Counted from the first letter of the stretch, positions 1-64,000 are shown. The stretch: 64,000 nt of DNA from Haliotis rufescens (GCF_023055435.1 NW_025963890.1:23560001-23624000); one strand, 5' to 3'. Notes: generated from the letters alone by a model not told the origin. Numbers and translations are program-made.

Positions 1-1
1 T

Positions 2-2910
2 CATTATTGTGACGTCATAATCAGCAGAATCGGCGTAAGGTCTCATTTGACACCTCTTCACCCCAAATCTTTCTCCCTGAGCGATGGTGTGAGTATGGAG
101 GAGGAAGATGGGGAGGATGACATCCGGGCCATCCAGAAATTGCGGAGGGAGCTGCACTGGGAACGTGAGTCCGCACGGACATTACATGTCTCAGCCAACC
201 AGTGGAGGAACATCGTGCGGGAGGGTCTCGTGATCAACAACCAGAGAGAACAGGAAGAAGTTGAATGGAGAATCAGGTATTGTAAATGAACTTTGAGACA
301 CATGTACTTTCGCGAACAGTTCTATGGCAGAGACTATGCGCCCCGACCCGAGTTCATCTTTCAGACACCGGTTGTGGTATTAGCTATACATTCGTACCCA
401 AAACTGTACGCTAGTCACACATTTTGTCTCAACTAAGAAATTAAAAAGACGAAATTCGAAATGATTTAAACATATTTGTATTGACTTGTCAATCTGGATT
501 GGGAAAAACACTTCTTGCTTTCTGGACCCTTTCCAGAAATACATCCCACATATAAACATCATCATTAAAATGTAAATTAGAAAGTGTATTTACAAATGTA
601 GCATAAAATATGGAGAAAGTATATGATGAATAAAATCGAGCACCATGAAACTAAGGGATTTTTTGGCTTGAAACAACAACCACACACACACACGCACGCG
701 TTTTTGAAGAGAAGAATTTTGGAGTGTATTAGTTTTAGCTTTAGGAATTGTAAAATAAGTTTTATCTCTAGATCTTAGATTACTATTAGACAAAAATTCC
801 TTTGTAAGAGAAAGTAAATCTTGAAGATAACCCTGTGCCCGTTTGTTGATAACTTTGTGAAATGTACAACGCTGTCATAACATCTTCCTCTAGAACCTAA
901 AGGCAGCCAACCAGTGTCACAACATTGGCGAGATTTCGGTGAAACTCAGGTAAACCTGTGACAATCCTTGCTGCTCGTAATAAGAACCATAAATGTGTAT
1001 CGCTGTCCCATTCTACTGACTTATATTAAAAAATATGTCCTACATACATTATATACACTTTGAAGCACAGTTTAATCTTCTGATGGATGGAACATTTTTT
1101 AAAACTTTCTCTATGATAGACGTTACATGGTTGGGCCATTTAAATTTGGCAATATCTTCATTTTTGAGTATCATCAGTTGCGGTTCATGTATAAAGCTTT
1201 GCTTGTAGGACACAATAAACACTACATGATATATCCACATGGAAGTCTTAGTGTTAACATAAACTATGATCATCTACATACATATGCTACACCGTTACGA
1301 TATAAAAAGAAATAGGAGTGATCTTGGTATAACGCCAGGGAAATAGGAGTGAGTGAGTGAGTGAGCTGGGTTTAACGCCGCCTCTAACAGTATTCCAGTT
1401 ATATCGCGGCGTGTCAGCTTAATGTGGGAGGAAAGCCCGAAGTGATGCAGATCTCAGACGTTTACCACCTCGGTGAAACCCAAGAGCACGGGTATAGCGC
1501 TGACAAACCTAGAAACATTATCGGGGCGAACCGGGATTCGAACCCACAACAACACACTTTTTGATAAATTTGCAGTCATGCAGATGCTGAATAATATCTT
1601 GTGGCACTGGGCCTAGTACTGAGACAAGTTGGTTTCAGGTACCAGTACCAGCGATCCTTCAACGAGATGCTGAACTTTCAGATTCAGAACTTGAAGGGCG
1701 AGATGCGGGAACTACGGCGGGGCAACAACGAGGCTAGTACCAACGCGGGAGGCGACATGCTGAAGAGGTCCCTGGCTGAGTGTCGTCTCAAAGTAAGACA
1801 TCTTGATACAGATCTCAAGTCCATGAAAAGTGAGTTAGAACAGTTCAAGCTGTTTTCATTGCGTTGTCTTCCATAATCCGATAATATAATGAGATGGGTG
1901 AATTACAACATTCGTAACTGTGTCATCTACCAAAAGTTTTATTTTCACTGTGGCTATTCTAATAGAAAACCTGCAGCATGCAACCAACCTATTGTATACT
2001 TTATTCGACAATGAAACTCTTGGTTGTTTAGAAGATATTTGATTGATTTATGGTCTCACATCAGTGAAATTTAGTTGTAATAAGAGATTGTCAGCCAATA
2101 AGACATCGTTAGAACTACTTGGATGTCTATTTCAATCACTTCACAGTGCTGGAGAAAGCTGATATGAACTTTAGAGTTTTGTTTTACTGAATAATCAACA
2201 TTACTTCAATACTCTAGACGGTTTCTTTAACATTAATATTTCTCAAATAACCCACAAGCACGCATGCCATTGAATGTGCGACTACGAATGGGATTTTTTC
2301 AGTGTTGTTTCTGAATATTGGTGGTGGTGCGAATGGGCCTCCGTGTGGGTACCTAAGACTATGCTAACTAAGGCCACGTTTGTCTTCAGACCTAAGGAGC
2401 ATGTATGAGCGGCAGCTGGACCACGAGTCTGTGGTGTACTCCAATGTCAAGGAGAAACGGAGCGCGGTCGTCAAAGACATCTTGTTCCTGCAAAATATAT
2501 GCATAAAACAACAACAGAAATTTGAAAAAGAATATTTTGCCAAACTCAGACAAAAACATGGTGAGGTTATATTTCATGATAGCAAGGGATGTTTGAGGAA
2601 GATTCGCCCAGAAGGCGTAAAATCTCATCCACCTAATGTCAGAGCCAAAGAGTCCAGCGAAAGGGTCAACGCCAAGAGGTCGGACACATCTGCTGACAGT
2701 ATCGTGGCCAAAGTTTCGAATACATGCACTGATAGCATGAGGATGAAAGACAGCAATATTTCCACCAGAGACGGGGCATCCCTGAAGCACGTCACACACC
2801 ACCATGGCAGGACGCAAACAGACAAAACCAGTGTGCAGTTTCAACGCAGTAAACATGGAAAGCAACACCTTGAGAGAGTGACATACAATGATGATCTATT
2901 CAATTTTTGA
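2..2910 (+). CDS. 3' part of an unidentified coiled-coil protein gene; exons <=2-276, 1639-1829, 2390-2910 (5' end unresolved)
   Basis: Phase-compatible GT-AG junctions (276 ag|gtattg, phase 2; tttcag|1639; 1829 aaaa|gtgagt, phase 1; cttcag|2390) join ORFs 47-289, 1601-1876 and 2380-2910 into one E/K/R/Q-rich heptad-like frame ending in TGA at 2908-2910. AATAAA at 3111-3116. Confidence 0.75.
1347..1548 (-). mobile_element. tRNA-derived SINE family B, 5'-truncated
   Basis: (GAGT)n tail and B box GGGTTCGAATCCC on the minus strand; collinear with the full copy at 21299-21570. Confidence 0.8.
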
Positions 2911-4815
2911 TCATCTTGGGTTACCAACAATACGACACCCTAGGTTACCTATTCGGCTCGACACAGAAGTCATGCCCACCGTGCCTCCAGTCTTAGCTTG
3001 TTTTTGTTATCTTTAAATTATGCAGGCGTTTCGTTTGGGCAGTAGCAGTAGTATCCGTTGTGCTAATTGCAACCAGAAGCCATTTCCCATGTTATCGGGA
3101 TATTATTAACAATAAACTTTTGTATTCTTTAATGAAATATGTCCGTTCTACTTGGTCGGTCTTTCCATTACCAAATTGAATGAAGATATTTATTTTGGAT
3201 ATTTCAATTTTTCTTATCTTGAGAACAACGTCTTTATTGGACAGAAAGATGGATGTCTGGCACTCATACCATGTCCATCTCCGAGTTTATGGCAGTGGAT
3301 GTCAATCTTGCAAATTGCCTGTTTGCCTTTCAACTGAGGCGTGATGACCATGACAGAGTTCTGGCACTATCAGGCATCGTAAATGACAAACGCAGGACAA
3401 ATGTTTCATTTTTTTATGCTTCAAGAATATACATTTCCTTACAAGAGGTCAAAGTAGTCCCAGTATTTAGAATAGTTAACATTTCTGACAGATCCCCAGA
3501 TTTCCGATATAGGAAGATCTACTTCAGTTATGGGTGAATGAGTAACTCGATTGTTATGGACATCCTTCCCCACACACTAAAACCAAGTTCTTGACATCAC
3601 AAAAGCTTATTAGACTTGGATATGTTGGACACTATGTTGTTTCACTCCAAACAAAGAGAGTGAGTTGGGTTTTATGCTGCTTTAGCAATATTCCAACACA
3701 CACATCCAGCAACACCTGAAATGGGCTCAACAGCCAAAACAAAGATGCCAGTCCATTCCACCCATAACTGTGTTGTAGATCACAGGTTTCATGTAACAAC
3801 TAATAATGTTATCTTCAATTCTTATTACGTGAATGTTTAATAATTTTTAACTCATCTAGAAAATTACATTAAATCCCAGTTAATACAAAAACGTTTTTCA
3901 AGGGTGATTAAAAATAATTGACAATTTCTAAATTTTATCTTCAATCAAATATCACATATTCGAATATAAAGTACATAATGACAAAAGTTCAATGAATATA
4001 AACAGATCTGATAGCACTTATTTATCATTAATTTAAGTCTTCCTGCATTAAATTCTTGTTGGCATGACCAGAGACAAATATATTTTCCCAATAAAGATAC
4101 AAGAGTACATGCAGTTCTCTGCAGAAAGACCTAACTTGTTCTTTGTTGACTGTTAAAGAAAACAGAGTTCTATCAATATTCATAGCCCATATTGTTCAAG
4201 TCATTGCAAACACTTCAGCTTCACGGTCATTCACATTCCATCTTAAACCCACATACTCAAGACAGCCATCATTAATCACACCAAACAACAGAAATAAATG
4301 TGGTAGGCATACTTTCCAAAAACATACTACAATGAAACTGTTAATGTGCCAAATCATGAGAAAGTCTGGAGGTATGTATTATTCTATTCTTAATAACATA
4401 TTCCCCAAGCAAGGCCAAATAACTACCCTTTGGAATGCACCTTTTATCACACAGATTCCTTCTCACAGTTCCATGTTTTTGGTAAATGTATTCTAAAGAA
4501 TCTCGACAGGGATGCAGTTGTCACTAGCCTGCTAGCCAGAGTCCATTTGACCAATATTAAAGGTATAAATATTTCAGGGTAAGTTGCATTCCTGTCTCTG
4601 AGATGTGTTAGACTGGGGGGGGGAACTGTGACATACTATAACACAGTTATATCATAATACCAGTTACAAGACAAGATTACAGCCATACATGTTGGTTGAT
4701 ACAGCATGTCTGAACAACTATTTGTGTTATAGGAGGCTTGTAACCTTTCCTGTATGTCTATAGCACACTAAATAGTGATTTGTCAAAAGGTAGGAAATGT
4801 TGGTAGTCCCTAATA

Positions 4816-5793
4816 CAGTAAAACATGGTTATAACGAACTCCAAGGGATTGATGAAACAAACTTGTTTGTAATATCCGTAGATTTGTATATTGGCTTGCC
4901 TCACCATTCATTATATCATTCAGAGTTCTGTAGGCAAAGACTTGATTGAATACCATGGATTGTAAAGAACCATTTAACTTCAATATGTGCAAGAGATTGT
5001 GGGCGTATTTTCAGTCTGGGTTCATATCAACTTGTTGGTAGTCTCAAATGGTAACAATATGATAATATAAGAAACACACATTACAGCACTAGAATTAAGT
5101 TGGAAGAGCGTGTCATGTGACATGAATGGGGATGTCATCTTTGCGGCCATCTCTGATTATTTCAGAAAGTTTGACACTGCTTGAAATAAATGTGCACACG
5201 AGACAATTCAAAATTCAAATATAATTCAAGTGATTGCTTTTTAACCATTGATTAGTTTTAACACATGGGTTGCAACAATGTACTGTGAAACTGCAGAATT
5301 GATTCTCCACTGATTGCAGCTGAGCCTCACCAATCTGTAGGTGAACTGTAGTGAGTGAGTGAGTGAGTATGGTTTTACGCCGCTTTTAGCAATATTCCAG
5401 CAATATCACGGCGGGGGACACCAGAAATGGGCTTCACACATTGTACCCATGTCGGGAATCGAACCCGGGTCTTCGGCGTGACGAGCTAACGCTTTAACCA
5501 CTAGGCTACCCGACCGCCCCGTAGGTGAACTGTAGTGATCATGATTCCCTTCCAAGTATGTCGTTTGATTCCCCTCTGGTGGTGACGGACACGAGTTTGA
5601 CCACATCATTAATTCACACGGGAATATTGAGTTTACTTCTTGCAATGAAACATCAGTTTGTTATATCCATTAATTCATTACACAAAATTTGTTACAATGA
5701 ATTTTATATTACAACATATTGTAAAGCAGTCAGGACTTTTGCATTTTTATAACAGTATGTTATATCAGTGTTCGTTATGACCATGTTCTTCTG
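4816..5793. mobile_element. Tc1/pogo (Tigger-like) non-autonomous element containing a nested SINE
   Basis: TA|cagtaaaacatggttataacgaac ... gttcgttatgaccatgttcttctg|TA: imperfect 24-bp TIRs with TA flanks. Confidence 0.65.
5351..5520 (-). mobile_element. tRNA-Asp-derived SINE family A, full length with TSD
   Basis: A box TAGCCTAGTGG, GTC anticodon loop, B box GGTTCGATTCC, (ACTC)n tail; direct repeat gtaggtgaactgtagtga at 5337-5354 and 5521-5538. Confidence 0.9.
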
Positions 5794-8401
5794 TATTTTA
5801 TCATTCAAGGACGCAAGTTATTCCCACCTGGCCTCCGATTATGATTACTTCCTAGAGAGCCCAACCCCTGCCTCACTACCTACCACAAAACATAGTCATA
5901 ACAACTACACCGTGTGAATGGCTTAGAATAATCTATGGGAAGAAACTTACATAAACAATGAGATGGCAGCAACCTGCATGTTAATACCAACGATGAGAAT
6001 AAAATTTATACAATGAACAACAAATGGATAAGCTGGAGTCTACTCACTGTGACTTTTTATATACTCTGTTGACTATATGCATGGAAACATTGTCTCCAGC
6101 AGAAACAAGTGTGGGAAGAAATGGTATGAAGCTATGACCAACACTTGTACAGACCCTAGTTTGGACTGCTAATGTGCTGGATGTAGATTAGATTGGAAAA
6201 CACCATTGGCAGGTAAATTGGTTCAAATTTGGCTTATCAACATGATCAGACAGCTACCAAAAGCATTCTCAACAAAAGATGAAATATTAATTCTGCAATA
6301 AACAAACTAAAAAATAACCTTAAAAGATCATTATGGATGAGACTTTGGACAATGGCAATGTTTATATGACAATGATAATGATAGCTGCAATAGATTAGAA
6401 GATCTTATTTCAAAATTAATATTTTAGTGAAAATTAATATGTGAAATGAACAATTATTAAATATATCTTGAGATTTTGTCAATTACACATAAAAACAGTC
6501 CATATGATCTATGAAGTAAAACTAAAATATTATTTGTCCATGTTTGACAATTTGTATTCAAAAGATAGGCAATAAAATATTTTTGGGAGGACTGCACTTT
6601 ACTGGGGTCCACTTTTTCGGATTGCAGAACGGAGGACCGAACTCGCATTGCTAAGCTATGTTTATTTGTTAATCTAATTAGCCAACACCTCACCACAGGA
6701 CCATACATGATATCACAAATACATTGAACTTGTGTTCCTAGTGATCAGAACCTGATCATGTGCAGCAGCCATGTTTTTCCCCTGAAACTCAAAAACTCTA
6801 TAAAAATCTAAAAAGATTTTCCTCAAACTACATTGGACTAATATGCTAAGAGTGTTGAGAAGGCTAACCCATAACTTAACTCATGAAGGGGTGTGTGATC
6901 GGAAAGGGGTACCTAACAACCCAAATGATTGTAAAGAGGTGCTTGATCAGAAAGGTGATTCAAGGTCTTAGAGATAGAGTTGGGGATAACCTACGATAGC
7001 CCAAAAGAACTAACCGTAAGAGTGGAGGGTCGAAAAGCCATGCGAGATCAGTGAAATGAGGGCCACAACCTGAAGTCTGATCCAAGAAGCGCTAGCCTAT
7101 AAGCTGTGCCCAGTAAACTGCAGTCTTGCCCAATCTTTCTCAAGTTAAAATGTCCAATGTTATACACTAGACACAAAAGTATATCCTAGGATTCACAGGC
7201 CATTCTGATTTCACTTAATCTCCCATAAATAACATTAAGCACCAAAAAGAACTGTCTTAGCTCCTATACTTCAGCATAGACATTGCAGAAAGTAACATGA
7301 ACAAGTCTAGTAATTTCAAAATTGCATTATGCACTCATGAATAATATCATCCCTCCTCAAGATTGAATTGGCATTTGGAAACACATCTAACTATTCCAGA
7401 GGCAGTCATCCTATTGCCTCCTCAGAGGGGCCTAGCCATTTTGTTATGGATCCACTAAGGCCATACAATCCCTTTACTTGACACCATGTCTTCCACATAG
7501 TTTGGAGATAGTTGAGTAAAAATGGCCTGGGAATCCAAGGATGCTAAAGCTGTACAGTTTTGAATACAGAAGGTTCTAATCTACTGCAGTGGGTACATGT
7601 GACAACAATGGTGGCGTGAACCTTTGGTATTTAGTTCACCTTCAGGAGGAACCCATGATTGAGATGTACATTAGTCATACAGTATCTGCAACATAGCATT
7701 CCATCTTAGGGAACCACTATATGAGCAAATGGAGAAAAGAAGACGGGTTTGAACTTGGATCCTTCAGTACTTGCGTAGGCTTGGCTCCAGACATCTGCAT
7801 AAAAATCCTTCATGCAAACTGAGGTTTGATCATAACTAATGCAATCTTTGGAAATGTTTTCATTTATGCTTTGTAATTATCATTTAAAATAACAATGATT
7901 TGGCTGAATCAATTGTAACTTATCATATAACAGTATGTGTCTACATTTGATTTAACATTGACAATATTGTACCGTTTCACTGACATACTAACATTATGTA
8001 ACCTTTAGTTCCTGTTGTACAGCAAACAACTTTCAAGTCGAGGGAAATTCATTTCTAATCCAGAGAGCTGCTTATACCAAATGCAGTTAAACAACGTAAT
8101 ATAAGAGTATTATATATCCTGACTCATTTCGGGCTGTCAATACATATATCTCAAGTCAAGCCTACTCAAGATAAAGCATCTGCTTGCACCATGTAAAGGT
8201 ATCCTGTTTGAAAGAAATTGAGTTTGTATTTGTCATGAAGTTGTTTACAAAAATATTTGCGCCTATGCTTTCTGTGTATGACCATTAGTCCATCTAAACA
8301 GAAAGCATATCAAACACACATTACAATCTGACACTTAGGTCAGAACTAGTCAAGAAGAAGGTCGTCTCCAACTGTGTCATAGTCAGGTCAAAGTCACTGG
8401 G

Positions 8402-11400
8402 TCAAAGATATGTTGCAACGAGTTCCTCTACATTTCCTGCACCCCAGTGGGTCAGCTGGTCCTGAAATTATCAATTGAGAGGACAATGTTAAACACATGG
8501 GGTTTTCAGAATAAAAACAATGTTTTATTGGTCTGTTTTCAGTCGTACAAATCGGTATCTCTCATACCCTCACTTCTAGTCGCACGTTTAAAAGGAAGCC
8601 AGAAGCTGGAATGTAAACATTAAACTTGTTTCCGTCCGGTTGCGCACACACCTCCCTATGACATGTCACAAATCTCGAAGAATAAGCCATCATTCAGGAC
8701 TGGACTGAACTACTTCCCTGTGGGGATGGCTGGGTGGGAACATACGACTGAAAACAGACCAATAATACATCGTTTTTATTTTGAAAAACTCATGTTTTAG
8801 TCTGTTTTCAGTCGTACAAATAGGTAGAATTCGACGGAACACTGGAAAGAGGGTCTGGAAAGTAATCAGGAAGTGACCTCTTTCANNNNNNNNNNNNNNN
8901 NNNNNNNNNNNNNNNNNNNNNNNNNNNNNNNNNNNNNNNNNNNNNNNNNNNNNNNNNNNNNNNNNNNNNNNNNNNNNNNNNNNNNNNNNNNNNNNNNNNN
9001 NNNNNNNNNNNNNNNNNNNNNNNNNNNNNNNNNNNNNNNNNNNNNNNNNNNNNTAACAGTATTCCAGTTATATCACGACGTGTCAGGTTAATGTTGGAGG
9101 AAAGCCCGATCATCCCTGAAGTGACAATAGAACATGATCAGATGCATGGACGAGACAAGTTGTTTATCACAAACGCACAGCATGGTTAATGCTCTTCGAC
9201 ACATAACTAATTATCGATGAGACAGGACAACTGCACACATCAGTTGAACTGCGATCGAAGTGTGGTCGACGTATAGTTTAGTTACAGAGCAACTCGCAGT
9301 ATACAAGGTAACTAAAAAATACGAGCAGTACTATGAATTATGGGAAGACGATGCATACACCAAATAACCATAATAAAAAAGCCGAAGTACTGCACACAAC
9401 AAAAAAAACCATAAGAATGCGTACATTCACCAACAGCTTTTATTGTAACATGTTATCTGGCACGAAGTTTTGAGCAAAAGGTCCAAAGTGAATAAGCACA
9501 AATTCACTGTCTTTTCTGGGAGATCTGTTGTGCCACCACGAGTGGACCAAACTGTTTGAGTCCTTCAACATCTTCTGTTGAGATATCTCTGAGATAATGC
9601 GAAGCAAACACTGAAGTAGATCTCCAAAAGCAGCCCTCCATAATAGCTTGCAGCGAACAATTACTGTGGAGTGATAATGTTGAAGCTATGGCTCGAACTT
9701 CGTGCGGTGAGAGAGGAGGTGGTAGATGCGAGTCCTTGCGCCTCGTAAGCTCTGAGAATGACCACTCTCAACCAAAAGGAGAGAGTATTACGTGTAATGC
9801 CTTTCTTTGCATTGATTGAGAGCGGTATGAACAGCCATTGAAAATGTTGTCGTCGCTGTTCAGATCGCTGCAGGTAAATATGAAGCGCACGAACAAGGTA
9901 CAGGGTGAGATCAGCGTGACCATGAGGGCCCATAATGGCAGACAAGGAAGGAATCTCGAATCTTGGACAGGAGATTGATTTTTCGCTAAAAAATCCCATC
10001 TGGGACCAAGATGGACGTTGCCATGGTTACGCTGATTGAACGTAATCAAACCGACGTCAATGGCATGTATTTCCGATACTCTCGCTGCCGTAGCCAGCGA
10101 GAGAAGGAAAGCTATTTTCTGAGAAAATAAGTCGAACGCGACCTGATCTAGAGGCTCTTAAGTCTGACTAGACAGGTTGCGCAGAATGACATCGAGGTCG
10201 TAGGCCGGCGGTCGAAAAATTTACGTGACTGATCTTCAACCATGAAGGCACGTAGAATCTTCTGCAACTACGGTATTTCAGTGAGCTTGTTGCCCGTAGG
10301 AGACGTCACCACTGTAGCCAAAGCTGCCAGATAAGTCAAGATCGTCGACCCTTTCAGATGCCGAGATGACCAGAGATAGACTAGGAACTCTGCCACCTGT
10401 GGTGGGGTTGCTACCGCCGGGTTGAAGCCATGAGACCTGGCGAAAATGGAGAAAGTGGCCCACTTGTCATCGTACAGCTTACGAGTCGTACGAGATAAGC
10501 GCTGCCGTCTTAAGCAAACCCAGGCGTGAAGCTGGAAGTTCTTTATCCCCTGATGCAAGTCGTCGTTGTGAGGATGAACAAGGAGGCTGTCTTGATCTGG
10601 TAACGGGAACGGTGGCTGATTGATGATCTGAAGAAGTTCCAGGAACCACGTTCTGGCCGGCCTATAAGGCGCGACCAAAAGCAGATGTAGGTTGGCCGTT
10701 TGACAAACTTTCTCCAGTATCGATGGTAACAGCACTGTTGGCGGAAACGCGTAAGCGTCTAGACCCTCCCACGATATCGCTAGAGGCGGTTGTTGTACCG
10801 GGTTGCGAAGACATGTACTTGGAGCAACCAGAGTTGATCTGTCAGCAGATGATAGACTGTCGGATGGATCATCCACTCCGTGGGAGACGGCCTCTATGGT
10901 CTCGACAGGGCATCGGCTATCACATTCTTGGCCCCCGGGATGTGACAGGCTCTTACGCCCATGTCCAAGTCGTTGACGAGGGCGAGGAACCTGAATGTCC
11001 GGTCCAGAAGGGCCGTCGACCGAGTCGTTCCCTGTTTGTTGATGCAGTGGACGACTGTGGAGTTGTCCGACTGTATCATCAGCCGTTTCTGACAGAGTCA
11101 AGGTTTCCAGAACGCGACCGCCTGAATCACTGCTTCCATCTCAAGGCAGTTGATGTGGAGGATCTTTTCTTCTGGCGACCACAGCCCGGCCACTTGGTCG
11201 TCCCCGAAAGTGCGCTCCCCAGCCTTCCAATGACGCGTCTACGAATAGGTGTAGTATGAATGGAGGCTCGCTCATAAAGACGCCTTCGCAAACGTTCGAC
11301 GGCTGGAGCCACCACTCCAGATGACAACGTAGCTGCGCCGGAAGTGGAACCAGGAGATTGGGAAACTCCAGATGGGGGTTCAGCAATCTCTGCAGCGGAC

Positions 11401-14400
11401 GAAGTTGAAGACGACCACGGCAAGTCAGGTCTTGGGCCGATGTCAACAGACCGAGGACTTCCTGCCTCGTGTGCACTGACGCCGGGGCATGTAGAAGTCT
11501 CGGAACGCTGCTGTCAATCTTGTCCCAAAGGTCTTGAGGTACCTTGACCAGCTTGACCCCCGTCTGGAAGCGTATCCCGATGTACTGTGGATCCCGAGTT
11601 GGTACCAAGTTCGACTTTTGAAGGTTGACGATCCACCCGAGGTACCGTAGTAGACTCAGGGTGGTCGCTAACTCTCCTTGAAGGGCTTCTGTGAACTGGT
11701 GAGCTTGGAGCCAGTCGACTAGGTAGAAGGCGACCCTGATCTACGACCGTCTTCATGATCCGCCTGAAAATGCACAGGGCCGTAGAAATTCCAAACGGGA
11801 GGGCCGACCACTGGTAATGAATACCTTGGTAGACGAATCGGAGGTACTTCTGGAACTCGGAAGCTATTTGTACATGGAGATACGCGTCCTGAAGGTCTAT
11901 TGAGACGAGGAAGTCGCTCGGTAATATCATCCAACGCAGAGAGCTGAGGGATATCATGGTGAATGTGTCGGGTTGTTGGAGATATGTTGCGTTGAACTTC
12001 TTGAGATTGAAAATAAGCCGCATCTTTGTGGAGTTTTTCTTGGGTACTAGAAAGATGGGCGAGTAGTACCCCGGTAATGGTGCCGATGTCCCTAGGCGAA
12101 GTACTGCTGCCTTTTCCACCAACGAATCGATGGCCTCCGTCAGCCGATCCGTTGGTGGAGTGTGGAATGTCGAGGATGACGTCAGTGGTGGCGTTGATCT
12201 CAGGCGTGGGGCGTAGCCTGTTGTCAAAATGTTCTGAATGTAAGGGTCGTTGAGGAAGCCCACCTGTGGGCTTAATGATGAGGTCTCCCCCCTACCGGTA
12301 GCTCGTCTAAAGGTAGTGTCATCAGGGAAGACTCCAACGACGGTGACGGCGGGGGAAGGGTCCTCACTTATATCCCCGCTGGCTCTTTCCCCCTCTGGGA
12401 TACTTTGAAAAGGAGACCTGGCGACCTTTCTTGTCCGAAGCTCTCTTGCGGGACGGCTGTCAAGGCATGTCCCTACGAAAGGCCTGTTGCACATTCACGT
12501 TTCTGTAACGTCGCCGTGGGGCGTTCGAAACCGATGGCCGCCTGGACAGGTTGTGTGAAGCCAAAATGATGATGACACGCTCGGCTTCCCTAGAGTACTT
12601 GTCCAGAACTTCGTAGGTACGACCGTCAAACAACTGTTGCGATGACCACGGGGCCCGTAAGAGTGTCCTGCCATGACGATAATGTAGTTCAGTGCAGTCG
12701 ATGTAACCATGGCGACGTGCCGTAGTTATCTGGCCCGATACATATCGGGACTGGGCGAGGACGTCCGAGATCCACCGTTGCATACAGGTGAGGACCGATG
12801 GCACCGTCCTTTCGTCCTCGTCCTGGGGGTCTTTCTCCTCAAAGTACACGGAGAGGTACTCGATCTGTGTCGACAGCATAGCAAGCGGTTGTAGCTGGTG
12901 ACGAACATCAGTGTCCATGGATTCCAAATGCCTGTCTTCTACAAGAATCTTGGAGGGTGCTGGTTTCTTGAAGAGTAGCCCCCAATCCAAGTCCCTACTT
13001 ATGACATGCCATAAATCGGGTGACGAGATCGAACAGGCGGCTTGCTGAAACTCTGCCCAGGCAGAGCAGAGGTAAATTTCTGGTCCATATCTTTAGCCAT
13101 GGCTCTGAAGACATTGGGAGAAGAAAACTGAAGAGACTGTGGTGTATCTCCGACCTTAAAACCAGCACGCGTCGGTTTGTCATCGTCTTTTGATAACTCA
13201 GGCAGAAAGTTAGATAGCCAAGCAAACAACTCAATGTCTTTGGGAGGCCTAGGAGGGCTGTCGTCACAATCCATTGTGTAGGCGTAGATGAAGGAGCTGG
13301 TGTACTGGTTGACGGTCCATGGACCCCTGACGTAGTTGAATCCTTCTTGGTCGACGCCGCCGAGGCGAGTACCGCCGCCGTGATCTGGTTCTATCAAAGC
13401 CGGGTCGATATGCAAGTGAGACGAGATCTCCCAGAAACTCCCTGTGAGAACGTTGCATGTCCTTGTGGGGACGAGGGCTACGATCTCTAACTATAGAAGT
13501 ACTACGACCCCCTTCGTAGTTATCGTCCGAATCGTACTCCCGACGACCACAAAGGCGATGGACGTCCTCTGTCGTTTACTGTCTCTTGACGAGGCACTCG
13601 ACCTGCCGTCCCGGGAACGGGAACGACTTCTAGAGAGGGATCTGTGTTCCCTGTCGTCCCGCACGACGTCCCTATCGTCGTTGGTAGAACGAGATACGGA
13701 CCGACTGGGGACCATAGTCCCCTCATGGTCCTCGTCACCACACGGTACCGCCGTAACCGATCAACCGATTGACGAAGATCAGTCATGCGGGTAGTATCAT
13801 CAGCAGGCGAACGGTCATGTGTCTTGTCAAAAAACAGAAGTTGACTGAGGCGGGCCTTTTCAACTGATTTCTTGGGTGTCGCTGACTCGCCACCCCCAGG
13901 GCAGGATGTGGAGGGTGCAGAGTCCAAGGATCCACCCGATGACCTTCTCTGCTTGTAGCGCTGGTCAGTAGCCCGCTTCGCCAATGCATGAAGATACAAG
14001 TTAAAGTTTATAGAAGACAAGTGCTCACATTCTTTACAACGTTTATCCCACGAACACGTTGAAAACCCGTCCTTAATGATGCAGGAAGGACAATACTTGT
14101 GAGGATCTACTTTAGACAGTTTTCTTTGCCACGTGTATAATCAAGTCAAACAGCGAAACACGTGTTGAACACAAACAATGGATTACCAAGGATTACATTC
14201 CAGGAGTCTACAGGTAAGACATATTATTATTACTTTATTAGAACAACAACTGAAGAATACAAACTAGCAGTCTACCGCGAATCTTTCTCGGGCGACCAAT
14301 CTCAGAGGCGCGCTGAGAGATTTGTGACATGTCATAGGGAGGTGAGTGCGCAACCGGACGGAAACAAGTTTAATGTTTACATTCCAGCTTCTGGCTTCCT

Positions 14401-14508
14401 TTTAAACGACTAGAAGTGAGGGTATGAGAGATACCCATTTGTACGACTGAAAACAGACTAAAACATAGCTCTGTAATTGTATTGTTATTACTTACTAATT
14501 TAACTATA

Positions 14509-14548
<40 letters not shown>

Positions 14549-17500
14549 GTAGTAGTAGTATTCAGAAGTTTGTACACTAGTGGTAGTAGTAGTAGTAGTT
14601 TTTTGTAATGGGCCAAAATTACATGTGAGTGACTTGTGTTTTGTTGGTCGGAAGCTTGTGAAAACGTTTTTCAGTTGGGACTACATGTAATTTGCAAAGG
14701 CTTTTTGTTGTACACCCATGACAGTGTAGTAAGTTGTACCTGTGGCAGATAGAGGCAGACACTGGACAACTTGAACACCACGATCTTGTTCTTGGCAGTC
14801 TGAAACATATAGAGGATATGTACTGAAATAGTTTCTCTTTTGTTTGACAAACACAAATGAAATTCTTTACCTTGTTTGATTAATTTCTTACTCCATACTG
14901 TCAGTGGCAACAAACATTCAAGCCTTATTGGCCTAAAAAAAATTTCTTTCTCTATCAAAACAAGGTGCTAAAACGAGCATGTACCCTTGTTAGTGATTTG
15001 AATAGAGGGCCTACCTGTAGCTGCTGCTTGTCTATGAAGAGGAACATGGTCTGGGATGGGTTGTTGATGATGAGCCCCTCTTTATCTCGCCGACTCACTA
15101 GTCTCATCAGCTGTCTCTCATAGTCCAGGTGACTGAACAAGAAGCTGGCCTGCCACACACACATGCAGTAATCATCTCCCTGACAGTTTCTTATAATATT
15201 GGACATGAAATAACCAAAGAAAACAACAAACACATAAATACTTGAGACCTATTCTTTCCAGGAATTCAAGGGGAACCAAAGACAAAATCTTGGTAATTAG
15301 GTCATATCCACATCAGTAAATAACAGTAATTCATTAATGCTTCAATAACTGTCAGACAAAATACTAAAGACAAGAAGTGTGTCTTCAAACTACTTTTTGA
15401 AGTGGGTGTTTCAACCAGGAAGCATGAACAATGAACCCCATCATCAGGCTAGGATGATGCCAATCAGACAGATCACACATTGTAACAATCAAAAACCTAT
15501 TTTCAATATTGACAAGCATGAGGTACCAGGAAACCTATTCTGCCCAGGAATACTGATAAACACTTTCTTCTGACACTGTCACAAAATCCCTCAAAGTGAT
15601 AATCATGAATGAAATGATGATATAAGTCATAACACAATGTATTAAACCTGCAGCATGTAACACAATCATCATCAATGTGCACATATCTTCTGCAACATAC
15701 CTCAATACGTTTGAATGGGAGTTGGTCTCCCTTCCAGCGAGAAAAGAGTTGACACTCAATCCTGTCAATGTCACTTCTAGGCCAAAGGAAAAAGTCAATC
15801 TCTGTTGTACATCCAATGACATCCTGAAAAGAACATTTTGAGTACACAATTTTGTACATCTAATGTTTGCAAGTTCAGCGCTGCAACACATCCATACACA
15901 CGATAAAAAACAACATTCACCCAAGTATATAGTATATAAACTTCACTCTGAATATTTATATACTGCTTGTACAGCAGTACGAGTCATATACCTTGATGCT
16001 GACAATGAGAAACTATTCTCAAAAGTGTGGGTTGTGGATATTATTTATGTCTTCCTTATGGAGAATGTTACCTGCAAACCTTGTTAAACTATTTTACTGA
16101 GTGTATCATGAAAAAAAGAAAGTATATAGTATATTTCCTGTACACAAAGTACACGTACAATCTGTGATGAACAAGCATTTTCCAAAGTCCATATAATAGA
16201 AGTTTGTCTTATAGTTTAAGAGCCTCTAATCAATCATACTAATCTTGAAATACATCTGAAAAATTATCTCAAATAGGATACTCCCAGCTTTTGATGATCT
16301 TTACCAGTTATAACCCTGAATTAACTAACCCTGCCATTTGCTATGACTAGCAGACATGCCACAAGTATTAACACCTACCCTTCTCATGGACTGCCACCTA
16401 GGAGCATGCAACTGAACTACATCTTTGTCTAGGAGTTCTCGGGAGCTTTCATAAGAATAAGCCTCTTCCTGAAATATAAAATAAACATGCATCAAATATA
16501 ACAGGGTTCTGATTAACTTCTGAACATGCTAAATGTAGCATCTTATGTAAGACAAGTAAATTGAGTTTGAAGACTGGGGTAACTGAACATCCTCATAAGC
16601 TAAAGAGTCATGATCAACCACTGTTTTCACTTGGTTCAGAGATTAGTTTTGCTGCTAAAGGACAAAACCAGAATAGAAATACAATCAGTTAGCTTAGGAC
16701 ACCAAAGTGGTAAGCCCAATATATCAAAATCAAACTTTGCACTGCACCATTCCTATAAGTATAGAAAGTGTTTCGTAAATTTTAAAAGAATCTATGACGT
16801 AGTTCTTAAGTTATAGGTCGCACAAATGTTGTAGTAAAAAAGGATATGCTAAGTTCAAAACATGTAAAAAATCATATTTTCTCAGGAAATCCACATATCA
16901 AAATTAAACTTTGCACTGCACTTTTTCTATTGGTATGGAAACTGTTCACTAACTTTTGAAAGAATCAATGCAACTGTTTTCAAGTTATAGGTTGCACAAA
17001 TGTTTCTGTAAAAACATTCTAAATGTAAAAAAATGTAAATAGCTGTATTTTTTCAGAAAATCCAAATATTGTAATCAAACTCTACTCTGCCACTCATCTA
17101 TTGGTACAATAAGCGTTCACCAAGTTTGAAAAGAATCTATGCAGTAGTATTTATGGTATAGGTCGCACATAAAAATGTCTTTGGAATGACAGACGGAATT
17201 CCTTGGTAAAACTATACACCCTGCCTTCTTAGGTCGGGGTATAATTAAGCCACTGGAGCAAACCGGAACTCCAACAAAAGTAATGCTGCATACTATAAGG
17301 TAATGCTTGAAGGTGGGACTGTGCTTGCAACACTGTGTTAATTTGGATAGCAGTGAAGGGGTGGAGAAAAACCTTGCCTGACTCTGTGAGTAGGCTTGAC
17401 TTGAGATATATGTATATGTACAACAGGAACTAAAGGTTACATAATGTTAGTAGTCACACTCTGTGAGTTGAGTTTTGAACCTAGTTTTGAACAACATTCC

Positions 17501-20260
17501 AGTCATAACAAGGCATGTCAGCTTAATGTGGGAGGAAATCCCAAAGTGATGCAGGTCTCAGACACTTTTGTGAAACCCATGAGCACAGGTATGGTGCTGA
17601 CGAACCCACAATCATAGTGGCTGTTCCACAAGGTAAGAAAAAGATCTCCACAAAACATACAAGCTCAAATAGTTGGTGCTTATAACTTCGGGACAAGTAC
17701 CCTTCAATATGTTCAACTTGAGACAAGCTGATTTCAACAGTATACTTGTACACTGAGTGAACAGTTTTTCAATTTTAACATTGTTTGTTGTTTAACGCCA
17801 CACTCAGCAATATTCTAGCTAGACAATGGCAGTCTGTAAATAATCAAGTCTGGACCAGACAATCCAGAGATGACATGTTGAGCATTGATCTTAGATCTTA
17901 TCAACTAAGTCAGTGATCCTGACCAAAAGATTCCGTTAGTTGCCTCTTAGGACAAGCATTGGTTGGTGAAGACCTATTCTAACCGGATTTTCATGGGTGT
18001 CAATTTATTACACTTCTGATCAATGATAAACATATCAGTTATTTTTTTTATATGCTAGTTCTACTACTCTGCTATAATACCTCTTTGTGTGAAGAGGTGA
18101 CACCTCCATAGAAAGTCGTGTCTGGATGACACTAAGCATTTTTTTTATGCCCAATCTAAATGAAGATTGAATTGGTTCTTGAGCCAATCAGAATAGGCTT
18201 CATTTCTTTGCCACCTTGATTCAGAAATTTTGATCATGGCAAAAGGAAACTGTCACAGAACACAAACACCCATGATAGTACACCATTTGAGGTGCATATG
18301 CCACTGAGCTAAAAAATGACACGATCTATAACATATCAACAATATAATAGTGCAGCTTTGTTTCCTTGCATTCAGAACTCCCTGATCTGATTAGATTCTA
18401 ATTCTGAGATACAGAAATCAGACATATTTGTCTGAATGCTTGGTTCACCCGTACCTACAATTTGGAAGCCTCTCAACATTTATTTGAAAGTTCACCTGAC
18501 ACTACCTCCTGTGGAGGTGCCATCTGATCTTCATGCAGAGAGATATCATTTCAGAGTAAAAGATTAAGTTTTGAACAGATTGGTAAGTTCCCTTGTTAAT
18601 GAAATTACTTTGAGTTACAATGACTTTAAATCCTCTGTACTCACCTTTACACCTTTGAGAATACTGTCTTCATAGTTGTTGGTCATTACCGGAACAACTT
18701 CTGCTACTTCAAAAATAGCAACCTTTTTCTTCTGAAAAAGTAATCAGTTACTTAATATTACTGTACACAACATCTTTCATCATACACTTACAAAATGACC
18801 AGTCCAAAAATAGATTTAAGAGGTTTTGATCTCACAAACATCTGTCACGTGAAAAATATATGTTCCTAGACTTTCTAACATTCAGGTGAGGTGAAGTGAG
18901 GTGAAAAAGGGTTAATGTCATGTGGCTGCTTGAACTAGTCAGGACTAATGCCGATTTCATAGTGCTAGCCCACTGAAATATCATGCCGCAGATTAACATG
19001 AATACCGCACTCAGACACAGTATACTGACTACAAGCCGACCAGTCCTTGTTTTAGTCCCACAAAGCTGAACGCAAGACAAGGTAACAACAAGGACCACCT
19101 TTTGACATCTTTTGGTATGACGTGGCCGGGATCAAACCCCAGACCTTCCACCCCCTGGGCAGATGCTCTATCCACTAGACCAGAGGCGATTTACATTTTG
19201 CTCTGGAAATGGATAAGAAATCTAAATAATTTCATCAGTTTGGGTCATACTAAGGTTGGTGAGGAATGTAAGGGGATATACTCTCTTCACATATTTTTTC
19301 TTGAATGCTGGTACAAGAATTCTGCTTCAGTGCTGTCCTTAGCTCATGATCTCACCGTCTTTATAGAAGATGCTTCCCAAGCGTTTAAAGTGTTGGCTTG
19401 TCCTGCCAAAGATCTGTGTTCAATTCCACACATGGGTAAAATGCGAGAAGCCCTTTTCTGGTGTCCCACCACTCCAATGATAAAACCTCCTCACACACAA
19501 ATAGTAGTTTTCTTTGTTTTTTACCAAAACCATTGTACCATTCTCAGGTCAAAAATGACCCCAAATTAAAGGGGAGTTATTGGAGTAGGAATCAACAAAG
19601 TTCAAATATCCAAACTTCAACCGCATAGAACTCTTTGTCGGTGTCATTGGAGATATGCAGTACACAATGATACAAACAAAAGCAAATTAGGAGACCATAA
19701 ATAGGCATACAATTGTGATATTTCACAGGGGTTGATGTTAGTCAGTGTAGCAAAATAGTTTTCAGTTTTACTCTAACACAACAGTGGTTTCTTGTACCAT
19801 TTATTTATTAAAATTAAGTTTTGATTACACCAATTTCCCAAGAGCATTCAAGAGAATCAGCATCAAAATGTAAACAAGCTTTGATGTGTAATATCAGAGA
19901 CAATATGATAATTATATGGTCTCTGGTAATATGGCTAGTATGTTTCCTGAAATGTCATTAAAATGCTACAAGTGATTCAATGAAAGCTATTTTGGCTACA
20001 ATCATGGTGATTAAAAACGTGGGAGCTTGTTAATCTATCGCTCCACATTGGCAAATACTTGTTATTGTTTGTAAAATATTAAAGTAATTCAAACAAATTG
20101 AAACTGGAAAACACTACAAATGTGGATTCACCTTTTCTTTGAAATGAAAAATAATATACATCTTGAACTCAAAATGGTCAGCAAGCGACTCTCTTTTCTT
20201 TCTAAGTTGGTGCCGAAGCCTGCTGACGGCCGCACTTTTCCGTGCATGGGGATCCCCCAT
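8402..20260 (-). CDS. C6orf62: C6orf62 orthologue (DUF4566 family), 227 aa, 7 coding exons: 20132-20260, 18645-18731, 16379-16468, 15701-15823, 15015-15149, 14740-14799, 8402-8461
   Basis: Spliced translation [121 protein letters not shown].../[13 protein letters not shown].../[39 protein letters not shown] closely follows vertebrate C6orf62 as I recall it. All introns are GT-AG, phase 0. Confidence 0.95.
8741..8820. repeat. DIRS internal complementary region (ICR)
   Basis: First half is the reverse complement of the left terminus (8501-8546); second half (catgttttagtctgttttcagtcgtacaaa) is the reverse complement of the right terminus (14438-14466). Confidence 0.9.
8886..9053. other. Assembly gap (N run)
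   Basis: Run of N characters. Confidence 1.
9054..9310 (-). mobile_element. Retroposon fragment with the SINE-B 3' tail, inside the DIRS element
   Basis: 9054-9109 matches 1386-1440, then continues with unrelated sequence; right boundary approximate. Confidence 0.55.
9504..10510 (-). pseudogene. DIRS tyrosine recombinase, frameshifted
   Basis: [16 protein letters not shown]-terminal part; [20 protein letters not shown] (catalytic R box); [18 protein letters not shown] (W and Y box); stop at 9504-9506; several frame breaks. Confidence 0.85.
10500..12300 (-). pseudogene. DIRS pol: reverse transcriptase, RNase H and N6-adenine methyltransferase-like domain, disrupted
   Basis: [31 protein letters not shown], catalytic motif mutated to YLVD (about 11713-11724); RNase [36 protein letters not shown]; methyltransferase [13 protein letters not shown]; frameshifts between blocks. 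Confidence 0.9.
12460..14140 (-). pseudogene. DIRS gag/ORF1, disrupted
   Basis: N-terminal Cys/His cluster DPHKYCPSC...[12 protein letters not shown]-rich middle, C-terminal ARRHGY...[14 protein letters not shown]; split into several ORFs. Confidence 0.7.
14507..14598. repeat. (TAC)n microsatellite switching to its complement (TAG)n
   Basis: Direct reading of the sequence. Confidence 0.9.
16690..17245 (+). mobile_element. Helitron/Helentron-derived non-autonomous element (HINE-like) with three internal ~175-bp repeats
   Basis: Repeated block caaactttgcactgcac...aagaatctatg...ttataggtcgcaca occurs three times, followed by gacagacgg and a terminal imperfect hairpin ccctgccttcttaggtcggggtataat. 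Confidence 0.55.
17460..17612 (-). mobile_element. Degenerate SINE family B fragment
   Basis: gcatgtcagcttaatgtgggaggaaatcccaaagtgatgcaggtctcagac matches 21350-21400. Confidence 0.7.
17782..17998 (-). mobile_element. Meta/MESC-core SINE, degenerate
   Basis: Reverse complement contains gcttgtcctaagaggcaactaacgg and tail gctagaatattgctgagtgtggcgttaaacaacaaac; homologous to 40618-40823. Confidence 0.7.
18886..19188 (-). mobile_element. tRNA-headed SINE with V-domain-like core
   Basis: Head tggtctagtggatagagc...gggtttgatcccggcc followed by cgtcataccaaaaga (V-SINE-like); (TCACC)-type tail. Confidence 0.65.
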
Positions 20261-20296
20261 CTCTAGTTCTCTACGCGTCCAAGAGGGTATTTTGGT

Positions 20297-20568
20297 TTAC
20301 AGAATCATATTAGTGGCTGTTTATGTCAAGTTTACCCTTCTCGAATGAAGTTGATAGTTATTAATGTGCATTTCCATGGCTGACAAAGAATTATTTGACA
20401 ATAACACTCGGCCAAAGACAGTGACGGACTCAACAGACAGGCCTGTATTTGTGGAAGGCTGTGTCGCCAGTCTCTTTATAAGAGGGGTTATGTACACAGT
20501 GAAGATTCTGACGTGCCATGGTTCGTGAAGGGGGAACGATAATGAAGTATTAGAGTCAATAAATCCAT
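20297..20568 (-). promoter_or_regulatory. uORF cluster in the presumed C6orf62 5' leader
   Basis: uAUGs at 20568 (gcgATGG, 26 aa), 20519 (accATGG, 29 aa), 20377 (gccATGG, 18 aa) and 20308 (3 aa); TSS not known. Confidence 0.5.
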
Positions 20569-21298
20569 CGCGAAAGACAGATATCAACGCTGATCCACTA
20601 GTAAGTGGAAAATTACAGCACACTGCAAAACAACACACTGCCTTTGCTTCTCTTTCCGCAAATATGGCGAACGAAGCCTCGTTCTGGAATATCAATTCAA
20701 GGGAGGTTATTCAATTTCACGTAATCATGATATATGAGTTGACAGGTTCGTATCCAAAAAGAAATAATATTACTTCTATTTTACAGACATTACAAATTAT
20801 AAAAAGCTATTGCGAAATCGAAATTTGAATCCTTATAGTGTTAAATTTTGCATCTTTTGTCCTTGACAAAAGAAATTTGTGATAGAAATATTTTTTTTCT
20901 GCAGGCTCTAATACAAACACATGTCATGATTCATCAGAATGTGTTCATGGTTGTTGTATGACATATCTCTAACGTCTTGCCTGAAGCTTCCTTGATAAAC
21001 TATAACTTCTTTTTCATATAATGAGCTTTGTTACAGCAGTGACTATAGATACCCCGGTCTCATAATTCTTGGCGCCCCTATATATATGAGTCTTATAGTA
21101 TAGGAGTGACAATAATTATGTGTCTGGGTATATTTCTCTGCATGTTTTAAGTGATGACACCCTCAAATAGGATGATGCTGTGATTATTGCTTTTGATGTC
21201 TGTAAATGCCAATATTGGTACCCTACCTTAGTACATTCGTGTTACCATGGATACTTTCTATTGTCCAACCGTTTTTTAAAATATTTTTTTCAATGTAT

Positions 21299-21570
21299 GA
21301 GTGAATGAGTGAGTTGGGTTTAACGCCGCTTTTAACATTATTCCAGTAATGTCAGCGTAATGTGGGAGGAAATCCCGAAGTGATGCAGGTCTCAGACGTT
21401 TACCACTTCGGTGAAACCCACGAGCAGGGGTATGATGCTGACAAGCCTAGAAACATAATCGGGGCGAACCGGGATTCGAACCCACAATCATAGGTTTCTG
21501 GCGTGCCAAGGGACGCAACTCTGCACAGCGAATCGCGGCGCCTTAGACGACTGGGCCACCCGTGCCCCCC
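21299..21570 (-). mobile_element. SINE family B, full length, tRNA-Leu-like head
   Basis: GTGGCCCAGTCGTCTAAGGCGCC A-box region, GTGGGTTCGAATCCC B box, (ACTC)n tail. Confidence 0.85.
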
Positions 21571-22397
21571 TTTTAATGTATGATCTCCCCGTGACAGGGA
21601 AAACGCGTGTTATCTATTCATATGTTCTGTCCAGCCATTAACAAATCCATGCCCTCTCTTTCCAATACCTCATGTATAAAATTGACTTAATTACGGATTT
21701 TGCCTATATGTTGAGTAAAGTTGAATCCAAATGTAAGCCCAGGGCTTAAAAACGAAAAAGGACGAATGACAGGAAGAATGAACGTCCCAAGTGTAATGAA
21801 ACAATACTCATAAGTCGAATGAGAGAGCAACATCTTAACAGAAGAGATTAATTTTCCTTTCAACTTGAAAATTATGAGTCAAGAGGGCTAAGTCACGAGG
21901 GGTTTAAAATAAGTGCAGTCCCGGTACCTTTAGGAAAAGACGTGCAAGTCCTTGAGTAATATTGTCCATTCAAAGTTTAAATAATATAAGAATATAGATA
22001 ACTACGATAATAGCATACTAATTAAAATATCCAAACGGTTTCACGAAATTATTTTGATTTGCCCGGCATTAATAACAGAAACCGATCAACATACGTACAA
22101 AGGTAGCGAGTTTTAACCGCTGCATGCCTGTCTTCACAAACCACGTTCGAATCCCGATTCGCCCCGATTATGTTTCTAGGTTTGTCAGACCATACCTGTT
22201 TAAACCTGTTTTGTGAATGCTACACAGCGTCTATTCAGAATATGAGAGGATCTTCTTAAATTTTATTTTAAAAGTAAAAGTTGCTGAATTTCTTGACTTC
22301 AACGTGTATAAATGTGAGCCAAAACACATTATTTTGAAGCCAACACTACGACGCCGAGGATTACAAATGTATATGATTCATGTTTTTGATGCTCCAG

Positions 22398-22746
22398 TGG
22401 TCATCGTTGGCATCTTTGGGCCCTGAGGTCGTGTGCACGAAGATGCCGGACAGTGTTCAGAGGTCACCACAGCGTTCGAGGATCTCTTGATGCCGCCGAG
22501 CGGGGCGATGCGAACGACATTGTCTCCCTTGCTCCACATGAAGATTTCACACTGGCTCCCAACACCTCGTGGTGGGAGGTCGTGGAGAGAAGAGAGGCGG
22601 AAGATCCCACTTTCGGTGAGGATTTGGTGATAGCACCAGAGTACTGTGTGGAAGACGAGGTTTTGAGCTATGACCCCGACTACTGCCTGAAGCCGGGCGC
22701 CCTCTGGTGGGAGGTCGTGGAGGCCCAGGAGAAGGCTGGGAGCTGA
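22398..22746 (+). pseudogene. Frameshifted last-exon remnant of the WWEVVE membrane-protein gene
   Basis: Acceptor gctccag retained, but atctttgggccctga versus atcttcttggccctga shifts the frame to an immediate TGA; upstream exons not found. Confidence 0.7.
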
Positions 22747-23276
22747 ACAAAGAACTTTAGGGACTAATGGTCCCCGGTGACACATGGAAACCCGGACATC
22801 AGTTAAACAGTCTCTCGGACAGATGTCCCAGATGCTTCAAGCTCACGGTTCATCTTCACATCTGATGACAGGATGTCTCCATAAAGCTGTGAAAGACCCG
22901 TTCCTTTGTGAACACAACTGTGGCAGTAATACGTCATGGTTTTTGTCATGCCAAGGAGAGTATATACACAGATGTACAGGGATGTGTTCCCATTGTTTAA
23001 GCAGCCACTTTATTTATATGTTTCAGACTTTGGTGATATCTCTTTTATATGATTTTACATCTTTCCTGTTATGTAAATGTTATGCAATAAATCCTAGGTT
23101 GTTACTTTATCCTTTGTTGTCAGATGTTTTAACAGCATCCAGACGCTGACAGTTGGTGAGTCTGTAGTAGATGTTCCACCAGCATTGTCATGGTTTGCGA
23201 TCGGTAACAGATAGACGCTGTAACAGTATTATACAGTCTCGGGGTCGCTGATATCGTCGAAGTGACGTTAAATGTT

Positions 23277-23580
23277 AACTCACTCACTTACCTACCCACT
23301 CACTAACCCATTAACTTGAACACCCACACACCCGCTCAATCACTCACTTACCCAACCACTCCCCGACTCATTTCACTCACGCACTCACCGACTCATTTTA
23401 CTCACTCACGTACTCACTCACTCACTCACCGACACATTTCACTTATACTCACTCACTCACTCACACACCGACTCATTTCACTTACACTCACTCACTCATT
23501 TCACTTACACTCACTCACTCATTTCACTTATACTCACTCACTCACTCACCGACTAATTTCACTCACTCACTCACTCACTG
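23277..23580 (+). repeat. (ACTC)n-rich micro/minisatellite grown from a retroposon tail (also about 27448-27750 and 31061-31320)
   Basis: actcactc and atttcacttatactcactc repeats following gacgttaaatgttaactcactc; length differs between units. Confidence 0.85.
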
Positions 23581-24066
23581 TTGCATTTTCAAACGCAATA
23601 AATCATTCATTGGTGTGAAAGGATACCAGTCGTATAAGACGTCGCAATGCGCTGGGCAGAGATGCGTCCATTAAGAGTGCCCGCAACTTGTGCTTGTGGT
23701 TGTCATGCCAGATTCGCCCTGATAATGTTTCTACGTTTGTCAGCACCATCACCTTCATCGTTGGATGTATTTGCCTGTACCACATCCCGTCTACATGAAG
23801 CTGACACACCTGATATAACTAAAATAATGTTAAAACCTAATCTTACTCAGTCACTCACTAAAACATATTGACTGTGGTATGGTCATTTTACATGAAAATA
23901 CCATTGACCCGTAAAGCTTGTGTTGAGTATATGCTAAGGCTTCTAGCCATTGATCCCGAATCACAAATGTATAAACAAGAAACACGAATATTTTCACAGA
24001 ACTGGTACACCCAAGAACATCTGCCAAAGTGTTTTGTATGAGCTTATTTTATAAGTGATTTATTTC

Positions 24067-25137
24067 CAATCTCATTAAAATCAGATCTTAGTTCTCGCTA
24101 CCGTTAAACAAAGATCTGAGGACATCCCATTACGGGTCACATCAGACCAACCTTGCGCGAACTTTGACCGACCAATGAAATGACTGACAAGAACACTCCC
24201 CTACCCAGAGTTCCATGCGGCCGGCAGCCAGCTAGCATAGTACCTCTGCCACAGGCCAGCGCCATGTGACGATTCGTCACATCTTTCACAGTCCATTCAA
24301 GATATTGTATATGCTTTTCATCCGTTTCATGTTTGACAAGTCTACACATTTTCATAAACAAATGTCAAAGAATGGTTAACTTTCATTTAGAAAGTATGCA
24401 AATACGTAAAAATCTACTTGTTTTTGCGTGGTTATCCTATGTTTACATTGGTTGTACGGCTCCACGTGCTGTCATCGAAGCCCAACGGAGAGCTAGCGAC
24501 ACGGTCACTTTGATGCATAAATATATATTGTCATGCAACTCACTGTCGCAGTTGTAGTAGCATATCTATATAGTTAAGCAAAACAATATGTAAAGCGCCT
24601 CCAAATACTTGCATTAGTCCGTTCTATACTGATTTCTGAAAAAGCGCGTTTGTTTACAAACAAGAGAAAAGTCCGGTCACGTGATATGCAAATTAGCCTG
24701 TGGCAGTGGTGTTATGCTGGGTCACCACTGCGACGGAGTGTGTGACAAGAAGTCCACATTAGCCAATCAGAAGGCAGCTTTCTCGTGCTTTAGGGCACTA
24801 ATTTCAAATTGGCGACTACGCTTCGAAACATATTTTGACAAATTCTCCATTCAAAAATTGAAACCTGAACAAAAACACATTCTGGAATGGCCAATAGATG
24901 GTCTAGATTGTATGGATTCAGTCGTTAAACCCGTAACTGTCGTTCGGAATAACCCGTGTTAAAGTTTTCGAGGTTGCAAGATTAGAAATCCCATTCCGAC
25001 TGTCACTTTCATGATGTGGTAAGCGACGCTCTGATTAGGGGTCGGATGAAAGGTCGTTCTGACGTGACCCGTAATGGGATGTCCTCAGATCTTTGTTCAG
25101 CGGTAGCGAGAACTAAGATATGATTTTAATGAGATTG
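24067..25137. mobile_element. AcademH-like non-autonomous DNA transposon with RecQ fragment (unit 1, with nested insertion)
   Basis: ~88-bp TIRs beginning CAATCTCATTAAAATC; 10-bp TSD gatttatttc at 24057-24066 and 25138-25147; internal FSIQKLKPEQKHILEWPIDGLDCM. Confidence 0.75.
24194..24742. mobile_element. Nested non-autonomous TIR element with 9-bp TSD
   Basis: tgacaagaa at 24185-24193 and 24743-24751; CACTCC...GGAGTGTG ends; imperfect inverted repeats ctgccacaggc/gcctgtggcag; empty site in the other two units. Confidence 0.8.
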
Positions 25138-25397
25138 GATTTATTTCCCACGTTGCATGTAGGTATTTCCATTCGAATTTTATATCAATTCCAAAATATG
25201 TCCAATTCTCAAACAAAACTTTACATTTATGTAATCTACCGGGAAGATACATTTAACGATGATCATGAGCTCTGTGGTAGCGATTCACAAAAGGCTATGC
25301 CCTTCTTCACAAAACACGTTAACCATAGAGTTACCTGCCCTTGAGCAATGGTATCTAAGGGTGTGACGTCACAGACAGTGACGATTGCGCTACTTGC

Positions 25398-26917
25398 ATG
25401 ATGCCGTCTTTATCTTTAGCGCCTGCTGTATCGACACATTTTCGCGACATGCCGTCAATATCAACTCTTCCTACGAGGTAAGTTATCCACTTCTTTACCA
25501 TTGAAAGCAGAAGCAATCGCATATGGGAGAAACAATTTAATGTGTGTGTTATAATATTTACTTGATAGTGTATTGATTGTATAATTTATTGGGTTTTGTA
25601 TAGGCATACTTGTAGAAGCAAAATTATTCGCGCATTTCAAAAACATGTATAGCGAGTACATTTTGATTGGTATATTTTGATGCATATATATATTAGTAAT
25701 AATGTATATAATTATATATTCCCGAACGAACTGTGACTAATTATTAATATGTATTTTGTCAACTTGTTGCGATATCATTAAAGAAAAGAGAGACAAGATA
25801 TCGCCCGCCGTAACTTATGTTTCACATAGAAAGCAACAGAAGACGATAGTTTGTGTTTGCCTCACTTAAATCCCGTTTGTGTGTTTTAATATACTAAACT
25901 TACATCTTGTTTTGAACTGATGTAGTGTGCCTATTTAAAAATAGTAACATTGTTTCAGATTGCCGAGCATCGAGATTGGGATTCAGTCTCGAATGAACTA
26001 TGTCAAAGGTAAATTTACTTCTGTAGTTAGTTTTAGTTTTCCAAAAGGGAATGTGTGTTGACAGAAAGGCCTGAAAACCATATGGATTAAATAAAACCGT
26101 TCTACCAGAAAACACGCCTCAGTGTCTAGAATGTTTTAATTACAATCTATTAAAACTAAAACCAACGATTTAAGGACGTTATCTAATCAATACATTTATG
26201 TTTTCAGATATAATAACCGGCCAAAGTCACATGGTCCTTATAATCTGCTCAATCTTTGTTGGAGGTGGTAAGTATATTTTCTACGACAGGTGTATAAGTG
26301 GCAATTCAATCGCGTCAACACGGAATCCTCATTTTCTGCAAAACTTCACAATATACAAGTAGCCCAAACTATATATTCAAAATTTGGATCAAAAAGGATT
26401 GTCTGACATTCTCACTCTGTCTTTGTAAAAGCGGATATACGTTGCTGCCTTACATGTGGAGATTGTATCAACACATGAGGGTGTTATGGGTGATCCGAAG
26501 CTATATTTGTAGCCATAAAACGATGTTGTTTTTCACAAATCATTGAGTCATGTTTCTGATTTTCCAGTGGTCATCGTGGGCATCTTCTTGGCCCTGAGGT
26601 CGTGTGCACGAAGATGCCGGACAGTGTTCAGAGGTCACCACAGCGTTCGGGGATCTCTTGATGCCGCCGAGCGGGGCGATGCGAACGACATTGTCTCCCT
26701 TGCTCCACATGAAGATTTCACACTGGCTCCCAACACCTCGTGGTGGGAGGTCGTGGAGAGAAGAGAGGCGGAAGATCCCACTTTCGGTGAGGATTTGGTG
26801 ATAGCACCAGAGTACTGTGTGGAAGACGAGGTTTTGAGCTATGACCCCGACTACTGCCTGAAGCCGGGCGCCCTCTGGTGGGAGGTCGTGGAGGCCCAGG
26901 AGAAGGCTGGGAGCTGA
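25398..26917 (+). CDS. Unrecognised 179-aa single-pass membrane protein with two WWEVVE repeats, copy A; exons 25398-25477, 25959-26008, 26208-26267, 26568-26917
   Basis: Canonical splice sites (ag|gtaagt, tttcag|, ag|gtaaat, ttttcag|, tg|gtaagt, ttccag|) in compatible phases give 540 nt without internal stops; TM helix MVLIICSIFVGGVVIVGIFLAL spans exons 3-4; AATAAA at 27257-27262. Confidence 0.8.
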
Positions 26918-28237
26918 ACAAAGAACTTTAGGGACTAATGGTCCCCGGTGACACATGGAAACCCGGACATCAGTTAAACAGTCTCTCGGACAGATGTCCC
27001 AGATGCTTCAAGCTCACGGTTCATCTTCACATCTGATGACAGGATGTCTCCATAAAGCTGTGAAAGACCCGTTCCTTTGTGAACACAACTGTGGCAGTAA
27101 TACGTCATGGTTTTTGTCATGCCAAGGAGAGTATATACACAGATGTACAGGGATGTGTTCCCATTGTTTAAGCAGTCACTTTATTTATATGTTTCTGACT
27201 TTGGTGATATCTCTTTTATATGATTTTACATCTTTCCTGTTATGCAAATGTTATGCAATAAATCCTAGGTTGTTACTTTATCCTTTGTTGTCAGATGTTT
27301 TAACAGCATCCAGACGCTGACAGTTGGTGAGTCTGTAGTAGATGTTCCACCAGCATTGTCATGGTTTGCGATCGGTAACAGATAGACGCTGTAACAGTAT
27401 TATACAGTCTCGGGGTCGCTGATATCGTCGAAGTGACGTTAAATGTTAACTCACTCACTTACCTACCCACTCACCAACCCATTAACTTAAACACCCACAC
27501 ACCTGCTCAATCACTCACTTACCCAACCACTCCCCGACTCATTTCACTCACTCACTCACCGACTCATTTTACTCACTCACGTACTCACTCACTCACTCAC
27601 TCACCGACACATTTCACTTATACTCACTCACTCACTCACACACCGACTCATTTCACTTACACTCACTCACTCATTTCACTTACACTCACTCACTCATTTC
27701 ACTTATACTCACTCACTCACCGACTAATTTCACTCACTCACTCACTCACTGTAGCATTTTCAAACGCAATAAATCATTCATTGGTGTGAAAGGATACCAG
27801 TCGTATAAGACGTCGCAATACGCTGGGCAGAGATGCGTCCATTAAGAGTGCCCGCAACTTGTGCTTGTGGTTGTCATGCCAGATTCGCCCTGATAATGTT
27901 TCTACGTTTGTCAGCACCATCACCTTCATCGTTGGATGTATTTGCCTGTACCACATCCCGTCTACATGAAGCTGACACACCTGATATAACTAAAATAATG
28001 TTAAAACCTAATCTTACTCAGTCACTCACTAAAACATATTGACTGTGGTATGGTCATTTTACATGAAAATACCATTGACCCGTAAAGCTTGTGTTGAGTA
28101 TATGCTAAGGCTTCTAGCCATTGATCCCGAATCACAAATGTATAAACAAGAAACACGAATATTTTCACAGAACTGGTACACCCAAGAACATCTGCCAAAG
28201 TGTTTTGTATGAGCTTATTTTATAAGTGATTTATTTC

Positions 28238-28751
28238 CAATCTCATTAAAATCAGATCTTAGTTCTCGCTACCGCTAAACAAAGATCTGAGGACATCCCA
28301 TTACGGGTCACATCAGACCAACCTTGCGCGAACTTTGACCGACCAATGAAATGACTGACAAGAAGTCCACATTAGCCAATCAGAAGGCAGCTTTCTCGTG
28401 CTTTAGGGCACTAATTTCAAATTGGCGACTACGCTTCGAAACATATTTTGACAAATTCTCCATTCAAAAATTGAAACCTGAACAAAAACACATTCTGGAA
28501 TGGCCAATAGATGGTCTAGATTGTATGGATTCAGTCGTTAAGCCCGTAACTGTCGTTCGGAATAACCCGTGTTAATGTTTTTGAGGTTGCAAGATTAGAT
28601 CTCCCATTCCGACTGTCACTTTCATGATGTGGTAAGCGACGCTCTGATTAGGGGTCGGAAGAAAAGGTCGTTCTGACGTGACCCGTAATGGGATGTCCTC
28701 AGATCTTTGTTCAGCGGTAGCGAGAACTAAGATATGATTTTAATGAGATTG
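28238..28751. mobile_element. AcademH-like non-autonomous element (unit 2)
   Basis: Same TIRs and gatttatttc TSD as 24067-25137, without the nested insertion. Confidence 0.75.
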
Positions 28752-29011
28752 GATTTATTTCCCACGTTGCATGTAGGTATTTCCATTCGAATTTTATATC
28801 AATTCCAAAATATGTCCAATTCTCAAACAAAACTTTACATTTATGTAATCTACCGGGAAGATACATTTAACGATGATCATGAGCTCTGTGGTAGCGATTC
28901 ACAAAAGGCTATGCCCTTCTTCACAAAACACGTTAACCATAGAGTTACCTGCCCTTGAGCAATGGTATCTAAGGGTGTGACGTCACAGACAGTGACGATT
29001 GCGCTACTTGC

Positions 29012-30530
29012 ATGATGCTGTCTTTATCTTTAGCGCCTGCTGTATCGACACATATTCGCGACATGCCGTCAATATCAACTCTTCCTACGAGGTAAGTTAT
29101 CCACTTCTTTACCATTGAAAGCAGAAGCAATCGCATATGGGAGAAACAATTTAATGTGTGTGTTATAATATTTACTTGATAGTGTATTGATTGTATGATT
29201 TCTTGGGTTTTGTATAGGCATACTCGTAGAAGCAAAATTATTCGCGCATTTCAAAAACATGTATAGCGAGTACATTTTGATTGGTATATTTTGATGCATA
29301 TATATATTAGTACAATGTATATAATTATATATTCCCGAACGAACTGTGACTAATTATTAATATGTATTTTGTCAACTTGTTGCGATATCATTAAAGAAAA
29401 GAGAGACAAGATATCGCCCGCCGTAACTTATGTTTTACATAGAAAGCAACAGAAGACGATAGTTTGTGTTTGCCTCACTTAAATCCCGTTTGTGTGTTTT
29501 AATATACTAAACTTACATCTTGTTTTGAACTGATGTAGTGTGCCTATTTAAAAATAGTAACATTGTTTCAGATTGCCGAGCATCGAGATTGGGATTCAGT
29601 CTCGAATGAACTATGTCAAAGGTAAATTTACTTCTGTAGTTAGTTTTAGTTTTCCAAAAGGGAATGTGTGTTGACAGAAAGGCCTGAAAACCATATGGAT
29701 TAAATAAAACCGTTCTACCAGAAAACACGCCTCAGTATCTAGAATGTTTTAATTACAATCTATTAAAACTAAAACCAACGATTTTAGGACGTTATCTAAT
29801 CAATACATTTATGTTTTCAGATATAATAACCGGCCAAAGTCACATGGTCCTTATAATCTGCTCAATCTTTGTTGGAGGTGGTAAGTATATTTTCTACGAC
29901 AGGTGTATAAGTGGCAATTCAATCGCGTCAACACGGAATCCTCATCTTCTGCAAAACTTCACAATATACAAGTAGCCCAAACTATATCTTCAAAATTTGG
30001 ATCAAATAAGATTGTCTGACATTCTCACTCTGTCTTTGTAAAAGCGGATATACGTTGCTGCCTTACATGTGGAGATTGTATCAACACATGAGGGTGTTAT
30101 GGGTGATCCGAAGCTATATTTGTAGCCATAAAACGATGTTGTTTTTCACAAATCATTGAGTCATGTTTCTGATTTTCCAGTGGTCATCGTGGGCATCTTC
30201 TTGGCCCTGAGGTCGTGTGCACGAAGATGCCGGACAGTGTTCAGAGGTCACCACAGCGTTTGGGGATCTCTTGATGCCGCCGAGCGGGGCGATGCGAACG
30301 ACATTGTCTCCCTTGCTCCACATGAAGATTTCACACTGGCTCCCAACACCTCGTGGTGGGAGGTCGTGGAGAGAAGAGAGGCGGAAGATCCCACTTTCGG
30401 TGAGGATTTGGTGATAGCACCAGAGTACTGTGTGGAAGACGAGGTTTTGAGCTTTGACCCCGACTACTGCCTGAAGCCGGGCGCCCTCTGGTGGGAGGTC
30501 GTGGAGGCCCAGGAGAAGGCTGGGAGCTGA
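29012..30530 (+). CDS. WWEVVE membrane protein, copy B; exons 29012-29091, 29572-29621, 29821-29880, 30181-30530
   Basis: Same intact exon structure as copy A; substitutions P3L, F15I, R->W, Y->F. Confidence 0.8.
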
Positions 30531-31808
30531 ACACAGACCTTTAGGGACTATTGGTCCCCGGTGACACATGGAAACCCGGACATCAGTTAAACAGTCTCTC
30601 GGACAGATGTCCCAGATGCTTCAAGCTCACGGTTCATCTTCACATCTGATGACAGGATGTCCCCATAAAGCTGTGAAAGACCCGTTCCTTTGTGAACACA
30701 ACTGTGGCAGTAATACGTCATGGTTTTTGTCATGCCAAGGAGAGTATATACACAGATGTACAGGGATGTGTTCCCATTGTTTAAGCAGCCACTTTATTTA
30801 TATGTTTCAGACTTTGGTGATATCTCTTTTATATGATTTTACATCTTTCCTGTTATGTAAATGTTATGCAATAAATCCTAGGTTGTTTCTTTATCCTTTG
30901 TTGTCAGATGTTTTAACAGCATCCAGACGCTGACAGTTGGTGAGTCTGTAGTAGATGTTCCATCAGCATTGTCATGGTTTGCGATCGGTAACAGATAGAC
31001 GCTGTAACAGTATTATACAGTCTCGGGGTCGCTGATATCGTCGAAGTGACGTTAAATGTTAACTCACTCACTTACCTACCCACTCACCAACCCATTAACT
31101 TAAACACCCACACACCTGCTCAATCACTCACTTACCCAACCACTCCCCGACTCATTTCACTCACTCACTCACCGACTCATTTTACTCACTCACTCACTCA
31201 CCGACACATTTCACTTATACTCACTCACTCACACACCGACTCATTTCACTTACACTCACTCACTCATTTCACTTATACTCACTCACTCACTCACCGACTA
31301 ATTTCACTCACTCACTCACTGTAGCATTTTCAAACGCAATAAATCATTCATTGGTGTGAAAGGATACCAGTCGTATAAGACGTCGCAATGCGCTGGGCAG
31401 AGATGCGTCCATTAAGAGTGCCCGCAACTTGTGCTTGTGGGTTGTCATGCCAGATTCACCCTGATAATGTTTCTACGTTTGTCAGCACCATCACCTTCAT
31501 CGTTGGATGTATTTGCCTGTACCACATCCCGTCTACATGAAGCTGACACACCTGATATAACTAAAATAATGTTAAAACCTAATCTTACTCAGTCACTCAC
31601 TAAAACATATTGACTGTGGTATGGTCATTTTACATGAAAATACCATTGACCCGTAAAGCTTGTGTTGAGTATATGCTAAGGCTTCTAGCCATTGATCCCG
31701 AATCACAAATGTATAAACAAGAAACACGAATATTTTCACAGAACTGGTACACCCAAGAACATCTGCCAAAGTGTTTTGTATGAGCTTATTTTATAAGTGA
31801 TTTATTTC

Positions 31809-32322
31809 CAATCTCATTAAAATCAGATCTTAGTTCTCGCTACCGCTAAACAAAGATCTGAGGACATCCCATTACGGGTCACATCAGACCAACCTTGCGC
31901 GAACTTTGACCGACCAATGAAATGACTGACAAGAAGTCCACATTAGCCAATCAGAAGGCAGCTTTCTCGTGCTTTAGGGCACTAATTTCAAATTGGCGAC
32001 TACGCTTCGAAACATATTTTGACAAATTCTCCATTCAAAAATTGAAACCTGAACAAAAACACATTCTGGAATGGCCAATAGATGGTCTAGATTGTATGGA
32101 TTCAGTCGTTAAGCCCGTAACTGTCGTTCGGAATAACCCGTGTTAATGTTTTTGAGGTTGCAAGATTAGATCTCCCATTCCGACTGTCACTTTCATGATG
32201 TGGTAAGCGACGCTCTGATTAGGGGTCGGAAGAAAAGGTCGTTCTGACGTGACCCGTAATGGGATGTCCTCAGATCTTTGTTCAGCGGTAGCGAGAACTA
32301 AGATATGATTTTAATGAGATTG
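31809..32322. mobile_element. AcademH-like non-autonomous element (unit 3)
   Basis: Same TIRs and TSD as unit 2. Confidence 0.75.
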
Positions 32323-32582
32323 GATTTATTTCCCACGTTGCATGTAGGTATTTCCATTCGAATTTTATATCAATTCCAAAATATGTCCAATTCTCAAACA
32401 AAACTTTACATTTATGTAATCTACCGGGAAGATACATTTAACGATGATCATGAGCTCTGTGGTAGCGATTCACAAAAGGCTATGCCCTTCTTCACAAAAC
32501 ACGTTAACCATAGAGTTACCTGCCCTTGAGCAATGGTATCTAAGGGTGTGACGTCACAGACAGTGACGATTGCGCTACTTGC

Positions 32583-34102
32583 ATGATGCTGTCTTTATCT
32601 TTAGCGCCTGCTGTATCGACACATATTCGCGACATGCCGTCAATATCAACTCTTCCTACGAGGTAAGTTATCCACTTCTTTACCATTGAAAGCAGAAGCA
32701 ATCGCATATGGGAGAAACAATTTAATGTGTGTGTTATAATATTTACTTGATAGTGTATTGATTGTATGATTTCTTGGGTTTTGTATAGGCATACTTGTAG
32801 AAGCAAAATAATTCGCGCATTTCAAAAACATGTATAGCGAGTACATTTTGATTGGTATATTTTGATGCATATATATATTAGTACAATGTATATAATTATA
32901 TATTCCCGAACGAACTGTGACTAATTATTAATATGTATTTTGTCAACTTGTTGCGATATCATTAAAGAAAAGAGAGACAAGATATCGCCCGCCGTAACTT
33001 ATGTTTCACATAGAAAGCAACAGAAGACGATAGTTTGTGTTTGCCTCACTTAAATCCCGTTTGTGTGTTTTAATATACTAAACTTACATCTTGTTTTGAA
33101 CTGATGTAGTGTGCCTATTTAAAAATAGTAACATTGTTTCAGATTGCCGAGCATCGAGATTGGGATTCAGTCTCGAATGAACTATGTCAAAGGTAAATTT
33201 ACTTCTGTAGTTAGTTTTAGTTTTCCAAAAGGGAATGTGTGTTGACAAAAAGGCCTGAAAACCATATGGATTAAATAAAACCGTTCTACCAGAAAACACG
33301 CCTCGGTATCTAGAATGTTTTAATTACAATCTATTAAAACTGAAACCAACGATTTAAGGACGTCATCTAATCAATACATTTATGTTTTCAGATATAATAA
33401 CCGGCCAAAGTCACATGGTCCTTATAATCTGCTCAATCTTTGTTGGAGGTGGTAAGTATATTTTCTACGACAGGTGTATAAGTGGCAATTCAATCGCGTC
33501 AACACGGAATCCTCATCTTCTGCAAAACTTCACAATATACAAGTAGCCCAAACTATATCTTCAAAATTTGGATCAAATAAGATTGTCTGACATTCTCACT
33601 CTGTCTTTGTAAAAGCGGATATACGTTGCTGCCTTACATGTGGAGATTGTATCAACACATGAGGGTGTTATGGGTGATCCGAAGCTATATTTGTAGCCAT
33701 AAAACGATGTTGTTTTTTCACAAATCATTGAGTCATGTTTCTGATTTTCCAGTGGTCATCGTGGGCATCTTCTTGGCCCTGAGGTCGTGTGCACGAAGAT
33801 GCCGGACAGTGTTCAGAGGTCACCACAGCGTTCGGGGATCTCTTGATGCCGCCGAGCGGGGCGATGCGAACGATATTGTCTCCCTTGCTCCACATGGAGA
33901 TTTCACACTGGCTCCCAACACCTCGTGGTGGGAGGTCGTGGAGAGAAGAGAGGCGGAAGATCCCACTTTCGGTGAGGATTTGGTGATAGCACCAGAGTAC
34001 TGTGTGGAAGACGAGGTTTTGAGCTATGACCCCGACTACTGCCTGAAGCCGGGCGCCCTCTGGTGGGAGGTCGTGGAGGCCCAGGAGAAGGCTGGGAGCT
34101 GA
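32583..34102 (+). CDS. WWEVVE membrane protein, copy C; exons 32583-32662, 33143-33192, 33392-33451, 33753-34102
   Basis: Same intact exon structure; P3L, F15I and E->G relative to copy A. Confidence 0.8.
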
Positions 34103-35914
34103 ACAAAGAACTTTAGGGACTAATGGTCCCCGGTGACACATGGAAACCCGGACATCAGTTAAACAGTCTCACGGACAGATGTCCCAGATGCTTCAAGCTC
34201 ACGGTTCATCTTCACATCTGATGACAAGATGTCTCCATAAAGCTGTGAAAGACCCGTTCCTTTGTGGACACAACTGTGGCAGTAATACGTCATGGTTTTT
34301 GTCATGCCAAGGAGAGTATATACACAGATGTACAGGGATGTGTTCCCATTGTTTAAGCAGCCACTTTATCTATATGTTTCAGACTTTGGTGATATCTATT
34401 TTATATGATTTTACATCTTTCCTGTTATGTAAATGTTATGCAATAAATCCTAGGTTGTTACTTTATCCTTTGTTGTCAGATGTTTTAACAGCATCCAGAC
34501 GCTGACAGTTGGTGAGTCTGTAGTAGATGTTCCACCAGCATTGTCATGGCTTGCGATCTGTAACAGATAGACGCTGTAACAGTATTTTACACTGTCGGGG
34601 TCGCTGATATTGCCTTACCGACGTAAAATGTTTACTTCTATACTTCTATGGTGTTCCCACAGAGAACCGAAACCGTAACAAGAGGGTATGTGTGACACGC
34701 AAACACCCCTCCCTCTGAGCAAGGCAACCCTGTTACCTCCAAACCTGCAGATGGTGGTGTGGTCAGGCTACACGATGATGTTTACTTCTTATTAATATTA
34801 TATGTGTTATTAATTTCTTTATTATTGATGTGTTTCCGCCAATCCGTCTGTATGACACTGTATCTACTGTGTGTAAAGCGATTGCGTTCTTTGTCCAAGT
34901 CAGATGAATGTTCATGATAATACACCGCCGGGCAAGAGAAAGTATACACCCATGTTTGATAGTGGCTTAAACTAAGACAAACTAAGACATAGTTATTCGA
35001 TGTTGATGTGTTTGATACGGGTATAGACCTAAAGTTTTCAGCGTTTTCAGCCTAATAACATTTGTTTTGATAACGTTTGTAATGTTTTGATCAAATCCAA
35101 GTTTCAAATGTATGCTTTCTTCTGTCCGGTAGTGTAGTACATGAATAACGTTATAGTGTACACAGATGATGCAGGCATGTACTAATTGCTTGGTCAGTGA
35201 ATCAATTTCCACGGAACGACTTGCAATTTAGTTATACCCCCATAAACGCAAAAATATTGAAGGCAATCTTAAATAAATAAACTGCAAGTGAATACGGTTT
35301 TTTCTCCATTAAGGCAAAAACATGTTGAAGTCAATTCTTACAGATAAATACGTCAACAATACTAACTTCACAGAATGCTCATTAAATAATTAACACACAA
35401 AAGACCGTAGACAACAATATGGAATCAGTGACATCGTTCAGTGCAATACAATCTCATAAACATCATATCTTAGTTCTCGCAACCGCTTTGTTTAGCGTGG
35501 CCCTATTCCCTTTATCGATTTATGGGAACATGGACGCATAAAAATTTGCTTGGCATGTCATGCCATGGAATCACTTGCAATGCATGAATTAGTTAGTAAA
35601 GTGGCTCTTTATTTCATGTGACATGCCAACAACAAATAGTATTAATATTACCCCAATCTTATAAATACATAACATGGCCTAAATATCAGCGACACGGATA
35701 TTGGACGGGTGTGTCACCGACGATCCTGTAGTCATTTACGTAAACAGATTTAGTACAATAGAGTGATCTCCCTTACTAACTCTTCCACTCAAGCTCCTTC
35801 CCAGCGCGTGACACCTTCGTTACACTCTCGGTATAGTATAGAGAGCTCCGCGAACGGTCTATCGCTGTGAGGAGCTTGCTCTTCCACTGTGCTTGTGTTC
35901 TGTCTGATTCCGCA

Positions 35915-38900
35915 ATGGGTGGCTGGAAACTCGAAGTGTTTAAAGTAAGATTTTAATTCACGTGTTGTGTGTATTACGAATATTGTATTCATATTTGCCG
36001 GTCCAGGAGATCATGACTAAAGCGGCATACAACAGACCAACCTCAACCAGGTTTAGTCGATCAGTGCTTGTAGTTGTATGACCTATACAGCGAGGCTAAA
36101 GTATCTCCACACAAACAAGCTAGGCCCCTAAAATGTAGCCTACAAGCTTTAAAAATATTTACTCGAATTTTATAAGTCGGAGTCGGATATTTCAATCAAA
36201 GGATAATAGTTTAAGATTACAATAATACCCCAAATGCTGTTTGTTGGTACCCTAATCAGTGTATATTATCACGAAACTTGTGATATTTTTCCCTAGTCCT
36301 AATATTTTGGATTTATTTATGTTTTCACTCAAGCGCAGATGCTGTGTTGTTTGTTCTTGTTTGTTCAAAGTAACGAGTTATGTATCAATGACAGGGTGTC
36401 ATAAATAAACTGCACTAGTTTTTGAGACTGAGATAATGCAAATTTGTTGTCATTATGCTTACCTGGGTGATGTGAGGGAAATGTTTAGCTTAGGCCGCAG
36501 GCATGGGCAGAATTCTGGTCAGTTGTTTGGGCACTATTGGCTCAGTTGTCTGAGGTGTCATAATTAGCTGTGCAAAGTTGCACCCCTAAGCCATGCAAGA
36601 ATCTGATGATCTCATTGAACACAACACACTCATAGTCTTTCTTGTTGTGACACAACTACCATTAGTATTTAATCATTTCAAATGGCAGAATATTCTCATA
36701 GCTGTTTGTTATTTTAGTGTACTATAATCAATTTTTATCATTACAGTTTAGTTTAATAAAGAGCAATTTGCCTTTCGTGGGTAAACATCAATACATGTAT
36801 GGAAGAAGTTGTGCCTGTTGCTGTAGTTATATATAAGTAGCTGTGTGCATGTCTTAAGTCTTTGAAAGGCATTTAGAAGTGACACACATGAGGTGAAGGA
36901 GTAAGTATATACTCCGAAACATGTTCCTCATGGTAAAGAAGCTGGCACCCATAAATTCTCTTCCTTATGCTTTTGTCAGAAAAAAGGGAAATTATATGTT
37001 TATCTATATAGTTTCTTCATCTCCATGCTAGATCTATTTAGAAATAGATTGTGGTGAAGAAATTAACTCAGGAAAGGTAACTTTGCTATGCTGTAATAAG
37101 ATAGAAACATGGGCTGTTACGTTCCTTCAATATGAAGCATTTTGTTGCAGATGGCTGTGTACATGAGCTTCCCTGTGTCACTGTTCTACTACTTCAACCA
37201 ACCCGAGTTCTTTGAGGACTGGATGATGAGCAAGAGGGTAATATTCGGTTTGCTGGTCATGCAACAATCAGTCAACCTAATATCAAAGTTGGCCTTGCTG
37301 TAACCATTTGTGTATACTTATATAACAGTGGGGTATAATGAGGGACATAATAGAGAATATTACTTGACTCTATGTCATACTAAATCATTTTCTGTCACAA
37401 ATGGTGTATTTCTCAAAGGTGGCCAAGGGAGATACATGGATTCTGTTTCATGAAATCACACACACACAAATATAATTACTTGTTTATTACCCACACTGTT
37501 GAGTAAGAAGTAAACATACCCTATGAGGTCAAGACAGTTCAACAGAAATCAACTGATTGACCTCATTCATGTACATGTATGAGTAGTATGTGGTTTTGTG
37601 TAAACTCACATTTACATGAACATGCACAAACCCATTTTCTGATTGAAACAAAAGAAAGGATGGCTCGTAATTTGGGATGTTAGGCACCAAACACTATGAC
37701 AAAACTAAGCTTACTCCATGATCGAAGTATTTGATACAAATGCATCTAGTACTCATATTTGTTATGTTTATTGAAGAGAATGGTTTCTAGGTGTTATGAC
37801 AATTCAGTTCATGTGTTTGTTGTTGTAGAGTGTCAATCCTAAATAATAATATTAAACGGAAAATTATCATTTCAGAATCAGCTCTTCCCACCTCAAGACA
37901 AGAATGCTGTAAGCATGATAGTTTGATACTCTTGTCCTCACTGTAATTTTCTTCATAGCAATGCCGATAAATTGTGCCCTATCTGTGTACTTAAACATTG
38001 TCATGTCATTATGCAGTGTGCCACATCTAAATGTCTTATTTGTAGCTGAAGGATGTATTGTGTGATGCCTACAGCTAGCCTAGACATGTCCTCTCTGAAC
38101 TGTTGCAGCCAGCCTAGACATGTCCTCTCTAAACTGTTGCAGCCAGCCTAGACATGTCCTCTCTGAACTGTTGCAGCTAGCCAAGACATGTCCTCTCTGA
38201 ACTGTTGCAGCCAGCCCAGACATGTCCTCTCTGAACTGTTGCAGCCAGCCTAGACATGTCCTCTCTGAACTGTTGCAGCCAGCCTAGACATGTCCTCTCT
38301 GAACTGTTGTAGCCAGCCTAGACATGTCCTCTCTGAACTGTTGCAGCCAGCCTAGACATGTCCTCTCTGAACTGTTGCAGCCAGCCTAGACATGTCCTCT
38401 CTGAACTGTTGTAGCCAGCCTAGACATGTCCTCTCTGAACTGTTGCAGCCAGCCAAGACATGTCCTCTCTGAACTGTTGCAGCTAGCCAAGACATTGTCA
38501 CAAAACCACTCGCCTTGTATCACTTTTCTAATGCAAATCTAAAATCATGCCCACAAGCTTGATATCTACCTTGTCTAGGGTGATTATTCTATCGATCCCA
38601 ATACATGATACCACCCATTTCTTTATTGTTCTTAAATTATTTCAATCGAAAGAAGTCAACTGGCCACCTTGAAACCATCTGGGCACAAATAGCCGACATC
38701 AGAACGTCACAGAATGGGAGCATGTTGGAAAGCAGCTCCATTACCGTCAGTGTAATCTGGTAGTAATGACATTCATGTATATAATCCACTGTTGACAACA
38801 TAGTCCATCCACTCAAAGGTTCATAATGTCAGGACAGGATGTCATTCTACTGGTATTGTCTATGTTCCTTCACAGTCTAAATAGGGAGTCTATACAGATT

Positions 38901-39433
38901 TGTCTTTGTAGTCTCCCTGGTCGAATGTTTCACAACAATCATCGGAAGATATTGACCAATCAGAGTGCCTCTCCTGTGCCGGTCTGATGTCGGCCATTTG
39001 TGCCTAAGATGTTTCAAAGTGGTGAGTCGACCACAAGTGGTCGATATAATTTAATAGCAATAAAGAATTGGGAGGTATCATGTATTGGGATCGATAGAAT
39101 AATCACCCTAGAAAAGGTAAATTTCATGTTTTTGTGCATGATTTGCGCTTTTACTTTAGAAACAGTGATACAAGGCAAGTGGTGCTGTACGGAGTGTCTG
39201 GCCTTGTGTCTGAGTGTCTGACACTCGTGATATCAATCATGTTAAATGATCTAGAAATATTTAAGCAATGGCAGAAAGGCCTGTGGGACAGTACATTTGG
39301 CCCAATTTGGCTGTGATCTGGATAATTCCGTTTCCTTTGAATTTGCAAATCTCTGTTTCAGAAAGCAATAATTGAAAGGACAATAGAGAAGATAGAAAAG
39401 AAACAAGAGGAAGAATGGCTGAAGCACAAGTAG
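35915..39433 (+). CDS. PET100: PET100 cytochrome c oxidase assembly chaperone, 73 aa; exons 35915-35944, 37151-37237, 37876-37908, 39362-39433
   Basis: MGGWKLEVFK/MAVYMSFPVSLFYYFNQPEFFEDWMMSKR/NQLFPPQDKNA/KAIIERTIEKIEKKQEEEWLKHK* fits the PET100 pattern (KLEvFkm..Y..FPV..f...NQ.e.FE); phase-0 GT-AG introns. Confidence 0.93.
38073..38495. repeat. 34-bp minisatellite, about 12 copies, in PET100 intron 3
   Basis: Unit agccagcctagacatgtcctctctgaactgttgc. Confidence 0.95.
38560..39126. mobile_element. Foldback/MITE-like element with ~160-bp imperfect inverted repeats
   Basis: tctagggtgattattctatcgatcccaatacatgatacc at the left is the reverse complement of ggtatcatgtattgggatcgatagaataatcaccctaga at the right; no clear TSD. 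Confidence 0.75.
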
Positions 39434-39664
39434 TCTTAGGATACAGTGTGTATCATGTATATATGTACATAACCATGGAGATATGCTGTAGCTCATCGTG
39501 TGTGTGTGGACAGTCAGAGAGAGTCAGTCATTTTGAACTTGTACACAGGAAATTAAACAAGATAAATACATATGCATTTGCCATGTGGTTTTTCTTTCAT
39601 TGTTTCATATATTTCATGCTTTCTATAACAGAGATAATGGGAGACAGATGATCTAAGGGAGAAC

Positions 39665-40897
39665 CACTCAATCTGGGTCACTATGACTGAACAGTCGATA
39701 CTGTGAGACAGGTGCCCCACTCAATCTGGGTGACTACATGACTGAACAGTCGATACTGTGAGACAGGTGCCCCACTCAATCTGGGTGACTACATGACTGA
39801 ACAGTCGATACTGTGAGACAGGTGCCCCACTCAATCTGGGTGACTACATGACTGAACAGTCGATACTGTGAGACAGGTGCCCCACTCAATCTGGGTGACT
39901 ACATGACTGAACAGTCGATACTGTGAGACAGGTGCCCCACTCAATCTGGGTGACTACATGACTGAACAGTCGATACTGTGAGACAGGTGCCCCACTCAAT
40001 CTGGGTGACTACATGACTGAACAGTCGATACTGTGAGACAGGTGCCCCACTCAATCTGGGTGACTACATGACTGAACAGTCGATACTGTGAGACAGGTGC
40101 CCCACTCAATCTGGGTGACTACATGACTGAACAGTCGATACTGTGAGACAGGTGCCCCACTCAATCTGGGTGACTACATGACTGAACAGTCGATACTGTG
40201 AGACAGGTGCCCCACTTAATCTGGGTGACTACATGACTGAACAGTCGATACTGTGAGACAGGTGCCCCACTCAATCTGGGTCACTATGACTGAACAGTCG
40301 ATACTGTGAGACAGGTGCCCCACTCAATATGGGTGACTACATGACTGAACAGCCGATACTGTGAGACGGGTGCCCCACTCAATATGGGTCACTATGACTG
40401 AACAGTCGATACTGTAAGACAGGTGCCCCACTCAATCTGGGTGACTACATGACTGAACAGTCGATACTGTGAGACAGGTGCCTCACTCAATCTGGGTGAC
40501 TACATGACTGAACAGTCGATACTGTGAGACAGGTGCCCCACTCAATCTGGGTCACTATGACTGAACAGTCGATACTGTGAGACAGGTGCCCCACTCAATC
40601 TGGGTCACTATGACTGAGTAAAAGGCAACTATGCTTGTCGTAAGAGGCGACTAATGGGATTGGGTGCTGACCTGGTTGATGCATGTCATCGTATCCCAAC
40701 TGTGTGGATCAATGCGCATGATTTCAATCACTGCATTGTCTGCTCCAGACTCGATTATTTACAGACAGCCGTCTTATAGCTGGAATATTGCTGAGTGTGG
40801 CATTGAACAACAAACAAACAAACACTCAATCTGGGTCACTATGACTGAACAGTCGATACTGTGAGATAGGTTACCCACTCAATCTGGGTCACTATGA
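39665..40897. repeat. 55-bp minisatellite (53-bp variants), about 18 copies, interrupted by SINEs
   Basis: Unit actcaatctgggtgactacatgactgaacagtcgatactgtgagacaggtgcccc. Confidence 0.95.
40618..40823 (+). mobile_element. 5'-truncated Meta/MESC-core SINE
   Basis: atgcttgtcgtaagaggcgactaa core; tail gctggaatattgctgagtgtggcattgaac(aaac)n. Confidence 0.75.
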
Positions 40898-40900
40898 AAG

Positions 40901-41080
40901 GGGGGCGGTCGGGTAGCCTAGTGGTTAAAGCGTTCACTCGTCACGCCGAAGACCCAGGTTCGATTCCCAACATGGGGACAATTTGTGAGGCCCATTTCTG
41001 GTGTCCTCTGCTCTGATATTGCTGGAATATTGCTAAAAGCGGCGTAAAACCATACTCACTCACTCACTCACTCACTCACT
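40901..41080 (+). mobile_element. SINE family A with TSD
   Basis: Matches 5351-5520; tcactatgaaag on both sides. Confidence 0.9.
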
Positions 41081-41759
41081 ATGAAAGAACAATCGATAAC
41101 TTGAAGCCAGAGGAACATTACATTTGTAGTTTGGATGGTTAACCATCTTCAATATACAAGGGAAGTGAGTGAATGTTGTTTTACAACACAATCAGCAATA
41201 TTTGTCCTGTGTCATGTTTGCCTGTACATCATCCAGTCCACAGATTAGTGGTTAAGATTATGCATAACAGCCCATGGCCTTTGGGTACAATTACGATCCA
41301 TTCACACAGTGACTCTAAACACCTTATCCAATTTAATCACTTCTCACAACATGCAACCTATTCTCACCTTGGTCCCAAGGGGATCGATCCTCACTACATG
41401 TTTGAACATTATACTTAGATGCTTCTCCAGCTTTTGTTCTCACTTTCAAAAGTAACAAAGTGTCGTTTATCTGGACAATGCTCAATTGCTTGTGACAGTT
41501 ATAACTCAAGAGAAGGCACTGTGCTCAGAATGATGCTGTTAAACTTACACTCCAAGACCAATGCTGTAATAGTTTTATAGTTTGAGAAGGAGACTTGATT
41601 CCTGGCCAGTGCTGTTACAGTTATATACCTATAGAAGAGGAGGGCCAGTGATGAAGTAATTATATACCTCAATAAGGGAATGGGATTCTGGACACTGTTA
41701 TAATAGGTCTTCAGCAACTCATGCTTGCTGTAAAAGTCGACTATATACTATATATATAT

Positions 41760-42388
41760 ACTAGGAAACTATATTCTAGACCTATGTTGTAACACTTATA
41801 TACCTCGGTAAATAGACTAGATTCTAGACCGATGTTGTAACACTTATATACCTCGGTAAATAGACTAGATTCTAGACCGATGTTGTAACACTTATATACC
41901 TTGGTAAATAGACTAGATTCTAGACCGATGTTGTAACACTTATATACCTCGGTAAATAGACTAGATTCTAGACCTAAGTTGTAACGCTTACATACCTCGT
42001 TAAATAGACTAGATTCTAGACCTTTGTTGTAACCCTTTTATACCTCGGTAAATAGCCTAGATTCTAGACCTATGTTGTAACACTTATATACCTCGGTAAA
42101 TAGACTAGATTCTAGACCTATGTTGTAACACTTACATAACTCGGTAAATAGACTAGATTCTAGACCTATGTTGTAACACTTTTATACCTCGGTAAATAGA
42201 CTAGATTCTAGACCTATGTTGTAACACTTATATACCTCGGTAAATAGACTAGATTCTAGACCTATGTTGTAACACTTATATAACTCGGTAAATAGACTAG
42301 ATTCTAGACCTATGTTGTAACACTTATATACCTCGGTAAATAGACTAGATTCTAGACCTATGTTGTAACAGTTACATGCCTTGGTAAA
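41760..42388. repeat. 48-bp minisatellite, about 13 copies
   Basis: Unit ctagattctagacctatgttgtaacacttatatacctcggtaaataga. Confidence 0.95.
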
Positions 42389-42456
42389 TGTGTATCAACG
42401 TGTTCCAATTATGTGCATCTCTATATAGGTGTATCAGCGTATTCCAATCGCGTTGA

Positions 42457-42615
42457 GGGGCGGTGGGATAGCCTATTTGTTAAAGCGTTCGCTCATCACG
42501 CTGAAGTCCCGAGTTCGATTTCCCACATGGGTACAATGGTTGAAGCCCATTTCTGGTGTACATCGCTTTGATATTGCTGGAATATTGCTATAAGCGGAGT
42601 AAAACCAAACCAATT
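42457..42615 (+). mobile_element. SINE family A, diverged
   Basis: ggggcggtgggatagcc...gttcgatttcccacatgggtacaa...gctggaatattgct. Confidence 0.85.
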
Positions 42616-45085
42616 CACCCCTAAATAGTGTGGATCTCTTTATCAGTGTACCAACGTGTTCCAGTAGCGTGTCTCTCAACATCAATTTACCAACGTGTCC
42701 CAACGTGTCATGGCGTCCTACAACAGTATATCTATGTTTAAGTTTAATAGATTTTCTAAATGCACATGTGAAAACATTGTAGTTTAATAAACGTTTAAAA
42801 CACGGTCATAATCATTCTGAACTGAGTGGATGGACTTGTAATCAAAGCAAGACACTTATTAACATATTTTTGTGGTGTATTTTATTACGAATGCGTCTTG
42901 TCGGAATGGAATCGTAATTTTGTCAATATTACAATGCGTATTCTGTGATATCTCTATTACTTTTCATGACGATACAGTTTTCGCTTTAAAATATTTCACA
43001 GTTATATCTATCAACTTCGCACACATATTTTCAATAAATCGGGCTAAAGCTTATTTTATTTATGGCATCTGATACTCAACGCTAATTCACCCAAGCGGTC
43101 CAACACCAACACTGTCGCACGAGACTGAGCACAAAGCAAAATTGTGTATGTCGCACGAGATTGAGCACTTGACCAAATTGTCTTTGTCGCACTAGACCAA
43201 ATTGTGTAGTTTTCTTACATAAAATATGAATAAATAGAAGAAATGTCTCCTGTTCTTTCAGGATGCGTTAAACGTAAAAAAAGCCCAATCCACACGTGGT
43301 CCAAAACATTCTGAAAATATCCATGGTGAATATGAGAATCAATACCCTATATCGTAAATAAGTATTGATCGTAATGTGTATCTCCACGTAGAAAACATGC
43401 TCAAAGAGTGTTTAACATGCAACGTCAATGACGTGATGGGAGAGTGGCTGGACGATAACAGGAATCAATCAAAACGTGTCTATCGCATGTTAAATGTAAT
43501 ATTCTCGATTTTGTACATCGATTGCTGACGCTTTGATGGAAATGATTGGGCGATGTAAGTGAAATGAATACCATATTGTAACTATATTGTTAGAATGAAT
43601 AATCTGAGAAACCAGGAGATATACTTGGAGGGCGTTAGATAATTAGGCTTCAGGCGCTTTGGTTGAGTACCATTTGGATACGTCCATGTTCATCATATCA
43701 CAATTTGCCTACAAAGTAACAGAAGGCAAGTTGGGATTGAAAAACACACCACTAAGGAGATAATGATCACGACTCTTAAAGTGTGATCACTTTCGTGATC
43801 CAAGTTATAATATAATATATGAATTAATGATTAGAATATCATGATTTATGCAATATAATAATGCAGCTACTAAAAAAATAATTATTAGGAACGTGTCAGT
43901 TACTTGTTTACAATAAAGTAAAAGTTATTGCCTTAACATTGAACATACCTCGATTGATTAAAAGCTAAACAATTAATGTACCCATTCTTACAACATCAGG
44001 AAACGCATGGACTACGCCCCCCTACACCCATGATCAGTATGGCGCTCGGCTTCCAAGGATCTATATATGTTATGATTTCTACTAGTAATATGACAATCAA
44101 ACTAGAAAAAAAATCAATAAAAAAGTTGTTATCCGTGCACACAGAAAACATACATAACATTATGTTGTGACTGAGGATTTATTTGGGATTATTGGTGTTG
44201 TCATGATACATTTACCTATATACCATGGTTAGATGTATTTTTGTTATTTTTGTTGTACGCGATCACACGTTATAAACAATAAATAACCACATATCCTTCG
44301 CATGTATTTGTTACCTTGGGGTTCGAACTTGTTCCTCTGAATTCGACCTGCAAAATAGTTCTTGAGCTTAGCAGATGCAGAGTGATGTCCCCTTTGAACA
44401 CTCTTCAGCATTTCAGGTGCTTCCTGTGTAATGGCGCGTCGCGATGTAAACAAATGACAAACCGAATTTTTGCTCAGTGCAATATATTTATTTCCAGGTA
44501 TCTCTTACATTTCAATGTATCTATGTACGCCACAAAAACACCTCACACATTACAAAACCCCATCTCTGTGTAATCTGAGAAACATTAATTCCAGATCTTA
44601 ATTCTAAATCAATATTTTATCTGATGAAAACAATAATAGGAATCTGACATTTCGATGATAAAACTGCTAAGGTCAAATACACATAGTAAATTATTTTCAT
44701 ATTTTCTAATAACTATTTGCTTCTTCTTTTTCTAAAAGCAAATTAACCTACTATATGACAATCATTTATAATATCCCTTGTATTTGGGAATTATTACGTA
44801 GTGTTGTCAAGTGATAATATCTTTTGCAACCATGGAATAGCAATGACACTGTTCGTTGCATACCCTATGAGTTTACATCTTCTTGTCTTTTACAATCTGT
44901 TAAATTTCGAATATCTTTTCAACAAGCAATTTAATGGGAAATTAATTGACACCAGCGTGAATACTTAAAAAATAATAAATTCATCAAGAAATGTACTAGA
45001 TCTAGATCTACATCTTGACATCAACATTTTGCTATATGGTGACTGTAATTTTCTTCTCATCCAAGTTTGCACATCACAGAGAGCC

Positions 45086-48000
45086 ATGAACATTGAAGTC
45101 AGTGGGCGTATCCGTCCCCTTGTCCCAGGTGAGGGGAAGGAAAACTTATCAATTGAAGGAACACAAAGGCTGACAGCTCCAGGAGGACACTTCTTCCAGT
45201 AAATACTTACCTTCTTTCAACAATACACATTTTGTAATATTAATTTCTTTTAATTTAATGTCAATTCAAAATGTCCAGTATAAAGACTAATGTGTTTGTT
45301 TTCAGTGTTATCCAATAATCCTATAATTATGATGATAATGGTTAAACATGTCAGAGCTAGAAATGGGGATTCACAGGCATCAAAAATCCCCCTCCTGAAA
45401 TCCACACATTATGAAACCAAATCACAGTAAAATTATGAAAATGCAGACAGAGTCATCCATATGTTACTGTCTTGTTTAAAATCTTTTCTCTACATTGAGG
45501 TTAAGAGTTTGGATCTATCTATGTTAACTCTTGTTTTCTTCAAAATGAAGGTTTTCTGCTAATGTATGATAAGTTTACTGAAATCAAAAATAAGTCCAGC
45601 ATCACTTTTGTAAATCTAATATATTATCATTATTAATTTGAACATGTTTACAAATTTTTAGCAAGGAAGGATTTAAAAAAACTTTATTTAGGTAAACATC
45701 ATTTAACAAACACAATCTCAATTTTCTAGCTTCCAGAACCTTTTCAGGAGGGAATCGACCACATATGACATCTTCCGGAACTCGGTCGAGCTGCTGCTGG
45801 AGATGCTGATGTCAGGCTTCAATGTGTGTCTGCTGGTGACGGGGGAGAGTGGGTCGGGCAAGTCCTACACTATGGCAGGGGAGAGCAGCGCCAGGGCGGG
45901 ACTTGTACAGATGGTCTTCGATTACCTCTTTGCCAAACTCATGGAAGGTGAGCTACTGAAACAAAAATAATAGTCTTCCTGCATATTTGACTCAGTCATT
46001 TTTGCTCAATATGTCATGAAATTTGGTATATGTGGACTTAGTAGTGACAACATACGTTCCGATATTTTATATTTTGGCATTTCCTTTCACTATAACTAGT
46101 ATAAGGAAACATCATCTCCTCAGAAACCACTGGACCAATGATGCTGAAACTTCACATACTTGTTCCCACCAATGAGGACACCTAAAATTATTCAAGAGGT
46201 TCGAATCCAATTTTCAACATGGCTGCTACATCAGCCATTTACTTGACCAGTTTTTTATAGAATGTAACAAAATTTGGTGTTTCTTTAGTATGTTGTGGGA
46301 ATGAACAAACATGTTCCGTTCTATTTTAGCCCAAAAAATTAAAATAAGATCTTTTACTCCAATACTATGCCTCTCTGCATGAAAGTCTGCCACGTGTCAA
46401 GCCTTCTTAATTCTCGTTACGAGTGAGCGAGGCATTCAAAACAGCATATGTTTTTTTTTCGTCTTGAAAACACGCTTGAACGACTTTTCCTGAATGTACA
46501 TATAAATGAAGACTGTGCCATTATATTACTGTTGATATTGTATACACCCTATTATTCCTGAGCTTTGTGGCATCTAAACCCAAAGGCTGTCATTTTTGTG
46601 TGCTGTGTGGGTTTCATTTTGCTAAACTCAATATTTCCAAATCAAGTAATAAAGAAATACAGCCAAATTATCAGCTGACATTTCACTGGCTCAGGAACCC
46701 ACTCATCCCTCATTTAGATTGGGCAATCAAAGATAGCTCAGCGTTCACCTGATGCGACCTTATATGGAGGTGTCCTCATATCTTAACACAAAGAGATATT
46801 GTATCGGAGTAAAAGATTGGTTATGATCATAGTGTTGAACTTTGTCAGGTATGTTTCTCTTTATGATGACATCATATTTTGTTCAAATAATTGGAGTTCA
46901 ATATTTATGCAGAAAACATTGGAATATCAATGCTGGTGGCAACTTTTGTTAAGTGGCTATCTTTATTGATATTGTAAGCTACAGTGCTGTGGCACAATGT
47001 TTATACCCTCTTGGCAGAAACTTTCATCTTTCAAATGATGCATCAAACCACTAAGTCCTGCTCTATAGAATATACTGGTAGGTCCCCAGCAACCTATGCT
47101 TGTCATACGAGGCGACCAAATGGATAGGGTCTTTCAGGTAGTTACTGGCAACCAATTCTCATAAGAGACGGAGGTTACAAAGGACCAATTCATATAAGAA
47201 TCGTGTTACAAGGGACCAATTCTTATAAGAGACGGAAGTTACAAAGGACCAATTCTCATAAGAGACGGAGGTTACAAAGGACCAATTCATATAAGAATCG
47301 TGTTACAAGGGACCAATTCTTATAAGAGACGGAGGCTACAAAGGACCAATTCATATAAGAATCGTGTTACAAGGGACCAATTCTTATAAGAGACGGAGGT
47401 TACAAAGGACCAATTCATATAAGAATCGTGTTACAAGGGACCAATTCTTATAAGAGACGGAGGTTACAAAGGACCAATTCATATAAGAATCGTGTTACAA
47501 GGGACCAATTCTTATAAGAGACGGAGGTTACAAAGGACCAATTCATATAAGAATTGTGTTACAAGGGACCGATTCTTATAAGAGACGGAGGTTACAAAGG
47601 ACCAATTCATATAAGAATCGTGTTACAAGGGACCGATTCTTATAAGAGACGGAGGTTACAAAGGACCAATTCATATAAGAATCGTGTTACAAGGGACCAA
47701 TTCTTATAAGAGACGGAGGCTACAAAGGACCAATTCATATAAGAATCGTGTTACAAGGGACCAATTCTTTTAAGAGACGGAGGTTACAAAGGACCAATTG
47801 ATATAAGAATCATGTTACAAGGGACCAATTCTTATAAGAGAAGGAGGTTAAAAAGGACCAATTCATATAAGAATTGTGTTACTAGGGACCAATTCTTATA
47901 AGAGACGGAGGTTACAAAGGACCAATTCATATAAGAATCGTGTTACAAGGGACCAATTCTAATAAGAGACGGAGGTTACAAAGGACCAATTCATATAAGA

Positions 48001-51000
48001 ATCGTGTTACAAGGGACCAATTCTTATAAGAGACCGAGGTTACAAAGGACCAATTCATATAAGAATCGTGTTACAAGGGACCAATTCTTATAAGAGACGG
48101 AGGTTACAAAGGACCAATTCTCATAAGAGACGGAGGTTACAAAGGACCAATTCATATAAGAATCGTGTTACAAGGGACCAATTCTTATAAGAGACGGAGG
48201 TTACAAAGGACCAATTCATATAAGAATCATGTTACAAGGGACCAATTCTCATAAGAGACGGAGGTTACAAAGGACCAATTCATATAAGAATCGTGTTACA
48301 AGGGACCAATTCTTATAAGAGACGGAGGTTACAAAGGACCAATTCATATAAGAATCGTGTTACAAGGGACCGATTCTTATAAGAATCGTGTTACAAAGGA
48401 CCAATTCATATAAGAATCGTGTTACAAGGGACCGATTCTTATAAGAGACGGAGGTTACAAAGGACCAATTCATATAAGAATCGTGTTACAAGGGACCAAT
48501 TCATATAAGAGATGGAGGTTACAAAGGACCAATTCATATAAGAATCGTGTTACAAGGGACCAATTCTTATAAGAGACGGAGGCTACAAAGGACCAATTCA
48601 TATAAGAATCGTGTTACAAGGGACCGATTCTTATAAGAGACGGAGGTTACAAAGGACCAATTCATATAAGAATCATGTTACAAGGGACCAATTCTTATAA
48701 GAGACAGAGGTTACAAAGGACCAATTCTCATAAGAGACGGAGGTTACAAAGGACCAATTCATATAAGAATCGTGTTACAAGGGACCAATTCTTATAAGAG
48801 ACGGAGGTTACAAAGGACCAATTCATATAAGAATCATGTTACAAGGGACCAATTCTTATAAGAGACGGAGGTTACAAAGGACCAATTCATATAAGAATCG
48901 TGTGTAAGGGACCAATTCTTATAAGAGACGGAGGCTACAAAGGACCAATTCTTATAAGAATCGTGTTACAAGGGACCAATTCTTATAAGAGACGGAGGTT
49001 ACAAAGGACCAATTCATATAAGAATCGTGTTACAAGGGACCAATTCTTATAAGAGACGGAGGTTACAAAGGACCAATTCTCATAAGAGACGGAGGTTACA
49101 AAGGACCAATTCATATAAGAATCGTGTTACAAGGGACCAATTCTTATAAGAGACGGAGGTTACAAAGGACCAATTCATATAAGAATCATGTTACAAGGGA
49201 CCAATTCTTATAAGAGACGGAGGTTACAAAGGACCAATTCATATAAGAATCGTGTTACAAGGGACCGATTCTTATAAGAGACGGAGGTTACAAAGGACCA
49301 ATTCATATAAGAATCGTGTTACAAGGGACCAATTCTTATAAGAGACAGAGGTTACAAAGGACCAATTCTCATAAGAGACGGAGGTTACAAAGGACCAATT
49401 CATATAAGAATCGTGTTACAAGGGACCAATTCTTATAAGAGACGGAGGTTACAAAGGACCAATTCATATAAGAATCGTGTGTAAGGGACCAATTCTTATA
49501 AGAGACGGAGGCTACAAAGGACCAATTCTTATAAGAATCATGTTACAAGGGACCAATTCTTATAAGAGACGGAGGTTACAAAGGACCAATTCATATAAGA
49601 ATCGTGTTACAAGGGACCAATTCTTATAAGAGATGGAGGTTACAAAGGACCAATTCTCATAAGAGACGGAGGTTACAAAGGACCAATTCATATAAGAATC
49701 GTGTTACAAGGGACCAATTCTTATAAGAGACGGAGGTTACAAAGGACCAATTCATATAAGAATCATGTTACAAGGGACCAATTCTTATAAGAGACGGAGG
49801 TTACAAAGGACCAATTCATATAAGAATCGTGTTACAAGGGACCAATTCTTATAAGAGACTGAGGTTACAAAGGACCAATTCATATAAGAATCGTGTTACA
49901 AGGGACCAATTCTCATAAGAGACGTAGGTCACAAAGGACCAATTCATATAAGAATCGTGTTACAAGGGACCAATTCTTATAAGAGACGGAGGCTACAAAG
50001 GACCAATTCATATAAGAATCGTGTTACAAGGGACCAATTCTTATAAGAGACGGAGGTTACAAAGGACCAATTCATATAAGAATTGTGTTACAAGGGACCG
50101 ATTCTTATAAGAGACGGAGGTTACAAAGGACCAATTCATATAAGAATCGTGTTACAAAGGACCAATTTTCATATGAGACGGAGGTTACAAAGGACCAATT
50201 CATATAAGAATCGTGTTACAAGGGACCAATTCTTATCAGAGACGGAGGTTACAAAGGACCAATTCTCATAAGAGACGGAGGTTACAAAGGACCAATTCAT
50301 ATAAGAATCGTGTTACAAGGGACCAATTCTTATAAGAGACGGAGGTTACAAAGAACCAATTCTTATAGGAAATGTGTTACAAGGGACCAATTCTTATAAG
50401 AGACAGGGAGCAATTCATGTAATTTATATAAGAAACAGGGGTTACTAAGGACCAATTCATATAAAAAACTGGTATCTAAGGACCAATTCATATAAGAAAC
50501 AGGTTACTAGGGACCAATTCATGTAAGAGATGTGTATACTAAGGACCAATTCATATAAAAGACAGGGGTTACTATGGACCAGTTCATGTAAAAGACAGGG
50601 GTTATTAAGGACCAATTATATTAGAGACAGGTTACTAGGGACCAATTCATATAAATTACAGGGGTTACTAAGGACCAATTCATGTAAGAGACGTGGCTTA
50701 CTAAGGACCAATTCATATAAAAGACAGAGGTTACTAGGGACCATTTCTTATATGAGACAGGTTTCTAGGGACTAATTCATATAAGAGGCAGAGGTTACTA
50801 AGGACCAATTCAAATAAGAAACATGTTTCTTGGGACCAATTCAAATATAAAACTGGTTACTGGGGACCAATTCATATTTAAAAATGGTTACTAGGGATCA
50901 ATTCATATGAGAAACATGGGCTAATGGGGACCAATTCATATAAGAAGCGGTTTACTAGGGACAAATTCATATAAATAGTGGATTATTAGGGACCAATTCA

Positions 51001-52775
51001 TATAAGAGACAATGGTTACTGAGGACCAATTCATATAAGAGACATGCTACTATGGACTAATTCATGTAAGGGACTGGTTTCTAAGGACCAATTCATATAC
51101 AATACAGGTTACTAAGAACAAATTCATATTAGAAAAGGGGTTACTAAGGACAAATTCATAGAAGAAACGGGGACCTATATATAAGAAACCACTCATAAGA
51201 GTCACTAAGGACCAATGCAGCCCTGGACGCTGTGTGGAGAAGAAGCTTTGTGTATTGGTTAGATGTAGTTCTGAGTTTGTGGGTTACATATTCAGCCTGT
51301 ACTATTCATGACAAGGAAGCAAGTATTACATATCCTGTCCCTGACACAAGTTCTCTGATGCTACACTGTCATGATGACATCACTGACACATGAACACATA
51401 GTCTGAGGAAGGTGTACCCAATGATCCCTGAGTCAGCTGATGTTGATGACAACACACAGAATCACATGACATATTTCCCCCTTGTTTCAGACACATTCAA
51501 GTCAGATACAAAGACAAAACGTAAAAACCCCAAAGTGTACATCCAGATGTATGAGATCTATAATGAGATGGTCAAGAAGCTCTTGGAGGTTCCCCAGGGC
51601 CAGTCTGTGTTCTCAAACATCACAGAGTCCGCAGATAAGGGCATACATGTCAGGGTAAGTGATAGCTAGCTGTTCATGTGTGACTGGCATATACTTCAGC
51701 ATAGTATTATACTTCATGCACTATATCAAGGGTAATATTAATGTTTAGTGTCATGAGCACCATTCACAATACACTGGTCTTGCAGAAGGTATCAACAATC
51801 ATATTTAACTTTTAAAGATATGTTTGTGGTCATCCATATGTCTGTCCTTATGTCATTAACATTTACATTTTCAACATCTCTTCTAAAACTACAAGGCCTA
51901 CGGAGCTGAAACTATGGAATTACCCCAGCTTTGACGTCTGTAAAAAGTGCTCACAGAGTTCCAATCTGACTTTAAACATGGTGCTTCACATATTGATATG
52001 TTTGTGGCATAGGAAATACTATAATACTATGATGATGTTTGTGTGCTCCTTAGAGAAAGTGGATTATAGGCTACAGTGTGATGTTCTTGATACAACATTA
52101 TGTGAAGAGCAAAGTGCAGCAAACATTAGCATCTAAGGTTGAAGGAGACAAGGTACAGATATACACTGAACACATCCTCGCTATTGGGGGCGGTCGGGTA
52201 GCCTAGTGGTTAAAGCGTTTGCTCGTCACGCAGAAGACCCGGGTTCGATTCCCCGCCTGGGTATAATGTGTGAAGCCTATTTCTGGTATCCCCCACCTTC
52301 ATATTGCTGGAATATTGCTAAAAGTGGCGTATAACAATACTCACTCACTCACTCTTCTGCTATTGCACTGCAGTGTAGAGTGGAGGATGGCGTGTTGTCC
52401 GGTCATCCATATGTCCATATTTACATTTTCAACATCTCCTCTAAAACTACAAGGCCTACGGAGCTGAAACTATGGAATTACCCCAGCTTTGACGTCTGTA
52501 AAAAGTGCTCACAGAGTTCCAATCTGACTTTAAACATGGTGCTTCACATATTGTAGCACATAGCCATAATGTTGTACTACTCTCCTTTTGGCACTACTTG
52601 TCTGATACTATGTGGTTGTCTGCTGCAACAGAAAGCTATGCCAGTACATGTGAAGGATGCCGGCGATGCTAACCTTCAGTTCCGCTCCGGCTGGGGGCGT
52701 AGAACAGAGGCTTCAACGGACTACGGGCCCGCACAGAATAATGCAGCCATCTTACTCAATATTGATCTTCATATG
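45086..52775 (+). CDS. Divergent kinesin-motor-domain protein, 5' part; exons 45080/45086-45198, 45730-45947, 51491-51654, 52632-52775; no further exon found in the window
   Basis: MNIEVSGRIRPL (beta1), GFNVCLLVTGESGSGKSYTMAG (P-loop), MYEIYNE, GIHVR, GWGRRTEASTDYG; junction phases 2, 1 and 0 all compatible. A possible first exon (MARRD, 44431-44445) is weakly supported. Confidence 0.88.
47150..51215. repeat. Intronic satellite: 33+31-bp dimeric array (47150-50400) plus degenerate monomeric flank (50400-51215)
   Basis: A = ataagagacggaggttacaaaggaccaattcat, B = ataagaatcgtgttacaagggaccaattctt, mostly alternating. Confidence 0.97.
51860..52553 (+). repeat. ~135-bp near-identical direct duplication (about 51860-51995 and 52418-52553)
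   Basis: atttacattttcaacatctc...ggtgcttcacatattg occurs twice. Confidence 0.85.
52185..52353 (+). mobile_element. SINE family A
   Basis: Matches the family A consensus; ctattg on both sides. Confidence 0.88.
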
Positions 52776-55476
52776 GTGAGTGATAGAAGTTAATATAATG
52801 TTGACATATCATAACTGACAAAAGTATCTGAAAATATTTGCACTAACATTACTTAAAATTTAGTAGTTTTCCAAATTCTCCACCCTGCACTCAGCCCTGG
52901 TGGCAGAATGGTAATGTTAGAAGCTTGACAGTCACAAAGTTAGTAGTTCGTAGCCCAGGTATGTGTTAAGTAACCAACCTGACAAGATGAGGCAGGTGAG
53001 TGAATTTCCTGATTAGACTATTGACACCGAGTAACAATGTCTAGTGAAGGAAACACAGGACATGTGGGATGTGTTACTTATTCATGCACTGGCTGGCTTC
53101 ACAATGTGTGGAAGTGAATGAAAGAAATATATGCCTCCTTACGTTTGTTTGTTGTTTGCCTACAAAAATAACCTATGGTCCTGAAAGTATTTTTAGTGTA
53201 TGTCACTCAGATTTCTCAGTACTGTTTGCAAGACCTTCCAGATTTACAGTACACCTTAACTTCTGTAACCTATCCATGACCAGCATGTCAGCCTGGTGTA
53301 TGATTGAGAGAAGTGCCAGTAAAATCTCCGTGTGATTGTGCCCCCCCGACTGGTTACAGCTGTTACAGACAGTTGACAGTGTCAGACTGACTTCTGTTAA
53401 AAGCTTTAAATACCTGCTGTGGACCACTTTGCTAACAATGAGACAATGGAATAAATAGCAGGGAGCAGCCAATCAGAACAAAGTAGAAATAATAATGCTC
53501 TGTGTCATCTCCTTCTGTGTGTTGTGTAACACTCAGCAATGTACCAGCTACATAGCGGCGGCCCGTATATATACTGAACCAAACAATCCAATGATGGACT
53601 TCATGAACAACATCCCATTTTGGTGTGTTGACACTCAGTCCATCAAGTCACTTAGTCTGAACACCCCATCCCTGTAAAGCAAGTGGAAGTTGCTGGGGAT
53701 CTGGTCTGACTTCGAAGTCCCTCATGATTAATGCTCAGTGAGAATTTCTTAAAATAAATGCACCAATGGCCCTTTTTGGCCCTATAAGAACAGGGCTGGA
53801 TTTAGCTATGTTAAACATGCAGAAGTGCCATCTATTATTGAAAAATGCAACCTAATATTTATGTCTACATGCATCAAGTGCATGTCAAAAGGTCTCGAAT
53901 TTGAGTCTGACTGACCTTTACCTGTCCACACAAGATTGATCTGTTAATACACTCAATACCTCTAAAGTTTATTTACCATACTACATCACTAACCTCTGTG
54001 TCACATGTAATTTGTCATACTTTTGGGCTTGACATCATCAAACTGTGGGTACTTCAAGGTTATGTGCACATGTTCCTATTACATTTTACGGCATTGTGCC
54101 ATTAATTTATGTGACACTGGCAGCAGACTGGCCAATGTTTCAACTTTGAACCAGGCTATGGAACCAGAGTGCAACTTGGTTTTGTTTGGTGCAACTTGGT
54201 GTTCATGTCAACATGCACCTGATGCAAGTTACATCAAGTTCCTTAAGTCGAGCCCTGAAGTAACATTATAAGATTAATCACAGGCTTATCAGCGTCCCCA
54301 TTGTGTAAGGTATGGGTTACATTGTAGCTCTGCTATCATTGATAAGGATGGATGTTTCCTGGCAACAGCATCATTTCAGCTCTAACCCTCTTGAGATCAA
54401 AATGTATTCTTTTCAAGTGTACTTTACACTGGGATTTTATTTGGTGTTTTAGTGTGTTAAAGTGTGGTAACAAGAATAGTAATTTGATACATAAAAACAA
54501 AGATTACGTGAAATGTATGTCTTCTATGTTGCAATAAGTTGTGTGTCATGTTCAATGTCACAGGTCACTTTCACATGTCATTCAACACAAACAGTCTTCA
54601 CTCATAGCTCTTGTGAAATGTCAGGTTGTGACCCAGCCTATAAACTGGGGTCCATCTTAAATCTGATAAACAAAGAATTAGATACCAGTAAATATGTTTG
54701 TAAATGTGCACTGGGAACTAACTTGAACTGTGCCATTATGATTTTCACCATGTGAGACCTTGCAGTTGCGACACAATCTATGAGGTTACTGGGGACCTGA
54801 GACACACATTACAACTTTAAAGCAGCTTTTAGAGGACATATAGTAGTTTGTTTTGTTCAGGTAGATATAACAAATATGTCAGATACATAAACTATATACA
54901 CAGGAATGTAGAAGATAAAAGTAAATGAAAAAGAGATTGACATGAAGTATAAATTTGAACATTATGGACTATTGCTAAAACATGTGAATAAATTGCCATC
55001 TTCATACATGCTAGCACCATCATTTAACCATCCCGAGGAAGAAGCAGCTAGATACTTCTCCCAGTGTGTATGCTCTAACCGATGGTGATGTAGACCAAAT
55101 TCCAGAGAAGGATAAAAAGTATTTTATCTTAAGCCATTATCCTTCATCCTAACACTTATGTCATATAGTTGGAGCAAGTGAGCAGATGTCAATGAATCAA
55201 ACAATGAATGTACAATATTTCATTTCAGTCTCTTTCTTGTGAGTGTATATGTTTGTATGGTTTGTTTGGTTTTATGAAACTCTGAGCCTCACATAGAAGG
55301 ACCTGGATAATAGTGAAATCTTATGTTGTGGACTTTACATGATGTCATAGAGGTATACCCACAACCATTTGAGTCAATTGAGCAAATTGTTTTGCTGAGT
55401 CGAGTCACTCAAATAAGCAGGGGTCTCTTTGGAAAATGCATAAACATGAGGAATGCGAGTGATCATGTATTTACAG

Positions 55477-55640
55477 GAGTGAGTTAGTATGGTTTTACGC
55501 CGCTTTTGGCAATATTCCAGCAATATCACGGCGGGGGACACCAGAAATGGGCTTCACACATTGTACCCATGTCGGGAATCGAACCCGGGTCCTTGACGTG
55601 ACGAGCGAACGCTTTAACCACTAGGCTACCCAATGCCCCT
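55477..55640 (-). mobile_element. SINE family A with TSD
   Basis: Matches 5351-5520; gtatttacagga on both sides. Confidence 0.9.
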
Positions 55641-55849
55641 CGTATTTACAGGAAAGCCAGGGTGTGTAGTACAACAAATTGGCACTAGTCCTGTAGTCCT
55701 TACCAAACTGCCCAATGGTAAAGGTATCCTAAGGACTAGTAGAAATTGGCCCATTTTAAGGGTTTTGCTATATGTTATCATTATAAGGACTAGTGGACAA
55801 AAACTGTTAGTTTCTTACCCTGGTGCAATCCATTATCACAGAAACGTTT

Positions 55850-56086
55850 GCAGTAAGAAAGTATCAGCTCATTGGGTTCCAAAGTTTCCGACACATGATC
55901 ACCAGGCACAGATCCAGCAAGGTTCATTCAACGATTTGTGACTATGTATGATACCTTGGTTCATGAGTCCAAGCAACAACCTGCCAGTACTTGATCACTG
56001 CATGTTTACTGACTTGTCACAGCATGTATTGTCCACAACAAAACATTTCACTATTACGCAATTCCTTCCGTGTCAGGCTTAGAACC
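55850..56086 (+). mobile_element. Deleted mariner fragment
   Basis: KKVSAHWVPK (WVP motif) and right-TIR-like gtcaggcttagaac at about 56072. Confidence 0.55.
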
Positions 56087-56115
56087 CAATGTCAATCTAC
56101 CCTTGTTGTAACTTA

Positions 56116-57365
56116 CGAGGGCTGTTCAACAAGTTCCAAGTCTGACTTTCAACTTTCAACTATGGGCAACAACAAAGTGAACTAGTCAATGTAGTACATT
56201 GTTTGAGTTCATTGCAAGTGTATTTGGTCTGGTGAGGCCGTTTGTATATTAGTGACAGCCAGTTGGTCGTGATAGGGGTCCAAATGGATACAGAAATGAA
56301 AAAGAATGAGTACCAAGTAGTCATCAAGTTTTTTACTTTAGAGAAAAGTACTCCCCCAGAAATTCATGACCGCATGTCATAAATGTATGGGTATAAGTAC
56401 CCTAGCTATTCCGATGTTTAACGTTTGGCAGCTATGTTTAAGGCTGGTAGAACAAGCCTTGATGATGACCCTACGTCTGGACGTCCTCAACTTCCATCAA
56501 TGAAGATTCAATCGAGGAGATGGAAGAACTTATACTGTCAGATAGATGTATTACCATTGCTAACCTTGAGGAAGACACAGGTCTAAGCCATAGATCCATT
56601 GAAACTATTATTCATGAACATTTACAGATGAATTTGATATCTACTTGTTGGGTGCCAAAGTTTCTGATCTTAAAGAAAAAAGGACTGACATTCCCAGAGA
56701 AAATTTAGAGCTAATTGAGGACAATTTCCCCAAATTCTAAAAGAGATTAGCAACAGGTGATGAAACATTGGTCTACCACTATGATCCCAAGTCAAAACGT
56801 CAATCCATAAATTCAAGTCTACAAGATCAGATCAGTGTATCAAAAGATCAAAGTTATGGCCACTGTATTCTGGGATGCAAAGAGTGTGATCCTTGTTGAT
56901 CACTTAAAAAGTCAAAAGACGATTACCGGTGCCTACTGTGCTGATTTTATTCATTCTATCAAAGAAAAGCGGCGAGGAATGCTGACTGCTGGAGATCCAC
57001 TCCTTCATGACAATGTCTCATCTCATACCTCTTGACTTGCAAAGGCTGCTGCACAACAATGTGGGTTCGAAGAGCTTCCTCACTCTCCATACTCGCCAGA
57101 CCTGGCACCAAGTGATTTTCACATGTTTCTTAAACTGAAAGAACACCTACGTGGAAAGCGCTATGACGACAACGATTACCTCAAAGCTGTCATGAATGGG
57201 TTTTTCAGGGTGGCTTCAGAAAACTTCTTCCTGACTGGAACTGAAAAGCTTCACTATGAGAAGTGTATCAAAAAGCAGGGAGATTGTGTTGAAAACTAAA
57301 ATTAAAAACACTTTCACAATTGTGGGTTTTGTTTGTTAGGCTTAGAACTTTTTGACCAGCTTTCA
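56116..57365 (+). mobile_element. Mariner (DD34D) transposon, full length, transposase pseudogene about 56284-57298
   Basis: TA|cgagggctgttcaacaagttccaagtctgac and a degenerate inverse at the right end; WVPK, TGDETLVYHYDP, VFWDAKSVILVD, LHDNVSSH, PYSPDLAPSDFHMF; stops and frameshifts. Confidence 0.92.
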
Positions 57366-57683
57366 TCTATAAAGTTTTAACACTTTTCTACTAAAGTTGC
57401 AACCAAGGCACAAAAGTACCCAAAAATAAATTTGCTGAAATCACAGATTCGGTTGCCACCATCAACATGATCAATGATATCTCTGAATTCTCATCTAATT
57501 TAAACTTAGCTACCATGACATTGGCAGCCATTTTGAACTTTGTTTTTGTCTAATACTTTCTTCTATGAATGTTGAATGACACTGATGTGCAGTAAGTATG
57601 TGGTATGCCCAATAACATGTTACATTCTGTTGTGTCTTGGGATATTTGTCTCAACTGCAACCATTCAGGTTCATGTACCATGA

Positions 57684-57856
57684 GGGGCGGTTGGGTAGCC
57701 TAGTGGTAAAAGCGATCGCTCGTCACGCCGAAGACCCGGGTTCGATTCCTGACATGGGTACAATGTGTGAAGCCCATTTCTGGTGTCCCCCGCCGTGATA
57801 TTGCTGGAATATTGCAAAAAGCGGCGTAAAACAATACTCACTCACTCACTCACTCA
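57684..57856 (+). mobile_element. SINE family A with TSD
   Basis: Family A consensus; tcatgtaccatg on both sides. Confidence 0.9.
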
Positions 57857-58002
57857 TGTACCATGTAGACTGCCATGGCAGTCATGATGAACATAGAACT
57901 CTGCCCTTCTACTCAGTCAGTCAGTCATATAGTTTAATGTACATGTAGAAAGGATATCTGTTGGATAGAAACTTCAATTACCTTTTTGTATTATGTCATT
58001 TA

Positions 58003-58346
58003 CCGTATTCTACGTAATAAGCGCCTAGGGCGCTCTCAGAATTAGAAATAGGGGACTCTTATTAGAATATTACTTTGGTGGAAAAAACAGAGTTGAAAGA
58101 TAAATTTCGTGGTTTATGCTGACAGCCTGAACTGTTTATATACGACAGATACATTTTTCCAGAATTTAATTGCCCATAATTAAGGGTGCATATAACACAG
58201 GAGTGCGTATTATACACGAATAAATAAGTCTTGTGTACATTGATAAATCGGAAGGGGGGCTAATTGGGATTGTTCACTTGCCAATACATTAGCAAATATC
58301 GCCGTGGGCGCTTGTTAGAGCGGGGCGCTTATTACGTCGAATACGG
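58003..58346. mobile_element. pogo/Tc1-type MITE
   Basis: TA|ccgtattctacgtaataagcgcc ... ggcgcttattacgtcgaatacgg|TA. Confidence 0.8.
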
Positions 58347-59855
58347 TACCCTTTTTAAGACTCATCTGATATGATCTAAAATAGAAGAGATGATATTGCT
58401 TTTTCGTGGAAAAATACTGGACATGAATGAAATTATGGACTAAACTTTGACCAGTTGGATCATACAGTGTATATCATCACTCAGGTGCTCAATGGTTGAG
58501 CATTATTTACAGGCTGCCTTGATATAGCTGGAGTATGCTGACTGGCATAAAAACAAACAATGATACTTAGCATAATTATGACAGAGCACATTTGAACTGG
58601 AAGAAGATTGCCCTTGGGTACACATGGAACAAATAGTATTTCTATCAATAACTATGTACAGAGTTATAAAAATAATAAGAAATGAAATATTGTCTGGTTC
58701 TGCAGGTTGGCAAGTTGTGGAGAGAGTACTGGAATTCTGTGAACACAGGTCCTAGGTTTTGTTTGACCCATGCTATTTTAATATTGTTCTGGATCAACTT
58801 TCAGTTGATATCTTTAGAACATTCAGCTCAAAGGATGAGTTCTGCCCTTTTGGCCATTGAAAAATGTTAAAAAAATTTATAATAGAAACCTTTGAAATAT
58901 TGGTTTAAAAAAATGTTCAGATGGCTCACTTCTAGCCTTTATTCTTTCTTACACTTTGTCGTTTTGAACTTCTGGCATGATCATGTGCATTAGAATGGCT
59001 AAAGTGTGTGAAAAAGAATGATTTCTCTAACTTGAGAAAATCTTAAACTATGTCCATGTATCAAGATGAGATTATTTCCACATGTCTGTACTGACTATCT
59101 GTACTATCAACATTTCCTGTGAGACAACTTGGGTCAAAAATTTGTTCATGTTCAAAAATTAGAAAACACATTTTCACACAGTTAAGCCTTACATATACAT
59201 TAAGTAATGTTAAAAGTCATTACATGCAAGTGTTGAACATATTCGTAACAATTTCAAAATGTATACTATGGCCTTTGGATTTCATTAACATACTAATTTG
59301 GTTAGAAACATTTTCATATCAATTGATTAACCATTATTAACCATGTAGCGGTGATAGTTTCACATAACTATTGGAAGAATGGAATTTCATGACCTCAGTT
59401 TCTTGAACCAACTTCAAACTATTATATCAAATCAACTCTTTTGAAAAAAATGAAATGAATAGCCTTACCTTTAAGAAAAGTGATATCCAGTTTTGTAGGT
59501 AAATACTATAGTTATGATGGTGTGACTTGCAGTACATGTTCCTTATGCCACCTCTCCATCTTCCACAGGTAATCACACAGCCTGGAGATCAGGCTGTCTC
59601 CTTATCAGAGAGAGTAGTCAACATAGCTGCTATGTGATTATGCCCATGCATACCTGCTCCACCAGTTATGCTACCAATAAGAAAGCAGACAAGATCTTTG
59701 ATAAATTGCTTCCAACACACCCTTTCAATACGGCTTTGATTGTATTGAATTAACCTGTCACTTGCCCCAGAGGCCATTATAGGGTGTTACAGCAGAACAA
59801 GAGTAGCTGGGGACTGGGGTCGTGGAGCGGCATGTTGTGGGTTGGGTGGAGTAAT

Positions 59856-60468
59856 AGGACAGATAGGGTGTGGAGAAGTGTTGAGGACAGATAGGGTGTG
59901 GAGAAGTGTTGAGGACAGATAAGGTGTGGAGAAGTATTGAGGACAGATAGGGTGTGGAGAAGTGTTGAGGACAGATAAGGTGTGGAGAAGTGTTGAGGAC
60001 AGATAGGGTGTGGAGAAGTGTTGAGGACAGATAAGGTGTGGAGAAGTGTTGAGGACAGATAGGGTGTGGAGAAGTGTTGAGGACAGATAGGGTGTGGAGA
60101 AGTGTTGAGGACAGATAGGGTGTGGAGAAGTGTTGAGGACAGATAGGGTGTGGAGAAGTGTTGAGGACAGATAGGGTGTGGAGAAGTGTTGAGGACAGAT
60201 AAGGTGTGGAGAAGTGTTGAGGACAGATAAGGTGTGGAGAAGTGTTGAGGACAGATAAGGTGTGGAGAAGTGTTGAGGACAGATAGGGTGTGGAGAAGTG
60301 TTGAGGACAGATAAGGTGTGGAAAAGTGTTGAGGACAGATAAGGTGTGGAGAAGTGTTGAGGACAGATAAGGTGTTGAGAAGTGTTGAGGACAGATAAGG
60401 TGTGGAGAAGTGTTGAGGACAGATTAGGTGTGGAGAAGTGTTGAGGAAAGATAGGGTGTGGAGAAGTG
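59856..60468. repeat. 28-bp purine-rich minisatellite, about 22 copies
   Basis: Unit gaggacagata(g/a)ggtgtggagaagtgtt. Confidence 0.95.
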
Positions 60469-63400
60469 ATGAGAGATAACCTTTGGAGATGAATAGAGAT
60501 GACTGTGTTTTGGTGTCATTACTGTTAAACATGAAACACAGAAGATGTTATCAAAATGGAAAGTGTTATGTGAAATGTATATCAGTGCATTTAGTAGTTT
60601 CAGCATCTTTCCTGGGTCTGACACTTCAACAAATCATGATAGTAGATACAATGTTCTGACCAGTTGCTGGAACTGATTTATCAGTTATTGGAAATGAGAC
60701 TCTGGTACTATAGGTCTGTACATGCATGTATTTACATCTCTGGTGTAAGCAGGAAATGCTTTGTGTATATCCCGTCTGTAAGAATAAAACAAATTTATTT
60801 TCACAGGTCATTGAAAGTTTTCGCTGGTAAACTATAATGATCTTTCTTACATTAGAATTTACTAATGAAACATTGTACCTCATGACTATGAATAAAGAAA
60901 AATCTATCAACAATCAATATTACCAGAGTCTACTGTGTAGTTTTCCTTCTCTTAGATATTATTGACAGTGAATAGTATGTATATGCATTAGTTTGAATGT
61001 TATCATGGATATTTTGCCCAAACACTACAAAGTTCATCCTCACCTATGGAGGTTCTGCAGTATGTATTTTATTATAGTCGATTCCATTGATCACCTTGTC
61101 AATATCTAGTCGGTCGGCATTGGGACAAAGATGGTGGTAGGCAGGTGAGTAATGGTGAAATCTGACAGTTTCTGCTTAACTACTGAATACACTGTACTTT
61201 CAATCAAATCTTAGATAACTGCATCTTGAAATGACTAGCCTCTGACAGATGTACGTTATCTATCATTTGCTCACTTTCATATGTACACAAATAATCCACC
61301 ATGTGTTTACCAGGGGGTCAAGACTTCAATGTGGAATGTTGATAAATGGAGAAGAATTGGAAAGTGTATAACAGCTGTGTTGATGATTTCTAAGACTGGG
61401 TTTTGAAGGATATATGGGTATTGTCTACAGATTATTTGCACATATTTACCTCTATGACTAGTGACACAGACAAATATAAGAGTACTTAGTTATTATGTGT
61501 GAACATCTCTAAAATCTAAATACTTAAATTACCCAGATCAAATGATCACAGAAATTAATCTTTGAGTCAATCTTTCAGTACAATTCACATTTAAAGAATT
61601 GTGGATCATGTAAAACCAATAATTAAAACTCAATCAGCCAAACACAGACTTGCATGAACAATAATATATTACATTGAAAATGGGACATAAGTTCATCAAC
61701 ATATTTGAATTGCAAGGTTTGATCTGGGTTTGTGATTTTTCATCAATGGCAATAGGATTAAGATAGCACAGCTTATTGCAGCCTATCACAGTTGAAATGT
61801 AGCCCCGAGCCTGTACACGCAGTCTCTTGTTATCATTGGGACGAAGACAAGGACAACATGCCTTATGAACTATCTAATTGGAAGAAAAATCAGTGTGACA
61901 CATACCATACATATTATACAGTTTGGATCAGATTTTTGTCAGCATGTAGAAATCTGTAATTGCAAGTGAAGTACTAAAGTTAACTCTGTATTGAAGAAGT
62001 GTTGAAGTAATGTGTCAAAATAAATGAAACATATCAATGTTTAAAAGACGATCCATTTTGCCAACCACCCAGTAATACATTACAGTGATGATGTTGCTGT
62101 GACACAGATTTATTTCCCCTGTCTTGATTGTATAACTTTTACAGTTTGCAACAGTTCGAAAATATGTAATAATGATTAATAATGTGAAAGAAAAAATCAA
62201 ATTACTTCTTGTTTTTGAAAATTGAATCTTTGATCAGAGTAAAATGCTTTTTTTGGTCTCCTGTCAGTGTATTTCTCTTGAGTCATTACTTTACTAGGAT
62301 TTTTACATCTACTTCATTTTTCATGTTCACTTAAAATAATAATATCTTCTTTGTTTAAAATTCAGTATGAAGTATTGAACACACAAAGACTGTAGACAAC
62401 GGTATGAAATTGATGACATCATTCAACGTAATAATGCAACACAATCCCTGACTATTCTATAAGCAGCCAATCAGGAAAGAGTAGGGCATTAAGTTTTATG
62501 TTTATTGAAACACAAACGCAAAACAAAATTTGCTTGTCTAGCCAATCACATGCCCATGAATCACTTGTGAGTAGTTATTTTCTGCTGACAAAAATACAGA
62601 GGTAGGTGGGAAAGATCAGATCATCAATGGGTGTGTTAACATTGCAGTCTGCTGCTAACCTCAACACTTGTATACTAGACTGATATGAACAATAAATATA
62701 ATGATAATTGTGGTGATTAAAATAGAAGTGACCATTTTATTTTATTTTATTTATATTACAGAAGTTTGAAAACCTTCTGGACAGTGGATGTGTATACATA
62801 AATTACATATTGTTCATCAGTTATCTCATTTAACAGATGAATAAGGATGATGATATTTACTGAACTGCTTGACATAAATAATGTTTTGATGTATTGAAGT
62901 AAGCTGACAGTATTTTATCAAAGCTTAAGCATAAAAATGGTCATCATAATTAAAAACATGTAGAATTTGTTGAAAGAGCAACTATTTATTATAGAGGTGC
63001 ATCCTCCCCAAAATGTCCTATAATAGAACAAAAGCATATGATAAGGTAATACTTCATTACCCAGAGGGAAATTTTCATCATTACAGTCTCAGCAAGAAAC
63101 ATGATTAATATGAACAATAAAGACACATAATATTTAAGAAATACTGTAGCTGGTGCTGATCTTGTGTTTGTTTTTCAAGCTGAAACATTGGTGGAGAAGA
63201 TTTCACTGTCTTTTTTTCTGTAACCCTTTTTAACTATGTGTGCATAACCCGATTACCTAAATTAACAACAAAATATATATAACCTGATAATTTGTGACAA
63301 GTAATGCACAATATTTGTGACCCATCAGGAGAAAAGGGAACTAATGGGTGCAAGGATACATTTAAGCTGTGACGTCATAAAGGCATATGTTTGACGTCAA

Positions 63401-64000
63401 CTTACTTCTGTAAAAATCGCCATGTGTGCGGACTACAAAAAAATCTTTTCTTTCTCTTGTTAGTTTGTAATGTATTAAAAACATTATTTTAAAACATTTC
63501 AGCGTACATGTCTACTTTCAATTAATCATACATAATATCTAAAAATGCAATTATTTATGTCTTAAACTGGGACTTTGTAGACAATGAGTAAAAATGTTTG
63601 ATGCCATGTATCTCTGTAATAGATAGGAACTGAAGCTTGTCAATTGTATGTATGTGTTCCTGAGAAACACTTCTTTTAAAATATAATCAGAAGTCAAAAA
63701 GTGATTTTTCACTCTAAGTCCAATATCTCAAGGTTATTGCAACACACCAAACTTTTTAAAATTTGATCCTGCCTTAAACATGTTGAAAAGCCCAACTTGA
63801 TTTCAGTTTGATTTTACTTATCATTGTCAGTTTGAGGAAGAAATTACTTGTTATTTGTCCAGCCTAGAGAAGTAAACATTTGCAAGTCTATCCCCAGACA
63901 ATCTTCTGTTATCTCAGCCATACTTACCCATGGTGGCGATCTGCTATCTCGTAATTCACGCTTTTATGTCATATGGAGGCATTGAAAGCTTTCATTATTG

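Follow-up and report, generated by a model that had tools for sequence, protein, structure and literature searches.

BNIP3, NIX and FUNDC1 are small, membrane-anchored proteins that display a cytosolic W/Y-x-x-L/V core in an acidic or Ser context, and the W-V-E-L of BNIP3/NIX resembles the motif core of the array protein described here. In BNIP3/NIX this LC3-interacting region (LIR) is N-terminal and the anchor C-terminal. Other systems with points of likeness are LAT and PAG, type III transmembrane adaptors signalling via phosphorylated tail tyrosines, and calsyntenin-1 (Alcadein), a single-pass protein with a signal peptide, a large cadherin ectodomain and two Trp-centred motifs in an acidic cytosolic tail. 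We analysed a 64,000-nucleotide stretch of the Haliotis rufescens genome (the window, from whose first letter all coordinates are counted) in which an initial annotation had described a tandemly amplified orphan gene for a single-pass membrane protein with two WWEVVE repeats, read as LIRs.

Organisation of the tandem array

Self-BLAST of the unit at 25000-28610 against the window delimited a tandem array of a 3.6-kb unit, individual units measuring 3.57-3.61 kb with 98-98.4% identity. The array contains three intact four-exon genes and one 5′-truncated, frameshifted relic. The four-exon model and the three intact copies put forward in the initial annotation were reproduced from the window in coordinates, splice sites and translation, each copy having a CDS of 540 nt (179 aa plus stop), while self-BLAST added a fourth, partial unit at 22363-24193 that was missing from that annotation.

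22363-34636, plus strand: whole tandem array, comprising partial unit 0, full units 1 and 2, and unit 3 (self-BLAST)
22398-22746, plus strand: exon 4 of the copy 0 relic (self-BLAST and translation)
25298-25397, plus strand: copy 1 proximal promoter and 5′ leader, about 100 bp conserved with the paralogues on contig C434
25398-25477, plus strand: copy 1 exon 1, 80 nt, with start codon M1 and alternative M18
25959-26008, plus strand: copy 1 exon 2, 50 nt
26208-26267, plus strand: copy 1 exon 3, 60 nt with phase 1 on either side, encoding the first half of the transmembrane (TM) helix
26568-26917, plus strand: copy 1 exon 4, encoding the remaining half of the TM helix, the basic Cys patch, the acidic tail together with its two WWEVV modules, and the stop
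27257-27262, plus strand: AATAAA of copy 1, 340 nt past the stop; equivalents at 30870 (copy 2), 34442 (copy 3) and 23086 (relic)
29012-30530, plus strand: copy 2 gene, exons 29012-29091, 29572-29621, 29821-29880 and 30181-30530
32583-34102, plus strand: copy 3 gene, exons 32583-32662, 33143-33192, 33392-33451 and 33753-34102
27452-27750, plus strand: (ACTC)n-rich minisatellite block, one per spacer, the others at 23278-23588 and 31060-31320 (self-BLAST)
28236-28753, no strand assigned: spacer element with 90-bp inverted arms (28236-28325 and 28664-28753); other instances at 24065-25139, with a 550-bp insert inside, and 31807-32324 (self-BLAST)

All nine introns follow the GT-AG rule, running from GTAAGT or GTAAAT to a polypyrimidine tract and CAG, and the three proteins differ at five residues. 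The protein of copy 2 is identical, letter for letter, to RefSeq XP_048255221.1 (H. rufescens LOC124146160, "uncharacterized"), and copies 1 and 3 match XP_048255191.1 and XP_048255192.1 (alignment rows P0007 and P0008, translations read against the alignment). The gene models are thus already in RefSeq as uncharacterized loci (LOC124146160, LOC124146161 and LOC124146168); these records and those of the Haliotis orthologues give no function, family or literature. The promoter of copy 1 holds a perfect CRE (TGACGTCA) at 25364-25371, repeated in copy 2 (28978-28985) and copy 3 (32549-32556), and this roughly 100-bp promoter with its CRE at -34/-35 is shared by paralogues whose coding dS is 0.5-1.3. 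The inverted-arm spacer element lies about 260 bp upstream of each ATG. The relic has lost exons 1-3 and the promoter; its tail part is otherwise intact apart from a 1-nt deletion near 22416-22419 that leads to a TGA at 22424-22426 (ancestral frame).

Exons, introns and spacers of the array copies are equally alike, at about 99% identity, and the copies are homogenised species-wide, which together indicate recent duplication or concerted evolution; the amplification for dosage put forward in the initial annotation is a conjecture beyond this pattern. Unit 3 ends at the (ACTC)n-rich block, and since the homology of this last unit stops just before it, the block is a candidate site of unequal exchange.

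Protein layout, conservation and relatives

In the array protein a 51-aa N-terminus leads into a single TM helix, which is followed by a basic juxtamembrane patch with Cys residues and by an acidic tail of 87 aa with a net charge of -17. As the initial annotation had it, the N-terminus carries no signal peptide or hydrophobic leader, and AlphaFold2 (AF2) predicts the single TM helix with confidence. By TM positions the N-terminus of family members spans 34-56 aa, and this short segment evolves fast. Within the tail are two copies of a module of about 27 aa ending in WWEVV (D-[FY]-x-L-x-P-x3-W-W-E-V-V), with E-D-L-V-I-A-P-E-Y between the copies; this duplication, also noted at the outset, is significant, since in four members of the family the local alignment of the tail halves outscored all of 5000 shuffles. 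In each of the eight proteins tested the 15 residues after the TM helix have a net charge of +4 to +5, those before it -3 to +1, from which a type III (N-out, C-in) topology may be inferred by rule of thumb. Within the patch C76 is invariant in the alignment and a second Cys follows at +4 (group A) or +6/+9 (group B); a similar rule of thumb makes these cysteines probably palmitoylated. The charge-hydropathy boundary puts the tail among disordered segments, and its AF2 pLDDT is below 60, with short helices exactly at both WWEVV motifs. Flank charges, charge-hydropathy plot and pLDDT suggest that the tail lies in the cytosol and is disordered.

Between the two paralogue groups, and among the four species of Haliotis compared, the tail hardly varies. 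In an alignment of 15 sequences 53 of the 59 invariant columns fall at or after residue 93, and the tail tyrosines Y146 and Y159 are invariant, Y155 nearly so. Between the paralogue groups dN/dS is 0.16 for the tail (dS 0.5) versus 0.35-0.44 for the N-terminus and TM region. Intact frames were found in five genes of the H. rufescens genome and in three other species, both paralogue groups having orthologues in H. cracherodii, H. rubra and H. asinina. The orthologues of the array proteins measure 179 aa in H. cracherodii, 162 aa in H. rubra and 177 aa in H. asinina. Pfam gave no family match, only sub-threshold TM-driven hits; a PDB profile search gave nothing significant (best E 1.1) and an Atlas search no usable match; among 1.84 billion representative proteins a profile search recovered the Haliotis cluster alone. 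By these searches the gene family is restricted to Haliotis and, as first proposed, belongs to no known family. The label of orphan has to be qualified: within the genus the gene has paralogues, distant relatives and orthologues in three species. Taken together, these comparisons indicate a gene that is real, under selection and abalone-specific.

Contig C434 carries a two-gene paralogue locus with the exon number and intron phases of the array and exon lengths of 80/44/60/341 nt versus 80/50/60/350. Contig C223 carries, at G000:C223:56.55-57.02 Mb, at least seven distant relatives in which the array module is followed by 1 to about 30 acidic 36-aa repeats; LOC124280718 is a member from H. rubra. 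These genes are likewise unannotated or uncharacterized. Over 24 aa their first tail module shares 67% identity with the C-terminal module of the array protein (BLASTP E 2e-6; hhalign probability 96%). As in the array, a phase-1 intron that follows a 54/60-nt exon interrupts the TM helix, and a basic juxtamembrane stretch comes after the helix. The repeat unit retains L-W-x-[DE]-[VI] and EDLV-x-AP-Y. Unlike the array genes, they have terminal open frames of 108 to 1157 aa, the long ones built of up to about 30 36-aa repeats rather than two modules, and C or A replaces the second Trp; no similarity between the upstream exons of the two was detectable. The array, C434 and C223 genes have in common a TM helix split in phase 1, a juxtamembrane stretch of basic character, and acidic tail modules containing both L-W-x-[DE]-[VI] and EDLV-x-AP-Y; on these features we define a Haliotis TM plus acidic W-repeat superfamily.

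Candidate roles of the WWEVV modules

We give about an even chance to the proposal that the three recently duplicated or homogenised, Haliotis-restricted genes encode a small type III single-pass membrane-anchored adaptor, adaptor being meant as the name of a class and not of a mechanism. The N-terminal segment would face the lumen or the outside, the Arg/Cys juxtamembrane patch, probably palmitoylated, would keep the tail at the cytosolic leaflet, and the disordered acidic tail would display its two docking modules to a conserved putative cytosolic partner, recruited bivalently and presumably through disorder-to-order binding. Distant paralogues on another contig iterate the module (core L-W-x-[DE]-[VI]) up to about 30 times, so that the family looks like multivalent membrane scaffolds of graded valency. 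Two points tell against this adaptor reading. The tail is conserved along its entire length to a degree unusual for a carrier of short linear motifs that is purely disordered, and for a multi-repeat relative AF2 proposes, at low confidence, a β-solenoid, at odds with the helices that it gives for the two-module protein.

The initial annotation took the WWEVVE motifs for LIRs and the protein for a receptor of selective autophagy, anchored in the membrane as BNIP3/NIX or FUNDC1 are, which we regard as unlikely. The minimal [WFY]xx[ILV] core does occur twice per motif, as WWEV and as WEVV, in all ten members scanned, within a tail that is acidic and probably both disordered and cytosolic, and W-x-[DE]-[VI] is the core that the distant C223 modules keep (WCEV, WADI). 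However, this core is too short and common to carry much information, and neither the cLIR nor the xLIR pattern (PMC5119064) matches anywhere in the tail, at either motif copy, in any of the ten members tested; xLIR was designed to match all 27 verified LIRs (PMC5119064). Each module conserves about 27 residues, far more than a LIR; AF2 gives a helix there (at low confidence), whereas bound LIRs form an extended strand; and the relatives with about 30 repeats resemble no known autophagy receptor. Besides the TM anchor there is a 51-aa variable N-terminus with no recognised domain, and no cargo-binding part is evident. The TM anchor itself could define the cargo membrane. The case for an autophagy role is a weak one, resting on a four-residue match.

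That the tail is instead a folding repeat domain, for example a β-solenoid-like or cation-dependent acidic repeat of which the long C223 proteins are the full version, we also consider doubtful. It would account for near-invariance along the entire tail, and the tail unit is homologous with the 36-aa tandem repeat family, for which an AF2 single-sequence model of a 318-aa multi-repeat relative shows three strands per repeat in a β-solenoid (repeat pLDDT 60-76, pTM 0.54). Only one of the five models reached such confidence, however (means 56.8, 50.6, 37.8, 36.7 and 33.2), and Foldseek returned no PDB match at E ≤ 0.001. AF2 tends to build regular solenoids from perfect repeats. A solenoid moreover needs more than two modules, and the predictions for the two-module tail point to disorder.

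A LAT/PAG-type adaptor signalling through phosphorylated conserved tail tyrosines appears improbable. In its favour are the predicted type III layout, in which the N-terminal ectodomain is short and has no signal peptide, a juxtamembrane Cys pair (the second Cys 4-6 residues after C76) and conserved tyrosines in acidic contexts. But those contexts (EYCVE, SYDPD, DYCLK) are non-canonical, containing no YxxPhi, YxN or ITAM/ITIM; the Pfam, PDB and 1.84-billion-protein searches found no homology to any TRAP; and it is the Trp modules, not the tyrosines, that are best conserved.

Proteins of the C112 and C434 arrays have two W-x-[DE]-[VI] modules each, those of the C223 cluster as many as about 30. 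It is equally improbable that abalones have evolved a superfamily of membrane-anchored multivalent receptors of their own, in which these modules serve as atypical docking sites for the ATG8 family or another trafficking hub. If true, gene copy and repeat number would tune the avidity with which a conserved cytosolic machine is recruited to a particular membrane, and the family would represent a receptor system for selective autophagy or trafficking that is specific to this lineage and lacks any counterpart in model organisms.

Kinesin-light-chain W-acidic motifs, which would make the protein a kinesin-1 cargo adaptor, fit the tail no better than LIRs do, and we rate this reading as very unlikely. 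Such motifs have a Trp flanked by Asp/Glu, as in EWD, and Leu or Met at p-2 (PMC6214655). The layout matches that of calsyntenin-1, two Trp motifs sitting in the acidic cytosolic tail of a TM protein, and L-x-W-E fits motif 2 in every member, the SKIP motif TNLEWDDSAI having Leu at p-2 (PMC6214655). Against this, the p-2 Leu is missing from motif 1 in most members, [DE]W[DE] is found nowhere, the Trp having no acids on both sides, V-V follows where known motifs have acidic or small residues, and the second Trp, the would-be p0, is C or A in the C223 relatives.

Least credible of all is an annotation artefact or non-functional frame, in which a duplicated segment splices into an open frame by chance: five of the six within-array coding differences are non-synonymous and exons are conserved no more than introns, but very recent copies give such a pattern regardless of function, and the low dN/dS of the tail between paralogue groups, the frames intact across genes and species, and the conserved intron phases and promoter block all speak against it.

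Comparison with known systems

With BNIP3, NIX and FUNDC1 the likeness is a works-like analogy only. The array protein has its anchor mid-protein and its motifs C-terminal, the reverse of the BNIP3/NIX order, and has no homology to these proteins and no BH3 or other domain. Calsyntenin-1 shares the two Trp-centred motifs in an acidic tail, but it is not homologous, the array protein has neither its ectodomain nor its signal peptide, and its motifs are of the [DE]-W-D-D type (PMC6214655) versus W-W-E-V-V. LAT and PAG are likewise not homologous and differ in their canonical SH2-binding Tyr motifs, and the CxxxC spacing of the array protein varies between paralogue groups; what the array protein has in common with them is the predicted type III layout, a very short ectodomain, juxtamembrane cysteines and a probably unstructured tail that would act as a docking platform.

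Gene structure of the tandem array and its surroundings

We rebuilt the gene copies from the sequence between 25398 and 34102 and could reproduce the spliced four-exon model, intact in three copies, that the initial annotation had proposed. Exons of 80, 50, 60 and 350 nt in each of copies 1-3 join into a 540-nt coding frame with a TGA stop, and the nine introns have GTAAGT or GTAAAT at the 5′ end and a pyrimidine tract followed by CAG at the 3′ end. Five positions (P3L, F15I, R91W, E112G and Y155F) distinguish the three 179 amino acid products, and AATAAA lies 340 nt 3′ of each stop codon. M18 is conserved as an alternative start to M1 and is where the H. rubra gene model starts; codons 1-17 display no codon-position bias between paralogues, and either Met may be the start. 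Self-BLAST gave two full units, 3.61 and 3.57 kb long, and the last unit ends at 34636, directly before the expected place of the (ACTC)n-rich block seen in the other spacers. A further copy, copy 0, which is absent from the initial annotation, is a 5′-truncated, frameshifted relic retaining just exon 4 and the final 33 bp of intron 3, with a 1-nt deletion at ~22416-22419 leading to an ancestral-frame TGA at 22424-22426.

Features of the window
22363-34636: tandem array, delimited by self-BLAST with one unit as the query
22363-24193: partial unit (copy 0), further on broken by the 550-bp insert in the spacer element
25364-25371, 28978-28985 and 32549-32556: CRE, 34 nt upstream of each ATG
24065-25139, 28236-28753 and 31807-32324: spacer element with 90-bp inverted arms, ~260 bp upstream of each gene
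10268-12990, minus strand: GC-rich block (GC 0.53) with long minus-strand ORFs
38072-38495, 39664-40617, 41768-42389, 47151-51172 and 59856-60473: five large minisatellites, all downstream of the gene array
52192-52263 (+), 38.8 bits, and 5444-5515 (-), 31.2 bits: tRNA-like matches (Rfam gathering score)
8886-9053: 168 consecutive N (assembly gap or mask)

Within the GC-rich block one ORF matches reverse transcriptase (PF00078, E 1.5e-9) and another gives a weak phage-integrase SAM-like match; by these matches the block looks like a tyrosine-recombinase (DIRS/Ngaro-like) retroelement. The minisatellites have periods, in order, of 34, 55, 48, 64/97 and 28 bp, the array at 47151-51172 extending over 4 kb, and the two tRNA-like matches may be tRNA genes or the heads of tRNA-derived SINEs.

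Paralogues, promoter and constraint within Haliotis

Exon 4 (window:26570-26914:+) served as the database query and matched six proteins, every one from Haliotis; whole-protein searches used the database records it matched, and exons were joined in scripts for frame checks and dN/dS. The best match, XP_048255221.1 (LOC124146160, H. rufescens, 179 aa), has exactly the sequence of copy 2, and the translations of copies 1 and 3 agree with the LOC124146168 and LOC124146161 rows of a 15-sequence alignment. The array gene model is already in RefSeq as an 'uncharacterized protein', and a literature search for the LOC numbers and motif strings returned nothing relevant, the 'lwadis' matches being ordinary words. 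Searching the 1.33-Gb, 615-contig assembly that contains the window (G000:C112:23560001-23624000), we identified a second locus on contig C434 whose exon 4 is 76-79% identical to that of the array. Both of its copies have intact four-exon frames with intron phases as in the array (80 or 101/44/60/341 nt).

Paralogue locus
G000:C434:2295981-2303305, minus strand: two tandem copies 5.5 kb apart (loci L005, L006, L008 and L009)

Isoform X2 of LOC124115691 in RefSeq takes exons 1-2 from the upstream C434 copy and exon 3, presumably with exon 4, from the downstream one, implying that the model reads through two gene copies. Contig C445 holds an isolated tail fragment resembling the C434 group (G000:C445:20789976-20790077, locus L007; profile positions 101-134) with an in-frame TGA, probably a pseudogene relic. 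The array genes with their orthologues (group A) and the C434 genes with theirs (group B) are both found in H. cracherodii, H. rubra and H. asinina. The annotated protein clusters contain one group A sequence from H. rubra and two from H. asinina, which suggests fewer group A copies in these species.

Approximately 100 bp 5′ of the ATG can be aligned between the array and C434 genes, with no alignment further upstream. A perfect palindromic CRE (TGACGTCA) lies at -34/-35 within this promoter block in all five genes and suggests that the array genes may be under bZIP (CREB/ATF-type) control; the conserved CRE-bearing promoter identified here is a candidate for responding to cAMP or stress. We rejected a link of the gene to the inverted-repeat element of the spacer, the first instance of which carries an additional 550 bp at 24193-24743, since the promoter block conserved between paralogues begins ~160 bp downstream of the element.

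Between the two groups dN/dS (Nei-Gojobori) is 0.16 in the tail, the 87-residue acidic C-terminal part of the protein (dS 0.5), compared with 0.38-0.41 for the N-terminus and 0.35-0.44 for the transmembrane (TM) and juxtamembrane part, and 53 of the 59 invariant columns in the 15-sequence alignment fall at residue 93 or later. On comparative evidence that we call good, the array gene is real and constrained. Divergence inside the array is on a par between exons (0.74%), introns (0.8-1.3%) and spacers (0.6-2.6%), and five of six coding differences are non-synonymous; the copies are very young or undergoing homogenisation and are therefore uninformative on selection. F84 is present in all three H. 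rufescens copies where V occupies this position in five of five H. cracherodii copies and in outgroups, and every one of the five H. cracherodii copies has P121, a position held by S in H. rufescens and H. rubra. Abalone array copies are therefore shown to be homogenised within species, by concerted evolution or independent amplification per species. The amplification for dosage put forward in the initial annotation is possible.

A wider abalone family with repeated tail modules

Relatives beyond Haliotis numbered zero across Pfam, where all matches were sub-threshold and TM-driven, a profile search of PDB sequences with the array family, which matched nothing, the ESM Atlas, which gave no usable match, and a profile search of 1.84 billion representative proteins, which returned the family's own cluster alone. 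A word-index search with a 328-aa multi-repeat relative gave no match among the 8000 candidates at which it saturated. Small, tandemly duplicated, taxon-restricted membrane proteins are frequent in mollusc genomes, and the array family is well supported as one that is taxon-restricted.

A profile search of the H. rufescens genome gave three weak matches on contig C223 (profile positions 148-171), which carries a cluster of distant multi-repeat relatives.

Multi-repeat cluster
G000:C223:56.55-57.02 Mb: at least seven genes (loci L014-L022), unannotated or uncharacterized

The terminal exon of these genes encodes, in order, the second half of the TM helix, a basic stretch, a WWEVV-like module and acidic 36-aa repeats, while an upstream 54-nt exon, phase 1 at both ends, encodes the first half of the helix and has the 60-nt exon 3 as its array equivalent. 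The module is 67% identical to the C-terminal module of the array protein over 24 residues (BLASTP E 2e-6), and hhalign of alignments A1 and A3 gave a probability of 96% (E 3.9e-9). The repeat aligns to the entire inter-motif unit of the array protein (L-W-x-[DE]-[VI], then EDLV-x-AP-Y; second HSP, E 0.016). Its number ranges from 1 to ~30 copies and is very variable between adjacent genes (for example L015:739-1692:-), with open frames of 108 to 1157 aa; LOC124280718, the H. rubra counterpart, retains L-W-W-E-V. By these alignments the array gene is the two-module branch of a wider uncharacterized abalone membrane-protein family with acidic Trp-repeat tails, a definition which now covers more than 12 'uncharacterized' abalone loci. 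The description of the gene as an orphan holds insofar as our searches found no family outside Haliotis, but not within the genus, where the C434 paralogues and C223 relatives exist and the gene is annotated in RefSeq.

Membrane topology and possible roles of the tail

The single TM helix described previously corresponds to the most hydrophobic 19-mer (residues 53-71), where AF2 also places a helix (mean pLDDT 89-93 across residues 51-70). A signal peptide was rejected since no hydrophobic leader was found, in agreement with the initial annotation. The 15 residues C-terminal of the helix carry a net charge of +4 to +5 and those on the N-terminal side -3 to +1 in eight of eight proteins; by the positive-inside rule the tail is therefore predicted to be in the cytosol and the N-terminus in the lumen or outside (type III), and type II topology was rejected on these charges. 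C76 is invariant, with a second Cys at +4 in the group A proteins and +6/+9 in those of group B (15-sequence alignment), and palmitoylation of the juxtamembrane Cys is plausible. The tail has a net charge of -17 across its 87 residues and is classed as disordered by the charge-hydropathy boundary, AF2 giving pLDDT <60 except in short helices at 122-132 and 167-176, which are exactly the two WWEVV motifs. In four family members its halves align over ~27 residues, far above 5000 shuffles. A conserved site for N-glycosylation of the tail was rejected, the NTS sequon occurring in some members only.

The initial observation is confirmed, and extended by the relic copy, paralogues, superfamily and promoter, while its interpretation is only partly supported. 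Our leading reading, to which we give an even chance, is an adaptor anchored in the membrane with type III topology, which would present two docking modules on its conserved acidic tail to a cytosolic partner, with docking valency differing across the family. If the modules dock a conserved machine, the family would show the birth of a new membrane adaptor in one lineage, its valency tuned via tandem gene duplication and intragenic repeat expansion.

That the motifs are LIRs of a membrane-anchored selective-autophagy receptor, as first proposed from their LIR-like WWEVVE sequence, is unlikely. The minimal [WFY]xx[ILV] core stands at both motifs and the part kept superfamily-wide, W-x-[DE]-[VI], is LIR-shaped, but a pattern scan of the tails matched neither cLIR nor xLIR in any member, and xLIR was built to match each of the 27 verified LIRs in the iLIR paper (PMC5119064). 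Moreover the ~27 conserved residues per module are far longer than a LIR, and relatives with ~30 repeats are unlike known autophagy receptors. Slim prospects also attend a folded repeat domain, which AF2 of a 318-aa C223 relative would favour as a solenoid with three strands per repeat (repeat pLDDT 60-76, pTM 0.54); this confidence was however reached by one of five models, and Foldseek with the repeat model returned no match at E <= 0.001. Its top rows (beta-solenoids, TM ~0.3) were not relied on. A LAT/PAG-like adaptor agrees in layout and is nonetheless quite improbable, as the conserved tail tyrosines sit in no canonical SH2 context in the 15-sequence alignment. Least probable is a kinesin light chain W-acidic motif, in which the Trp is acid-flanked on both sides, as in EWD (PMC6214655), since no tail Trp has acids on both flanks and C or A stands in place of the relevant Trp in the C223 relatives, although motif 2 matches L-x-W-E and the explanation was raised on the layout that the array protein shares with calsyntenin-1.
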